From Botryllus schlosseri (lineage: Eukaryota): a stretch of DNA of 64,000 bases. Made by a program: the position numbers and the translations under genes. Below are positions 1-64,000 of this stretch, one piece after another (the first letter of the stretch is position 1; every line of letters begins with the position of its first letter). The stretch spans positions 9,672,001-9,736,000 of the forward strand of contig CM119373.1 of assembly GCA_051294905.1 (NCBI GenBank), given 5' to 3'. The notes under the pieces are model-generated. The model did no database searches and was not told the DNA's origin. It saw only the letters and a program-made list of their open reading frames with translations.

Positions 1-230
1 ATCAGTACGGAGTCAGCTTTCGATTGATACCCGTTTTACCAGATTTAATGCTCGGCAAGCCGGTCAAAAATGGCCGTCAAATTGCCTGTAGCCGAATGGA
101 AATTGTGACGTGATACAATTTCACTGAGGCGTGAGATTTGCTTGTGTCGACACCATATAGGACACTATGATGTAATACATGAGGTCAATAATTAATCGAT
201 AATCGTCAGAATATATTTTCATCTGTCCAA

Positions 231-252
231 CACACACACACACACACACACA
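231..252. repeat. (CA)11 microsatellite
   Basis: Read directly. Confidence 0.95.
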
Positions 253-808
253 ATGTACAATACGGTGTAATGAACAGATGAGGGGATACCGAACGACCGA
301 CTGTTTAGGTAGATATAATAAACGCACGCATATATGTTTGTATAGATAATTTAACGTTTCGTTGAATATGACGTGTGAGTAGGTCCATATAGGCTTCATG
401 TCGCTTTCGGTCACATTCAAAGCAGTATCATCGATCATACTCTGCTGCTTTCGACATGGGTAAAATAACAATCGGCTTTAAGTGTTATTAAACGTGAATC
501 ATGCTTGTGCAATTTGCAGTACCAGACCAGTACTTGTAAACGACATTACGACAATGCGCCCAACCTTAGCAACAGGTCCTTAAACCACTGTGATGCCAAC
601 CGATGCAGCATAACTCAACCTTTTACTATATTCAGTAGGGACGGGCGCAACGATTCGATTTTCTTCCATAAACAAAAATCTGCGCCTTCGCATCAACGGA
701 GAATATTGTTTAAATTCTAAATTTCCAACCTTGGAGCCACGAAACCTCGCGTAGCCGTGGTTCCGCATCATTAATATGTATAACAAGGCTACCAATACTG
801 ATATCATA

Positions 809-1404
809 GTGTTCTAAATGATGTGGACGCAGCGAGATTGAACGGGTCACTGCATTTACGTTACGTCATACTATCCATTTGGCCAAAGGCAAATTTACTG
901 TCATTTTTGACCGGCATGCCGAGTGGTAAATTTGATATCACAGGTACCAATGGAAAGCTGCTGCTGTACTGATTACGACTATATAAATTTTATTCTGCCC
1001 ATGGCCCTGGAACCCCCCACGATCAGCCTCGAATTTTACATTGTGATGACGTTTGACATTGTGACGTAACACTGATGTCTGGCAAAGCAAGACTGCTGCT
1101 CATCAGGAGCAAGAGCCAGACAGCATTGTAGTGTCACAATTCCAAACTCCTTCACATTGAAAAATTCGACGCTGATTTTGGGTGGTTCCAGGGCCATGGG
1201 AAAATGAAAATTTATATTTTCGTAATCAGTACTGCTGCAGCTTTCCATTAATACCTGTTTTATCAAATATAGCGCTCGGCAAGCAGGTTAAAATGTTAAG
1301 CCGCTTAAATGGCCGTAAAATTGCCTTTGGTCAAATGGTAAGTATCATGTAACCCAAATGTAGTCAGCCGTTCAATCTCGCAGTGTCCACGCCATTTAGG
1401 ACAC
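809..1404. mobile_element. Foldback element with about 235-bp imperfect inverted arms; a second right arm lies at 1-167
   Basis: 809-1046 is the reverse complement of about 1152-1404; TA on both outer flanks; ends GTGT(T/C)CTAAATG. Confidence 0.8.
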
Positions 1405-1551
1405 TAAGCTCATATCATGACATTTCTCTCATGTGATGGTTCACCCTCACAATGCTCACCAAGCGCAAAGAAATAGTCTCTATCCAGAAATACAAAGTTA
1501 TTTTGGATTTCGTTAACCGAAATCGTTTTTCCTTTTCCTGCGACCTTTTAA

Positions 1552-2380
1552 CAGTGTTGGCGTCAAGTCACTACTTTCGATTCACGAGGCATCTCGAGTC
1601 ATTTCACATTTTGATTCGAGTCAAGTCAAGTCACTCGTTTTCGGAGGTGACTCGAGTCAAGTCAAGCCAAGTCAAATCACGTGTCAAGTCACAATTCAAG
1701 TCAAATTGAATTTTCGAAGCATGAGTGATGATTCAAAGTCAATACATTTGGTAATTGTATTGAAGACAGAATAATTGGCCATCTATCTTGAATCAAATAC
1801 CGAATATGAAGTTAAATATACAGGCAAAAATGCGTTGTATCGCTCACCTACACGTAGAACTTCTAATAAAATACGTGAGTAACTGTGTGTTTAGCTACAT
1901 GCTACAAACTGTTATTATCAGTCAAAATGGAGGATGGATAACGAAGCATCGAGAAATTGAAACATATTGATATGGTCCAATACACAAATCAACCATCTAC
2001 ACTGGACTCGAACCAGCAACCCATCGGTGTTGCAGCTGTGGATTACACCACTACGCTATCTCGCAACATAGCTGTTAGGTTGACCCTGACCCAGTCTGCT
2101 ACTAATTCAACGTCAGCTGTGATCATATAGTTTGCGGTCAAATTATTTGTGATGTAACAATGGCGGATCAGTGAAACGTACAATCAGTGAATGACTGCTT
2201 GCTCTCAAAAGTGACACTGGCGGATCGCGAATGATCGAAACATATACAAGATACAGTGATTTAATCGACATCGTTTACTTGTTGACTTGAAATTGACTCG
2301 TAAATTTCGCTCAATCTACATTTCTGAAGTGCCGGGTCAAGTCCTCTTTGCAAAGAGACTCGAGTCTCATCCCAACACTG
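1552..2380. mobile_element. hAT non-autonomous element (829 bp) with GACTCGAGTC/AAGTC repeats
   Basis: TIR CAGTGTTGG; exact TSD CCTTTTAA. Confidence 0.88.
2002..2069 (-). mobile_element. SINE tRNA-like head only, nested in hAT element 1552-2380
   Basis: GCGAGATAGCGTAGTGG...GGTTCGAGTCC (A and B boxes), homologous to 60800-60866. Confidence 0.7.
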
Positions 2381-2922
2381 CCTTTTAAGTCATCATTGCC
2401 GTTGCGACGCCCTAATAGATGGTTCCGATTCGGCTCTTTTTTCTCGACCCAGGATAAAACCATAGATATCCTCGATTTTTCCCAGCCCTAGTAGTTGATA
2501 GGTGTGCTTGTTAGCAGGGCTTTGAAGCCGGAGCAAGGAGCAGGAGCCCCGGAGCCGTGCATTTTCAGCTGAGCTTGAGCCGCAGCTCTGTACAGAATTC
2601 GAGAGGAACCGGATCCGGAGCTGGGGCCGGTTGTTGGAAAAGTAGATCCGGCTCCGTTGCATGTCATAAGATGCTATGCTACTACTAATAGCTGAATTCA
2701 CATAATTTTTCGATAATCGTTCACAAAATTAAGAATTGTTGCCTAGTTGGCACCCACCTTTACCGACCAACCATGTTCATACATATGAGCCAGACCGGGA
2801 TAGGCTGGATATGCCGCGTTCACTCTGTAATTACTGTCTCTTGTGGGCATTCGTCATACCAGCAATTTGGTATTCCGCACAACACCGATGGCCAAGAGCG
2901 CGGATCCAAAAATAGTAATTAC

Positions 2923-3539
2923 TAAGGCAAGTTTTGTTGCCGTCAAATCCGTGGAAAGATGCATTTATTTTTCACAAAAGTTGCAGTAAAAGTTGCATTT
3001 ATTTTTCACAAAAGTTGCACTAAAAAGTTGCATTTATGGACAATTTCCTTGAAATCATTAGGTTATGAGATGCTCGAATCGAGCCGTATCCAAGGCACTG
3101 TAGAAAAAAAATCAGTGTTAGCGACTTCAACAAAATCAATAGCCTGAGAAAATTGACCCAGTGAAAATATACTTTTCGTCGGTCTCAGCCTGAATTTTCG
3201 TCAAATCAGAAAGGACGTCAAATTTAAACGACAGTGACATGATCAAGCGATCTATGTACATATAGTGCCGAATAATTCCAGTAAAACGTTGGTTGCATGA
3301 AAAGTCGATAAATCTTGCAATAAGTATCATGAAAAATCGAAAAAAACTTGCAAAAAGTTTCATGAAAAATCGAAAAAAGTGCAAAAAGTTGCATGACAAA
3401 AATAGAGAAAAGTTGCGAAAAGTTACACGATAAGATTCCATCAAACAGCTTGAAACAACATTCTGCATAACTTCCGAGTATTTAGGAAGGGGCTGAAAGC
3501 CGTAAAAAGAAGTTGCAAAAGTTGCAGAAGCTTGCCCTA
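2923..3539. mobile_element. hAT MITE of the TAGGGCAAG / AAGTTGCA family; another truncated copy ends at 24133
   Basis: Ends TAAGGCAAG ... CTTGCCCTA; TSD GTAATTAC/GTAGTTAC (7/8). Confidence 0.85.
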
Positions 3540-4829
3540 GTAGTTACCATCCATGTCACAAACCGGGAGTGATGCTTATGTGTGCTGAGCATTGAGCAAC
3601 TCAACTAATTAGGAATGATACGAATATAGAAGCGACGCAAGAGGATAAAAACGTGACTTTGCCGCACAGTGCACATGTCGATTTGGTGGCGCGCATGCTG
3701 CAAGCCGGAAAACACTGTCTTCTTTCTGAATTGTATGAGCAAATTAGTCAATAAAGCTACTAAAGTAGAAGTAAAAGTAGCGACGTAAAAATCTGCTCAA
3801 GCACCAGTATAAGTACTTCTCCCATGAGCAACTTGAAATTACTTGAAATATAAATAGAATTGACTGACTTTAAATATACTGAAGTAAGTAAGTAGTGACG
3901 AAAACGATCGTTATTCGTTCGCATGGATTGTCACAAGCTGCAAATTGAGCTATGCGATAGTTGCAGAGCTTGATACATATTGACGCATACCAGGAGGTAT
4001 CCAATTTTCGACAGCATAACCATTCGTTCGCATCACGGGATGAAACTGATCATATTGATATGGAAATGCGATACTAATCCTCCGTTTACTGGAACAGCCC
4101 GTTTTAGAAAATATCATGTTATGGCGCCCTCCCCCATATTATAAAGCCAGTAGTGTAGTCGAAGAGCAATAGGGAGAAGTTGAATCGGATCATGTGAAAA
4201 CGTTTGCGCGGTTAGTAATCGTTAATAAAAAATATGGTGGATCGTACAAATGCCGTATAGTGTAGCTTTATTACCGAAAATTAAAGGCATTACTACACTT
4301 GCTTTTACACTTCAACATGTCTGTTCTCCAGACAAAAGAACTGAAACTATTTAGAAATCTGTATGATGATACTGCGAAATGAACTAGAAATACCAATGCT
4401 AGTTCAGAAAAGAGGAAAATGTATTTCATGTCTTTTGTCGAGACAATTTTAACGGTGGTCTGCTAAAACAGGTCTACCGCTCAAAAAGTCAGAGCCCACT
4501 TCTCTAGATTATGACACCCCATGGGCTGCTAGAATAAAATATGATGGGTAAATGCTAGATTGCGAAACGGTAGTTTGAAACGTTATGATTGGCATATTTA
4601 CTGTAATGAAATATGTCATATTGGCGGCAATTCGGTGCGAAAGTGGCCACACAACCTGCTGCATAAATAATATTCACTTTCGTGAAAACATATTTGTAAC
4701 TCCATATCTTTTTTGTGTGAAGCGCAACGGAAATCCTGTGTTCGACTTGAATTTTCTGAAAACTCAAAGTTAGAACTCTGTGAAAACCGCCCGAGATTTC
4801 CCTAGATTCTCTTGCCAATTGGAGGGTTA

Positions 4830-5006
4830 CACTACTTCTACTTGACAAACTGAAAATAGCGAAAAGTAGGTAAGTAGATCACAAAATATCACGAAGTAGA
4901 CGTAGAAGTAGCGAAAATTATATCTACTTGAGTAAATACCAGAAGTACAGGACAACTACTTGATTAGTTCGAAAAACTAGAAGTACTTCGTTACTGACCA
5001 CCTCTG
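4830..5006. mobile_element. Tol2-like hAT end with AAGTA subterminal repeats; related fragments near 3750-3900, 6290-6370, 9500-9670 and 17870-18020
   Basis: Reverse complement reads CAGAGGTGGTCAGTAACGAAGTACTT; AAGTA/TACTT-rich. Confidence 0.6.
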
Positions 5007-5989
5007 GCAAATTCACTGCTTTGTTGATAGTTTATTAATCGTAGCGCGAAACTGGATAGTATATTATCGTTTATGCCTACGAATTGAAATTCATGCCAGC
5101 ACATGATCATTACTGCAGCAACGATTTGCGAACGTAAACAGGGAAATGCATCGAAGCAGCCCAGAACGCCGTTAACCTATATTCCGCATACAATTGTCGC
5201 AATGCTAACTAGTCAATGCGATGTCCGAACCTCTGCGCCTGGGGTTGGATATAAGAGGGCAAGTAGTGATTGGCTGCCCGCTTTACAATTTTTAATCATC
5301 AATTTTGTGAATTCATCCTCGTCTGCTTGATACAATCGTATTCTTGAATTGTCGCGCAATGTGACTTGTGAGCTTCGAGTTTTATTAATTCGTTACTGGC
5401 CTGTACAATGTATAGTGCACGTCGTTGAATAAAGATGTCAAATATTGATGCAATACTAGAATCACAGTGGCACTAATTCTGAGTAGTCTATACATTCGAT
5501 TCGTTTGAAGGGGAACCTTCTATATTCCACTAAACTTGATCGACGACGGACTGACTGGTAACGAGCGCGGCAATATCGAATTTCAAACCATTGGGTATTT
5601 GATGAAAAGTGGATTTCCGCTGATATGGTCGCGACATGCGCTCATTACACCTGAACAAGCCGCACCATTTCAAGATTAATTTAGAAGACTGTATGGCTTA
5701 ATATTAAGGAGCGCGGTGCCGGTATTAAAACGTCACATCGCCGTTTTAATGCTGTACAATATTTACATGACCATGGCATGGAGTAAAGTGCGTTCTCGTG
5801 CGGCTCCTTTGACGAAATAGGCTTCCAACCCCTGTCATATACGGTCCAAAAATATCTTTAACCAGAAGTACATCGTCTTTTGCAGCATTTCTATGGACGG
5901 TGGTCATCACCATCAGAACATTCATTCCGTACCAATGTTCTATATCTACGTACTATAGCTGCTGTGTTTTAAACAACCATACGACCGAA

Positions 5990-6143
5990 CCAATCGAAAG
6001 TTTTCGGAGCCGGAGTTGAATCTGAAGCAGTGGTAACAATACGCCCGGGAGCTGGAGCCGGAGCCGGAGCTAATTTATGATAGACGAGAGCTCCAGAGCT
6101 GGAACTGGAGCAGTTCAAAATGTAGGACTGTTTGAAAGCCCTG
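5990..6143. mobile_element. hAT MITE fragment with GGAGCC repeats; another fragment at about 2514-2650
   Basis: GGAGCCGGAGC arrays; ends AAAGCCCTG here and begins CAGGGCTTT in the other copy. Confidence 0.6.
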
Positions 6144-8640
6144 CGTGATCGGCAAGTTTTGTTTTCCGGCGTAGTCAAATCAAAGACTGTGTTTAATTGG
6201 TATTCGTAGCTTCCCCATCAAGTCCTCGGCACTCCAGGACACGCTCTCTCACTAATATTATGCGTGGCCAGAGAAGAGGTAGGCGTACATCTACATTTAT
6301 GGAGTACTCAAACGGTATTTTGTACTTGCGTCACGTACTCAAGTATTCTTCGACTTCCTCTCTTATATTTCAACATGATTGCTCTTATATGAAAATACTG
6401 TATACTGTGTAGTTTCAAAATGTCCACGCATTTGTGACTAAATCAGCAATTTTGCTCAAGTCGCGAGTATGCAGAATTACATGTGAATAACCGTAATGAA
6501 TATTTTACCGCTTGTAAAATGCTTGCAGATCCGATTTTATTGGCGACATCTATCTAAGCAGTTAGCGCCATATCAAAATATAGTTTGAGTCAGAGTCAGT
6601 GGATTGGATCCGGTAAAAAATGTAAGTCTATACCTGTGAGAGCGTTCCGCTTCGGTTGGCAGTGGATTTCAATTCGGGTCAGATCAAAGGTTTTACAGCA
6701 AAACTGGTAGGCGCTCAGTCCATCGGGATAGCGTGGAGGGGAAGTAGTGGTGCAGACTAGGTAACCTTTTCAACGGTCCCTTCGCACATCCATCGTCAAA
6801 GCACCTCGGTGTCCAAACGACAATCCGTCGTTATAGATATACACATGGGTGGAGTGGTTTCTGCTTGTGTATAGCACGGACAGATAATACCCACATTTGG
6901 CTCAAATTGTCCGCAGGAATTATGTAAAACTAGTACTGGATATCGTATCCCACGACTCATGTAATTGTTTTCATGTTTAGAAGGTATATGCTATTAAATA
7001 ATGCTACATGGCACGGTGGATAGAACGACTGGTTTAAATCAGCTACATATTGCATTAAAATTATATTTCGAGGAGATTCTTTATAATATGATGCACCTTT
7101 TGTACAGAGCCCGGAAACCCCATGAATAACTGTCACGTTTCTACGAATTCAGGAAGGCGACCAAGACCCAAACTCAGAAACGCACTCGCAAAGGATAAAA
7201 GAAATAAAATGTATTGTGTACTCAAAACTGATCAGAACTGAGGAAAGATGAACATGAACATGAACAATATATACGAATAAAGTAATCATGGCAGCAAAAC
7301 AATTTGAGAATTCAGACCTAGCAACATTGAACACAAATGCAATCCCACAAACCTCTGCAAAGCACGGAGCAATGTCCTATTCTACGGTGTTAGAAGATAA
7401 CTATATTGGACTTTTTGATGTGTATATGATATATTTCTGGATTTTAGAAGGTTAAGTGACAATCTACATACAATTTACGAGCTCCAATGGGTTAGTCCGA
7501 TGATACGCTCATTCCATTTCCGTCAGCTATCGACATGTGTCTGTGTTAATAGACGTTAGACATCTTTATCAATGAATATACTATCACATCGATTAAAGTC
7601 TCAGACGGCAGTTAATCGTTTTGTAATATTCTAATCAAATCCGTCAATCACGTGTTCAAGGCGAACCTACAACCACCAGATATGGGAGCACTCACACAAA
7701 ACAGAAGGCACCTTCAAGGAACCAAAACCATTTCGATAAATTAAGTAAAGAATCGGGAACACCAGTGATCGGTCTCACATGTATACCAGAATCTGAAGTA
7801 CATTGTGGATTTCAGAAACCGTTTATGACATATTTGTTTACGCGTCTTGGATTTATCATATGACTGACTTGTTAAACGTGTCACTTAACACGTTTCGGGT
7901 GTGTAAAGGAACATTACGTGGTGGACAGTGTCGTGGATCGATGACGGAGAAAAGGGCAGTTGCACGCCTGCTAGGCATTGCAGTCCATCGGTGTATCTAG
8001 TGCAATGTAGTGATAAGCTGACATAGCGGAAGCTAGCAAACAAATTGTCAGAACAAAATGGTTAAGGTGCTATTAACACAATTAGATAAAGCCCATATGT
8101 TTTGTCATGGCAGACATATTATCTTCTGGATCCGGTGACACTGCGGTATGCAGAGCCTTTAACGATTAATTCAGAAATTTTTTAATAGGTATTCCGTGGC
8201 GCAAAATCCGATTACACGTCCTCTAAAACAGCAGATATCCGATGTCACCCATTTAATTCAGAGTGTGTATGTGACGCAGTATATATTGGATGTGACAGCC
8301 ACTGTGAAATGCACAATTTACAGGCATCAACCCATTTCATAAGGTAGAGGAGTGAAGGAATTTAGGTCAGATGATGGGATCATCAATGTTACCAGGCAGC
8401 AAGCTTGTCTAACAGCCTAATCGCACATTCGCGATTATTGTAAGTCCGATACTTTGCTCTTGAAGATGTTAAACCGCAGGGTGATCGCTTAGTCCCGTTG
8501 GAACAAATAGGCTACAGAATGCTTGGGAAAGTCGCTGCATGTAACGCGACTGGACAGCACTAACATCCGTGATGAACATCCAAAAAATGTTCGATAGAAC
8601 CGCTAAAGGACTGTCCTGACTATATAGACAATGGATAACC

Positions 8641-8979
8641 CTAGGATGGCGGTGGCCGGCTCCCAGTCCTGACAGATATCCCAGAATCGAACGACGGTGT
8701 CCGTACAATTAATTTCTGCCCGTCCGACTCGGCCGCTGATGACGATTCGCTCCCACCCGTACCGCTATCAGCACATCTGTCTGTATTGGCATCGTGGCTT
8801 TCTTCCTCTAGCGCCTTTTCGAAGGCAGTCTCTTCGTAGTCTTGTGCTGGCGGCGTGGCAATTTGTAATATGGATGTTTCTCGGACAGTTGCCGCCTTCT
8901 TGGCGTTTGCTACAAGTTGTTCATCTTCCCCAAGGCTGAGAAGGCAGTCGTCTGCCGTCACGGAGTTTTGATGTCCATT
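8641..8979 (-). CDS. PTH1R-like: PTHR-like terminal coding exon 14: [11 protein letters not shown]...[11 protein letters not shown]
   Basis: gtgttttcag| acceptor in phase 0 and in frame with ORF 8641-8961; 112 codons plus TAG; acidic, Ser/Thr-rich tail composition. Confidence 0.8.
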   Translation of the reverse strand, partial: NGHQNSVTADDCLLSLGEDEQLVANAKKAATVRETSILQIATPPAQDYEETAFEKALEEESHDANTDRCADSGTGGSESSSAAESDGQKLIVRTPSFDSGISVRTGSRPPPS

Positions 8980-11900
8980 CTGAAAACACTGATGGAGTCA
9001 GGAGAGGTCTTCGGTCTGGCGGGGCACAATGACCCGAGTACTCGAATCCGAACCGAGCATCAATTATAACGATTCGAGTCGAATACTGATAGGGGATTTT
9101 TTAGAGTATTGAATCTATGCGACCCTTTCCACTAATATCAACGAAAAGTGCAGTATAGATTCTTTCCCCTCTGTGAAAGCCTTCAATTGGTCGTATCACA
9201 ACATCCAAAACATGTACTTGTACTATGATGCTACTCATGTCTGCCAATATGACATTTCTGTGGAGCCGTAACCAACCCACAGCATTGCGGAAAATAATAT
9301 AGCAAAGTGCAATGAAATAAGCATGATCGAAAAAATAACAAATTATGTTTATGTGGTCTAGAACTGCAATTATGTTATTTGTGGTCACATAAAATGTGCA
9401 TACTTCAACTTTTCATATGACACATACCCTTATGACGTCACAATGATGGACGCCAGAATACTCGACTATAGTCGAAGTTCGATTTTATACCCAGATCTAG
9501 TGGTCAGTAACGACGTCATACTTTGAATGATAACGGAACCATACTCTGCCCAAGTCCAGTGCATAAGCAATGGTAGCAGACTACTATAGACTACTTTCAC
9601 TTCTACAACAGATTTTAGGCACACAGTTTACTCTCCACACTTCGAATTTTGAAAAGTAGGAAGTAGTGTTGGGAAAAGTTCGCATATGTGAAATAACTAA
9701 ATGTGTCACGGTAACCAATCAATAATCATAAATTCGAGGATTGCACTTATTCTTAGATCGAAGTATTCGGTGTTGCTACTACGGGAGAAGTAAATACTTC
9801 TAAGGCACGCGAAAACCAATTCAAGTAGAAGGGGAAATGGAAGGCCTTCATACCTTATGAGTAGGGCGATTTTTTTTACCTGAAAAATCCAAATATAGAC
9901 TTTTGTTGACATTAAAAAAATTAATTTTGACCAAATTATGACATCACGTATGTAAATTAGGTGTTTTGCCACGAAATCTTAGAATTGTACTACTTATCTT
10001 CATTTCTGGTTGGAACTGTCTGTCCTTACGAAGTAGTTAGGCCTGAGCTAACTTTTTTGACTTAAAACCTGACAAATTTTTCATGAAAGAACTTTATTTT
10101 AACTAAATCTGGACCTGTGAAGAATTCAAGTAGTTACATCACGCATTATGGGAGAACTAATTAAAATTTTTTTGTCGTACAACGAAAGATACTTTTCTAC
10201 ATTCTCGGGTAGAAAGTGTCTGTCCTTACTAAGTAGCTTGCCAAGAATGGAGAAAGAACGCTCAACAGTAGCAGTTGTTGGCTGGCAACACTCAAGTTGT
10301 GTGTACAGTACACGGCTGGTGACTCACCGTGTTGCTTCATTCTGGCCATTTTGTCTGCATCACAATTTTTCATCATGCGCTCGTTGATATAAAAACCAAT
10401 GCCCATTGCCCACGCAAACTTGATTGAATTAGGATATTGCGGTTCGTTGAGCATAACACCATGTTAACCTATTTGTTTCATTTGGCCGTTTATGATTCAC
10501 AATGAGCAGACAATGGGCCGTCTACGACGGCAGGCCGATAAACTGAGCTACAAGCTGTAAAATATCAATGATAAGTTCACCCAGAGTGCAAACATCTACG
10601 ATACAAACGAGATGCAGATTGCGAAAACATTTTTACTTGGTAAACAATTTTGATGTTTTATGACGTAACGCTACAATTTTGACAAACTTTTGACTTTTTT
10701 TGACATGTCAAAAAAAAATCGCCCCACTTATGACTACATAGTTTTAAAAAGTAATAGATTGAGCCATCGCATACTTTTAGTGATGAATCGTAAGTCAGCT
10801 ACTATCGGAATGTTTTATAATTTCGAAGATGCCTATGGCGAAAAACTCTCGGACACCGAGTCTAAATCTACTTCATCGCAGCACTTTTCAGGCTTTCGTT
10901 TCCTACGTTTACTGTAGGTACTTTGACATGCTTATAGCTATACTTATATTTGTATAGGGAGTGGAGATTTGGGGCGTGACTTCTGCTCGTACTTGAGTAT
11001 CTTCAGTTACTACTTTGAATGCCACTCTGAAATTCCAAAATGTTGATATTAAGTCGCACCTGTTCCAGTAGCGGGACACGGAAGTCGGCAGTAGGACTCG
11101 TGCTGTTGCAGTCGTTGTTTATCGTCAGATTTGGCGACTTCAACGAGTTGGAGCCTCTTCTACCGCCCTGGCCAGCTACAGATGGCCTTGCCTGAAACAT
11201 ATTCCACTTAAATATCTTTGTATCAAAGTATAGACACATGTTGGAGATGGGATGTTCTTCGTTCTTCTTCTTTACATTTATCGCAAACTTGGGGTGTTTT
11301 GAAATCATGAAATTCTTTTAGACGGAACTGAGCTGAGGTGCATGTAGCGAATGATAATCAACATTCATGCGTGCTCTAGTTCCCACCAAGTGACCATTGG
11401 CAGAGATTTTAACCATCCACCTGGTGACAGTTAAGCTATTTACTAAAACCTGAGATACCTGGAACACCGGTGAATGATAAAGCTAACAAAACCACTAAGA
11501 CTTAAGTCAATGATCTTGAGATACGGAGCCGTCCAGAATTATGTCATACTTGCTGCCACCGGTCGCTGCTGATAAAACTCGATAAGCCGGTCACGGATGA
11601 CCGAATACGATCTCGGCCCGTCCCGCGCTGGACTTCAACTTCGTTCTGAAATCGCTGCCACGCGTTCTTGAACTCTTGCTGAACCTGAGAAGGCAGTGTC
11701 CAGGTTTTATAAGTGCCGGGTATTTGCTTAGAGATCGAAGATAAAATGTCGGCTCCGAGAACCATAACCACATCATGGGCACTGAGTAGACTACGGCGCG
11801 TTTCTCTTCTTTATCAGGCTCATTAGCAATTAATCTAACAATATAGTGTAGAATAAGGAGCAGGGGTTCATAATCTGCATTCCATTACCCCTAAAAGGCA

Positions 11901-14900
11901 TAGGGTCAATGAAAACCTTGGAATTTCAATTTCAATTTTCATCAAATTATGTCGCATTATCGTAGTAGCATAATACTAAAAATCGAAATGATGACCAATA
12001 GTTTGGGTCGGTAACTTGCCGTTTTCATATAATATCACATTCTGTTGTTACGTCTGTTACGTCACTTTTGCCAATGCCGTTTTTGTTACTATTTAAAAAC
12101 ATTATATCATTTGGTAGTAACATTTCAAGAATGGGATATTGTTGTCGGATGTGAAACTAGCTAGCCCCATCAATCACGTCTGTTCACCTATTCTCGATGT
12201 GATCACTAGCAAAGTATCTCTGTTTGCGTATTGCTCTATTTTTCAATTCCTTATCCCACTCAATTTACTTCAGAGTCAATTGCCATGATATATTAATTGA
12301 TTTGCATATAGTTTTATTTGCTCACAAGATTAATCGCCACCGCAACTGATCGATGTGCTTACGGAGCCGTACTTGTTTATCGGGAAATAGAGGGAATGTA
12401 ATTTCAGTGATTCTGAAATTCCTGAAGGCAATTTGACTAAAGTTCCTGGAATTCATTGCTCGAAACCATCGATCGTATATATATTTGGTGGCATAGAAAT
12501 GTTCGTATGCCAGAAAAAGCTTAGAACGTTTTTTTTAAATAATAGGGTGTAGCCTACTTAAGCAGGGGTGTAGCAAACCTTTTGACTTGGACAGTGATAC
12601 ACCACTACACCAGTCGTCTTCCCTACGTCACGGTGTACATTCGTGACGTCACCTCACTAATAAAATCTACACTTCCCGTCAAAAAATAATCGTGGATACG
12701 CATATGTGCTTGACATGAGATGTGATGTATCATAGCCCAGTCTCCAGTGGGCGTGACGCCGACTCGTCAGTAGTACTGTAGAGTAGGGGTGTCCTGTGAC
12801 AGTATATTGACAAGAGGGTGAGATACGAATAACGAAGCGAAACCACGGGTCATACACAGGGATGCCAGTTCCACCATACCAATAACAATTGGCAACGACA
12901 ATTGGGACACTTATCAGTATCATCAATAAAGTAAGATATCGCACTACGCATCATTTCCGTCAATAACTGGTGCGCGCAGACCGAGAAATCTAGGTTTCAG
13001 AATAAATTTCAAATTTATTCAAACTCATCGTGCGCCAAGTCAGCACAAGCATATTTAACTGATTTTAACGTTTTGGCCCTCCCTTAGCCCAACTGAGGAT
13101 GTATCGAATGAATTAATCTAAAATATATTACAAACTTGTTGAATGGGCCAGGGTCGTAATGAATAGAGTCCGACTCGAGTCACGATTTTCTGATGTCTCG
13201 ACTTGACTAGAGTAATTTTCTCAAAATACGAAAATGACTCGACTCGACTCGAGCCAATCCGTGTATTGACTCGACTTGGACTCGGGTCATTGCACATCAC
13301 TCGAACCAAGTCATATGACTCGAGACTCAGACGGCCAAGACCGACATTTCATTGTAATTTCGAAGAATAGTAAAGTTACCTCCCTATTGGGATTTGGTCT
13401 GTTGGTACTGGTACTTAAAAATGCGACCAGAAACTGCTAAGAGTGAGGAAAATTAGTAGGCCTATATTATAAATGCGAACATTCGATTTCACCAAACAGA
13501 GTTATAAAAGTGGGTTTGACAAGACTTTAACTGGAAACTGAGCAGTCAGCACAATGACTTGTACACGGACTCGACCTTTTGTCTTGATTACTTGGACTCG
13601 GACTTGACTCGGTGGTGAATTGAAAATGACTCGACTTGGCTCGATCCAAAACTACAAAAGTGAGATTGAATTATGACTCGGAGCCTTGTGACCTGGTTAC
13701 AACCCTGTAATGGGCCGTGCACAATCCACAATTGGCACTTCTATGCGGAACAGGGGGATTTTCTATTCGGACCTCATGTTGCACATTCCTGTTATAGAGT
13801 ATATAGACGGTAAAAACTTTAAATGGGTGATGCCAAGCTAAAGTTTGTATATTAAAATACAGTACGCATGTTAAATAATATATATGGCTGTAGATAGAAT
13901 AGTCGTGCTAACGCGAAAATGGAATTTTATCAGTCCATAAAATATTAACACCTCAACACTTAGCCACACAATCCTATTCAGATTTTGCGGTTATTGCCAT
14001 GTTTGATGGGAAGAAAACGTTTTAAATATAATGACAGTTCTGTGAGGTCAGCCGCCTTTTCGATGCAACTTGAGGACGGAATTTCCCATCAATATTCAAT
14101 GCAACTGTACGAATGCGATGTGGGTGGTATTTTCCGATTTTGTGCCAGATATAGTTTGAGCATGTGCGTACAGTTGTGCACTGATATCATGGTAGACCGG
14201 TAGTACGACATTGCTCGTGCCAGTTCATTTACGATATATAAGTTCAATTTCTCATGGCACGAAAGCAATTTCTGTATTGCCCACATTCATAATAAATCCA
14301 GAGTTCAGCCGATGGCACACACGCGTCATCTAGTCATGGCCTATGAACCTGGCGTGGGTACTAAATTCTGGAATATTGGAAATACCAGCATATCGGTGGA
14401 ATTCATAACATAACACCGTTGCGTAATGCACCCACCAAGATTGGATATCTAATGCAAAAGGTTTAGAAATGATCGCGTGTCCCAAAACACATATCTCGTG
14501 TGTCATGTTCCCGTAATTCCAAGGTCCCTCGCCCATTACTAAACGGTTCCTCGGCCAGAATATCCGAAATGGCAACAGACCGAGATGACTGAATTCGATC
14601 CGAAGACCTTTATATATTTGTCATGATTTTCTAAAAATCCTATCAGACACGGGAGTCATGTGGACCTAAATTGCGGCATGGATGTCGGATGTTGCTACCA
14701 GTTTGCAACGTTTATCGAAGGTATACTATCGATACAGAGTAAACGTCCAGAAGTTACCGGTTTCGGCAAATGTTTTGGCTCGATATTGTTGTATTTTTCA
14801 TGCCTATCGTCGGATGATGGATATTTATAACCTCGGATCAAGTGAGCTTAAATTGTAGCGTAATAACATAGCAGGTCTAATCGCTTTGCGTACACAGTAG

Positions 14901-17900
14901 CTCTAACCAATGCGTGTGTTTGCTACGCGGTACATGTTCTCGCGCCCGTTACGTAATCTCTCCGTCATTTAGAAAGGAAATTGGTCTTTTATCAGTGTAA
15001 AGACGTTAAAACCTCAATAACCAGTCGTGGAATGTTTGTTTAGGGGTAGGATTTCGCCAAAATTCTACCCGGCTGAAAGGAAAAGTCTGCGATGAAAGTC
15101 AAATTCTTCTGTGTTTACATGTAATTATGCACGCTCCATTTGACAGTGGATTTACCAAATCGGGATAATCAGATCTTCCGATAAAGACGAAAGGTCGTAA
15201 GAATATCTTTCGCGCTTACGGTGGAGACTTGAGACTTGGGATGAATATTTAAAGACATAATACATCTGAGACCCAAGCACAGATCGCGCGGAATACGAAT
15301 AAAGATACGAATTCGTCGTACTGCATAGGAATATCCTTACCTCTCCGTTGCAAAAGCAGTATATGATTGCGACGAAAAATCCCTAAAATAAAAACGGTAT
15401 TCTCATTAGATTTTCTGCCGAAGTTAGAGCGATGTATTCCATGTGTGGCTAGCACTACTTACATCTTGGCACATTCGATTTCGGTGAGTGATCAAATCGT
15501 AAACAAATATGGCTCCAAACAACAGGGCAGTCCAGTAAATTTCTTTTAGCCAATTGTTTTCAGTTGAAATGCTAGCAATAGCTACTATTAGGGTGCAAAT
15601 CAAAAATTAGGCTTTCAAAACTATTCCAATGGGCGTCAATGACTCGAATAAACCACTTGTTAATGGAGGATATGTCCCTGGGGTGGGGTGGGTTCTATTT
15701 TCGTGTAGGCCACCACCCGAATAAGGCAGAAAACGGTGGTAAACATATCCAAACCCAGCCCACCAGAGCCCTGGGATCTTTCTCCATAAGGATTGGTATA
15801 TATGAATCGTTTTCACTTATTGAAATGTGTGTGAATGCATAAATATAGTACCACAAACAGGCGATGGTTGGATTTGCAACACATTCTATGGTGGGAATCT
15901 GTGGCAAATACACGTATTTTTCAACCGTGTATTTACAGCGCACACGCTATGTATTGAGCATTTCCGTCAAAAAAGATTGGACCTGCGTCACGACAGCATC
16001 CTAATTCATTTCAGCCCTGATCGCGGATACATATTAGCGTCGGTTCACTAGAGGTATGCAGCTGATGGGCGCGTTGCGTGATAATTGTACCCAAATGGAT
16101 ACCTCCTCCAAACAAAATACTTTTGCTTTACGTCAAAGGATTCAACCACGATTTCAATAATCCGGTTAGAAATTAGTAAACAGTGCTTTAGTGTAAAGAG
16201 AAAACAGTTTCATTAGAAGTTGCTTTCCCATTGCCGTTTCATTGATGTGGACGCCTATCTATAGTAATTTCCATACACACATCTGATCATCTTTTGCGAT
16301 TGAATTTAGAATCACATTAGCGTTTTCAATTATATTCAGATGTATAGATATACATATAGTATCGTAGAGGTATTGTTTAATATATAAACCAGTTCACATT
16401 TACATCTGATGTGATCAAGGTTATTTGCTTTTAGAGGTCCTTACACAAACTAATTAATGACACATTTTGCTGAGTACGTCGTTGCTACAATTAGTGAATG
16501 GTGAGTTTAAACAGAAGTGCTGTAGGCTTACACATGACATTCATAAACTACTGTGTTTCCATCAATATAGGACGATTGGATATCGAGTCTATGTCCGCAT
16601 AACCTTCATACAGCGAAGTATACATAAAATATATAGCAGGACACTGCTTCCAATTGTATATCCTGTAGTGACTTTAAATGGAAGTTCAACGAAGCGAGTC
16701 TAATTTCATGCGACCTTGGGGTTCATTGCGAAGCTCGAGACCGTATCAAAACAGGTAAACATCCCTATTGGGCGATGCGGCTACACAAAGTACCGTGCGT
16801 TATATTGGAGTTTATTTGGGAGGAAGCCCTTGACTTTGAAGATGAGATATTGCACGCAATACTCCCAAAACGCGAGGCTCTGAGTGCACAGTTTTTCTGT
16901 AATGTATTGTTAATCCGTTTGATAAACATTCTGAGTTAGCAACTGTGGCAGTTACGACAAAATCAGCACTCGTCTTCCTTTGGTTGATTCCCTTGAGACC
17001 GCATTTTCAAGGTTATGTCAGCGTGGACTATTGATAAAATTGAAAACTAATGTTTTCGTTCTGATATGGGATGCATTAGTTGAGCAGAATTGAGGAACGG
17101 AATTGTATCTGGACTCGCATGTGTTCAAAGTGGGGCCTTCGGCTTTGGACTGTGTTTCAATTGCTAATGTATCAAAGTGAATTTCGGTATTTGACTTCAA
17201 AGTTTGCGTATTTCCGGTTGACAACATCGTGTGCCAGGGATGAATCACACATTGGCAGAATATAATACCGCAAATTCCAGTATCGCACCATAGCGTAACC
17301 AGGAATATACAAGCGACACGGCACACTGCTGATCAAAACGAAACCAGAATTGTATTCGGGTCCGGATATTGCATTACGAGATGAAATAGCATTTGTATCC
17401 GATTCAGATGGTAGGTTTATCGAACGCGATTGTCAACTACGGGTCTGCAGTAAAGGAAACGCCGACGAATTTGGGTATTGGTGTTCTGTGAAATTGATGT
17501 AGTATAGATAAAATATCATGTATCATTGACGACAGAGAGGTCAGTATCGAATTCGCTTACTCGTTCGACTTACTCAAGTGGGCACGTTTGTAGACTAAAT
17601 CTTCTTCTATCAGAGCAGTTTTTGAAGCGAAACTACTACCTTTTAGACTTACGATTTTTAAAATTAGAAAGCAGTTTTGTAATAAGTTTGTATCACTTTG
17701 ATAACTGTAATTTCCGTAAAAACCGCCTGACATATACACTGTACCACGGTATCTGAATATATTTTCAACGTCATTCTGCGTTTTACGTTGGTCGCTAAGA
17801 GAGACATTGCAATTTCGAAAATAGCCACCTCAGGAGAACTGCTTAAAGTTAGCAACCGGTCAACCGAATCTAAATTTTGAAGTTACTTACTTACTGTATT

Positions 17901-20900
17901 GCTTTTCAACCCTTTTATTTCATACTTCCATTTGAAGTAGTTTTGATTAGCCTTGGGTATTGGTAACTCTACTTGCAATTGAGTTGAAATGTAGGTCGTT
18001 ACATATACTTCGTCTTGAGTAGCTAGGCTGACTAATTTGAGAACCTCTCTTCGACACCGAACACCAATATTAGACAGTCGCCCTCTTGAATGACGAAATA
18101 CATTAACTAAGCTAGTGCGAGAAAGAACAACTGATCCTGACAGATATCACCCATACCCAAAGCGAGCGTATAATTATGTCTGCGCTAAACTCGAACTTGC
18201 GTATAGACAGGATGTGTAATCAGTAATCACTAAACACCAATTTACTCAGCCATCCAAAGTTGTTCTTATTTCGAGAGCAATCGATTACAATTACAGAGTA
18301 AATTTGGAATCGTCACAGTGGAAGGATTACAATTACTCAATGACTGCTTCTAACACGTTTTCGTAAAACTATTAGGAGATTTTAAAATATTTAATGACTC
18401 ATTTATCATATCCCATGCTGGCGCGCTGTGGGTATGTTTTGGTCTTTATTACAGGCCAACCGGGTACGCGGGAGCTGCCAAGGGCCTGCCAGCTAATCAT
18501 TTGGATGTGGCGTCGCAGTTTTAGTCTTTTTGGTTTATATTCATTCATTACATATTCTGAAAGCTTTATGCCTCACGAATGTTCGTTACGTCTCCATAGT
18601 AACGCATGTTCTGTTTACGCATGTAATTTTTTCGTCCACACTACATACACTACATCAAGGATCATATATATCATGGCCTATCATGTATATATATACCGTA
18701 TATATTAAAATCGCCCACATGATATGATAGGTTAATCCGTATAAAGGGGCTCATCCACTTTCTAACACTAACCTGGAACGAATTGAAGAAAAGATCGAAA
18801 TACATCCGAATATTCCACAGCATGCCGCTTTGTACGGAATCTGGCATACCGATGAATATAATGGCGTGGATCCCGAACATAAATATCAACACCAGCGTTG
18901 ACTTGGCAAGTTTTCTGTAACACACATCGCGATTAGCATTCGATTCGCCCATAGATAACGTCAGAACGCTGCCGAGTCAAACGCGACTGTAAATGTCAAT
19001 CAAAAACATAAACATGTCACGCACGAACGATTGTGAAGTTCAAAATTATCTTGTGTATTTCGACTCCATGGTAACGGGCATTCATGGTTAGGATTTTACG
19101 TCAGATCTTCACGCATCTGCGATTTGTACCACGAATGACTACGCAAAAGGTATTGTGGTTAGTACTATAGGGGGAATGAAATAATTAACGTCAGGATTGT
19201 CTCGAGATGAGCCGATATCGTAGATAGACACACTGCATAACCCGTTATCTCTTCATGGCATAAGCCTACATTATCGTTATTTGTTTTTGCGTTATCACCA
19301 GGAAGTAATCAGTTTTTTTAAGCAGACCATGGTAAAATATCATCTCCTATGTATGGATTAAAAGATATCGATATCGAAGCAAGCAGAACATAGCCGTAAC
19401 ATTGGTGTTAGTGATTCCAATGAAGGTTATTGTTGAAGGATGATTGATGATGACACTACCTGTACCTGTACTGCTTTCGGTTGTCGGTACCGCTGATGAC
19501 GCTGTTCTCCCGCATTTTGTACCAGAGCACGCGAATAATGTTGAGAAACAATATAAAATTGATCTGAAAAATCGTAGACACGGTAAGTTTATCTGGCGAG
19601 ATACATCGAAATCGAGCTGGGTTCAAACAGAATGGATATTCGCAAGGGGATGCAATAATTTCAACGATACAATGATGTGATATGTACAACCCGACGGGGG
19701 AAAGCAGTTATTACGTCATAATGTGATGGAGTACAAGTTTCCGAGGCAATAGCGCTCTTTACCCACATTTGACTACGTCAATTGTCAGGTATATAGTAGC
19801 GCCAGAGTGTAGTCAAAGATGGTGAGAAAATCACGTGACTCGCACTTGAATGACTTTGGTACATTTGCTATTGTCGATCCATCTTCGATAATGAAATTAC
19901 TATCCCAATCATTGTTTGACAACCTTGAAACGTCGCAGAGTATTGGAGGATATCATCACATTATACGTTTCGGCATCGTTTCACCAAGCTCGGTGTGTAA
20001 AACTATGTAATTCCACACAGACCAATACCAGCGTCCCGTAAAATCAGTGCTGACGATAGATCCACAATAACAAATGTACCAAAGTCATGCTCGTGTCAGT
20101 TGGTTTTTCCCAGTGTGCATACCTTTATTAAGAGCACTCTGGTAGCACGAATAACCAGTTCGTAAAAGGGGTGGCTACGGAGGCTTTTAGACGACCGTTC
20201 ATGACATTGATGATCTTTCTTACTTAGCTGGGGGGGGGGTGCCCTGTAATCGTAGCCAAAATGTGTGAGCCTACTTGTACATTAAACTCTCCGTTTGTAC
20301 CAACATGCCGAATTGAAAGGTGTCAAGGTTAATTTATTCTTTCATAATTAGAGTTAGAGTTTCAGTGTCGGCTGGTTACATTCATGCATGTATGATTGTA
20401 TGTGTACAATGAATAAGGTGATGAAAGGCGGGGATTTTACGAATTAGACCTCAAAGTGCGGCCTATGGGCACGTTAACATTCAACACATAACATAACGGC
20501 ATATAAGTCCGTGTTGATATAATAACTTGATTTATCGCAACTTCGAATCTGGAGACTATTCTAACCCAGGGTTCGAAGGCATAATGGATATCGACGCCTA
20601 TTACACAACGCACTCTTGCTTACATCTCAGGAACGAGTACTATTAAGGCCTCTCCGCATTTGGTGGAACGAGTGTTTTGATAGCCTAATAGGCGCCAGAG
20701 ATTTTACAGACTTTACAAACGAAAAATAAAACGACCTTAGCGTAAACCGCGGTTGAGTATTTTGGGATGGACCGATTACACAGCTTCGCCGGCTTTCACC
20801 AAAGAACTAACGTTGTTCTCGCTCGAGGGCCAGTCTGGGATGAGAGTAGCAAATCCCATTAATCAACTGAGCATACGGCATGGAGGGTCTTCAACATTTA

Positions 20901-23900
20901 CTCAGTGTGATATCGAGGGTGCTTGTGATATCTGAGAGGATCGGGAAGAAAGGCGAACAACCAAAAAAAATGAGGGAGAAAACTTTAAAGTCCTTCCCCG
21001 TTTCGAGTGCGTATGAAAAGGACGACCGCAGAGGTCAAATGCCGGAGCAGTGCGCCTTATGGACTGTACTTTGCGGCATGCTTGACATTGCCACAATTGA
21101 GTAATTGGGGTACGCAGCCAGTTTGGCGTCTACATAATGACGCAAACATAATACTTGTATGACATCATCATTGTACAACGGGAGCAACATAGTTAACCTA
21201 ACACCAGGTCCCTATAGCTACAGTTATATAGAATTGAAAGTAAAAAGACATTCCGTGAAATCAGATGAAGTAATATTGAATGATGATAATTAGGGCGATT
21301 ATTTTCACAAAATAAGTCCAAATTTTGTTAAAATTGTAGCGTTGGGTCGAAGAATACTCAAAATTGTTGACGAAGTCAAAATTTTATTGCAACCTGTATT
21401 TCGTTGAATCGTAGATGTTTGCACTGTCGGTGAACTTATCATTTGACATTCTACCTACAGCGTGTAGCCTACTTCATAGGCCTACCGTTGTAGACGGCCA
21501 CGACATTGTCTGCTTATTGTGACTCATGAACAGTCAAATGAAACACTTTCTACCAGAGAATGTAGGAAAGTATCTTTCGTTGTAATACAATTGTTTTTTA
21601 TTTCCGCTATAATACGTGATGGAACTACTGGAATTCTTCATAGGCCAGATTTCGTTAAAATAAAAAGTTTTCATGTATAATTTTGTCGGTTTTCAATTCA
21701 ATTTTTTCCGGTCAAACAACTTCGTACGGACAGACAGCTCCAACCAGAAATGAAGAGAAGTAGTGCAATTCTCACATTATGCATGAAAACACCTAATTTG
21801 CATACGTGAGGTAAAAATTTGGTCAAAAGTTAGTTTTAAAGGTCGAATAATGCTAGGATTTTGATTTCTTGGGTCAAATTCATCCGTTCTTTAGGTAAAA
21901 AATGTCCCTAGTGATAATACTATATATATAATATATATATATTCATTTAGAGAACGCGAGAGGCTGGATTCAAATCAACTTGTTTAATTTAGCATTGCGG
22001 AATATTAGTTTGCGACAGTGGTGGTCAACCTTTTGCGTTTGCGAACCGGTCAAATTTTAAAACGTATTTTACGAACTTTCATAAATCAACACAACGCAGC
22101 TCAAAACTAAAAGTGGCCTTCCGTTTAATGAGAAATTTCTGGGTATCTTTTTGATGTCACACCTGTTGTGCCTACAACGCAACGTCATGTTAAAACCACC
22201 AACTCGATTTGGATTACTATGGGTTTTCAAAAAATAGGAGTTCGTTGTTTGCTAGATTCTATGAAATAAATGCACCCAGATGAATTCAACTATAACAAAT
22301 ATTTGAATCATGGTGTTGATAATAATTATGTAATTATTAAACTGGTACCGCCCGCGTGCACACTTCACTACAACGTTACGCGATGAGCTATTTACCACGT
22401 TAGCAATGACGATTGGTCCATTATAAATCCATTTGTAGTGAAGTATCGCGACGTCCCAGCATCTGAAAGAAATAAAAATTACGGACGTATTAGCGTCATG
22501 CTAAATTGAATCGTCAATATCCTTTATGCTACAAATACTAACACTTCAAAATTTGATAATGAACTAATAAACCTTTGAATACGTGCCCGTGAATAGAATA
22601 CCGTGTGCATGCCTCTTTTTTACTTCGCCTAGGATAGGTGAGTGTCTGATTTCGAAGAAGACTCCAAGTCGTTTCGACACCTTCCTATCTTTCATTGCAT
22701 GGAATTGAATTGACTGCTACAGGTAACCTAGCTATTGCAAACCATAGTGCCAGGATATCAGTGCTTTGAACAGGAACTTCCAGTACCGTAGCCCCTACAG
22801 TCATGTCTCGATCTGTCCCGAGTGAAAAAGCCTCTCAGTTACTCATGTGTACTTCTTGCACCAGTGAACTTGCAAGAACGCCCAGCAGGTCGCACAGAAT
22901 AGATCATTCGTGAACTCAGTCATCGCATTGTCACGGAGGTATTTCAGATAGGTCTATCAGGTCACACCAGTCAATGATAAGCTGGCGTGAAATTCTCGAC
23001 ATTGTGAGTGTATAAATGTATGACGTAAACTGAAACATCTCGAGCGTAACACCAGCAGATATTTACATTGATAAAGTGCAACAAAAACAACTCTGCTCAA
23101 AGTATGGACGAACTGATGCTATCAGCTTGATTAACAGTGTGAAGTCTGACGTACTTGACACTAGACATACATATTCATATTATTATACCGCTAAAGCTAC
23201 AAATTACATCGAATTTAGTGGGTCACGGTATATTGCCAGAATTATTATAATTATTGAATAAAATCTAAGATGTTATCAAGTGCCAAGTTGATATCTATAT
23301 ATTCAAGCAGACGTAAGCAGAGTGTCCGCTTCGGTGGGTTAAAACGGCATAAAACACATGCAGCTGTTTCTCACCTACGACCATTTTATGTGGTCAAAAT
23401 CATTGTTTATAAAAACCAGAGACGACTTACTGTGTATCTGCTATCGTCGCTCGTACGATCGCCCACGGAACAACGAACAACACCGGTGCACCTGAGGAAG
23501 TATTTGATAGGTTAGGATCGTAACTTAACACCTGGGTTTCCAATTCAGCGAAGTTCGTTTGACGTAATGCGGAATTTGCGGGGGTTTATCGCCTTAACAA
23601 GCGATTGTTTTTAGTTCATCGTAGAAATTGTCATCACTGATTGAGAGCGAAAGTTAAGAATTACATATATGGCAGATATTTCACCAAATCGATTATATCG
23701 ACAAATGAGTGTGCACTTCACTTTTCTCCATTTTTTCATGCAACTTTTTTCGACTTTTCATGCAACTTTTTGCAAGTTTTGTCTATTTTCCATACAACTT
23801 TTTACTCGAAATATTTGGCATCATATGTTAATAGATCGCTTGAATATTTCGCTGTCGGTAAAATTTGAGGACCTTTCTGATGTGACGTACATTCAGGCTA

Positions 23901-26900
23901 GACCGCCGAAAATTATATGACCACTGGGTACTGGGTCAATTCTTTCAGGCTATCGATTTCGTTGAAGTCGCCAACACTGAGTTTTGCTACAGTGCCTTGG
24001 ATATGGACCGATACGATTATCTCATACCCTAGTAATTTCATGTAACTTGTCTGTAAATGCAACTTTTAGTGCAACTTTTGTGAAAAACAAGCGCAACTTT
24101 CCACGGATTTGCCTGCAACAAAAACTCGCCCTAGTGATAAGATAAGAAAGATATCCAAGGTGCCTAATGACAACCAATCCGCATATAGTCGTGGTCTTGT
24201 GAAAGCTTGTAACGAAAATGGGTCTGGCATCTAGTTGGAAGATCAGAAATGAAATTCATCAATGAGCAGAATGGCCGTAGCAACCACAACAACAACATCA
24301 TTTAGTCTATATGAGCCGTCGGCTGTATTTCTCTCATATGTTATCGTAGCTAACGGTAATTCTATTATATACGCAACGCATATATGATTATAACTAGGGC
24401 AAGTTTTTGCAACTTTTCTCTATTTTTCATGCCAAGTTTTACTGCGACTTTTATCCAATAATGCGTAAAAAATGTCAAGGATTGAGTTAAAAACATGCTA
24501 TAAACTATTTCTAGTATGGTTCTATTATCTTTGATTCGCATAACAAAATGCTATATAGCTGAATCTCACTGGTATCTATGACACGATGACTTGTAAGCAA
24601 GAAGTTCAGCTACCCCTGCCAAGCACGACCGTGCCCGAAAAATATGTAGGGGAGAGTGGGTAGGTATGGGCCACTAAATCTTACAAAGCTATAACTTGGC
24701 CAAACTTTGTCTAATATTCCTAAATTTCGGTATAGACTATCATTAGTTATCTGGCTAACTATTACTGGTAGAATTAAGCTAAAATACCCATGTATTTGGA
24801 AGTGACATCAAATTTTGTAACGATACATCATTTTTGTAAGTAAAAAATAGGCTCCGAGGTATGGGCCGGGGGGTAGTGAGGTATGGGCCGCTGTCTGTAC
24901 TGAATCAATAAATGCCATTCATATCCTATAAACCTCAACTCATGTCACAGTTACCAACTGTTTGTATATACTGATATAAAGCTGGGCTGAAAGTGGACAA
25001 TTCATATATTTCAATTCCAGTATTGATTGAAAGCCGTAACGCATAACGAAACAAGATAACTAAAGATATGTAACATGAAAATCACTATCAAATCATGCTT
25101 CTTTCGCCTCAACTACCCCATCAAATCCAAATGTCACAGCTCTGTCTCTTATTTAATTTGGAGTGACAAACCATGATACATATTAGAGCATATGATGACA
25201 TACTGTGCCAACAAACTTTTCTCCCCGTCATTAAAGACAGTATTGGAAAACGATTTTGAAATAGTTTTCATGTGAGACCCATCCCCTGGTTTTCCATATA
25301 CCTGTTTAATGTAGCTGTACCAATTTTGTACTGACGGCATTCTTCTCTCCCTCCCATGCTTTAACGTTTCATATTGCCAAGTTCAGATCTGATTCTGAAA
25401 ACTGGCTTTTTATGGGTTTCATGATTTACTTTCAAGTGATTGTATATGGGAGGGATAAGACCAACACCTTCTGTATTCTAGAGAAAAATATATTTAATAG
25501 GATCATTCAAATATTGATTTCAGGTATATGTTATGCTGTCCCATACCCCAGCCTATTGAGGTATGGGCCGGCCCATACCGCAACCTGCTAAAAGGCCCAT
25601 ACCTCAAACACTCCATCTTGGGGATTCTTACCATAATTTCAAGATCCGAGAGATTGACAAAGCATTAAAACTATACTCTATAGGCAGCATATTTCTATAG
25701 CTTTCACACCATATATAAGTCTAATCCAAACATGCACATATGCGGACTCAAACCCAAATTCCCTATTTTCAAATAAATTTACTTTAGGCCGAAAAAATTA
25801 TATATCTCTAGCTGAGTCAAAAACTCCGCTGGCCTCATGGCTGTGAGTAACATGGGTGAGTCTGGAGCCTTTTACTAACAATCACAGAGCTTGGCAACCA
25901 TATGGGATGTCACAGTCATCAGATATGGCAGTGGCCCACACCTCAACAGTGGCCCATACCTACCCACTCTCCCCTAAATAAATCGCTTTAATAATTCTGT
26001 CGTTTAAATTTGAAATAGATTCCCATTTCAACAACGCCCAGGCGAGACCGCCGAATATCACATTTCACAGGGTCACCATTTTCAGGCTATTGATTGTGTT
26101 AAAATTGCCAAGAGTGAGTTTTTCTGTAATGCTCTGGGTAAAGTTCGCAGACCTAGGCGGTTTGGGGCGAGGGTTATCGTCATGCCGTTTGTCGCATTGC
26201 GTAATTTTCTTACTGTGTGCCGGGAAAAATTTAATTTTGGGCGGTTACGTCAGGTCGTTAAATGTCGAAGTCACAAATTTGACATCTCTGCAGAGGAACT
26301 AGGTTATACAACGGAACCTTTCGGCAACCTCATACTCTAATACAACAAAAATTATAAATGCAACTTTTTACCTCAACTTTAATTAAAATCAAATGCAACT
26401 TTCTCGCGATTTTAATTCAGCAACAACTTGCCATAATTATAACTAATCCGACTAAGATTAGACGAAATAGTGTCAACACAATACCAAGTCCGCAGTAATG
26501 CCTTGTAGAAAATAAACATGGATGGTATAGTCAAGAAAACAAGTAACAACAGTATTTCACGTTGCCATGACCTAATCTCGTACTAATCTCCTTCGGATCA
26601 CTAGGAGTTGACACAGCTCGGCAACTCACCCCATCCGATGAGGATGAATTTCCAGAAGTACTTCTTGCCGGAAAACACAGCGAGGAATATCAAGCTGTGC
26701 AGATGGAGAGCCTCGACAAGAATCCAGTAATAGTTGGTCGCCACGAAGTAATGGAAGAGCGTCATCACGAACTTGCAACCCACCTTAACAATGAACAACA
26801 GTGACGTGAAATGAAATGAGGCACATTCTACTGAATTCGACAATATCGATGCTTACAGTTAGGACAACGAGTAGGGCCGAGAAAAAACGATTATTCTAGT

Positions 26901-28586
26901 ACTCGAATACGAATGAAAACTAATAGTAATGAGGGCGTGATGATTTCGTCGGGTATCGAAAATTATGCGCTCTTTGCCACCAACTGTTATTTCAGGGGCG
27001 GGCAACATAAGACCCGCAGAGAGTTTCTGCCCTAAAAGTGAGATTCGAATCGGAAAGTAGTGAACAATTATGGCGTCACAGAATGAATCCAAGTTTGCAA
27101 ACCTGAGAAAGTTGGTCATAAAAATACTTGTTGTGTTCGGGTCTACATACATTTACGAGCAAACATTTTCGACCATGATCATTAACAAGACAAGGCTACG
27201 TTCCAATATAACTGATGTTCACGTGTAGTCTAAGGGTTTATACCCGACATGCAGTCAGAGTTGAAAGAACTTATTGACAACATTGATCGACCACAGAAGT
27301 CTCCTTGACTTCAACAGCTATTGAAATACATAACATTCATCAATTCATTAAACACAGTTTTGGTATCTATGCTTTAAACTTTGATATACATGAACGCTAT
27401 TCCAAAATAACTTCAAGATTAGCTGCTAGGTTGAAATGACCAGGCTGGCCGTTATATTGGTCCATGCATGTGTCGACTTGCGATCATAGTCAAAGGTGTC
27501 GTCAGAAGCGTTACGAGTTGTTATTACATTGGCCGCAACTTATACTTGTGGATATGTATTTTCGGCACCCGTTCCTATCAAATCGACGGCGCGGAGTTTC
27601 AAGACATGATCCGCGTATTTCAAGAAAGGCAGCTACAGTTAATATTTGCACAAGATGGATGGAGGTTGCACGATAATAGAGCTAAATTTGAACTAAAACT
27701 TGGAGGTCCGCGGGGTCCGTGACGGTTAAGAGAGTGTCCGTTAAGACAAAAAGGTTGAGAACCACTGGCCCAGTACTTAAAGTGTCGAAATGAAAGCGTC
27801 ATTTGTCCTGTATGCGCAATAGAAAACTTGGTACGTGTATTTGCTGGAAATATCACCTTGTGACTTGGAAGAAATGGAAATACTTGAGAAACTAGGCTTA
27901 TTCATTTAGTTTTATGTGCTCTACGTATCCTCATCTACAAGACCCACATCGACGCCAAGTTCCGACTGGTGTTGTATGCGAGGTTAAGCTACAGTCTTAT
28001 CCTTGCTCGTCAATCTCACCAATAGCAATATCTGAATAAATTCATTCTCCCTTACGAGGTAACTTCGAGTATGCGAATCCTGCACTTGCAACATCAGCTC
28101 ATCCACTATTTGGTCTTGTTGTGACGCACTCAAATCCAGGATACCCGAGCCAACGAAGAGTACTCTGTCCTTGATGAAGATAATTATGGCGCGCAACATG
28201 AACGACGCAAATAGATGCAGGTGAATGTAGTTTCTTGTACAGTGAAGCTTTCTGTAATAAATAAACACAGACGATGTAGGGGTAAAGTCGGCGGGCCATG
28301 CAGCAAGTCAGAAAAGTTTCCTCTTTTCCAAATTAAATTCTAATTCGAAATATAGTTACACATTATTTCCAAATTAGACTAGAATTAGAATCCCGGGATA
28401 CGCAAAAACTGGGATGCTGAATGAAGTTAGGCTCATACCAAATCAAAGTTCATTCGAATAAGCATGACAATGGCAAATGTCTGTACAGCAAGTTCGGCTC
28501 GCTGCGAACCATACAGTTCTCCTGTAGTCTTTACAGGTAACGCATATAATAGATTAGAAATAAAGCCACGGAACCAGTGGCATAGC

Positions 28587-28643
<57 letters not shown>

Positions 28644-31600
28644 TGGTGTTCTTTTTCGCCTGCACCATCGAGATGCTTTGACGGCGGAGATGCGAAACGG
28701 CCTTATAGCAAGGTCATCTAGTCTGCACCCCCGTTTTGTTCTCCTCCATGCTATCCGTGATTGCTGAGCGCCCAGCAGGATAGCCGCGGATACTGGTTTT
28801 CGAGTCTTTGATCTGACCCGGTCGTGGATCTAACTCACGACCTACCTATCAAGAAGCCGGACGCATCACCGTTTCACTATCTCGCTCGGTAGGGGCGGAA
28901 GGCTGCAAGGGGCGGCAAAATGAGGCTTCAGAGTGCACACAGCAGGGATAGATGGCTATAATCACGAGCTGATTTGTTCCAACTTACGATTTTTAAGATA
29001 TTATCGCTGATTTTGTATCGGCGAAAACTACAATACTTCAATTTTTAAGGCGGCAATTGATCTGTTATTTATACCTAACACATTGGTTCTCCATTTTTGT
29101 CTTCTCTTTTTGGCCTTAACGCTGAGACTGTGAGGGTTCATTCTCAAGCAATATAAAATTTCTGAGATGTATCCCATTATTTGTAATCATTTTTATTGAA
29201 AAGATTGCTTGAACATGAAAGTATTTCAAAACTTGATGCAATCTGTTTATGGTCGCATCTTCAACGGAAGCCAGGGGCGGCAGCATATGCTCCACGCCAC
29301 TACACGGAACATTTCACAAACAGAATATAATTAGATTAGCGGCATTTCGCTCCAATTAGACCGCTCTAGTTGTGCAAGTCTGGTACTGTCGCCTATGATG
29401 TGGATTGTGCAGTGTATAAACCAGAACAAAATCGCCCCGACTGTACAATGAAAAGATACGACAGAATTAGCTGCATGAAGATAAATGACATCCACACTGC
29501 GTATGCCACAATACAAACATAGTTTACACTTCAGGAGTAGATTCTCGGATAGGCCCCGACATTCTATATTTAAAAATGACAGGATAATTCTCTGGGGAAG
29601 TACGTTTGCAATGACGGAAGACGTCTGCGGAGTTCAATGCCACTATACTCCACTGGAAGGCGCGCCCATATAGGAAATTCACTGCAGTCTTCATAATTAA
29701 GATCATCTGATTAATGCAGGTGATGAAGGGATTCTGTGGTTATGAATCTTCATCAATCTCGGGTGATAGGCCACACATTGTTAGGGTTGCATTTAAAACA
29801 AATATCAATTTAAAACAAACATGTTTTAAACATTGCCCTTGTTTAAATCACATTTTTTTGTTTGTTTGTTTGTTTTCAGCCATGACGTCACCAATCTTTA
29901 ATTGTGACCTCACACTTGATTGCCACTGACAATTGAAAATATAGGGTATATATGGCTTCATCGATGAAAAGGGCTTCCGACCACTGTCATAAACAGACCA
30001 AAAAAATCTTCAACAAGGACTGTATCGCAATGCAGCATTTTTACGGTCTACTGTCATCATCATCAGAACACCCATTTCGTGCAAGTGGTCTCTATATCTT
30101 CTTGCTATAACTGTTGAACCAACGACGATTTCGAGGGTTCCAGCCACTCCATATCGTATACATCGACTATATTGGGTGCAATTCGTCCGTAGGCTCTTAC
30201 TGCATGTTTTTTGGAAGAATTTAAACAATTATGGCGTGATTATACGTTTGAAACAAAAATTGAAAGGAATTTGTTTAAAACACTCTTGAAAACACGTTTT
30301 AAGCAGAGTGTATTTAAACACCGCTTGTTTTAAATTTAACCCTAGATATAGTCGTGTAACACCTATATAGTGGACAGAATGTCAATATTTCGGAAAGAGT
30401 AAAAGAATTAGATCACAAAAGTTGCGATATGAGACCTGTGAAATTCGAAACAGTCTGACCCGGCATAAGTGAATAATTTGAATCGGCGAAAAGTGATCAT
30501 ATACCTAATCCCATAATTCGACGATAATACAGCTACTGATTAGGCCTATATAAGCAGCTCAACAATGCTTATCTGCGATTTATCCTTTGAGATTTAACAG
30601 AATGATTACAATATGTGTCAATTGAGAATAACGTCACTATTTACAGTCATTAAATCGGATGGAAGCGCAACACAGCAATAACGTATTCCAACTAGTTTAT
30701 ACAGATCAATATACGTTGCGAAGTTATCATAGACCGTGAAATTGCCACCGCTAATACTAAAGCTATGTAAGTGAGCCCTTCTTCGCGTGAGGATAGTTTT
30801 AATGCTTATATGTTTGCAATGTTATCTTCAATAAGTTGCATTGATATTTTTCACATTATAATTTAGAGATTTCAACAAATTTTCTAAAATACTGTCGTAC
30901 ACAGATTTGGGTGCAAAATTTAAACAAAAAAGCCTTACACGTGGTCACAGGAGTAAATCTAATATGGCCACGACAATTTCAGTGCGATTCTATAGTACAA
31001 AACCCATTTACAAAGCACGTTAGATTTGAATGATTTGTCTTTCACCATTTATGTATTCCTTCATGATGACACTACGTAATGAAACTTTCGCTAACAATAT
31101 ATTTATTTTGCGTGGATGTGATGTTTAAAAATATGTATTCTATATTGAAGCGAATATCAGTAAAAGCGCGAATCGACAGAACAAGGTGACAGTCACGTTC
31201 CCTTTAAAATAACACTATGCACACATAAATATGTTCCATCAGCATTCACGTTCAATACCTAAACTAGCAAAATGTTACATTGAGCCACATTCTAACACTG
31301 TAACGGCATGTATACAGTCTTAAGAATAGATATCCCCATATTGCATATAGTACATTTCTCAGTCGAACTAAATGAACCGATACATTGCTTACGGGTCAAG
31401 CGCGAGCGGAAATGGTCGCGCTTTTATTGCTTTGACAAGACAATTATTACTATTAGCCAAGGGGGTACTGGTATAATGTGATAATATATTTTCACCGCAT
31501 ATAAGATTAGGAATTTTGATCTAGCTAGAAGGAAGGGTTAACAGTCGATGTGGTCAGGATATATCATTTAAAGGTGCATATTTAAAAATGCATTTCGGTG

Positions 31601-34600
31601 GTAAATGCGGCAGGCGGTTGGCTCAGATTTCATGTTCCACGATTTTAATATCGTTTATGTAACGTTAAATAAAGGATTATTTATGTTAAGCATAACATTT
31701 GTCGATAATGTAGCTAGCGTATACGGGCTTCTATGGTTCGCCACCACGCTGATACCATAACACATAGTTATACATAAGAACTCTGATATGTCAGTGACCG
31801 ATGGTCCACGAAAATTCAAACGTCACGATGAACCAATGGTTTCAATTTACTTGCTGAACAGTACAAACTCGGGCGCGTATATTCATCCGAGCCCGGCGCA
31901 GTCGTTACCATCAACAGTCTAATCAGGGGCGGGCAACATACGGCCCGTGACGGGATTTTGAGCGGCACGCAGAGAGTTTGTTCCCTGGAAGTGAAATTCT
32001 AATCTGAAAGTGTTGACAATTATTATGCGTCACAGAATGAATCCGAGTTTGCCAACCTGAGAAAGATGATCATGAATATACTTGTTCTGTTGGGATCTAC
32101 GTACATTTGCGAGCAAATATTTTCGACAATGAACATAAATTAGACAAGGGTACGTTCCAATATTACTGATCTTCACGAGCAGTCTTCACTAAGGGTTGCT
32201 ACATCCTATATGCATCCAAAGTTCTAAGAACTTTTGGACAACTTTCATCGAACTCAGATGGCTGATTGACTATACAACAGCTATTGAAGAACATCAGGGC
32301 AATAAATTCACGAAATATTGTTTCTCGTGTCGTGCTGTAAACTTGAAGTTTACATTAAATACGGTTTATTCCTTGTATATGTGGATAAATTATAAATAGG
32401 GATTATTGTATCGATTCTGCGATCCGCTCCGCCGAGTACTACATTTTCTCACATCTATAACCCGCTGATCGAAGAAGTTGCCCGTCCCTGAGTAAGAGCG
32501 TTCGGAAACCGGAGGAAGTCTACATGCGGATTTCGAAAATCGAAACGCCTGAATTTGCGGCAACTTATCTCGGAGAGAAGCAACGATGATATGTAAACAA
32601 GGCACTGCGTGTGAGCGAGTGTAAACGCCCATTTGTGCTTAATAACAGACGGCGTACAGTCACGTTGTGGAAATTTCAATATCGACATACGTGACTAATA
32701 ATGCTGCAACAAGGCCCGAGCGTTGATTTATTGCCAATATATATAAATCTAATGCTGACATGCAATGAATTTTGCAACGTAAAAACGATATTAAATAATT
32801 GAATCCAAAGCAGAGCTATTATATTCCCGCTATTCAAGCCACAAGAAACGCTTGAAGAGGGCATTAAGGTAAATGCTGTAATAGGACGTAAGGTAAATAG
32901 CGCGGATATTTATAGATTTGCTTCCTTCGGGGACGGGATCAGAAAGTCTGCATCGCATGAATTATGTATGCAATATGTCAACAGATCCTCGATATTTTCC
33001 TGGAATCGCCCTGCCGATAAAGGGATTATCTTTGAATATTGCTGAATATTGCCTATGACTGTCATCCCAGTGTGGAAGTAATTTGATCGCAAATTTCTTA
33101 GCTTGGCAGAGTATAAAACTGTATTTTGGTGCCTGGCATGGTGGGGCGGAAGACAATATCCGTATTACGTCAATTATTCTGCCCCGCAACAAATTACTTG
33201 CTCGTATCTGTGTAACCCCACAAATAACATGACAGCACATTTTTGAAAGCCGACGAAAATATGCAAATTTTATGTGCTTCAGTGATGTGGGTCGATCGCG
33301 TACAATGCAGGATACAGATGTGTCGAATACGGTCCAATGTACTGGGTCACACTTCCCGGAGAAAGGTAACGTGCGTAAGCGAATCGCCTTCGCCATAAAT
33401 AATTGACACTGATAACAGGGAATATCATAGTCATTCGTGACGCAATTCGACTCGTGGCGAAAATCTTGAGGAATAGACGCGTTACCCAGGACCAGCGTCA
33501 GAATACTGAACTGAATCGTGTCGATAAAATGGCGCAAAAGAGCGGTTTATGTAGCTATAAAGCGTGAAATTTGGTCGTAACTTTGTAAGATCAACACTCG
33601 AAGACTAGAATTGTGCATGATTTTGAACACCCTGTTTTTTAAATGTGCTGCCAGAGCAAGAAGCTAACTGGTTTAATCTTCAAAATTTCCAACTCACATT
33701 TCATATAGTTCCGGAACAGAACAGGATTCGGAAGTTCTATTCTATACAGACAGATACATGGATTAGCGTTTCGGTCGCAATGGCTGAGAGCATGATGACA
33801 ACGCATACGTAATCATGAATATTATCATTTTATTACAATATTAATCGCAATTACATCGCTGAACTGCGCGAATAAAAAGGATTTTACAATTCAGGAGTGC
33901 CCGGCTTCTAGGTCTATGTGTCGTGGGTTCAATCCCCAGTTCATTTAGACCAGAGGTTCTCAACCTGGGGGGCGCGCCCCTCTTGGAGGGGCGTGAAACA
34001 TCTGAAGGGGGGCGCGAAGAAGCGGTCACCTGAAAAAAATTTTGCTAGAATCCCAGTATAGCCCCAATTTCATATTTTTATTCTCTAATCAACATTCATA
34101 ACCGTCCATACCACCAAACAATCTGTTGGGGTTGCTAGAATCCCAGTTGGGTTTTGTGATGTGACGATAAGGGGGGCGCGAAATTTTTCACTATTAAAAA
34201 GGTGGGCGTGTCTTAAAAAAGGTTGAGAACCTCTGATTTAGACCAAGGACCTGATCAGTATAACTGGTATATGTTTCTTCCCCGCTTGACGGTCACGATG
34301 GTGATGCGAGATTTAGAAAGCGTTACAAGACAATGTCTCCGGCTTCATTGTCCAGCGTACATGTACCACTCATGACATGCATATACACATACCCAGATAG
34401 TATGGATGTATATAATGAGTCGGTGCATATGCCGCAAAACACCAAGGACAAAAATATAAAACGTCCTATTCATATATTAAGACAAGCATATCGATTGCAC
34501 TTGACACTCAAATGCGGGTCAGAGTTTTTAAATGGAAGTTCAGGATTGATGGCGACAATCGATCAAGCTTTGATAAATCCCCAATCCAAATCACACTTTT

Positions 34601-37600
34601 CAACGGTGACGGTTCCTCGCACCCAAGGGCACTGGAATCGAGCGCGACGCAAATCGATGACATATCACCCTACCCCAGTTCGTCCTGTATAATCCACAAT
34701 GCTTAGTAATGTGAGTTATCCGACCGTTAGCGGAATCGCGATTACCCTTATTATACACGGAGACTTATAAGAGCGATAAAATGATGGCTGGTGGATCTCT
34801 TCTCGGGATTTAGAACTACTATCTTCGAGTAGACACAAATTGCAATTAGGATGGACGCACATTTCGCGAAAGAATAAGGGTCTTCAGGACCTGATAAGAG
34901 CAATAGTGGACATGTTCATTTGACGGTGAATAATAAATATAGACCTCTATCCAACTCTGATATAGGGCTATACCTTTGAATTCACCGGCGCAACTACACA
35001 CGCAAACACAAAGTAACAAATTTCGGCCCGAACGGCGCACAGCTACGCTCGACTAATACATAACAACACTACTAGGAGATTCAGCGTGGCGGGCTCGAGT
35101 CACATTTTGACCAAGGGAAGTATACAATGGACGGGGAATCTGCGAAAAACCAGCAAACTAAATTATGACCGAAACATTACTTGCACAGGTCGCACCGCCA
35201 ATATACTATTATATAAGTATGATGGTTTGAGTTAAGGTCCGGCGTCGGATGACTTGTTAATTCGAATGCCGAATATATTTATACTAGCTATCGTCGATAA
35301 GACTGACAGAAGGGCACGGCGAAGGGCTAGGCATAGCGCACAGTAACATCAGCTTGTGTATCTAACATGATTTGTGTACACTGGACGTGTACATTCTGCC
35401 TACCGGCAGCGAGTTTAGCCAACAGCAGAGAAGTATGTACGTTAGGGTAAAAAAAATGATAGCTAGCATATAATAAGCTCCAGGGAAATCATTGGCAAGA
35501 CGCGTACATCCGACGTATGCTAAAAATAGAGTTACAACATAACGTCACTCTTTGTACCTCATATACACCACATGCTGATGGAATAATATATAAAAGGATG
35601 CTAATTAGGCTGCAGTAAGAAACGTATACGCAGAGTTCCGCGAATTTATTTCGATCATCAGTGCACCTGCTGCCTCATCACCAAAACATAACTGACCCAT
35701 TACGAAGAGAAAATCTATGACATTCCTCAGTCGCAAGTGCTTGCCAGTTTACTCTGCACTCCTGCAGTGTGTGTAAATATGTGCAAATGAAAATACTGTC
35801 TCGTACACAGCTGAAGGAATTATTCCGAGCTATCAGTAGGTGACATCTTAGAATACTCACCGAAAATACGCCAAGATGAAAGTTGCGAATGTCAAGGCCA
35901 CCAAAGTGCAAGCGTATCCGACCGTGTACAGCTGCACTAGCCTTTTCATATTAGGCTGCAAAATAACAAGGAAATGTGTTAATCAAAGCCGCCAGAACAT
36001 TTTATGATATGTAAATTGCCTCCAAATGGTATAGCTAATCAGAACCATAAATCAGCCCCGGCCTGGATCGAATTGGCCAATTTTGATTGCCCCGATTCGA
36101 ATATTTATGCAAGCAACGGAATCACTGCCGATTCTTGCGAGTTCGTTAAAGAAATAATATGAATTTATAACAAATAGGGTTGTTGTAAGAGTATTGTATG
36201 CGAAAAGCGGGACAGATTACTACACTCTTTGAAGCATTATTAAGAAACACGTAAGTCATGCATTTACCGCAAGCAATGACGCAGCAGTACACATAATTCA
36301 AGCAGATCATTCCGAAATGAAATGAAACAAGATTTTGGTTTGCGATGGCATTGATATGAGACCCGCATGTTGTCCAAGTAGAGACATTGCAAAATGGCGT
36401 GTATGCTATTAATGTGGGCACGAGTTTTTCTCAATGTATAGCAATATTGTTGGCGTATAGAATAAAGTATATATAATACACATTGAAGACTGTTCGCTCA
36501 TTTGCGTTAGAAGCGGTGGATAAAAATAATTATACTCTCCATTATTTTACGATGTTGAACGCCCCTGGTTTTATTTCTGGACACATCCATTCTTTCAATT
36601 CACAAATTTCTGGATGTGGATTTGGAATGATTTAATGTTTACCAATTAAACTGCCTGTATCCCGGAACAAGCTAATGATTGTGCTATTGTACTCGCGTAG
36701 TTTCGAATATTAGAATATGTATGGAAAGAGATTACGTTTGATGGAAAGTGCTCAAGGCCTAATTACTGAACAGGCGAACATATAAGCAATTATTCAAAAA
36801 ACAAATATTGGCTCTTCTATGTTGGCCACTTGATGGGGTTTCATTTGTTCTAGCTATAGATCGTTTGCATATACAGCGTTAACGATCGAACGCATGTGAT
36901 TATCGACATTTCAAGCTTAGTGAAACGCAAGGTCGTCACACTCACGGTCCCGTGTTTCAAGTTATTCAACAATTCATCTTCCGACGGGATCATGGAATGA
37001 CACGCTGCATAATAAGTCCACGTCTTGTTCATTTCTTGACTAAAATGCCACTGGCCGGTTTCCGTGCAATGTCTCTGTGCTACAGCTATACAGGCGGAAG
37101 GTTAATGCAACCGGTTACATAGGATTAGATGCAATGAAGTATTGTGAAGTGAGATCGATGCAGGCGTGAGGTTATAGAGAAAAAATGAGTCAAACAGTGT
37201 GCACCATATTTACGTGAGTCCGTTTGCAGTTCCCCATCCAATGCGGTAACAAAGTCGTCCGACGCGTCATACCAAAACGAAAAATTCATGGCACCACATG
37301 AGATTTTCGGAATTTTAACGATAAGCGGATAGCACATAATGCAAATAAGGGATATATATGCTTGCACGCAAGAAATTTTATGAACGTTCCACACCCAAAC
37401 CATTCAGATAGGTTAGATGAGTGCGTTTGGATACCAATCAAATAGAAAATCGTAAATCCTGCATTGTAAGATGAGACGTCTGTGTTTGTAGCTATATAAA
37501 TAATTAATGGCCCGCCTTTCAGTTTAGTGTGACAGTAACCTTCGGCGTTTGGTGGGTTACGGAATTGATACGTTATCAATCTCGATAATCTGGATTACTT

Positions 37601-40600
37601 GCGCGTTTCCCTAAGCTCCACTACATGGAGGACTATTTCAATACTGGTGTGAAATGACCATTGATGTCGAAATACCATGAATGCTGCAACCCCGATACTT
37701 AACATGTCATATCTTTGGGCATAAAGATGACTCGATGATAGATGATCTTTATATTTCAAATAGCCTGCAATAAGTCGTATGTATCATTATTGCCATTTAT
37801 GGTTTGGTTCAGTATACGCATTGCGGTTTCGGTGATACCACTGTGTACACACTCCGTATAGCCACTAACCATGGCAAAAGTCACAACGCGATCGAGTGCA
37901 TCATAAAAGTTTGTTTTTGGAATTCATAGTGTTTTTCGACTACGGTGGTCATTTACACCATGTCATGCAATTTTCTTCATTATTAATCCGTAGCTGCCGA
38001 CTTGTAGCACGGCCCACTTCTAGGCTTTTACAAGACAGCGCTTATACACGGAACATACGTCTGACAAGAGTTGACAAGATTACGCGCAAATTTGTTATTT
38101 TCAGCGCAACGTGAATGTAAAACTGACATAAAATTAAATATTAAATCATCCAAACTGGCGACTGCAAGCGATGTATTGGGCTGATTACAGTGATTCCGCT
38201 CGACAATATTTCCCAAGAGAAATTTGTCAGACGGAGCGGGGCGGCGCGTAATAAATTTCTACGGGGCAGCCGAAATATAATTTGGTCTCTGCCGAAGCAC
38301 GTGGCTTGTTACTGACATCTGATGAAATTTCAAAATTCGACCTTGAGATACCAAAGGACAGTCGTTTTAAACCGGTGGGCAATGCACCACTGATGGATAG
38401 AACTCGGAGATAATGGTTAGGGCTGAGCCAAATAGGGTATCTAACAGATTCTGCATAGGGTATACGTGAATCATCCATTATACAAGAGGTTCTCTCATGA
38501 ACAGCCGTAACTTACATGTCATAAAACTAACTGTTGGGGTTGCTAGCATTCCGGTTGCACTTTGTGATATGATGATAAGCCGGCGCGAAATCTTTCCCTA
38601 TTATAAAGGGGGCTTGTCTAAAAAAGTTTGAGAACCACAGCATTACAACATCGTACATATTGTATCTTACAAAGTATACACCTGGTCACGTGATTGAATA
38701 CAGGACAAAAACATCATAGTCCAACTCCAACTTGAATCTGGATCAAAGGTCCCTAATCCATTTCCAATGACTAATCCAACCCCATTCTTATGTCTGTGGT
38801 TCGTTCAAGACTTTACTAATTTAGTTATAATATTCATATTCATAATTAAATCATATTTCCGATCCATATGTTGTATTGTGAGTAATAACTAGGGCAATTT
38901 TTGCAACTTTTGCAACTTTTTTTTACGGCTTCCGGCAGCTTCCTAAATACTCGGAAGATATGTAGAATGTTGTTTTAAGCTGCTTGAAGGAATCTTACAG
39001 TGCAACTTTTTGCAACTTTTGTCCATTTTTTTTCATGCAACTTTTTGAAACATTTTGCAACTTTTTCGATATTTCATGAAAGTATTTTTGATTTTGGTGA
39101 AATACACGACCGAATTCGACTGAAATACCGTGAATCAGCACTAAAGCAACGCTCCTACGGGTATTTCGGGAGCTGAGCAGGAAAGTTGACCTTTTTATTT
39201 TTTAGTCAAACTGGGAAGCTGATCTTTTTTTTAGCCAACCGAGCAAAATGCTGGTCTTTTAGTGAAACTTTTGTGAAAAAATAAATGCAACTTTCCACGG
39301 ATTTAACTGCAACAAAAACTTGCCCTAGTAATAACCCTACACTATTAATTGAATAATTATTCCGCGGATACATGAATCGATGAAAAAGCAGATCACAATA
39401 TTGATTCTGTTCACCGATTTATTTTTAGTTACATTCACGGGTATCGTTAGATCTGCTCCACAAAACAAAGATCACATATACTATTGGGAAGGATGTGCAG
39501 TCAAAAGCGTATATGCACAATAACAAAATAGCTGGGTAATGAAAATTTTGATTTAGAAATTGATATAATCGCACCGTGATGTAACGAGCGAAAGATAGGC
39601 CTACGTCAAGAGGACGTTGATCCAAAGGTTGAAGGACAGGTACGCATTTTGATCCTTCTGTAGCCATGGCTCCGTCGTTAGGTTTAATGCATTGTCAGAT
39701 GCGCCACCTGACTCCGTATTTACGGACCGAAAGCGGTGTAAGACAAAACTAATAGAATGTGCAATGTGCATCCATAACATGTCTGCGCTGGGTGACGTCC
39801 CTGATAAAACGTCGTTACAACGCCCGAATGCAATATAGAGAGAAAGAACTATATCTGGCAGTCCAAGTTAGCAATAAGATAGCTGTTACCGAGTGCGTGG
39901 CAGGCCAGAATTGCGTCCAATCTTGTAATTCATTTCAATGACCATCATATCGGACAGACTCAGCAGTTAATAGAGCGTGTCAATAAACATCAGGATGTAC
40001 CAATGACGGATTAGGCCCTAGCTGGCGTGCAGTATTTGACACCTTATCTGCCGAGGCGGCAGTTTAGTCAGGATATTATTTTCGTAATATGGTACAATTA
40101 CAACTTTGCCCGGGATGTGTTCTCGTGTCGCTGTGTTAGCTTACAGTTCATTCGTTACCATTTGCTGCCGAGTTCACGAGATTTAACAATATCACGCCCT
40201 CGCGCAGTCCGTCCAAAAGTGGAACACTCTTACCTACGGTACCCGTCATTTACCAAAAACTCATTCGGAATAATATAAGTCGATTCGTGTCAATTCTAAC
40301 GTTCTAAAATCACGGCAGCGGAAGAGATCTAGCGGTTCGGTGCAGGTTTACACGCCAGTGATCGGTTACCCATTAATCACTATGCTGTGCTCAATCGCCA
40401 AAGCTATCTAACATCATATTCCAAGCATAAGACTCCCGCTAAAACGCACTATAATTACACACGCTAAACAAACAAACAAGACACGATACCTCAAATATGT
40501 AGAACATTAAGACAACAAAACATCAAACCAACACCTGGTTTCAGTTGAGGATAAGCAAAACGAGGCAGAACACCGCAGTATCAAGCAAGCATTACAAAAA

Positions 40601-43600
40601 TCAAGAGAAGCATTGTTGTGATTACTTTGATTCGACATTTGTTAATTCGTTCCCGTTAAAGTATACGCTACTCGTACGCAAACAGAGAGGGCTCTTTAGG
40701 CCTACCGTGTCACACAAAGTAAGCGTATCCTTGACATGTGCGGGCGGAGAATATATATCTTCGTTGCAAGGTGGCCACGATCAAACTTCCATGCAAAGTC
40801 AATCGCGTTTACAAGTCACGACTAGACGAGCATTAACTCATAACATCTAAGTAAGCACTCATGATAATATTTAGCTTTCTATATTCGATCTGTCATCACT
40901 AGGATTATACTTCGCTCTGGTATTTATTAACATAGCAGTTCAAATACGCCACGGAAAACTTTTCTTTGGACTTTAATCCTAATGGATGCGATTGGTAGGA
41001 GATATATGTCGTTTTCAATGTTTATTTCGCCGAAATATCAACTCCAAGTGCCTTAACAAATGAGCTTCGAGGATGCAAACATAACGACAATGACCCCCCC
41101 CCCCAATTCAGTGACGTAGAAGCTCTGCGTTGTACGCTTCAGTGACTATGTTTTTAGGAAAATAACAGTAATTTTCAAATTCTGAGTTTCAGGCGTCAGT
41201 GAAAATTGTTTGGAAGCTATCTTCAAGTTTAAACTTTTCTGATTTTTTAATATAACACGTTTCGGTTGCCAGATCAACAAGAAAAATCACAGCAACAAAC
41301 ATATATTAATGGCACAGCATGATAGCAGTCACAGCAGAGATTGAAATGAGATATACATTGAAAATGTGTGTTCAAGTTCAAGCCCCACACGTTGCACTCC
41401 GCGGGTAATTAGGACCGTATGCAGTGAGTGTCACAACACCATGCAGAAAGCCGAATCGTAGAACGGGTGACATGGTGACATTGACTTATGGCACATATCA
41501 ACAGAAATTCTCATTTCAAGTCCGGTACTACTGAAGCGCGGCTACATTGCTAAGCCTTCATCATGCCCATCTTACTCTGCCATGCTGTAATATCTCCTCG
41601 TATTCCCGAGATTCCATAAAATCAGTCGGGGTGCAGTCCATATAGATACCAGATTTTGGATTTATACGCCATGTTCCGTTCGTATCACAAAATCTTTTGA
41701 CGAATTCTACATTATGTATATGAGATTATCTTGGGCAATATCGCATTGAAGTACACTGCTAAATAATAAAATAGGTATCGCCCCTCTACCATCAATAGCG
41801 AAATATCTTGCATAATGTAATCAACCCCGTCGTAGATTCATAGACACGACTTTATTTCCAAAATAATGATAAAATATTGACTACACTTGACTTGTGATAG
41901 ATCGTTCCGACTTCCGCGCATTTTAGTTGTGATACCAAGATTGTTGTTTGTTATGTTGTTCGTGAAACGTTAAAAGCCTACGCTATTTCGTCAGGTGGCA
42001 TATAGTATGCACCTATTACCTAGTCACATATGAGCGTTTGCACGTGTTTGTGGTTTAGCGATAGATTTCTGATACATGATTTGTGACCATAGGCAACACC
42101 CGTCTGATTCACCCCTAGACTAGCTCGGTTCGTAGAGAGAGTGAGATACTAAGTATGTCGTGACTACCGTATTTGAATCAAGGCGCATATTTCGTGACTA
42201 TTTTCGTAACGACAATGCGCAAGCGTATGCAACAGTCTGTCAATTTAATCATACAGGCAATACATTACGGACAACTCCTATCCAATACCTTGACTCTAGT
42301 TTGAGCGGGAAATATGGGATAATGGTCTACCTGAGTCTACCTGATAATGTAAGCAAAACAGCTGGGCTGTCAAAGCTAAATTCGTAAATTTAGACAATGC
42401 AATTCATACGTGGTTGCATAGAACATATCAAAGGTATATGTGTAGGTTTTGATCACTTAGTTCCAAGAGACCATTTTACATTGAACCTATATGTGGCATT
42501 CCCATATGATTAGTGCTGTAAGAGTTTAGATTAAATCGTTTATCATAATTATTTACATTTCGTTATAAATTTTTACACTGTTTTTTAGGTTAAACGACTA
42601 TATGTGGTTAGTTAGGAGGGAAGTTCATGCGCACTTACCGTCGTGGTTAAAATCTGCGACGTACTGCGGGCAACCAATTGAAACCGGTCCAGGAGGGCTC
42701 TGAGGCCAGCAGAGTATATTGTCCCATTCCGCCGGACAATAGACTTCCAGCGGCTCGCCTAAAATAATTGACAACAGGAATTCAAAAGGGCTGGCAGCTC
42801 GTAATAATAGGAACAGCGCTCGCTGAAGGTACATTGACTTTTGTCAAATGATCTTTTTCTAGACAATTTCGACTTGAAATTGCATAAAATAGCGAAAAAT
42901 TCTAGGTAGGTATTCTGTTGGAGCCAGATATTGGTATGAACCGCAGTACCGGTACCTGGCATATATTTTCTTAGGAGTATAACGTCCGATATCTATGTTA
43001 TTTCTATGCCAATCATCATTATTCAAGTTACACAGGCGAGTGGTTTCAGTCGGTCACGCACATTGATTCGCGTGTATGTCCGGCCCCAAACCCACCCACA
43101 ATTTCAACAACGTATCGAGTTTGGCCCGCAGTAGAGTCGGGCTCTCGTAAGATAGGAAAACTATTATCAGCGGTCAGCGCCATTTGCATCCCCAGTTCCG
43201 AGAGACAATTTTCACCATAAATCCGTGAAAGATGAGCAAACGTTTCACGATATATGCATAAATTCGTTCGGCATCACAGTTGAAACAGCAAGCTCGTGAG
43301 AGCACATGTCACTAGCAATTAACGACGTTCGTTTGACAATAAAAAAGCATAGAGGATGGCGCCAGCGTAACGAACGGTATATACAAATACAAATACTCTT
43401 ATTTTCACGAATAGGAAATGACCGTTCCGCAATGCCAACCATTCAACTGTTCGTAACGTAGAACGATACACCGGACGAAGCCTGGTCCATTTTTCATATT
43501 GCGGTATGGTATGGCATGATATGAAACTACGGTATAGTATGGAACGATATTTCACTATGAAATATGGAAATGTACAAATATGGTATGGTATGGAAATTTC

Positions 43601-45509
43601 CCAAGTATGGTATGGAATCGTTTTCCATACTTCCCTACTTTCCCATACTTTGACAGTTTTGACAGAAACATGACAATGACCCTACTTTCGATTTGTCAAA
43701 TTGATTGCATACCTCAGAAAATCACTCACTGTCAATAACGATTGTTCGGTTTATTATAAATTTTATCAGCTCAACACACCACAAAAATTGCGAAGCAATG
43801 AAAAGGGAAGGTGTCGAAACGACGTGGAGTAATCTTTGAAATCAGACACCCACATTGGCCTGGGCGATGTAAAGAGGAGGCATGCGCATTGCACATGCAC
43901 ACTGAATGAAAAGTAAAAGAGGATAATATAGAAAAGCAGGTGACAAAAATGAGGTGGCATGTCACGGAAGGCGAGATCGATAGGTCAGGTTGTGGTCCGG
44001 TAATCTTGAGGACCGACCATTATTCATTTAGTAGAAATTGCTTGTATTTCGACCGGAATGTGGACGTGGACAATTGGACATGCTCGTTGACTGTCGGATA
44101 GCCGACGGGATACTGTTCCACACGTCAGGCCCGGCATATTTGATAGATGATCTTTTCGGTCGATCATATGATAATTGGACGACGGGGACGCGCGTTTGTC
44201 GTACTTGTGCGCTTTTGATTCCGAGGTAAAGAAGTCATTGAAATATTCGGGGCAATAACCAGAGGGAACGGATACATAACCTTGTCAATTTCTAGTTTCC
44301 GCATATCTTTTATGTTTAGGACACCGAATATCTTCAGCAGCGACTTTTTGGATGGACAATCAGGCCCCTTTGGAGCCTTAGCTATGATATGGAGTACATC
44401 ACGTTGTAGCTTTTGCAGTGGCTCGATTGCAGTTTTACTGGCAGCCCCGGAGGATGACATATTGTAATTTCGAATGGATTAAGGATTTAAAAAGTATCAG
44501 AAGAACCAAGGCTGGCATGCAGCGTCTAATGCCGTAGAACAGGCCACACTTCGGTGATAATATAGTGTCCAGTGACTGAATATGACTGTTTCAGGACATG
44601 TCCGAGTCAAGTAAAACCCCGAGGTATTTGGCATTTTTCGTGTTTGAAATGGACTGACCAGCGATGTCGTCGTTTTTTTAAAATTTACTGTCACCTATTG
44701 GGATTTCGAGGCCTTTATGCAAAGGTTATTTTGGGCCGTCCATTCATGCACTTTGAGAATTTGGTCACTAGTGAGGGCATCCACCGTTGCTGTCGAAGAT
44801 GTGGAAGATAGGAGGTGATTATCATCAGCGAACAGTATGGTGCTCAATGGGGAGATTGCAAAAATGTCGTTGACATATAAAGTGAAGAGGACCGGGCCAA
44901 GTACTGAGCCTTGGGATACGTCACATGTAACAAGAGTTGTAATGACTCGAGTCATGAGTCTACTAATTTTCTGATGACTCTGTACGACTGTGGTTGTTGC
45001 TGTGGTTGCTAAGTATATTGGTAGTCCATGGGTGCCGTAAGCCATAAAAGTGGAGAACCACCGCGCTAGTGTGCGGCGAAGTATTTGTCATTTTCAAAGG
45101 GTGCCGCGGGGTCAAAAAGGTTGAGAACCTCTGCACCAACTATTTGGAATATCGGTGTTGAAGTAACATGTGTCGGGCCCATGACATGAGTTTTGTGACA
45201 AACCGCCCAAGTCATGTATGTCAAAGCATACTAATTCATTGCGTAACGTGTGCGCGAAAGAACGCACAATTGACGTTATCATGAGACTAAGACGATGACA
45301 TTGACACTGTATAGTTAACATGTCCGGGCATGATTATATTAAAAGTTCCCTTGACTGAATTTTTAAACTATTTGAATGTTTGCATTGCAGTACTCACCAT
45401 CGTCGCCAGTTGGAACCGGGGCGTTCATCGTAGTCCTACGGCATTCCTCCTTGGCTTTAAATAACGCCTGGATCAATTCTTCCTGTCCGATATGCGAACT
45501 CCCCGCCAT
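8641..45509 (-). CDS. PTH1R-like: PTH/PTHrP receptor-like class B1 (secretin family) GPCR, 14 coding exons, 610 aa; probable invertebrate co-ortholog of PTH1R/PTH2R/PTH3R
   Basis: Manual join of 45509-45398, 42758-42639, 37085-36946, 35955-35861, 28251-28056, 26783-26630, 23491-23431, 22462-22396, 19563-19466, 18914-18773, 15382-15341, 11684-11550, 11191-11060, 8979-8641 = 1833 nt. All introns are GT-AG with matching phases. Shows six ECD cysteines, [37 protein letters not shown] and [20 protein letters not shown]. The long ECL1 and TM7 string are PTHR-like. Confidence 0.93.
9862..10726. mobile_element. hAT element of the TAGGGCGATT family (opposite orientation to 60117-61323), in the last receptor intron
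   Basis: Ends TAGGGCGATTTTT ... AAAATCGCCCCA; TSD CTTATGAG/CTTATGAC (7/8). Confidence 0.85.
11060..11191 (-). CDS. PTH1R-like: PTHR-like exon 13 (Ser-rich tail): [44 protein letters not shown]
   Basis: atgtttcag| and CAG|gtgcga; 132 nt, phase 0-0, open, GC-richer than flanks. No family motif, so less certain. Confidence 0.7.
11550..11684 (-). CDS. PTH1R-like: PTHR-like exon 12 (helix 8, proximal tail): [45 protein letters not shown]
   Basis: ccttctcag| and |gtatga; 135 nt, phase 0-0; VQxE-x-K-x-x-W-x-R helix-8 motif. Confidence 0.92.
13149..13707. mobile_element. hAT MITE of the GACTCGA-repeat family
   Basis: TIR CAGGGT(C/T)GTAA; TSD GAATGGGC/TAATGGGC (7/8). Confidence 0.88.
15341..15382 (-). 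CDS. PTH1R-like: PTHR-like exon 11 (TM7): [14 protein letters not shown]
   Basis: tttattttag| and |gtaagg; 42 nt; peptide identical to the human PTH1R string as I recall it. Confidence 0.96.
18773..18914 (-). CDS. PTH1R-like: PTHR-like exon 10 (TM6, ECL3, TM7 start): [47 protein letters not shown]
   Basis: gttacag| and |gttagt; 142 nt. Confidence 0.95.
19466..19563 (-). CDS. PTH1R-like: PTHR-like exon 9 (TM5, ICL3): [33 protein letters not shown]
   Basis: tttttcag| acceptor. Donor is AG|gtacag, or an alternative AG|gtagtg 6 nt downstream (exon end 19460). Confidence 0.93.
19803..20141. mobile_element. Small TIR element of uncertain superfamily
   Basis: CAGAGTG...CACTCTG ends plus an internal 30-bp inverted repeat (ATGACTTTGGTACATTTG...GATC); possible 7-bp TSD GTAGCGC/GTAGCAC. 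Confidence 0.55.
21291..21910. mobile_element. hAT element of the TAGGGCGATT family
   Basis: Ends TAGGGCGATT ... AATGTCCCTA; TSD ATGATAAT/GTGATAAT (7/8); homologous to 60117-61323. Confidence 0.85.
21919..21941. repeat. Interrupted (TA)n microsatellite
   Basis: Read directly. Confidence 0.85.
22396..22462 (-). CDS. PTH1R-like: PTHR-like exon 8 (ECL2, start of TM5): [22 protein letters not shown]
   Basis: tttctttcag| and |gtaaat; 67 nt; CWD...KWI...PI motif. Confidence 0.94.
23431..23491 (-). CDS. PTH1R-like: PTHR-like exon 7 (TM4): [20 protein letters not shown]
   Basis: ttcctcag| and |gtaagt; 61 nt, phase 1-2; WG-x-P...W-x-x-VRAT motif. Confidence 0.94.
24649..25974. mobile_element. Tc1/mariner superfamily (pogo/Fot1-like) deletion derivative, 1326 bp
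   Basis: Perfect 27-bp TIR GGGGAGAGTGGGTAGGTATGGGCCACT; TA TSD; GTATGGGCC subterminal repeats. Confidence 0.9.
25149..25422 (-). pseudogene. Remnant of a pogo-type transposase DNA-binding region (psq-HTH plus CENP-B-HTH-like)
   Basis: [13 protein letters not shown] / [20 protein letters not shown] / [27 protein letters not shown] across a stop and frameshifts. Confidence 0.7.
26630..26783 (-). CDS. PTH1R-like: PTHR-like exon 6 (TM3, ICL2)
   Basis: [51 protein letters not shown]; ttgttaag| and |gtgagt; 154 nt. Confidence 0.96.
28056..28251 (-). CDS. PTH1R-like: PTHR-like exon 5 (ICL1, TM2, long ECL1)
   Basis: [31 protein letters not shown]; ttattacag| and |gtaagg; 196 nt. Confidence 0.96.
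28593..28637. repeat. (AG)22 microsatellite
   Basis: Read directly. Confidence 0.97.
29782..30344. mobile_element. Old hAT-like MITE with TTTAAAAC repeats
   Basis: Imperfect TIR TAGGGTT(GC/AA)ATTTAAAACAA; TSD not recognisable. Confidence 0.55.
31924..32490. mobile_element. hAT Charlie-like element; a second partial copy starts at 26993
   Basis: TIR CAGGG(G/A)CGGGCAAC; internal homology with about 26993-27400; no clear TSD. Confidence 0.7.
33951..34235. mobile_element. hAT Charlie/Buster-like MITE (285 bp), inserted just after a B-box-like GGGTTCAATCCC
   Basis: Perfect 16-bp TIR CAGAGGTTCTCAACCT; exact TSD ATTTAGAC. Confidence 0.92.
35861..35955 (-). CDS. PTH1R-like: PTHR-like exon 4 (TM1): [32 protein letters not shown]
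   Basis: YTVGY...ILAYFR; ttttgcag| and |gtgagt; 95 nt. Not in the ORF track. Confidence 0.95.
36946..37085 (-). CDS. PTH1R-like: PTHR-like exon 3 (end of ECD): [47 protein letters not shown]
   Basis: RxC-x-x-x-G-x-W...NxTW-x-x-Y-x-x-C motif; tgtatag| and |gtgagt; 140 nt, phase 1-0. Confidence 0.93.
37925..38052 (-). mobile_element. Partial, older copy of the same SINE (receptor intron)
   Basis: CCGACTTGTAGCACGGCCCACTTCTAG matches the SINE body in reverse. Confidence 0.65.
38890..39327. mobile_element. hAT MITE of the TAGGGCAAG / AAGTTGCA-repeat family
   Basis: TIR TAGGGCAA; exact TSD GTAATAAC. Confidence 0.9.
42639..42758 (-). CDS. PTH1R-like: PTHR-like exon 2 (hormone-binding domain): [39 protein letters not shown]
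   Basis: C-x-x-x-WD-x-x-x-CWP...CP-x-Y-x-x-DFNH motif; ttattttag| and |gtaagt; 120 nt, phase 1-1. Confidence 0.95.
43495..43650. repeat. TATGG/CCATA pentamer array, probably the subterminal region of an old hAT element
   Basis: Multiple GGTATGG units followed by inverted CCATAC units. Confidence 0.6.
44164..44935 (-). pseudogene. Decayed non-LTR retrotransposon reverse transcriptase (CR1/L2 group), 5'-truncated, in receptor intron 1
   Basis: [37 protein letters not shown] and [11 protein letters not shown] motifs, broken by stops and frameshifts. Confidence 0.92.
45398..45509 (-). CDS. PTH1R-like: PTHR-like coding exon 1 (ECD alpha-helix, first Cys): [37 protein letters not shown]
   Basis: [14 protein letters not shown] resembles human PTH1R EEQIFLLHRAQAQC. 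Start context caacATGG, donor G|gtgagt (phase 1), upstream acceptor ctctcttaccag| at 45549. Confidence 0.85.
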
Positions 45510-46527
45510 GTTGGGAGTTTATCAAAATATTGCTACAGATTTCTTATTCCTGGTAAGAGAGGCGAGCGCCGGTTAACAACGTTGGAAATAGCGGATTTTA
45601 TCGGATTTCCTGCGGATTGGCCTGCCAAACACTTTAATGATTCACATCAACGTCGTTAATATTGCTTTGCTGTGGACTCTCGCCAATGAGTAACTCAAAG
45701 CGCATCAACTGTAATATCGAGCAATAATGTACACTTTAAATCATTCGTACATCGCTGCAGCTAAACCTGACTATACGCAGGTACATGTAATTGTACATGT
45801 ACTGTACAGTTTATAAAGTCGGTATGATACCGGTATCAAATCAGCATCATGCAACGTGACCGCCGGGTTTATAGAAAAACAGCCGCCGCGTGTTGAGGCT
45901 CCTACGCCCGGGAAATCAAGGTCGGAATACCGACGTATACAAACACTGATTTGAAGCCTTCGCCAGTCGCCACACCTCCACCAGTACATGTTATTACAGC
46001 TGATAACAATGTAAAGCTTTATACTTCGCCGTTGATTCATCGAATACAATCGAACATGACCCCTAATTCAAGAATTCGACCGTCATATTCCGTATGTAAC
46101 GACTACGACTCACGTTGCCGATGTGAACTGATGCGACCGTTCTGACAACGTACCATTGACGGAACGCGCCGAGAGCCCACAAGCTGAGTGGTTTGCGCAT
46201 TTTTTTCTATAGGTACTTGGTTCGCAGTTGTCTAATGTATGTCGCATTTGAAAAAAAATGTTATCTGCTGGATGGATATGATACACACTCAGATATATAT
46301 TTATGTATAAACAATCTGACCTTTCGGTGAATATGATTTGACGCTACGAACTATGCGCAGATTATTCTGCGTCCGCTGTTCACATACTGTAACAAAACAT
46401 ATTTTGCCGACGCAAAAGATGAGATGAGATGAGTTGAGATAGTACTGTCTATATTTATAATTTTTATATTATTGCGGTAATTATGATTCCCGGAAATATC
46501 ATGTTCTACTATTACGTGCACGCTTAC

Positions 46528-46718
46528 GAATGAAGACACGCGGCACTATAGATCTGTAACTGTTTATACCAAATAACATGACCATAGATGTAATTATCAG
46601 ATAGCACTGACTGTGAGTAAACTTGCTGCTGTTGTGGTCTGCAGCCCACTGTGCACTGCCTGATCAGATGAGTGCGGTGTGTGATGTGAAGTATTGTTTT
46701 AATCGAGAGCAGCGGCAA
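46528..46718 (-). other. Candidate non-coding 5' exon of the receptor gene
   Basis: cgcctttttag| acceptor and TTC|gtaagc donor, 191 nt; no homology support. Confidence 0.3.
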
Positions 46719-48312
46719 CTAAAAAGGCGCATTTTTCTTGGAATGAATTGTCACATGAACAAATACCTATTCCAGCACTGAGCGCTGAACACGGGAATAC
46801 CGCATCTCAGCTCCATAGGTTGGTAGTCAGAGACCATACGACAGTAATAGCTTTATAGATATTGGCTAACAGCACGCGTTCTATCTTTTCTAAATCTCAT
46901 TATACTTCAAAGATGTCTGCGCATGCGCAGGTATTGTTGATAGATGCCGCATTCTTATGAGCCGATGACTCGCAGTCTGCTAAGGCCATTTATTTGATGA
47001 TTCAGACGCAATAAGTTAATTGTACTCGCTAAGATATTACTATCAACAAAACATATATCGCCCCGAGTAGTCAAACTTTGTGATCGCTAGCTGCCAGTAA
47101 ACAAATATCCAAACGGTGCCCTTTTTCTCGTAGGCCTTCCACCTTCCAGGATTAGCAAAATAATCCCGATTGAGCACTTAACTACACTATAGATTTGGTA
47201 CCTTACTATATTATCCGACGTCAGCAAAGTACATAAAAATCAACCGATGTTATCGGAGAGTTAGACGAATATTGATACAATATCTACGTGCCTGCGGGGT
47301 GCTATTCCAATATAAAATTCAATCGAAAAGTGTACGTGACGCGAAAATACTGAATCAAAAATACGCGTGGAGAAAGTGCCTTTGATGATTGGGGCGGTTT
47401 ATATAAATAAAGGCAGAATACCGAATACCAAAACAAAGTTTAATGGATTGAACTGTTTTTGTTCAGTTGGCGACACTGATTAACTCGATTCCATCGACTA
47501 GCTGTGGTTTGATATCATCGATTAGCGATTTGATATCATTTTGGCACAATAATCTTCCAACGCCAGCTGAGAAAATGGTATTGAGGTTACCGCGATGGCG
47601 AAACATGTTACGCACTTACGCGACTAGAAAATTCTAGTTGTATCATTATACTAATCAGCATGAAATGCCGATAATATAATTCTGGGAATGTTTCGTGCCC
47701 TAATTTCAATTCTAATCTAATTTCTGACGGTTTCCCGTAAGTTTTACAGGAGTACTGTGCAGTGCGTAATAACGAGCCAAGCTTGATGTACAAACAGTTG
47801 CCGCTATATACTGTTATGAGAAAGAATCCCTGATATGATACGATCTAAACTTGTTTTTTGTTGTTTCTTTGGAATTCGGAATTTATTCCAGCTCCCATAG
47901 ATTTTCGAATTCAGTAATTTCTTTCTCAACATTTCTGTCATATAGTGCAGGGCTTACCCACCTTTTTCAGAACCATCCGCACTTTTATGTTTGCGAAAAT
48001 GTTATCCGCACAAACCAACCAATACTTATTATGCAATAAGAAAATAAACTAGTGGTTACCGGTTCATTAGAGAGTCGGTTGTTACTGAATACTTCTGGTT
48101 ATTTCAGACCAGTTACCTTCCGCATAACCTCCGACTCCAATAGAGCGAACATTAATTAAAGATATATTAAAAGCTGCGATTAGCGCTGCGTCGGAAGTCC
48201 AACAAGTTTATACAAACGCGTCGCAACGACAGGAGTTATGGAGCGACTGTACTCAATATCATAGAAAGTCTGTTTTAATTATTCTACGTCACACCAAGTG
48301 AATGATATAGAC

Positions 48313-49042
48313 CAGGGGTGGGCAGACCCGCTTTATGCGCGAGGCGCATATCAAAAATGTTAGCTTTGGAAGAGCCACAAAAAAAAAATCAAAAATACGA
48401 CGTCACAATGCAATATTGGCTATTGAATAAACTTTATTACTGTGGGTGATATGGGCTGCTGGTGAGACGGCTCCACCTAGGGTGCAAGGTGTTTGAAATC
48501 AGGCTGATATGACGTCAAAGCAGTGCGGAGCAGTTCCTTCAAGTGCTGGCGAGAACTTAAGGAAGATTTCAGCTCGGTAATCTTCACGACATTGTCTTAG
48601 CCAAACTCCGCAGTTATTTCTAGCTTTTACAATACAAATGGAAGAGCCGTACTCGCCAATGGCAGCCCGGAAATGATTGTGATCTGCGCTGGCGTAATTA
48701 AATATCAAGTTCATTGTTGAACACAATGATTTATCATTGATTGATTACCACTGACCAGGCATCCATTATCGTTGCGGGTGAAACATTTGTGAACTCGATT
48801 CGAGAGATCAATTGCAAATTTTTAACCCTGTAGTACCACCTCCCCTAATATGTACAAGTCCATAAGGAAAAAAACAACATGAAAACAATATGCATATTGT
48901 TAATACGCGATAAAGTACTTGAATTTGGAATCAGGTTAAACCTTTAGCAAAATGGCAAAACGCATGTGCAATCACTAAAGACCCGCCATTAAAGGCTGAA
49001 AGAGCCGCATGCGGCTCGCGAGCCGCAGTTTGCCCAACCCTG
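48313..49042. mobile_element. hAT Charlie/Buster-like non-autonomous element (730 bp), about 2.8 kb upstream of the receptor ATG
   Basis: TIR CAGGG(G/T)TGGGCA; exact TSD ATATAGAC. Confidence 0.9.
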
Positions 49043-51919
49043 ATATAGACGATATTTATCCGCACCACGGCTTTCTATCCGCACAGGTGCGTACCATCCC
49101 ACTGGTTGAAAAACCCGCATATTTTACTTCATGTGAACTGCGGGAATATTTTTTCAATGAATCCATGAAACATTGTCGATTATTTATTATCATGCCGGTA
49201 TGTCCTTTATTTTAATTTGTCCATATCGATGTTTTGTCTACGGAATGTCAGCCGTAGTAGTGTCCGTTCACCGCCTCTAATTTGCTCCTTGTAGCAATTC
49301 GTTTGGATGCCGTTGATCTCGACAATATATTACTGTCCCTCACATCAGCTACCAAACTGAGAACGCGGTGGACCTATTCCAGCCAGATATACTGTGTAAA
49401 AGTTTAAAATGCTATGAGACTATATATAAGTTCGAGAATCACTGCGTGTCATATGAAGCCGATGCGGTAGCGGGATGTTAAACTCTATCTGCGTGACGTA
49501 TTACAGTTCAACGTATGTAGACCGCAAATACATTTACATCCAGAAAGAAACATACAGTAGTCGGTCAACATTGTAACTACATGTCACATGATTCAAAATG
49601 CACTACAAACTAACGTATACTCGATATAATCCAATAACTTTCGGCGAGACAGACAGATTAGCACTCTGGAATCAATGCTGTATTCGTGAGCTGCTGGGAT
49701 TTTCTTTGTCCATGCTATGATTTGAGTCAGTCGCCAATCTCTGATTATATTATTGCACACAACATTACACGGAACACATTGATTCCATACCTTTCCGATA
49801 GACAAGTTATTCGAGTATCCGCCTCCGAAGCAATATATTAGCGATTAATATTGACGGAGACAGGCAAAAGTCACAAAAACTAATATCTAGGCTAGACTTT
49901 TCCACGCCGCGCACGCCTATGAAAAGATATCTTTCTCGCAAAATCAATAAAATGGAACATGATTTAAATATAGAGTAAACGAATATAGCATCCGCTTTGT
50001 ATCTGACTTAACCCATTCGTAATCCCAGTTATTCAATTTTTGGAATATCAAAACACCTCCCAGAACGGCGGTATCTTTCTGTATGAATATTTACAATGCT
50101 TCATGAAAGATAGGTATATCGAACGAGGTTAAAACCTATCGTCTGTCTAACAGCGATTTTGTAGCGCTATGTAACTCCTTCGTACCGTTATAATTAGGGA
50201 TGGTGTGAACGTGAGGTTCACGTTCGCGTTCTGTGTGTGAACCTCGGAAATTTAGAGGTTCGCGTTCACAACAGAACCTTGGTAGGTTCTGCACTGTGAA
50301 CCTTTTTCATATATTACAATTTTCACTTCATTATAACATATTTGGTTCTTATTAATTGCATTTCAACTGCGGGCCACTCTATGCATGGCGCTGGCAGCAT
50401 TAAAAATTAACGCTATAAACGAGCATGCACCTTGACAATCTCAAAAGTTTTACTTGCTTTGTAACAAATGTTTGCTCGAAATATTCAGCTTTCCGTTTGT
50501 GAATATTTAGTGTCTCTCTGCTGTGAGTTTGACTTGCGATCACACAACATCACGAGCGAAATACGTAGTCAGCGAATGATGCTTATATTCAACCAATCAA
50601 TGAGATTGATATCGTTTTCTGATGCAAAAAAGCTAGCAGGGGTACGGGGCAATCTTGACTTCATATCTTTACTGCATCACGAGAACCAAATCCTTGTGAT
50701 TGAGGTGTTGTCTACTGCTGTAAAACTTGTTAATGGGGTAATATCGGTAGCAAGTTTAGAAACCAGTTTTACACTCTGCTCAATATCAATGTAGCGATAG
50801 GCTACTCAGACGCCGAATACATTGTCCGGTCTGGCCTAGACCGTTAAGGCGTAAGCTTATATTCCCTGTTAAGTCCTCGACGAAATTGTTGGCAAAGCGA
50901 CGGAAGATATTGATCTAATAGGAGTATTATATCCTTTGATTGCCTCAGTTGAAACATTTAGTGACGTTTAAAACGCCAACATGTACTTCTGCATTGTGAC
51001 ATGATGTGGCCCGAGTCGTCGCTACACTGTAAATCTAAAAGGTGGAAAAAATGGTAGGAAAATGGAGGAAGATACTTTCTCCCCATTTATCCACCGTATC
51101 TCCACCACATATGGAGGAATTGAGAGGGTGGCAAGAGGGAGGAATGAATAGTCTACCATATTTGGTGGAAAACTGTTATTGACATGGTGGAAATCAGAAA
51201 TGACTGTTCGCAAACTGTCGTATTGCCCAATTAAGACATAACAGTCGATACTGGCTCATAGTTAATAACGTCATCAGACACGAATTTGGAGTCGAGTGTT
51301 GTTTTTCACTCAATATAAAGTCATAGTCGCATGCATTTTGGAATATTGATAAAATATTAAACAGTTTTATTCAAGTGGTTTAGCCAGTAGAGGGATTAGT
51401 AAATTTGAAAATGTCTGACTGCTATAATGGATTGTGATAATTATTTCAAGATCCTGCACGACCGTAGCATAACCAAAACGTATATTATTATTGCCAATAT
51501 TCTCACCAATGAACCGTGACCGGCGGTAATTCAGCATCCGGGACTCTGACAATTTGCTATTTCGAATATACGGGGAAGCGCTCTCCGTCGTCAGTCAGTC
51601 AGTCGACAGAAAAAGATATCTATATTCATTGATTTTGAGTTAATCACAGTTATGATTATTGTTGAGTGTAGTTCATAAGTTGTGTCATCTGCTTAATCGA
51701 GTTCTTATGAAGTACCGGTATCGCTCGTGACTAAGAATACAATGAACTTGCAATAAGCAGTTTGCAGTACCTGAGAGATGAGAATGATGCATCTGATGAC
51801 CCGATACTGTTTTTCTGCTGATATCTTGTTTGGTGGGAAGGTAATTCAAGTAACCCAACGGGTGATTATAATGCAAGAAATTATCTAGGAAGAATACATT
51901 TTCATATTCATGTATACTA

Positions 51920-54849
51920 CAGACATGGGGTGATTACTTTATGAATGTAATCGATTGCGATTACGATTACTTCGAAATCTCGCGAGTACGATTACGATTA
52001 CGATTACAGCAAAATCAGGAAGTAGTCGATTACTATTACGATTACATTGAAAAAGTAATCACGATTACTCACGATTACATTTGTTTTGCTAATGACTGTA
52101 ATCTTAAATTATATATGGGAAGACAATACAAGGATTGCGATGAAAAGGCTTAATGTGATATCAACTTTCTTCATCATGCGTCATTTGCTTATTACGTCAT
52201 AATATATCAATTGCCCTACTTTATAGTGGATGATTTATCGCATCCAACGATTTGCATTATTGCCAGGTCTTTACCTGCCGCGCCCCAAATTCCTTAATAG
52301 AGTGGGGAGCGTGCTCGAAGGGGACTCAAAAGTATTTCGTAAACCAACATATATTATAGAGCATTTTCGAGAATTTAATTAATTCTTGTAAATGTTTTTC
52401 GAGCTTTGCGATTCAAATATCTCTAGTACAGTGCTCACCAACGCGGAGCAAATGAGTCGCTCGCGGTCGCTGTAGTAGTGGTGGCTTTTGAGGTGGGCGA
52501 GGTGGGCGGTCGCCAGGGGGGCTGGCCGAAGGGCTCCCCTATTTGGATTATGCGCTTTTTTCAAGGATAATAACGAATAAACTTGGAAATCCGTGTAAGA
52601 CAAGAATGGGATTCCGTACAGATGTGTCAATCATCATCAAATCTCTGCATTTGTTAGAAAAGTACCATATCCCGATAATCATCACGTCTCTGCATGCGGT
52701 AGAATTGCTTAGTTTTAATGTCGTGTATCTTTGCACACATGAAAAAATAGACATGGCCGAATCCAGCACCTGGCCAAACCTTGATAGATAGATACTAATA
52801 GCAGATGCGAAAGAGGGGTCTGGGGGGCGAAGCCCCCCATAAGTTACGGATAGATACTTATAGGGGGGCTCCCGGTAAGTCTCGCCCAGCCCCCCACCCC
52901 CACCCCGTTCGTATGGCAACCACTGCGCTGTAGCAAATATCCAAATGAGAGATTTGATAGTTGAAGCTCGTTTCATATGAGCAGCAGTTGAACATGGGTC
53001 GGCCGACGCCAAGGAACATACGAACGCAGTCGCTTGGGGCATTGCTTGTCTTTGCCCACGCGGCGTCTCAACGGGAATCTATATAGTTAATATTCTCGAG
53101 TCTAGACGCGGAGATCAGCGCTTCTGTGCGCACTGCAGCAACGCAACTAAGCTTGGAGGAGCTGGTGTGAGTCCCTGCGAGTGAGCGTTTTTTTTCTTGG
53201 TGGGGGGCGAAAACCCGGTCCCGTGCTCTGATTGACTTACTCTAAGTGAATAAATCCAACTGAACATGGATAAACGACGGGAGTACGAGGTAACCCGTCG
53301 GTCTTCGCAATAATCAGTACACACTGCACAAGAAGTAGCTTTTTGTTTCAAAACAGTTGGTGACCCCTGCTCCAGTAGATAGCTGGGTTTGAAATGCATA
53401 CCTCTTTCCCTCAAGAAAAAACATACATAGGCTATATTTTATGGGAACAGGCATTTCGTTGCCGGTCATTACCGCGCCACGATCCCACAACACACCAAAA
53501 CACATATGCAGTTTCGGCCAACACGCAACTCCACGGGATGTGATACCAAAGAAATACCTTGGCCGAAACTTAGGGTATTCGTCCATTGTCAATAGTCGCG
53601 CTGAGTGGGCGGGACTAATAACTATTGTCCTTCCAATCTGGGCCCACAATGCAAATGTCATCCGGCGCATCCACAAAAGAATAAAGTCGTGACAATTTGT
53701 GTATGCGTCTCACAAAAGATATTCTTTTAGTCTGCTACGTTTGGGCGAGTACAATATCTTGTGATTATACAACGGACTGGAGGTCGCGAATTAACAACAT
53801 ACGGTAATTATAACAACATACCAGATGCTATGAATATGAATTACGTAAATCTGACACTCGGGGCTCAGAGAGGTTATAAATGAATAGTAATATGATGCAA
53901 TTACCAATATTATTGACGAAATTCACTTTTGAAAATTGACCAACGGTTGGACAGGGGAATTGCTGTTTTGGCTGAATTGCTGATTGTAGCTACAACCCCC
54001 GCTAACATGTCAGGCTATATAAGCGGATGGTTATGGCGGCAGGTCCAAATGCTAAGTAACGAACTTTGAAATAACGATTGACGCCCTTTTCAAGTAGTTA
54101 TATGAGAATAAGATATGGTTAACATAAAAATTCTGCCTTCAACTTAATACATATACAGCGAGCTGCCATTACGAGAAACGGCTAAGCTTGGCTCGGTTAT
54201 GATATATATCAGCAGCTGTTTATTTGTAATGCTTCGTTGTGGAAACTGCAATGTCTTATTCTTCGAGTACAAAATTCCGAATCTTCGTCAGGTGCACTGC
54301 ACGTGCGTACGTAGGCCTCCTGCTCGCCAAGCGGCAATGGTAAACTGCGTTTAACTAAGCACAACCAAACATTAATACATAAGTTACTAGTTGAAACTAT
54401 AGGCAGAGTGGTGATCAATATCCTGCTGCGAGGTAGCGGCTTCTGTAGTGTATTGATAACCTGATATATACCACGGGAGGTGTTCTTACAATCACACTAC
54501 AATGTCCATCGCATGTCTGTTTACCATGTGTGAATACTTGTTACGCAATGACGAGCGGAGCTAAAACTTCTGACGTAATAATGAGTCAGTGGCAGACGTT
54601 TGTGCTAACGCTAACGTGGTATATTATCTCATTCTTGTTCACGAATACTCAGTTTATGTCATAGTCCTTGTACAAACAAAAAGTAATCGTTCTTTCACAA
54701 ACTAATCGATTAGATATGGGAAGTAGTCGATTACGATTACGATTACTTCGCATTTTTTTCGAATGTAATCGATTGCGATTACGATTACTTCAAAATGCTG
54801 TAATCGTCGTAATCGATTACGATTACTAATCGCGATTACCCCATGTCTG
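51920..54849. mobile_element. Non-autonomous hAT element (2930 bp) nested in the CACTA element
   Basis: 12-bp TIR CAGACATGGGGT; exact TSD GTATACTA at 51912-19 and 54850-57; GATTAC/GTAATC subterminal arrays. Confidence 0.9.
52778..52897. repeat. Young interspersed repeat with twin GC hairpins (copy 1; element probably extends further right)
   Basis: 120 bp identical to 63881-64000. Confidence 0.85.
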
Positions 54850-55255
54850 GTATACTATAGATAGAGCTATTGGGTATTCGTATTCAAACTGGTTCTGTAT
54901 TTAATTTTACCATCAGGAGCTGCATATTTATAATTTGGATTTTCATTGCGACTGTTGCAAGGAGACATTTCGTTTGAATGAAAGGAAATCTTCTGATATA
55001 TTTCTGGCGTCACAATTTTTGTAAATGTGAGAATTTACTATGAATACATTCAGTATGATTCTGCCAATACTAAACGACGGATCACGGTCACGGACGATGC
55101 ATAACTTGTCTTCAGTCCCGCTCAGTCCGACGTTTAGTATTACAGTATCTGTGGTTAATCAATATAGTGTTATACTGTCATTCAGCATAATAATTGATAC
55201 CAGTGCGTTTTAGTTGTGAATTGAATGTTAAAATGTAAAATGTATGACTTAACAG

Positions 55256-55392
55256 GACATCAGTAGAGAAATTACTATGAATGTGTTGAAATGTCCTATC
55301 CTTGCATGCATGAACCAGTACTTGGACAGGAAGTCTCTATTGGCTCAGGTTCGGCGCTGCCACTATATGTGTACAAACTGCAAGTGTTACGG
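55256..55392 (+). pseudogene. Degenerate C2H2 zinc-finger-like exon upstream of SAMD3-like exon A: KCPILACMNQYLDRKSLLAQVRRCH
   Basis: cttaacag| and |gtgagt. Pattern C-x4-C-x12-Q-x4-H has Gln where His is expected. Ends in phase 2, but exon A needs phase 1. Confidence 0.45.
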
Positions 55393-55451
55393 GTGAGTTT
55401 AGGCTTGACTTCATTTATCAATTTTTTCACCTCTATACCCAATTTTCCTAG

Positions 55452-55773
55452 AAAAAGTACAAAGCGTTTGCGACAGCAGCATCACTAGCGACTCCCTAAC
55501 TGTGGATTCATCTGAACGTGATGTGATGGATAATTCAGTTGAATCATTACTGGATTCATCTGAATCTATTGTGACGAATGATTCAGTTGAATCATCACTT
55601 TCACGTTCACACCAACGATGGCCTGTGGTCTACAACATGACAACTTTTCCTCAATACCTGGTGCAACGCATCAAACACCTAGTACCTGGGAGCGCTGGCA
55701 ATATTGTAATTCCATCAAGACTGAGAAAAGAGATCAGGACAATTCTCTTTCAAGATCTTTTGCAATATACTTT
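55452..55773 (+). CDS. SAMD3-like exon A (Ser-rich repeat, then WPVVYNMTTFPQYLV...QYT)
   Basis: ttttcctag| acceptor, TT|gtaagt donor, open frame, first in-frame ATG at 55526. Confidence 0.75.
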
Positions 55774-58700
55774 GTAAGTATAATTCTATTCAATTCATCC
55801 ATGGTATTTTGTTTTGAAACTCATGCATGCATTTCGTTAGTTTGGATAGATATCAGCTAACTACATGCCGATCTATCTAACAGGTACCCCACTGCGCATC
55901 AGTATAAAGAAGTATGCTCGGCATTATTAAGAAACTATCCAGTTTTGAAAGACAATAACGAAGAAAATTCCAGCTACGTAAGTCAGCTGCATCCTGCATG
56001 TACCTGTAGTCCTGGGCAAATATCCATAGTAAACTGTCCTTGCCCATTACAGGTGAATTCCGGACTACTGTATGTTTTCATATCAGCGTATTATACGCAC
56101 CAATATCGACGGCCGCTAACACATACTAATTGAATTACGTGTTGACGCCCACACAAATTTCCGCACATTGCCCAGGCCTGATATAATCTATTCTTGTTGA
56201 CGATTTTTGTCCTCTTTTTTGAGATTTTGTCCTCTTTTTTGAAAATGTAGGTCAGATTTTGAGCAAATTGCGAGTGATATGCCGCAAATTAGCACAGAAG
56301 TGACGCTCCGGCGGGTATTTCGGAGTGAAAAACGGTGATTTTAGCTCTGAGCGAAAAGATGACCTTTTTTTTTTTAGTCAATCGATCGCAAAGTGAGAAA
56401 AATTCACCGGTTTTTGAGAATTCTGCTCCGGTTTTGCAAGTTGCAAATTTCTGAAAAAGTGTCCTCTTTTTAGATTTCCAAATTATGGTAAGCCTAAATA
56501 TGATAAGCTTGCCAAAGAGTCCGGAAGCGCTGTCAATTAGCGAGTCACTGATGTCTGGTGAACAATTAAATACGCGCTGGTATTACGCAGCCTCGGCGAC
56601 AGTTTTTGCAAATCAAAATGTCCGAACCTGCGCCACCTCGTAAGTCGGCGCCTATGGTTATCTTTTGTCATGACTATACCTGTACACTGTACGCAGCTTC
56701 AATGTAGTTCTGAAGGCAATAATCACAATTCCAGAATAACTACAAGATAATCCGAGTCCAAGTCGTTATGTTCAATGTTAGGTTTTCAGTTCAATCCACT
56801 TTTTGTCAATTCTGCTAAAGTGATTGGCTCCCATCCAGAATACAGTAATTTTCCTCAGTCTTAACAGTTTCTGGCCCTATTTTGCCAAGTATCAGGACTC
56901 ATACTCGAAATAACTATTCTTCGAAGTTGCAATGAAAAATTGATTCGAGTCGAGTCATTTAACGTATTTGTAAAAAAAAAAGAATTGAGTCAAGTCGAGT
57001 CACCCAAAAATCGCGACTTGAGTCCATGCAATGGAACCACCTCAAAACAGCCCTCAAAGTCTGAAAATCGGCATTGTTGCCAACAATCGCTCAACGAAAT
57101 TGACCATTGGTATGTTCATTGTGTCGTGGCGCTGCCAGTGTTGAAACAATGCCGATTTTCAGACTTTGCGGGCTGTTTAGTTTTTTTTTCTTGCTTTTAG
57201 TATTAGGACCCTCTGCAGAGTTGAGTGTAACAATAATTGCAATTTCTTCAGGGCTCGTGGCATATTGCCTTAAAGCAGAAGTTCAAGGACTATCGAAGAC
57301 CGTTACAAGCTAAATTGGTGAATCAGATGAAGCAGAAGTATGGTACAAAACGAAAGAATGTCATTGAGGAAGAAGAAGAAACCAGCAGCTCAAGATGCAA
57401 AAGAGCCAGGGTTGTAAGTCCAATTAATTTTTATCTTGGTTTTGAGATGAGCTAGTTAAATTCGAATTTTTCAGGATAATTTCTGTCCGGATCTTGTCGA
57501 ATATCAACACAGCATTGATAATCACATAAAAGATATACAACAAGAAGTGAAAAAGAGGGAACCAAACCAAGTCACGCTCCTAGACCGAATGAAGAGGACC
57601 CACCAACACCGCAGAAATCAGATTTTAGAAGGGGCTCAGTTATCGGAGATACTCCTGACCTATCCAGCACTATTGGATGCTCAATGGGTAAGTACAGTGG
57701 TCTATAGTATGAATTGTCATTGCTACAGGTGTATCATATTTTATGTAACATATTAAGATGTTGAAAGAGGCTGAAACCTTGATTGGGTTTGATATTTTGA
57801 AGCACACAACACAGAGCCGCTACAATGTAGCTCAGGGCAAGATAAAGTGGCCTAAAGTTCCCGAGACTATTCAAGGATTACTTGGTGAGAATATTATTTC
57901 ATGAAATTGTGTGGCATTGCAAATTTTCCGCTAAGAACTTTTTTCGAATGAATTCAAGTGCAGTGGCTCTCTAACTTCTACCGTTGCGAGGCAATTGTAG
58001 AAACTTGTTTGACTTGCGCCTCACCAATAATCGTGGCTTTCACAATAACATTGTCTCGTACCAGCCGGTTACAGTTGGATTCATTTCCGAAAATTACACG
58101 CGTTCAAAATAAATATCGGAACACTAGAAGTCAGGGTTGTAATGACTCGAGTCATGACTCTACTCGAGTCAAAATTTTCTGATGACTCGAGTCATTTTTT
58201 CAAAATACGGAAATGACTCGACTCGAGTCAATCTGTGTATTGACTCGACTTGGACTCGAGTCATTGCACATGACTCGGACCAAGTCATTGACTCGAGACT
58301 CAGACGGCCAAGACCGACATTTCATTGTAATTTCGTAGAATTGAGAAGTAACCATCCTACTGGGATTTCGTCTGATTGGTACTGGTACTTGAAAATGCGA
58401 CCAGAAACTGCTAAAAGGGAGGAAAATTAGTATATTATAAATGCTAAACATTCGATATCACCAAACATAGTTATATAAAGTGAGTTTAACAAGACTTTAA
58501 CTGGAAACTGAGCAGTCAACATAATGACTTGGACTCGGACTCGAGTCATGATATCATGACTCGGACTTGACCCTCTACTCGATGACTTGGACTCGGTGGT
58601 GAATTGAAAAGGACTCGACTTGACTCGAGTCAATATAATAAAAGTGAAATTGACTTGTGACTCGGAGTCTTGTGACTTGGTTACAACCCTGCTAGAAGTA

Positions 58701-60097
58701 ATCATCGATGGTTCTAATAACCTGCTTCTGCTTTATAGGTGATGGAGTGGTGGATTGGCGTGCTGGTATACCAAACATGTTTGGAGAAGGATATGACAAT
58801 TTTCTTCATATTGGAGAGGTAAGCTGTTCGTAGATAGATGATGTATTATGTATAATACACATTGTTAAAACTAAACAGTTAGTTAGTTGATCGTAAACTA
58901 ACTAAGGTTTATTTTTATTTGATTTTGAAAATTCAGTAGTTGTGGTTCTAGTTCAGTGGTTCTCAACCGGGGGTCCACGAAGCATTTTCAGGGGGTCCGC
59001 GAAGCCTCTAAATTTATACCATAGTTTATAACGTAATTTGTGTTTGTTTTTTTAATTAGGAAAATCATGAGGCCGTCTCGCTTCATTAAAAACTCCAAAC
59101 TCACATCAACAGAATGGCCGTCTGATATGAAATGTCCTGCTGTGAGACTCATTTTAATTGCTGAATTGCCAAGAGCCTACTGATACAAAAATTTTCAAGA
59201 AAAGTCTTTTTTTGCATGCTCCCGCGGGGTCCGTGACGGTCCAAAAAGGGTCCGAGAAGACAAAAAGGTTGATAACCACTGTTGTAGTTGTTGATTTTGA
59301 AAATTCAGTAGTTGTAGTTCTAGTCTGGTTTCCACCTCGCCATCTCATCCGCGTAAGCGGTGTCTTACAAAATTCCTAGAAGTGGCCCGTGCTGCAAGTC
59401 GGCAAATACGGAATGAAAAATAAATAATACCGACCCGGTGTAAATGACCATAGTGGTAGACCAGTGTTTCATAACCGAGTCACGAGTCAATCCATATTTC
59501 TGATATGCCCCAACAACTTCTACCAATAGAAAGTGTCAAAATTGCTCAATTAAATAGTTTCATAGACCTGGTACAGGCGTCGCATAGCTTTAGTAATGGA
59601 TTGGAGCTCATGAGATTGAAATACATACTTCATCGCGACTGAAATATATACTTCATCGCGACCAAAGCAGACTGACTTGACAAGATTATTTTTAAAAGTA
59701 TAAATCAAATGAGCAACACTTCGTGACACAAAGTCATGTTTATAACTTGTGCATTGGTAATATAAATTGTCCTATGTACTAAACCTATCTCGATATCATA
59801 ATGATCTGAAGTCCGAAGATTTCATAGTAATATATCTTTCAGGTTTCTATCTCTCCATATCCAACGATGGTCTACAATTTGCAATGGAGCCTGCACTTGG
59901 ATGGACTCGTCTTCTCAAAAAACATTGAAAGTTTTGATGAAGCACTTGCTCTTCTGATCGCAGCTCATTGGATATTTAACATCAAGTTTCAGAAGACTAT
60001 CAAGCACACTCTCACCTTCATTTCGTCATACCTGCTAAAGCTGCCTGGCGTAGAGCTGACAAATTCCGTTGTGAGGACTACCAATATGTTGCCATAA
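55526..60097 (+). CDS. SAMD3-like protein of the transposon-associated type (no SAM domain in the intact part), 7 exons, 392 aa from ATG 55526
   Basis: Join of 55526-55773, 55884-55977, 57252-57413, 57475-57687, 57758-57884, 58739-58818, 59843-60097 = 1179 nt, all GT-AG, no stops. Motifs WP-x-x-Y...YP-x-x-x-QY-x-x-V-x-x-AL-x-x-x-YP-x-L...W-x-x-x-LK-x-KF-x-x-YR and C-terminal AL-x-LL-x-A-x-x-WIFNI-x-F match, from memory, the family annotated 'SAMD3-like' in fish and invertebrate genomes. Structure is more certain than the family name. Confidence 0.75.
55884..55977 (+). CDS. SAMD3-like exon B: YPTAHQYKEVCSALLRNYPVLKDNNEENSSY
   Basis: ctaacag| and |gtaagt; 94 nt, phase 2-0. Confidence 0.85.
57252..57413 (+). 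CDS. SAMD3-like exon C: GSWHIALKQKFKDYRRPL...RCKRARV (basic, NLS-like)
   Basis: tttcttcag| and |gtaagt; 162 nt, phase 0-0. Confidence 0.85.
57475..57687 (+). CDS. SAMD3-like exon D: DNFCPDL...MKRTHQHRRNQI...LLTYPALLDAQW
   Basis: tttttcag| and |gtaagt; 213 nt, phase 0-0. Confidence 0.85.
57758..57884 (+). CDS. SAMD3-like exon E: MLKEAETLIGFDILKH...PETIQGLL
   Basis: tattaag| (weak) and G|gtgaga; 127 nt, phase 0-1. Confidence 0.72.
58132..58691. mobile_element. hAT MITE of the GACTCGA-repeat family, in SAMD3-like intron 5
   Basis: TIR CAGGGTTGTAA; exact TSD CTAGAAGT; clearly homologous to 13149-13707. Confidence 0.92.
58739..58818 (+). CDS. SAMD3-like exon F: GDGVVDWRAGIPNMFGEGYDNFLHIGE
   Basis: ctttatag| and |gtaagc; 80 nt, phase 1-0. 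Confidence 0.8.
58954..59281. mobile_element. hAT Charlie/Buster-like MITE in SAMD3-like intron 6
   Basis: TIR CAGTGGTT(C/A)TCAACC; TSD TTCTAGTT/TTGTAGTT (7/8). Confidence 0.85.
59335..59460 (+). mobile_element. Partial copy of the same SINE in SAMD3-like intron 6
   Basis: CTCGCCATCTCATCCGCGTAAGCGGTGTCTT...CCCGTGCTGCAAGTCGG. Confidence 0.7.
59843..60097 (+). CDS. SAMD3-like terminal exon G: VSISPYPTM...FDEALALLIAAHWIFNIKFQKTIKHTLTFISSYLL...LP*
   Basis: tctttcag| acceptor, phase 0; 84 codons plus TAA. Confidence 0.85.
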   Translation, partial: VSISPYPTMVYNLQWSLHLDGLVFSKNIESFDEALALLIAAHWIFNIKFQKTIKHTLTFISSYLLKLPGVELTNSVVRTTNMLP

Positions 60098-60116
60098 ACA
60101 ATGGAACTGTCATCAT

Positions 60117-61323
60117 TAGGGCGATTTTTTTTTGACATGTCAAAAAAAGTCAAAATAAGGTCAAAATTTTAGCGTTAGGTCAAAAAATGTCAAAATTGAC
60201 AAAAATTTTCGCAACCTGCATTTTATTTGTATCGTAGATTTTGCGCAATCGGTGAACTTATCGTTTGACATTTTACAGTTTGTAGCCTACTTTATAGGCC
60301 TACCGTGGCAGACGGCGCATTGTCTGCTCGTTGTGAATCATAAACAGTCAAATGAAACAAATAGGTTGACACGGTGTTATGCTCAGCGTACCGAAATATT
60401 CTAAGTGAAGCAAGACTGCGTGGGCATTGCATGGTTCTTACAAAAATTGCAATGTATACCATTATTGTCAGAATGAAGCAACACGGTGTGTCACCAGCAG
60501 TGTACGCACGCACAACTTCAGTGTTGCCAGCCAATAGCTGCTACAGTTGAACGTTCTTTCTCCATTCTTCTTGCTGTTGTTGTTTGTATATTCATGGTGT
60601 TTGTCGACTACAATGGTCATTTATACGCCAGGCCGATATTCCTTATTTTCGATTCCGTATCCGCCGAGTATCTGCCGACTTGCAGCACGGCCCACCTAAC
60701 TATGCTTTTTATAAGACACCGCTTACGCAGATGAGATGGCGAGGAGGAGCCTATAGATAAACCTCCAACACAGTTAGGAATTCTGGAGTCGGCCTCGGTC
60801 GGACTAGAACCTAAAACCCATTGGTGTTGTAGCTGTGGATTATCCCACTACGCTATCTCGCCACATCTTCATCCTTGGCAAGCTACTTAGTAAAGACAGA
60901 CACTTTTTACCCGAGAATCAGGGATATCTAGAACTAGATATCTAGATATCCCGGCCGAGAATGCAGGAAAGTATCTTTCGTTGTACTACAACAAATTTTA
61001 ATTATTTTCACCATAGTACATCATGTATACTGGAATTCATCATAGGGCCAAATTTTGTTAAAATAATGTTTCGTCATGTAAAACTTTGTCAGTTTTTGAG
61101 TCAAACAAGTTTTTCAGGGAAAACTACTTCGTAGGGACCGACAATTCAAACCAGAAATGAGGATAAGTAGTACAATTCTAACATTTTTTGGGAAAACACC
61201 TAATTTGCATACGTTAGGTCAAAATTTGGTCAAAATTTACTTTTTTAAGGTCAAAAAATGTCAAAATTTAGATTTTTTAGGTCAAAATCTTTCGTTTTTT
61301 AGGTCAAAAAAAAAATCGCCCTA
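60117..61323. mobile_element. hAT element of the TAGGGCGATT family, 20 bp after the SAMD3-like stop codon; contains a SINE
   Basis: TIR TAGGGCGATTTTTTT; exact TSD GTCATCAT; GGTCAAAA subterminal repeats. Confidence 0.92.
60575..60866 (-). mobile_element. Near full-length tRNA-derived SINE
   Basis: Head ATAGCGTAGTGG (A box) and GGTTCTAGTCC (B-box-like), body CGTAAGCGGTGTCTT...GGGCCGTGCTGCAAGTCGG, CAA/ACAA-rich tail; homologous segments elsewhere in the window. Confidence 0.75.
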
Positions 61324-61338
61324 GTCATCATAGTTATG

Positions 61339-61580
61339 TAGGGTTACCATACGGAGGTTCGAGCGGGTCATTCGGAAGTCGATTGTAAGTGCCTACTTTT
61401 AATTTTAGTCAACACCACTAAATTTAAGTAAAAAGATGGTAATTCTGGAGTCATCACTTTCATTCAACACCAAAAGTTTTCCAGCAAAAAATAGCAAAAT
61501 ATGCTGTCATTCTTGATCAACTAACTTTCCTGAATTGGTAAAATTGTCCTCCTTTTTGATTCCGTAATATGGTAACCCTA
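61339..61580. mobile_element. hAT MITE of the TAGGGTTACCATA family
   Basis: 13-bp TIR TAGGGTTACCATA; degenerate TSD TAGTTATG/CAGTAATG (6/8). Confidence 0.8.
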
Positions 61581-61709
61581 CAGTAATGGCTGTTTGAATT
61601 CGCTTGATAAAATGCATGAAATACCATACTTGTATGTTTTCAATTGGATTTGTATTTATCGGTATTGCATATAGCGCAGCGATGTGTGGCAGCTGACAGA
61701 TAGGTTGGG

Positions 61710-61806
61710 GTGGAAGGTATGTCCCCCATATAGGGTGGAGGGTGTTCCCCCATATAGGGAGGAAGGTATTCCCCCATATAGGGAGGAAGGTATTTCCACC
61801 ATGATG
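61710..61806. repeat. 24-bp subterminal tandem repeat (about 4 units, CCCCCATATAGGGAGGAAGGTATT) near the right CACTA end
   Basis: Read directly; produces the spurious (YLPPYMGE)n ORF on the minus strand. Confidence 0.85.
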
Positions 61807-61954
61807 GGGGTGGATTTACATCCCACCATGAATGGTCAAAAGCGTGAACCACTTTTAATGGATGAAATCTCCACCTTTTAGAATTACAGTGTAGGTATCG
61901 TGTACGTTAATATAGGCTATCACTTCATTGAAAGATAGAGTTGGAATTAGCAAT

Positions 61955-61974
61955 ATGACGTCACGTGACGTCAT
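61955..61974. promoter_or_regulatory. Perfect 20-bp palindrome ATGACGTCACGTGACGTCAT = two full CRE octamers overlapping a central E-box
   Basis: Motifs read directly; regulatory function unproven. Confidence 0.35.
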
Positions 61975-63277
61975 GAGGTTCACGTTCGTGTTCACACAGA
62001 ACCTTTCAAAAAGGTTCGCGTTCACACGAACCTGAACCTTTCAGAGGTTCACACCATCCCTAGTTATAATACAACCGTCGTCTGCGAGTCTTTTTGTACG
62101 TATTTTTCAAATCATTGGACAAGGGCATATATCTCATAACAAAAATCTATTATCGCGTGGATTAGGCCTACGTCTTCACATTTCACAATATAGTTCCATT
62201 CTCTGGGGAAATTCCCGAATCTACTTACGCCGAATTAAGGATGCACTTTACCTACACGCGCGCGTGCAATAAGCTGTTCAAAAATTGTTATCTAATATGA
62301 TGAAATGCTGCGCTGCAATCTACTAGCTCTCGTGTTGTTCGATTGATATTGAAGATATTTCAACTTCAGTTGATAATTTATACCCATACGTCTGTCGCTA
62401 AATCTGGGTATATGCTGACTTGATATCATACCCCTATTTTGTAAGCGCTGCTAACGGCCAGTTTAAATGAACCTCAGAGAAATATACGCTAGGATTTTGG
62501 AGTCACACTCAGTCGGAATATAACCTTCATGAATCTACGTCACATCATATAATTTACTGTGCCTTTGTAGCAAAAATCACGTCGTACTGTTCCGGCATTG
62601 AACGTTTAGACCGCATTCCACGATCAGATGTTGGCATATTCGCGAAGCTGACACGCAGTGAACTATATTTCAGGTAGGTAACAACGTAGTGGAGTTTTCT
62701 GGTCCGCAGTGTGGAAACGGAGTCAACATCAGAAAGGGATAAGAGTGATTCTAAGAAATCCCATCGTATTATCTAAAATTGACGAGACGAATCAGAATCG
62801 CATTATCAACCCAACTCGGTTCCAAAACGCAGCCAAGCCGATAGTGACTGGCGGACAGAATGGAAGTAACTCGATATTGTGTGATTCTACTCCGATTTAC
62901 GCAATACCAACCCACCACTTGGAACATACAGTGCTTCCAACCTTGACTATGTAACGCGAGCATGAGCATGTTTAAACCATAAGATACCTCAATAAAGGCT
63001 ACTGATTACTTATTGACGGCAGTTGAACTGTTGACTTACCTATCCGGATTAAAGCATATTCCTGTTGATCAATCCACCAACTGCGAATATTTAGGCCGCC
63101 AAATTGGTACCAGTTACCTCTCCATTTGATACAAATACCCCGCCAATAATATGACGTGAACGAAATTCATGAGGGCAAGGGCCCAAATAAGAATCCTTCG
63201 TAAATATTTCGTATACCAAAATGAAGTACTATATAGCTGGGCAATACCAATTACCCGATTCCGAGTACTAACTCGTT

Positions 63278-63456
63278 CCTCGCCACGTGATCCGCGTAAG
63301 CGGTGTCTTATAAAAAAACCAGAAGTGGGCCGTGCTACAAGTCGGTAAATACGGAATAAAAAATAAATAATATCGGCCTGGTGTAACATGACCAATGTAG
63401 TCGAAACACCACGAACATCAACAAAAAAACAAGCAAACAAGCTAACAAACAAACAA
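63278..63456 (+). mobile_element. 5'-truncated copy of the same SINE with (CAAA)n tail
   Basis: Shares CCGCGTAAGCGGTGTCTT...GTGGGCCGTGCTACAAGTCGG with 60575-60866. Confidence 0.75.
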
Positions 63457-63880
63457 TTGAGTAGTAAGCTTTGAGTCGGGTCGGGAATTTGAGCACAGCA
63501 TGCCTTGGAGTCATAATAATAGTAATACCGACCTACAAAGTTTTAAAAATGCATCTTATTAGCGGCCACAACGAAATAATGTATTCCTGACCGTGACCAT
63601 TTCGTAGCGCTTTGTGGCAATGCCGTCAATCGATTACTAACTCACAGAAAGGTGGCTTCGATGAACATGCATAACCTCATGTAACGTATTCAAGAAACGA
63701 CTCGACACCGTGGGTAGAACTCTATATTTCGGTGATCGAATATCCCTGAATGTGAAGGGCGACTATTTTTGTTACTCGAAACATAAATAATCGACTGTCA
63801 TTACCCGACTCGAATCATTACAAGCGAAATTCTACTCGGATTCAAGTACACGAATGATTGCGTCCAGCATTACGAACCAG

Positions 63881-64000
63881 ACCTTGATAGATAGATACTA
63901 ATAGCAGATGCGAAAGAGGGGTCTGGGGGGCGAAGCCCCCCATAAGTTACGGATAGATACTTATAGGGGGGCTCCCGGTAAGTCTCGCCCAGCCCCCCAC
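63881..64000. repeat. Young interspersed repeat with twin GC hairpins (copy 2, cut by the window end)
   Basis: Identical to 52778-52897. Confidence 0.85.

Follow-up and report, generated by a model that had tools for sequence, protein, structure and literature searches.

A receptor gene of the parathyroid hormone (PTH) receptor type in the tunicate Botryllus schlosseri probably encodes a naturally signal-less class B1 receptor. In this reading, the splice join to an upstream signal exon has been lost in the lineage, and the protein starts at its ectodomain. The gene lies on the minus strand of a 64,000-nt stretch of DNA (assembly GCA_051294905.1, contig CM119373.1, positions 9,672,001 to 9,736,000), hereafter the window, in which all positions below are counted. 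Signal peptides are treated as near-universal in class B1 receptors, and to our knowledge arguments about whether one is required have drawn only on GLP-1R, CRF1R and similar receptors with the signal peptide deleted. The interest of the gene lies in a receptor lineage that is naturally without a signal exon beside relatives that retain one, among them even sister paralogues, as Ciona_a is to Ciona_b.

What kind of receptor does the gene encode? The initial annotation had called it a PTH-receptor-like GPCR, and searches with the individual exons bear this out. The ATG at 45509 opens an intact reading frame of 14 exons with canonical splice sites, encoding 607/610 aa (Table 1). The HRM domain (PF02793) is found on an ectodomain exon, and 7tm_2 (PF00002) on three separate exons (1e-16, 5e-10 and 1e-7, all over the curated cut-off). 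Among solved structures, PTH1R chains rank ahead of PTH2R, GLP-2R and GHRHR for the ectodomain exon, and the six ectodomain cysteines (residues 23, 45, 54, 67, 84 and 106) line up with their PTH1R counterparts. In the database, tunicate PTH2R-like receptors come nearest, followed by vertebrate PTH1R, and the closest relative available is the Styela clava “PTH2R-like” protein. In a quick tree that holds no other class B1 outgroup, the tunicate clade is sister to the vertebrate PTHRs with 100% SH-aLRT. Vertebrate PTH1R, PTH2R and PTH3R share class B1 membership and the six-cysteine HRM ectodomain with the window gene at ~39–48% identity, although the long E2 loop of tetrapod PTH1R is absent from it. 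Tunicate genes named “parathyroid hormone 2 receptor-like” are 53–59% identical over the full protein length and have the same exon plan: S. clava XP_039274255/56, Ciona intestinalis XP_018671172 (Ciona_b) and XP_009861154 (Ciona_a), and Clavelina lepadiformis XP_076813071. They also share a conserved Met with which exon E1, the first coding exon of the window gene, begins, and a mutually exclusive pair of ectodomain exons, here variants a and b; the corresponding segment also distinguishes Ciona isoforms X1 and X2. No TIP39 gene was found in Ciona (PMC3483286).

Table 1. Features of the receptor gene and its upstream region, in window coordinates.
Feature	Position	Strand	Observation
Upstream block, candidate promoter or non-coding 5' exon	46003..46265	(-)	73–77% conserved among three paralogues
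Acceptor before first coding exon: pyrimidine tract and AG	45550..45572	(-)	AG at 45551-45550; ctcgcctctcttaccAG followed by G
Untranslated leader, acceptor to ATG	45510..45549	(-)	40 nt; no ATG in three-frame translation
E1 coding part, Met1–Asp37 plus 1 nt	45398..45509	(-)	Ectodomain N-terminal helix; carries Cys23
Ectodomain exon	42639..42758	(-)	3/6 ectodomain cysteines; Pfam HRM 4.4e-10; best PDB match PTH1R ectodomain, 8e-10
Ectodomain exon, variant a	41576..41706	(-)	Matches S. clava isoform X1, 78% over core; mutually exclusive with variant b
Ectodomain exon, variant b	36946..37085	(-)	Bears NKT sequon; matches S. clava isoform X2, 51%
TM1 exon	35861..35955	(-)	First hydrophobic segment of the protein by hydropathy, ~residues 133–155; presumed signal anchor
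Ten remaining coding exons, TM2 to C-terminal tail	8641..28251	(-)	Frame intact; 58–59% identity to S. clava; three of them match Pfam 7tm_2
TM2-to-tail exons 1–5	28251-28056, 26783-26630, 23491-23431, 22462-22396, 19563-19466	(-)	
TM2-to-tail exons 6–10	18914-18773, 15382-15341, 11684-11550, 11191-11060, 8979-8641	(-)	Last exon includes stop

The case for a signal-less start begins with the untranslated leader. The first exon base after the acceptor is 45549, and the pyrimidine fraction of this acceptor from −20 to −3 (0.78) equals that of the best internal acceptor of the gene. An upstream exon may be attached here by cis-splicing, or a spliced leader by trans-splicing. However, a coding exon cannot join in frame, because stops close every one of the three frames on the way from acceptor to ATG. 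Two of them, TGA (45524-45522) and TAA (45521-45519), share the frame of the ATG, and the other frames are closed by a TAA at codon 2 and by a TAG. The initial annotation had drawn this conclusion from the two in-frame stops, and it holds for every frame. Inspection of the sequence between the in-frame TAA and the ATG revealed no AG dinucleotide. The acceptor, leader and stops are plain facts of sequence and carry no statistical signal. The start codon (caacATGG, 45509-45507) is flanked by A at −3 and G at +4. Of eight related genes or cDNAs compared, seven share this context, the exception being the P0054 cDNA. The N-terminus that follows is hydrophilic: the highest 9-residue Kyte-Doolittle mean in residues 1–37 is 0.84, the 19-residue maximum in residues 1–120 is 0.26, and hydropathy of the whole protein shows no hydrophobic stretch ahead of TM1. 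The predicted product thus has no cleavable N-terminal signal peptide, a feature that is usual in class B1 receptors without being a formal criterion of the class. E1 aligns with E1 of another tunicate receptor (P0287; 45% identity, E = 0.001) and ends at 45398 in GATG/gtgagt (phase 1, donor GT 45397-45396), giving an in-frame junction to 42758. The sequence observation itself, namely the acceptor, the closed leader, the ATG and the hydrophilic N-terminus, is confirmed.

How does this start compare with those of related receptors? In human PTH1R, a separate first exon encodes the signal peptide, and we know of no vertebrate PTH receptor without a cleavable signal peptide. The chicken PTH receptor has its signal peptide on a separate first exon as well (PMC3483286). 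In alignment, the tunicate Met-Ala-Asp-Asp-Gly start falls on the first residues of mature vertebrate PTH1R, so E1 opens at matching residues (vertebrate V-DADD-V.T.EEQ, tunicate M-ADDG-ITT.EE), and the N-terminal extension of other tunicate receptors falls on the vertebrate signal peptide. Tunicate receptors come in two N-terminal forms, a long form with an upstream hydrophobic exon and a short form that starts at the conserved Met. The long form is found in Ciona_a, Clavelina, Phallusia and three metatranscriptome cDNAs, with a hydrophobic segment of 22–25 residues; in the three named genes, the upstream exon adds 55–70 residues. This exon joins 3 nt ahead of the conserved Met, at cag/ACG ATG in Ciona_a and tag/ACG ATG in Clavelina. 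By contrast, every RefSeq isoform of S. clava begins at the homologous Met, with an in-frame TGA four codons upstream and no AG after it. Ciona_b is likewise annotated as starting at the homologous Met, and its last upstream AG is followed by an in-frame stop. Because an in-frame stop separates the last AG from the Met in the window gene, S. clava and Ciona_b alike, none of them can make the long form at the ancestral site; unlike vertebrate PTHRs, the window gene cannot attach a signal peptide at the ancestral junction. Two short-form plankton cDNA contigs, L001 and L015, may carry a retained intron; their in-frame stop lies within a TAG that is itself a possible acceptor, so they lend the short form little weight. 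The initial annotation had presented the receptor as lacking a signal peptide. Starts at the homologous Met in S. clava and in one Ciona paralogue speak for this, but it does not hold for the receptor type as a whole: the hydrophobic upstream exon is present in other tunicate orthologues, making the signal-less state a loss specific to a lineage or paralogue, or an alternative form.

These comparisons suggest the following scenario. E1 of the window gene is the counterpart of vertebrate PTH1R exon E1, onto which vertebrates and several tunicates splice a signal exon, and this ancestral join would have been lost in the lineage of the window gene. Translation would then start at Met 45509 whatever leader is attached at the 45549 acceptor, be it a non-coding 5' exon or a trans-spliced leader, the latter being common in ascidians. 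The product would begin with the ectodomain helix and have no cleavable signal peptide. Its six-cysteine ectodomain cannot fold in the reducing cytosol. We propose that TM1 would first engage the ER membrane as a reverse signal anchor and that the ~130 residues of the ectodomain would then be carried across. Such export is probably less efficient than export with a signal peptide. The initial annotation had offered TM1 as a signal anchor, a RAMP-like partner or intracellular retention; TM1 appears the likeliest route, since GLP-1R and CRF1R constructs deleted for the signal peptide are still synthesised and arrive at the surface, albeit at reduced levels, with TM1 proposed as their signal anchor (PMC4240022). 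CRF2(a)R has an uncleaved pseudo signal peptide (PMC4240022). All of these receptors show that synthesis, glycosylation and surface delivery of a class B1 receptor are possible without a cleaved signal peptide (PMC4240022 and references therein), and in this the window receptor would resemble them. However, the GLP-1R and CRF1R forms are laboratory deletions and CRF2(a)R still has its signal, whereas absence in the window gene would be natural and fixed in the lineage; the likeness is one of mechanism rather than family membership. We infer that the window gene is expressed, as we do the attached leader and the route of translocation.

The strongest alternative, which we nonetheless consider rather unlikely, is that an undetected upstream signal exon is spliced to a weak internal acceptor just past the ATG, making the apparent start an artefact of reading the genome. 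An upstream signal exon is ancestral, as the long-form relatives prove. Moreover, three AGs downstream of the ATG could serve as acceptors (first exon bases 45498 in phase 2, and 45482 and 45467 in phase 0), and a matrix built from the gene's own 14 acceptors does not rank them below 45549. RNA offers this alternative an opening too: three bulk RNA-seq runs, of each of which 6–13% was read, give zero depth on 45400-45599 and the upstream region and only 1–2 reads on the exon next to E1. Yet the internal AGs have no pyrimidine tract (fraction 0.33–0.44, against 0.50–0.78 in the 14 real acceptors), the 45498 site has G at −3, and the 15 nt containing the 45482 site are missing from a tandem paralogue, copy C. 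A profile of the extension retrieves the Ciona and Clavelina exons, both of which went into building it, at 51 and 49 bits. It finds no extension-like exon in the window plus 20 kb beyond (which takes in ~38 kb upstream of the gene), in both paralogue regions or in the whole genome; nor does it find one in 10 kb upstream of the Styela gene or 8 kb upstream of Ciona_b, although a short, non-homologous signal exon would be missed by such a search. Two hydrophobic ORFs were considered as signal exons and failed. One, at 63514, is a repeat with >200 copies. The other lies in the conserved upstream block (ATG ~46200, donor after 46152), and its peptide is unconserved in the paralogues: copies A and B differ in frame through a 1-nt indel, and copy C has lost the donor region. 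The Styela RefSeq models, which begin at the Met too, also speak against a hidden exon.

It is improbable that the gene is instead a silent or decaying duplicate, in which the missing signal would be part of a loss of function and uninformative about biogenesis. The near-absence of RNA reads would suit such a gene, but only a small part of each run was read, and receptors of the PTHR kind are usually low in expression. Two further points would suit it. Unlike other tunicate PTH2R-like genes, the window gene (copy A) is one of three tandem copies (A, B and C) in its genome, and all three have Phe for Pro in the conserved TM6 P-x-x-G hinge (PxxG to FMFG; L-I-F-M-F-G here, L-I-P-M-F-G in nine other tunicate sequences), a Pro kept by every other tunicate sequence examined. 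Yet the change is common to the three copies and so predates the duplication; the three-copy clade may be functionally unusual as a result. Copy A itself keeps its frame intact over 14 exons and all six ectodomain cysteines, has a dN/dS of 0.34–0.40 against the two paralogues, and in a quick tree has a branch far shorter than those of B and C; it is the most conservative of the three. An independent DNA data set, X2, represents an allele ~5–7% different, and its three differences inside the E1 coding part are all synonymous.

About equally improbable is that the short protein is made but mostly misinserted, so that it is retained or degraded, acts inside the cell or modulates its paralogues. 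GLP-1R and CRF1R are expressed less once their signal peptide is removed (PMC4240022), as this alternative would have it. Of the paralogues, copy C retains the acceptor (ttctctcaccag) and copy B has it deleted. In copy B an upstream in-frame ATG adds a 17-residue signal-peptide-like leader, a hint that better targeting can be favoured. However, the ectodomain of copy A is under purifying selection (dN/dS 0.35–0.47) and retains its cysteines and glycosylation sequon, which is sensible only for a domain that lies in the ER lumen or extracellularly, and Styela and Ciona_b have the short form too. Finally, the initial annotation had allowed that the stops might be assembly errors, and the same could be asked of the ATG context. 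This idea is largely refuted: we found no point in its favour, copy C and Styela have the same architecture, and X2 contigs covering 45450-45691 differ from the reference within 45480-45527 only at 45480, 45486, 45515, 45518 and 45527 among the substitutions listed (contig indels lie outside that listing), leaving 45519-45524 unchanged, so that, as far as the listed substitutions go, the two stops are no assembly slip.

If the window receptor is naturally signal-less, what follows? First, and held with somewhat less than even confidence, tunicate PTH-type receptors may exist in two states. In one, the ancestral signal exon would have grown into the 55–70-residue extension, with a hydrophobic segment of membrane-spanning length that is possibly an uncleaved anchor, giving an eight-span receptor. 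In the other, the start is signal-less, at a Met that arose precisely where the signal peptide used to join; stolidobranchs (the window genome and Styela) would keep only this form, and would on this reading have natural class B1 receptors that export a 130-residue, three-disulfide ectodomain with TM1 alone. Second, pairs of the Ciona_a and Ciona_b type are a matched natural comparison for the signal peptide's part in targeting, expression level and ectodomain folding. There is also a caution for annotation, as a single AG three bases upstream decides whether the first Met of a tunicate E1 is an internal residue or a start.

E1, the first coding exon of the PTH-receptor-like gene on the minus strand, is preceded by a pyrimidine-rich acceptor whose AG (45551-45550) sets the exon start at 45549. 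The ATG, at 45509 in the context caacATGG, is reached 40 nt past that point. The leader between them holds TGA TAA at 45524-45519, in frame with the ATG; its remaining two frames are stopped by TAA and TAG, it has no further ATG, and there is no AG between the TAA and the ATG. The exon has 37 codons, all of hydrophilic character, and ends at 45398 (G/gtgagt, phase 1; the slash marks the splice junction). Because the acceptor, the leader stops and the 37 hydrophilic codons were all found on re-reading the sequence, the initial annotation was exact in describing an acceptor, an ATG, an in-frame TGA TAA and a hydrophilic N-terminus. It had allowed that the stops might be assembly errors. X2, one independent DNA data set with the same species label, is covered at even depth and differs by about 5-7%, which makes it another allele; among the differences listed, X2 has changes at 45515, 45518 and 45527 and none at either stop, which argues against such errors. 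Within the coding part of E1, the changes among those listed (45438, 45480 and 45486) are all three synonymous.

Related tunicate receptors begin in one of two ways. The long form is found in Ciona_a (Ciona intestinalis XP_009861154), Clavelina lepadiformis (XP_076813071), Phallusia and three metatranscriptome cDNAs (P0155, P0156 and P0287). It has 37-70 extra residues, laid out as a hydrophilic stretch and then a hydrophobic segment of 22-25 residues, which contains an invariant proline and stops just short of a conserved Met-Ala-Asp-Asp-Gly. The short form begins at that conserved Met, and is found in Styela clava (3/3 RefSeq isoforms), Ciona_b (Ciona intestinalis XP_018671172) and two further tunicate proteins, P0003 and P0054; the short start is thus already visible in the public RefSeq models of Styela and Ciona. 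At the Clavelina and Ciona_a genomic loci the hydrophobic segment lies on upstream exons, and the E1 acceptor is placed 3 nt before the Met (tag/ACG ATG and cag/ACG ATG, respectively). A second Clavelina annotation assigns the upstream exons to a distinct “transmembrane protein” of 67 residues. In Ciona_b the acceptor AG is mutated to AA. Both Ciona_b and Styela clava have an in-frame TGA placed 4 codons ahead of the Met, and neither has an AG between this stop and the Met. The gene studied here shares this closed configuration of Styela clava and Ciona_b. L001 and L015, short-form marine metatranscriptome cDNA contigs, also carry an in-frame stop directly ahead of the Met; they may contain a retained intron, and are counted as weak support because the stop, TAG, could itself be an acceptor. 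The literature searched, coverage of which was incomplete, describes neither the two forms nor the AG switch 3 bases before the Met nor the stolidobranch loss.

How might the two forms have arisen? In an N-terminal alignment the tunicate Met-ADDG-ITT..EE falls opposite V-DADD-VLTKEE, the sequence with which mature vertebrate PTH1R begins. The tunicate hydrophobic segment falls on the vertebrate signal peptide, with a Cys-Cys in common, although this match is of low complexity and only suggestive. On the simplest reading, the signal-peptide exon of vertebrates and the extension exon of tunicates would derive from one ancestral exon, tunicates would have gained a Met right at the junction, and the junction would later have been lost in some genes.

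Could a signal exon lie further upstream in Botryllus? An ORF scan of the region upstream of E1 required an ATG, a hydrophobic stretch and a donor. The only tempting ORF from the scan, at 63514-63393, has a phase-2 donor that is phase-compatible with the AG at 45500-45499. It was rejected since its hydrophobic half is a repeat with >200 genomic copies; it is further disfavoured by a poor donor and by its position in an 11-kb tandemly duplicated unit. A nearer ORF (~46200-46152) encodes 16 residues and has a good donor; the surrounding block is conserved in all three tandem paralogues, A (the gene studied here), B and C. What is conserved is the nucleotide sequence and not the peptide: B has a 1-nt indel that changes the reading frame, and C has lost the donor region. 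The peptide is weakly hydrophobic, and its counterpart in B is not hydrophobic. Hence, this ORF was also rejected as a signal exon. Joined to the 45549 acceptor it would give a 24-codon upstream ORF, and the block more probably serves as a promoter or as a non-coding first exon. A tblastx comparison of the region upstream of E1 with the Styela and Clavelina upstream regions returned nothing. A profile HMM built from six known extensions recovered the Ciona_a exon at 51 bits and the Clavelina exon at 49 bits, values that overstate the sensitivity of the profile because both sequences are in its training set. Searched against the window, 20 kb beyond it and the sequence upstream of B, of C, of the Styela gene (10 kb) and of Ciona_b (8 kb), it gave no match with an E-value below 0.7. 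The extension alignment searched against the whole genome gave a single chance-level match, on a different contig.

The initial annotation had also named, as a possible refutation, a hydrophobic upstream exon spliced into an internal acceptor. AGs that could serve in this way are indeed present within E1; the first exon base would be 45498, 45482 or 45467. They are pyrimidine-poor, with a fraction of 0.33-0.44 compared with 0.50-0.78 for the real acceptors of the gene; the 45498 site carries G at -3, and paralogue C is without the 15 nt that contain the 45482 site. The comparison is limited to pyrimidine content and the -3 base because a matrix made from the 14 acceptors of the gene is too noisy, with leave-one-out scores of -1.5 to 8.1 that fail to separate the internal AGs from 45549; judged by sequence, the internal sites may still act as acceptors.

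Stop-to-stop frames and tblastn with relatives give a gene of 14 exons, from 45509 down to 8641, with introns that are all GT-AG and consistent in phase. The predicted product has 607 or 610 residues, depending on which of two mutually exclusive ectodomain exons is chosen; this would yield two ligand-binding domains from one gene. The first of these exons matches Styela clava isoform X1 (isoforms XP_039274255/56) and the second matches isoform X2. Ciona isoforms vary in the equivalent segment, and the exon pair is thus old within tunicates. Individual exons match Pfam HRM and 7tm_2 above curated cut-offs, and the best solved-structure match of the second exon is to PTH1R ectodomain structures. 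A phmmer search of solved structures with E1 alone gave no match, so the homology of E1 rests on the tunicate intermediates. All six class B cysteines are present in the ectodomain, together with one NKT sequon. TM1 (~residues 133-155) is the first hydrophobic segment; upstream of it the 19-residue hydropathy mean is <= 0.26. By all the sequence tests made, the gene belongs to the tunicate PTHR-like clade and to class B1, with two exceptions: the usual signal peptide is apparently absent, and the Pro-x-x-Gly hinge of TM6 is altered. The hinge reads Phe-Met-Phe-Gly in all three paralogues, whereas nine other tunicate sequences have L-I-P-M-F-G. Since the Phe is present in three tandem paralogues, the change is older than the triplication rather than a defect confined to A.

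Coordinates of the paralogues and of selected features (C3 positions are genomic; others are window positions)
Feature	Position	Strand	Remark
Paralogue A	window	one strand for all copies	
Paralogue B	C3:9598464-9671050	one strand for all copies	
Paralogue C	C3:9555252-9582556	one strand for all copies	
Three-gene span	G000:C3:9555252-9717509		
Paralogue B start region	G000:C3:9670964-9671170 (L009 about 8964-9170)	minus	just left of window
Ectodomain exon, first alternative	41706-41576	minus	mutually exclusive with the second
Ectodomain exon, second alternative	37085-36946	minus	mutually exclusive with the first
TM6 hinge exon, A	18914-18773	minus	
TM6 hinge exon, other paralogues	C3:9602180-9602398; C3:9562969-9563169		

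Relatives were sought with the TM3-TM4 exon against 1.8 billion representatives, and then by a word-indexed search. The nearest proteins are tunicate “PTH2R-like” receptors, with Styela clava the closest at 58-59% identity over the whole protein; when the Styela ectodomain region served as protein query, it matched nothing but itself. The Styela clava locus examined carries one annotated gene of this type, compared with three in this genome. The dN/dS is 0.40 for A versus B and 0.34 for A versus C; by region, the ectodomain gives 0.35-0.47 and the 7TM core 0.27-0.31. A quick maximum-likelihood tree places A on a very short terminal branch and B and C on a long shared branch. Given these dN/dS values and the very short branch, A looks like a conservative, constrained copy. 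In B, the ATG used by A and C is now GCG, and a ~95-bp deletion took out the acceptor region and brought an upstream ATG into frame. B thereby gains a 17-residue leader (M-R, eight hydrophobic residues, S-D-A-P-N-A-A) before the same ectodomain helix, and this looks like a newly made signal peptide. Between B and C there is a stray copy of the last exon, containing stops (C3:9589864-9590153).

How would A reach the membrane? First, a non-coding exon or a spliced leader would be attached at 45549; either way the first AUG would be Met 45509, in a strong context, and the protein would carry no N-terminal signal. Second, the ectodomain presumably must reach the ER lumen because it is under purifying selection and has kept its disulfide cysteines and glycosylation sequon. 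Third, the likeliest route would be for TM1 to act as a reverse signal anchor. Since disulfides cannot form in the cytosol, the first 130 residues would stay unfolded there and would be translocated once TM1 engages the membrane. Such a route has experimental precedent: when the signal peptide is removed from GLP-1R or CRF1R, the receptor is still made and processed and reaches the cell surface, though in lower amounts (PMC4240022 and work cited therein). We regard this reading as a whole (start at 45509, no N-terminal signal, TM1 as reverse signal anchor) as moderately probable; its weakest links are the predicted 5' end and the presumed expression.

Three bulk RNA-seq runs (6-13% of each read) and one DNA run were aligned to 42600-48599. 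In these RNA-seq fractions E1 and the sequence upstream have zero depth and the next exon has 1-2 reads; the E1 region is in none of the indexed RNA runs. This shows only that expression is low within the read fraction of three bulk RNA samples, and says nothing on the acceptor. The sole substantial RNA-seq depth in the stretch, in all three runs and on both strands, is at 43800-44400, a high-copy retrotransposon fragment in intron 1 with DNA word depth thousands of times the single-copy level. A Ciona-type spliced leader has 30 near-matches in the genome compared with 11 for a control, and is therefore not the leader of this animal; the GAATAAG directly after the acceptor is probably there by chance. 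L016, the metatranscriptome cDNA locus of the long-form P0287, begins at 1-15 with TTTTATTTGAATAAG, which we take to resemble the 16-nt Ciona-type (ascidian) spliced leader. This suggests that the P0287 mRNA is trans-spliced upstream of its hydrophobic-extension exon, and that the family can be trans-spliced at the 5' end. Further upstream in the window, 52898-63884 is repeated head to tail in the next 11 kb (G000:C3:9736001-9746987; 10,987 bp, 99.98% identity, period 11,103 bp). The repeat holds most of a CACTA element with a cargo gene, and would reflect either tandem duplication in the very recent past or a duplication introduced in assembly.

Follow-up and report, generated by a model that had tools for sequence, protein, structure and literature searches.

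An intron-containing SAMD3-family gene within a transposase-less, CACTG-ended DNA transposon of Botryllus schlosseri

The 64,000-nucleotide stretch of Botryllus schlosseri DNA analyzed in this work (the window) contains a 10.9-kb element bounded at 51025-61891 by a pair of 22-bp terminal inverted repeats (TIRs) with one mismatch (Table 1). Allowing up to three mismatches, the TIR 21-mer was found just at the two TIR sites in the 64 kb, against a chance expectation of 0. The termini read CACTG... at 51025 and ...CAGTG at 61891, which are the 5'-CAC...GTG-3' ends expected of the CMC superfamily. The TA present at both flanks fits a 2-bp target site duplication (TSD), an agreement that chance alone would give about once in 16 cases, and since the complementarity of the TIRs extends into the flanking CTA/TAG, a direct duplication of 3 bp is ruled out, leaving the 2-bp TA as the sole fit. 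Both ends also carry arrays of the motif GG[TA]GGA, with eight copies in the left 250 bp and seven in the right 250 bp, about 24 bp apart, whereas the background across the window is 0.19 per 250 bp; the terminal density is about 40 times that background, and 15 of the 49 sites of the window fall within these two stretches. The right end includes three 24-nt tandem units (61722-61797). These ends and subterminal arrays are genuine and far above chance.

The element carries a cargo gene of seven exons (1179 nt, 392 amino acids plus the stop codon), in which all introns follow the GT..AG rule. A 48-nt, Ser/Asp-rich tandem duplication is found at 55503-55598, and because the Ser/Asp-rich frame is open for 39 codons 5' of the putative ATG, an additional upstream exon is possible; a search at the cargo gene for an upstream exon resembling the N-terminal exon of a relative found none. 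All six exon junctions were present as joints in three RNA runs (X1, X3 and X24). The original prediction, made from the letters of the window, had described CACTG-initiated 22-bp TIRs with TA flanks and subterminal repeats enclosing an open seven-exon gene of 392 amino acids, a description that holds in the coordinates and motif counts as well as in the open frame, the canonical introns and the RNA-supported junctions.

Table 1. Positions of the element, its cargo gene and the associated insertions in the window
Feature	Position	Strand	Details
Left TIR	51025..51046	+	CACTGTAAATCTAAAAGGTGGA
Right TIR	61870..61891	-	1 mismatch vs left TIR
Putative 2-bp TSD	51023..51024 (left); 61892-61893 (right)	.	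TA
Left subterminal array	51041..51191	.	8 copies of GG[TA]GGA or complement, ~24-bp spacing
Right subterminal array	61709..61875	.	7 copies of GG[TA]GGA motif, including the three 24-nt tandem units
Exon 1	55526..55773	+	Putative ATG at 55526; Ser/Asp-rich tandem duplication, then first half of N-terminal helical domain
Exon 2	55884..55977	+	
Exon 3	57252..57413	+	Basic/acidic linker, NLS-like KRK...KRAR
Exon 4	57475..57687	+	Helical module matching SAMD3 residues 283-336
Exon 5	57758..57884	+	
Exon 6	58739..58818	+	
Exon 7	59843..60097	+	Stop TAA at 60095-60097
Host element, older, hAT-like	50195..62062	.	Ends TAGGGATGGTGTGAAC; 8-bp duplication GTTATAAT at 50187-94 and 62063-70
Secondary insertion N1, hAT-like	51920..54849	.	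Ends CAGACATGGGG...; 8-bp duplication GTATACTA at 51912-19 and 54850-57
Secondary insertion in 3' UTR, hAT-like MITE	60117..61323	.	Ends TAGGGCG...; 8-bp duplication GTCATCAT
Secondary repeat, intron 5	58132..58691	.	Copy at 13149-13707, 83% identity

The CACTG element was inserted into an older hAT-like element, which it interrupts and whose TIRs and 8-bp duplication are preserved. Inside the CACTG element there are at least three later insertions, two of them hAT-like with readable 8-bp duplications and the third a dispersed repeat. The MITE in the 3' UTR has further copies in the window at 9873-10734 and 21286-21919, and the intron 5 repeat is partially related to an inverted sequence in intron 2 (56751-56976). 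By subtracting these later insertions, the original core of the element is estimated at roughly 4.5-5 kb. Apart from its cargo, the CACTG element is an old and ordinary decayed non-autonomous transposon.

Pfam searches detected no transposase domain in the seven cargo exons, nor in the ten longest open stretches of at least 95 amino acids outside the gene on both strands, which bears out the earlier claim that no transposase lies between the TIRs. The element is a TIR cut-and-paste DNA transposon without a transposase, and the lack of a CMC-type DDE transposase is expected of a non-autonomous copy. Its assignment to CACTA/EnSpm in the original prediction stands in part: the CAC..GTG ends, the subterminal arrays and the TA flanks are fitting, but the defining CMC transposase is absent from this copy. 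Since neither a CMC transposase nor a partner element was seen, the superfamily assignment rests on the ends and the duplication length only, from which membership in CACTA/CMC appears plausible. Arrays of subterminal repeats are typical of the CMC superfamily without defining it. Among other candidates, Transib/RSS-like ends were rejected for the absence of the required 5-bp duplication, and a Harbinger or Chapaev3 TWA duplication was rejected because CTA and TAG, the 3-bp flanks, do not form a direct repeat. Another superfamily with a 2-bp or TA target (ISL2EU/PHIS, Tc1/mariner-like) appears unlikely, although TA, the sole duplication visible, is the characteristic target of Tc1/mariner, and the element has no transposase to decide the matter. 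The 5'-CACTG found here reverses the 5'-CAGTG of Tc1-type ends, and TA is the one Tc1/mariner feature present, with the transposase also missing. Animal CACTA elements, on the other hand, end in CAC..GTG and duplicate 2 bp of their target (PMC6004678), and dense subterminal arrays together with such termini and duplications have been described for them (PMC6004678; PMC4079192), a combination that fits the element of B. schlosseri. The likeness extends to the short TIRs of ENS1_Cis of Ciona savignyi and of the CMC-NA MITEs (PMC6004678), but unlike these animal CACTA/EnSpm elements, the present one lacks the DDE transposase and carries a complete intron-containing gene of the SAMD3 family. A SAMD3-family cargo has not been described for any CMC element in the searchable literature, and literature searches for a connection of EnSpm or transposons to SAMD3 or the SAM domain gave nothing relevant.

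The relation of the cargo protein to SAMD3 was examined by Pfam, sequence, fold and Atlas searches, whose queries were single exons or open reading frames (ORFs) of relatives. The structure model of exon 4 (pLDDT 88.9) is a small all-helical bundle, and among 550,129 Swiss-Prot models searched with Foldseek, the human and mouse SAMD3 proteins ranked first and second, with 37% and 35% identity, respectively, and an rmsd of 0.9 Å over the matched SAMD3 residues. In the ESM Atlas fold search the best match of this model was again a SAMD3 cluster (TM 0.91), and a search of AFDB clusters listed 30 clusters, every one with probability 1.00, among which are what we take, from the accessions, to be fish proteins and a protein of a sea anemone (A7ST68). 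Several AFDB clusters are chimeric gene models fused to a Gypsy integrase or reverse transcriptase, as is expected of multi-copy genes in repeat-rich DNA. Residues E, D, H and R are invariant in exon 4 across the family. These model-based comparisons support that the 392-aa cargo protein is a SAM-less member of the SAMD3 family, in agreement with the SAMD3-like label it had received. Superposition of the exon 4 module on vertebrate SAMD3 (human Q8N6K7, mouse Q8C4H2) shows an offset in numbering that corresponds to colinear proteins to which, in SAMD3, a SAM domain and linker are added N-terminally; vertebrate SAMD3 has 520 amino acids and occupies a single-copy host locus, whereas the shorter cargo protein lacks the SAM domain and is encoded inside a transposon. 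The likeness is established for the exon 4 module, while exons 1 and 7, searched independently in the Atlas by features, retrieved SAM, CIDE-N and DUF4769 clusters with scores of just 0.60-0.65. Pfam found no SAM_1 or SAM_2 domain in any of the seven exons and nothing beyond weak chance matches. The model of exon 7 reached a pLDDT of 49, too poor for a fold search. A DUF7648 match of exon 2 (Pfam, E 0.039) was rejected, as it is absent from a relative with fused exons 1 and 2, and a tyrosine-recombinase motif in exon 4 was ruled out by residue spacing.

Database relatives of the cargo gene proved to be fragmentary. HMMER with exon 4 against 1.84 billion representatives returned 23 matches at E ≤ 0.001, of which two were spurious (repeat proteins) and the others exon-sized ORFs on short contigs with 36-50% identity; no full-length relative was among the 23. 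Word-index protein searches with the exon 3-4 ORF of a relative, the exon 1 ORF and exon 7 returned no named or full-length relative, the exon 7 ORF had no identical entry on record, the Atlas feature search with exon 4 yielded bacterial noise and nothing else, and scans of JGI metagenomes for the TIR and exon 4 gave no matches. Nine contigs with relatives (L001-L009, 0.5-4.9 kb each) had neither CACTG ends nor an adjoining transposase. Two of them (L005 and L006), apparently from fish, hold copies that are 98.5% identical with different flanks. The SAMD3-like family has multiple copies in many animal groups, and this breadth argues against gene capture, in which a non-autonomous transposon would have picked up an intron-containing host gene of the SAMD3-like family as a passenger that takes no part in transposition. 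Transduplication by plant CACTA elements or Pack-MULEs is a precedent for such an event, and it would agree with the own introns and own transcription of the cargo, with the lack of any observed link to a transposase at the element and with the ordinary host genes that the SAMD3 family includes in vertebrates. However, gene capture typically yields fragments, while the cargo here is complete from start codon to stop and 3' UTR, and we consider capture improbable.

We hypothesize instead that the element is a non-autonomous, most likely CMC, transposon with its own SAMD3-family accessory gene, whose transposase is supplied in trans, a reading that might equally prove right or wrong. The element would have inserted at a TA within the hAT-like element. 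Its own parts are the 22-bp CACTG ends, the GG(T/A)GGA arrays and the single seven-exon gene, and the two hAT-like insertions and the dispersed repeat later enlarged it to its present size. The cargo gene would be native to the element rather than a captured host gene, and its product, probably nuclear to judge from the NLS-like linker, may act as an accessory factor that recognizes the subterminal sites, recruits the transposase or does both, by analogy with TnpA; movement would then need a transposase provided in trans by fuller relatives. The analogy with TnpA of plant En/Spm concerns only the proposed role, that of a non-catalytic protein encoded by an element whose ends have many short subterminal sites. 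No exon matched plant TnpA (Pfam Transposase_24, E up to 1), and in En/Spm both TnpA and the transposase are spliced from one transcription unit, whereas the present element has no transposase. DNA-binding leads were limited to faint homeodomain and HTH_NOL4 matches. The two-gene PIF/Harbinger elements, with a transposase and a Myb-like DNA-binding partner, share the concept of a second, non-catalytic gene that transposition requires and that is able to persist separately, but differ in their 3-bp TWA duplication and other termini. As the SAMD3-like gene is the only gene in the element and its exon 4 has the invariant residues mentioned above, the protein could itself be the mobilizing enzyme of a novel element type. 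This appears highly improbable, since the modelled part has no RNase H-like or recombinase fold, no match to a solved structure was obtained for the queried cargo modules by sequence or by fold in the PDB, and in vertebrates SAMD3 is a host gene with a single copy.

If the cargo is indeed an accessory gene, it would be the first second gene described for animal CACTA-type elements, a counterpart in role of plant TnpA, and SAMD3, were it domesticated from such a gene, would gain a testable ancestral activity, the binding of transposon ends or of a transposase. SAMD3 is in wide use as an NK-cell and cytotoxic T-cell marker, and the best-ranked literature that mentions it describes neither its molecular function nor its origin. 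There are hints that the SAMD3 family began as transposon cargo. We advance only tentatively the fuller proposal that the family was originally, and in B. schlosseri still is, an accessory gene of a metazoan CACTA/CMC-like lineage, and that vertebrate SAMD3 is a domesticated copy in which the SAM domain was gained or kept. Should relatives of SAMD3 routinely lie within transposon ends, SAMD3 would join the host genes recruited from transposons, and its biochemistry could be approached via the transposon, by asking which DNA or protein the cargo binds.

For the copy in the window, the early domestication that the original prediction had also raised is weakened, since the TIRs are intact, later insertions are numerous and the transcripts stem from a copy or allele in which one of them is missing. 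The RNA reads depart from the window sequence at 60116 and rejoin it at 61332, without the MITE of the 3' UTR, and thus represent an allele or a sister copy free of that insertion; the six junctions, although all present, are therefore supported by reads of which at least a part belong to that allele or copy. In DNA runs, a junction-word search was uninformative on insertion polymorphism, since each holder carried the identical three of five sampled words. Between the window copy and the transcripts there are 13 exonic differences (5 synonymous and 8 non-synonymous), too few to show purifying selection, and one RNA contig skips exon 4.

The element at 51025-61891 is a bounded, transposase-less unit that carries a single intact gene between two ends dense in repeated sites. 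Both of its boundaries are formed by inverted repeats of 22 bp that mismatch at a single position, CACTGTAA(A/T)TCTAAAAGGTGGA; in the 64-kb window their 21-mer occurs, at up to three mismatches, at two sites only, both of them element ends (chance expectation 0). Outside these terminal inverted repeats (TIRs) three more bases are complementary (CTA/TAG), which rules out a 3-bp direct duplication and leaves the palindromic TA as the sole possible target-site duplication. Arrays of GG(T/A)GGA, spaced by about 24 bp, are found at both ends, with eight sites within 250 bp of the left end and seven within 250 bp of the right end, compared to a window average of 0.19 per 250 bp; together they hold 15 of the 49 sites of the whole window. 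The original observation of a CACTG element with TA flanks and subterminal repeats is confirmed.

The predicted absence of a transposase between the TIRs was also borne out, since Pfam revealed no transposase domain in the ten longest non-gene open stretches (both strands, at least 95 aa) or in the exons of the cargo gene. That the cargo itself is the enzyme is, in our view, highly improbable. CACTA elements typically carry dense arrays of subterminal repeats, and Tc1-type ends begin with 5'-CAGTG, in the opposite reading direction, whereas those of the element begin with 5'-CACTG. Animal CACTA elements have CAC..GTG termini and a 2-bp duplication (PMC6004678), and the element resembles them in its termini, with TA flanks that would fit such a duplication; the Chapaev relatives combine the same termini with duplications of 3-4 bp (PMC4079192). 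The transposase that defines the CACTA/Mirage/Chapaev (CMC) superfamily is absent from the element. Its membership of CMC is plausible and somewhat probable, and it seems unlikely that another superfamily with the same anatomy is involved.

As a transposon the element is unremarkable, decayed and non-autonomous, and the interest lies in its SAMD3-family cargo, a kind of transposon-borne gene of which literature searches found no published description. The cargo gene, on the plus strand, has seven exons totaling 1179 nt (392 codons plus stop) with GT..AG at every intron. Its ATG (55526) lies within a 48-nt tandem duplication, and since the frame is open for 39 codons upstream, this start is provisional. 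Comparison of 55000-60400 with three same-species RNA runs revealed a joint for each of the six introns. Identity to the window sequence is only 95-99% for most reads, with fixed differences (of 13 listed exonic ones, 5 synonymous and 8 non-synonymous), and 25 reads diverge from the window at 60116 and then match it from 61332 onward, a junction representing the empty site for the MITE in the 3' UTR. Therefore, the six predicted junctions were all seen and the gene family is confirmed to be spliced in this pattern, though at least some of the transcripts derive from an allele or sister copy. An exon 4-skipping form was detected in one of the three runs (X1), in which a contig joins exon 3 straight to exon 5 (57413 to 57758); the omitted exon is in frame, 213 nt long, and corresponds to the SAMD3-matching module.

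Because no single reference sequence covers the spliced protein, similarity searches were run per exon. Exon 4 (71 aa) matched only exon-sized ORFs in short metagenome or assembly contigs (36-50% identity), which share the motif GED..S..HI..MQ.E..K..P....DRM.RT...RR..I..G..L..VL..YPAL and whose termini coincide with the exon 4 end. A 4.1-kb contig, L001, matches exons 2, 3-4 and 7 with the order kept and has additional upstream ORFs; one of these (127-477), which has no counterpart in the window's gene, resembles, on visual inspection, a domain of CIDE-N or PB1 type, with no Pfam hit. The AlphaFold2 model of exon 4 (22-sequence alignment) is a small helical bundle with a mean pLDDT of 88.9. 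Among the 550,129 models of AFDB Swiss-Prot, human SAMD3 ranked first (residues 283-336, 37% identity, rmsd 0.9 Å) and mouse SAMD3 second (35% identity), all lower matches being unrelated (E >2). In the ESM Atlas, a SAMD3 cluster ranked first (TM 0.91 over 70 residues), followed by three chordate clusters without SAM (308-369 aa). The 30 AFDB clusters listed each had a probability of 1.00, with SAMD3 and SAMD3-like among the named ones; several are chimeric gene models, fusions to Gypsy integrase or reverse transcriptase, and the accessions are presumably of sea anemone (A7ST68), cyprinid fishes, rotifers, sea cucumber, mussel and aphid. No solved structure resembling the modelled module was found. 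The modelled fold thus supports the predicted SAMD3-like identity for the central module, and such an identity is likely for the whole protein. Pfam, by exon, found no SAM domain in the cargo protein; exons 1 and 7, each independently, retrieved SAM-, CIDE-N- and DUF4769-bearing eukaryotic clusters in Atlas feature searches, with scores of only 0.60-0.65. Two fish-like metagenome contigs (L005 480-2661, L006 1889-4061) share a related gene segment (98.5% identity over 2.2 kb) with both flanks different, which suggests that the related family may be multi-copy in fish-like DNA too.

We hypothesize, as a reasonable inference, that the cargo is a putative accessory gene of the element. Its protein, probably nuclear given the KRK...KRAR linker, may read the subterminal sites or recruit a transposase, and movement would then be driven in trans. 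Gene capture, by which the element would have acquired the gene as a passenger, appears doubtful.

The element is nested within an older hAT-like host element and has received later insertions; with these subtracted, its original length is estimated at 4.5-5 kb.

Coordinates of features around and within the element
Feature	Position	Ends and duplication	Further copies in the window
hAT-like host element	50195-62062	ends TAGGGATGGTGTGAAC; 8-bp duplication GTTATAAT	
Later hAT-like insertion, 2.9 kb	51920-54849	duplication GTATACTA	
hAT-like MITE in 3' UTR, 1.2 kb	60117-61323	duplication GTCATCAT	9873-10734, 21286-21919
Dispersed repeats	introns 2, 5, 6 of cargo gene		
Repeat	58132-58691		13149-13707
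Hairpin, intron 2	57045-57178		
~130-bp repeat family	59331-59461		60603-60748, 63277-63394, 37946-38044

The host element is non-autonomous, about 1 kb long minus its insert, with GTTCAC/GAACC subterminal motifs at both ends. The 2.9-kb insertion has ends rich in CGATTAC, and its stretch 52774-52897 is 99% identical to the final 124 bases of the window (63877-64000), so that a young relative extends past the window end. In X1, the summed contig depth over the intronic repeats 56086-56628 and 58077-58800, which are very abundant transcribed repeat families, was 10,000-33,000 compared to about 60 on exons. The near-perfect hairpin (34-nt arms, 97% complementary, 66 nt between) may represent a very small MITE or give rise to hairpin RNA. 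Two of the four ~130-bp copies flank exon 7, mutually inverted.
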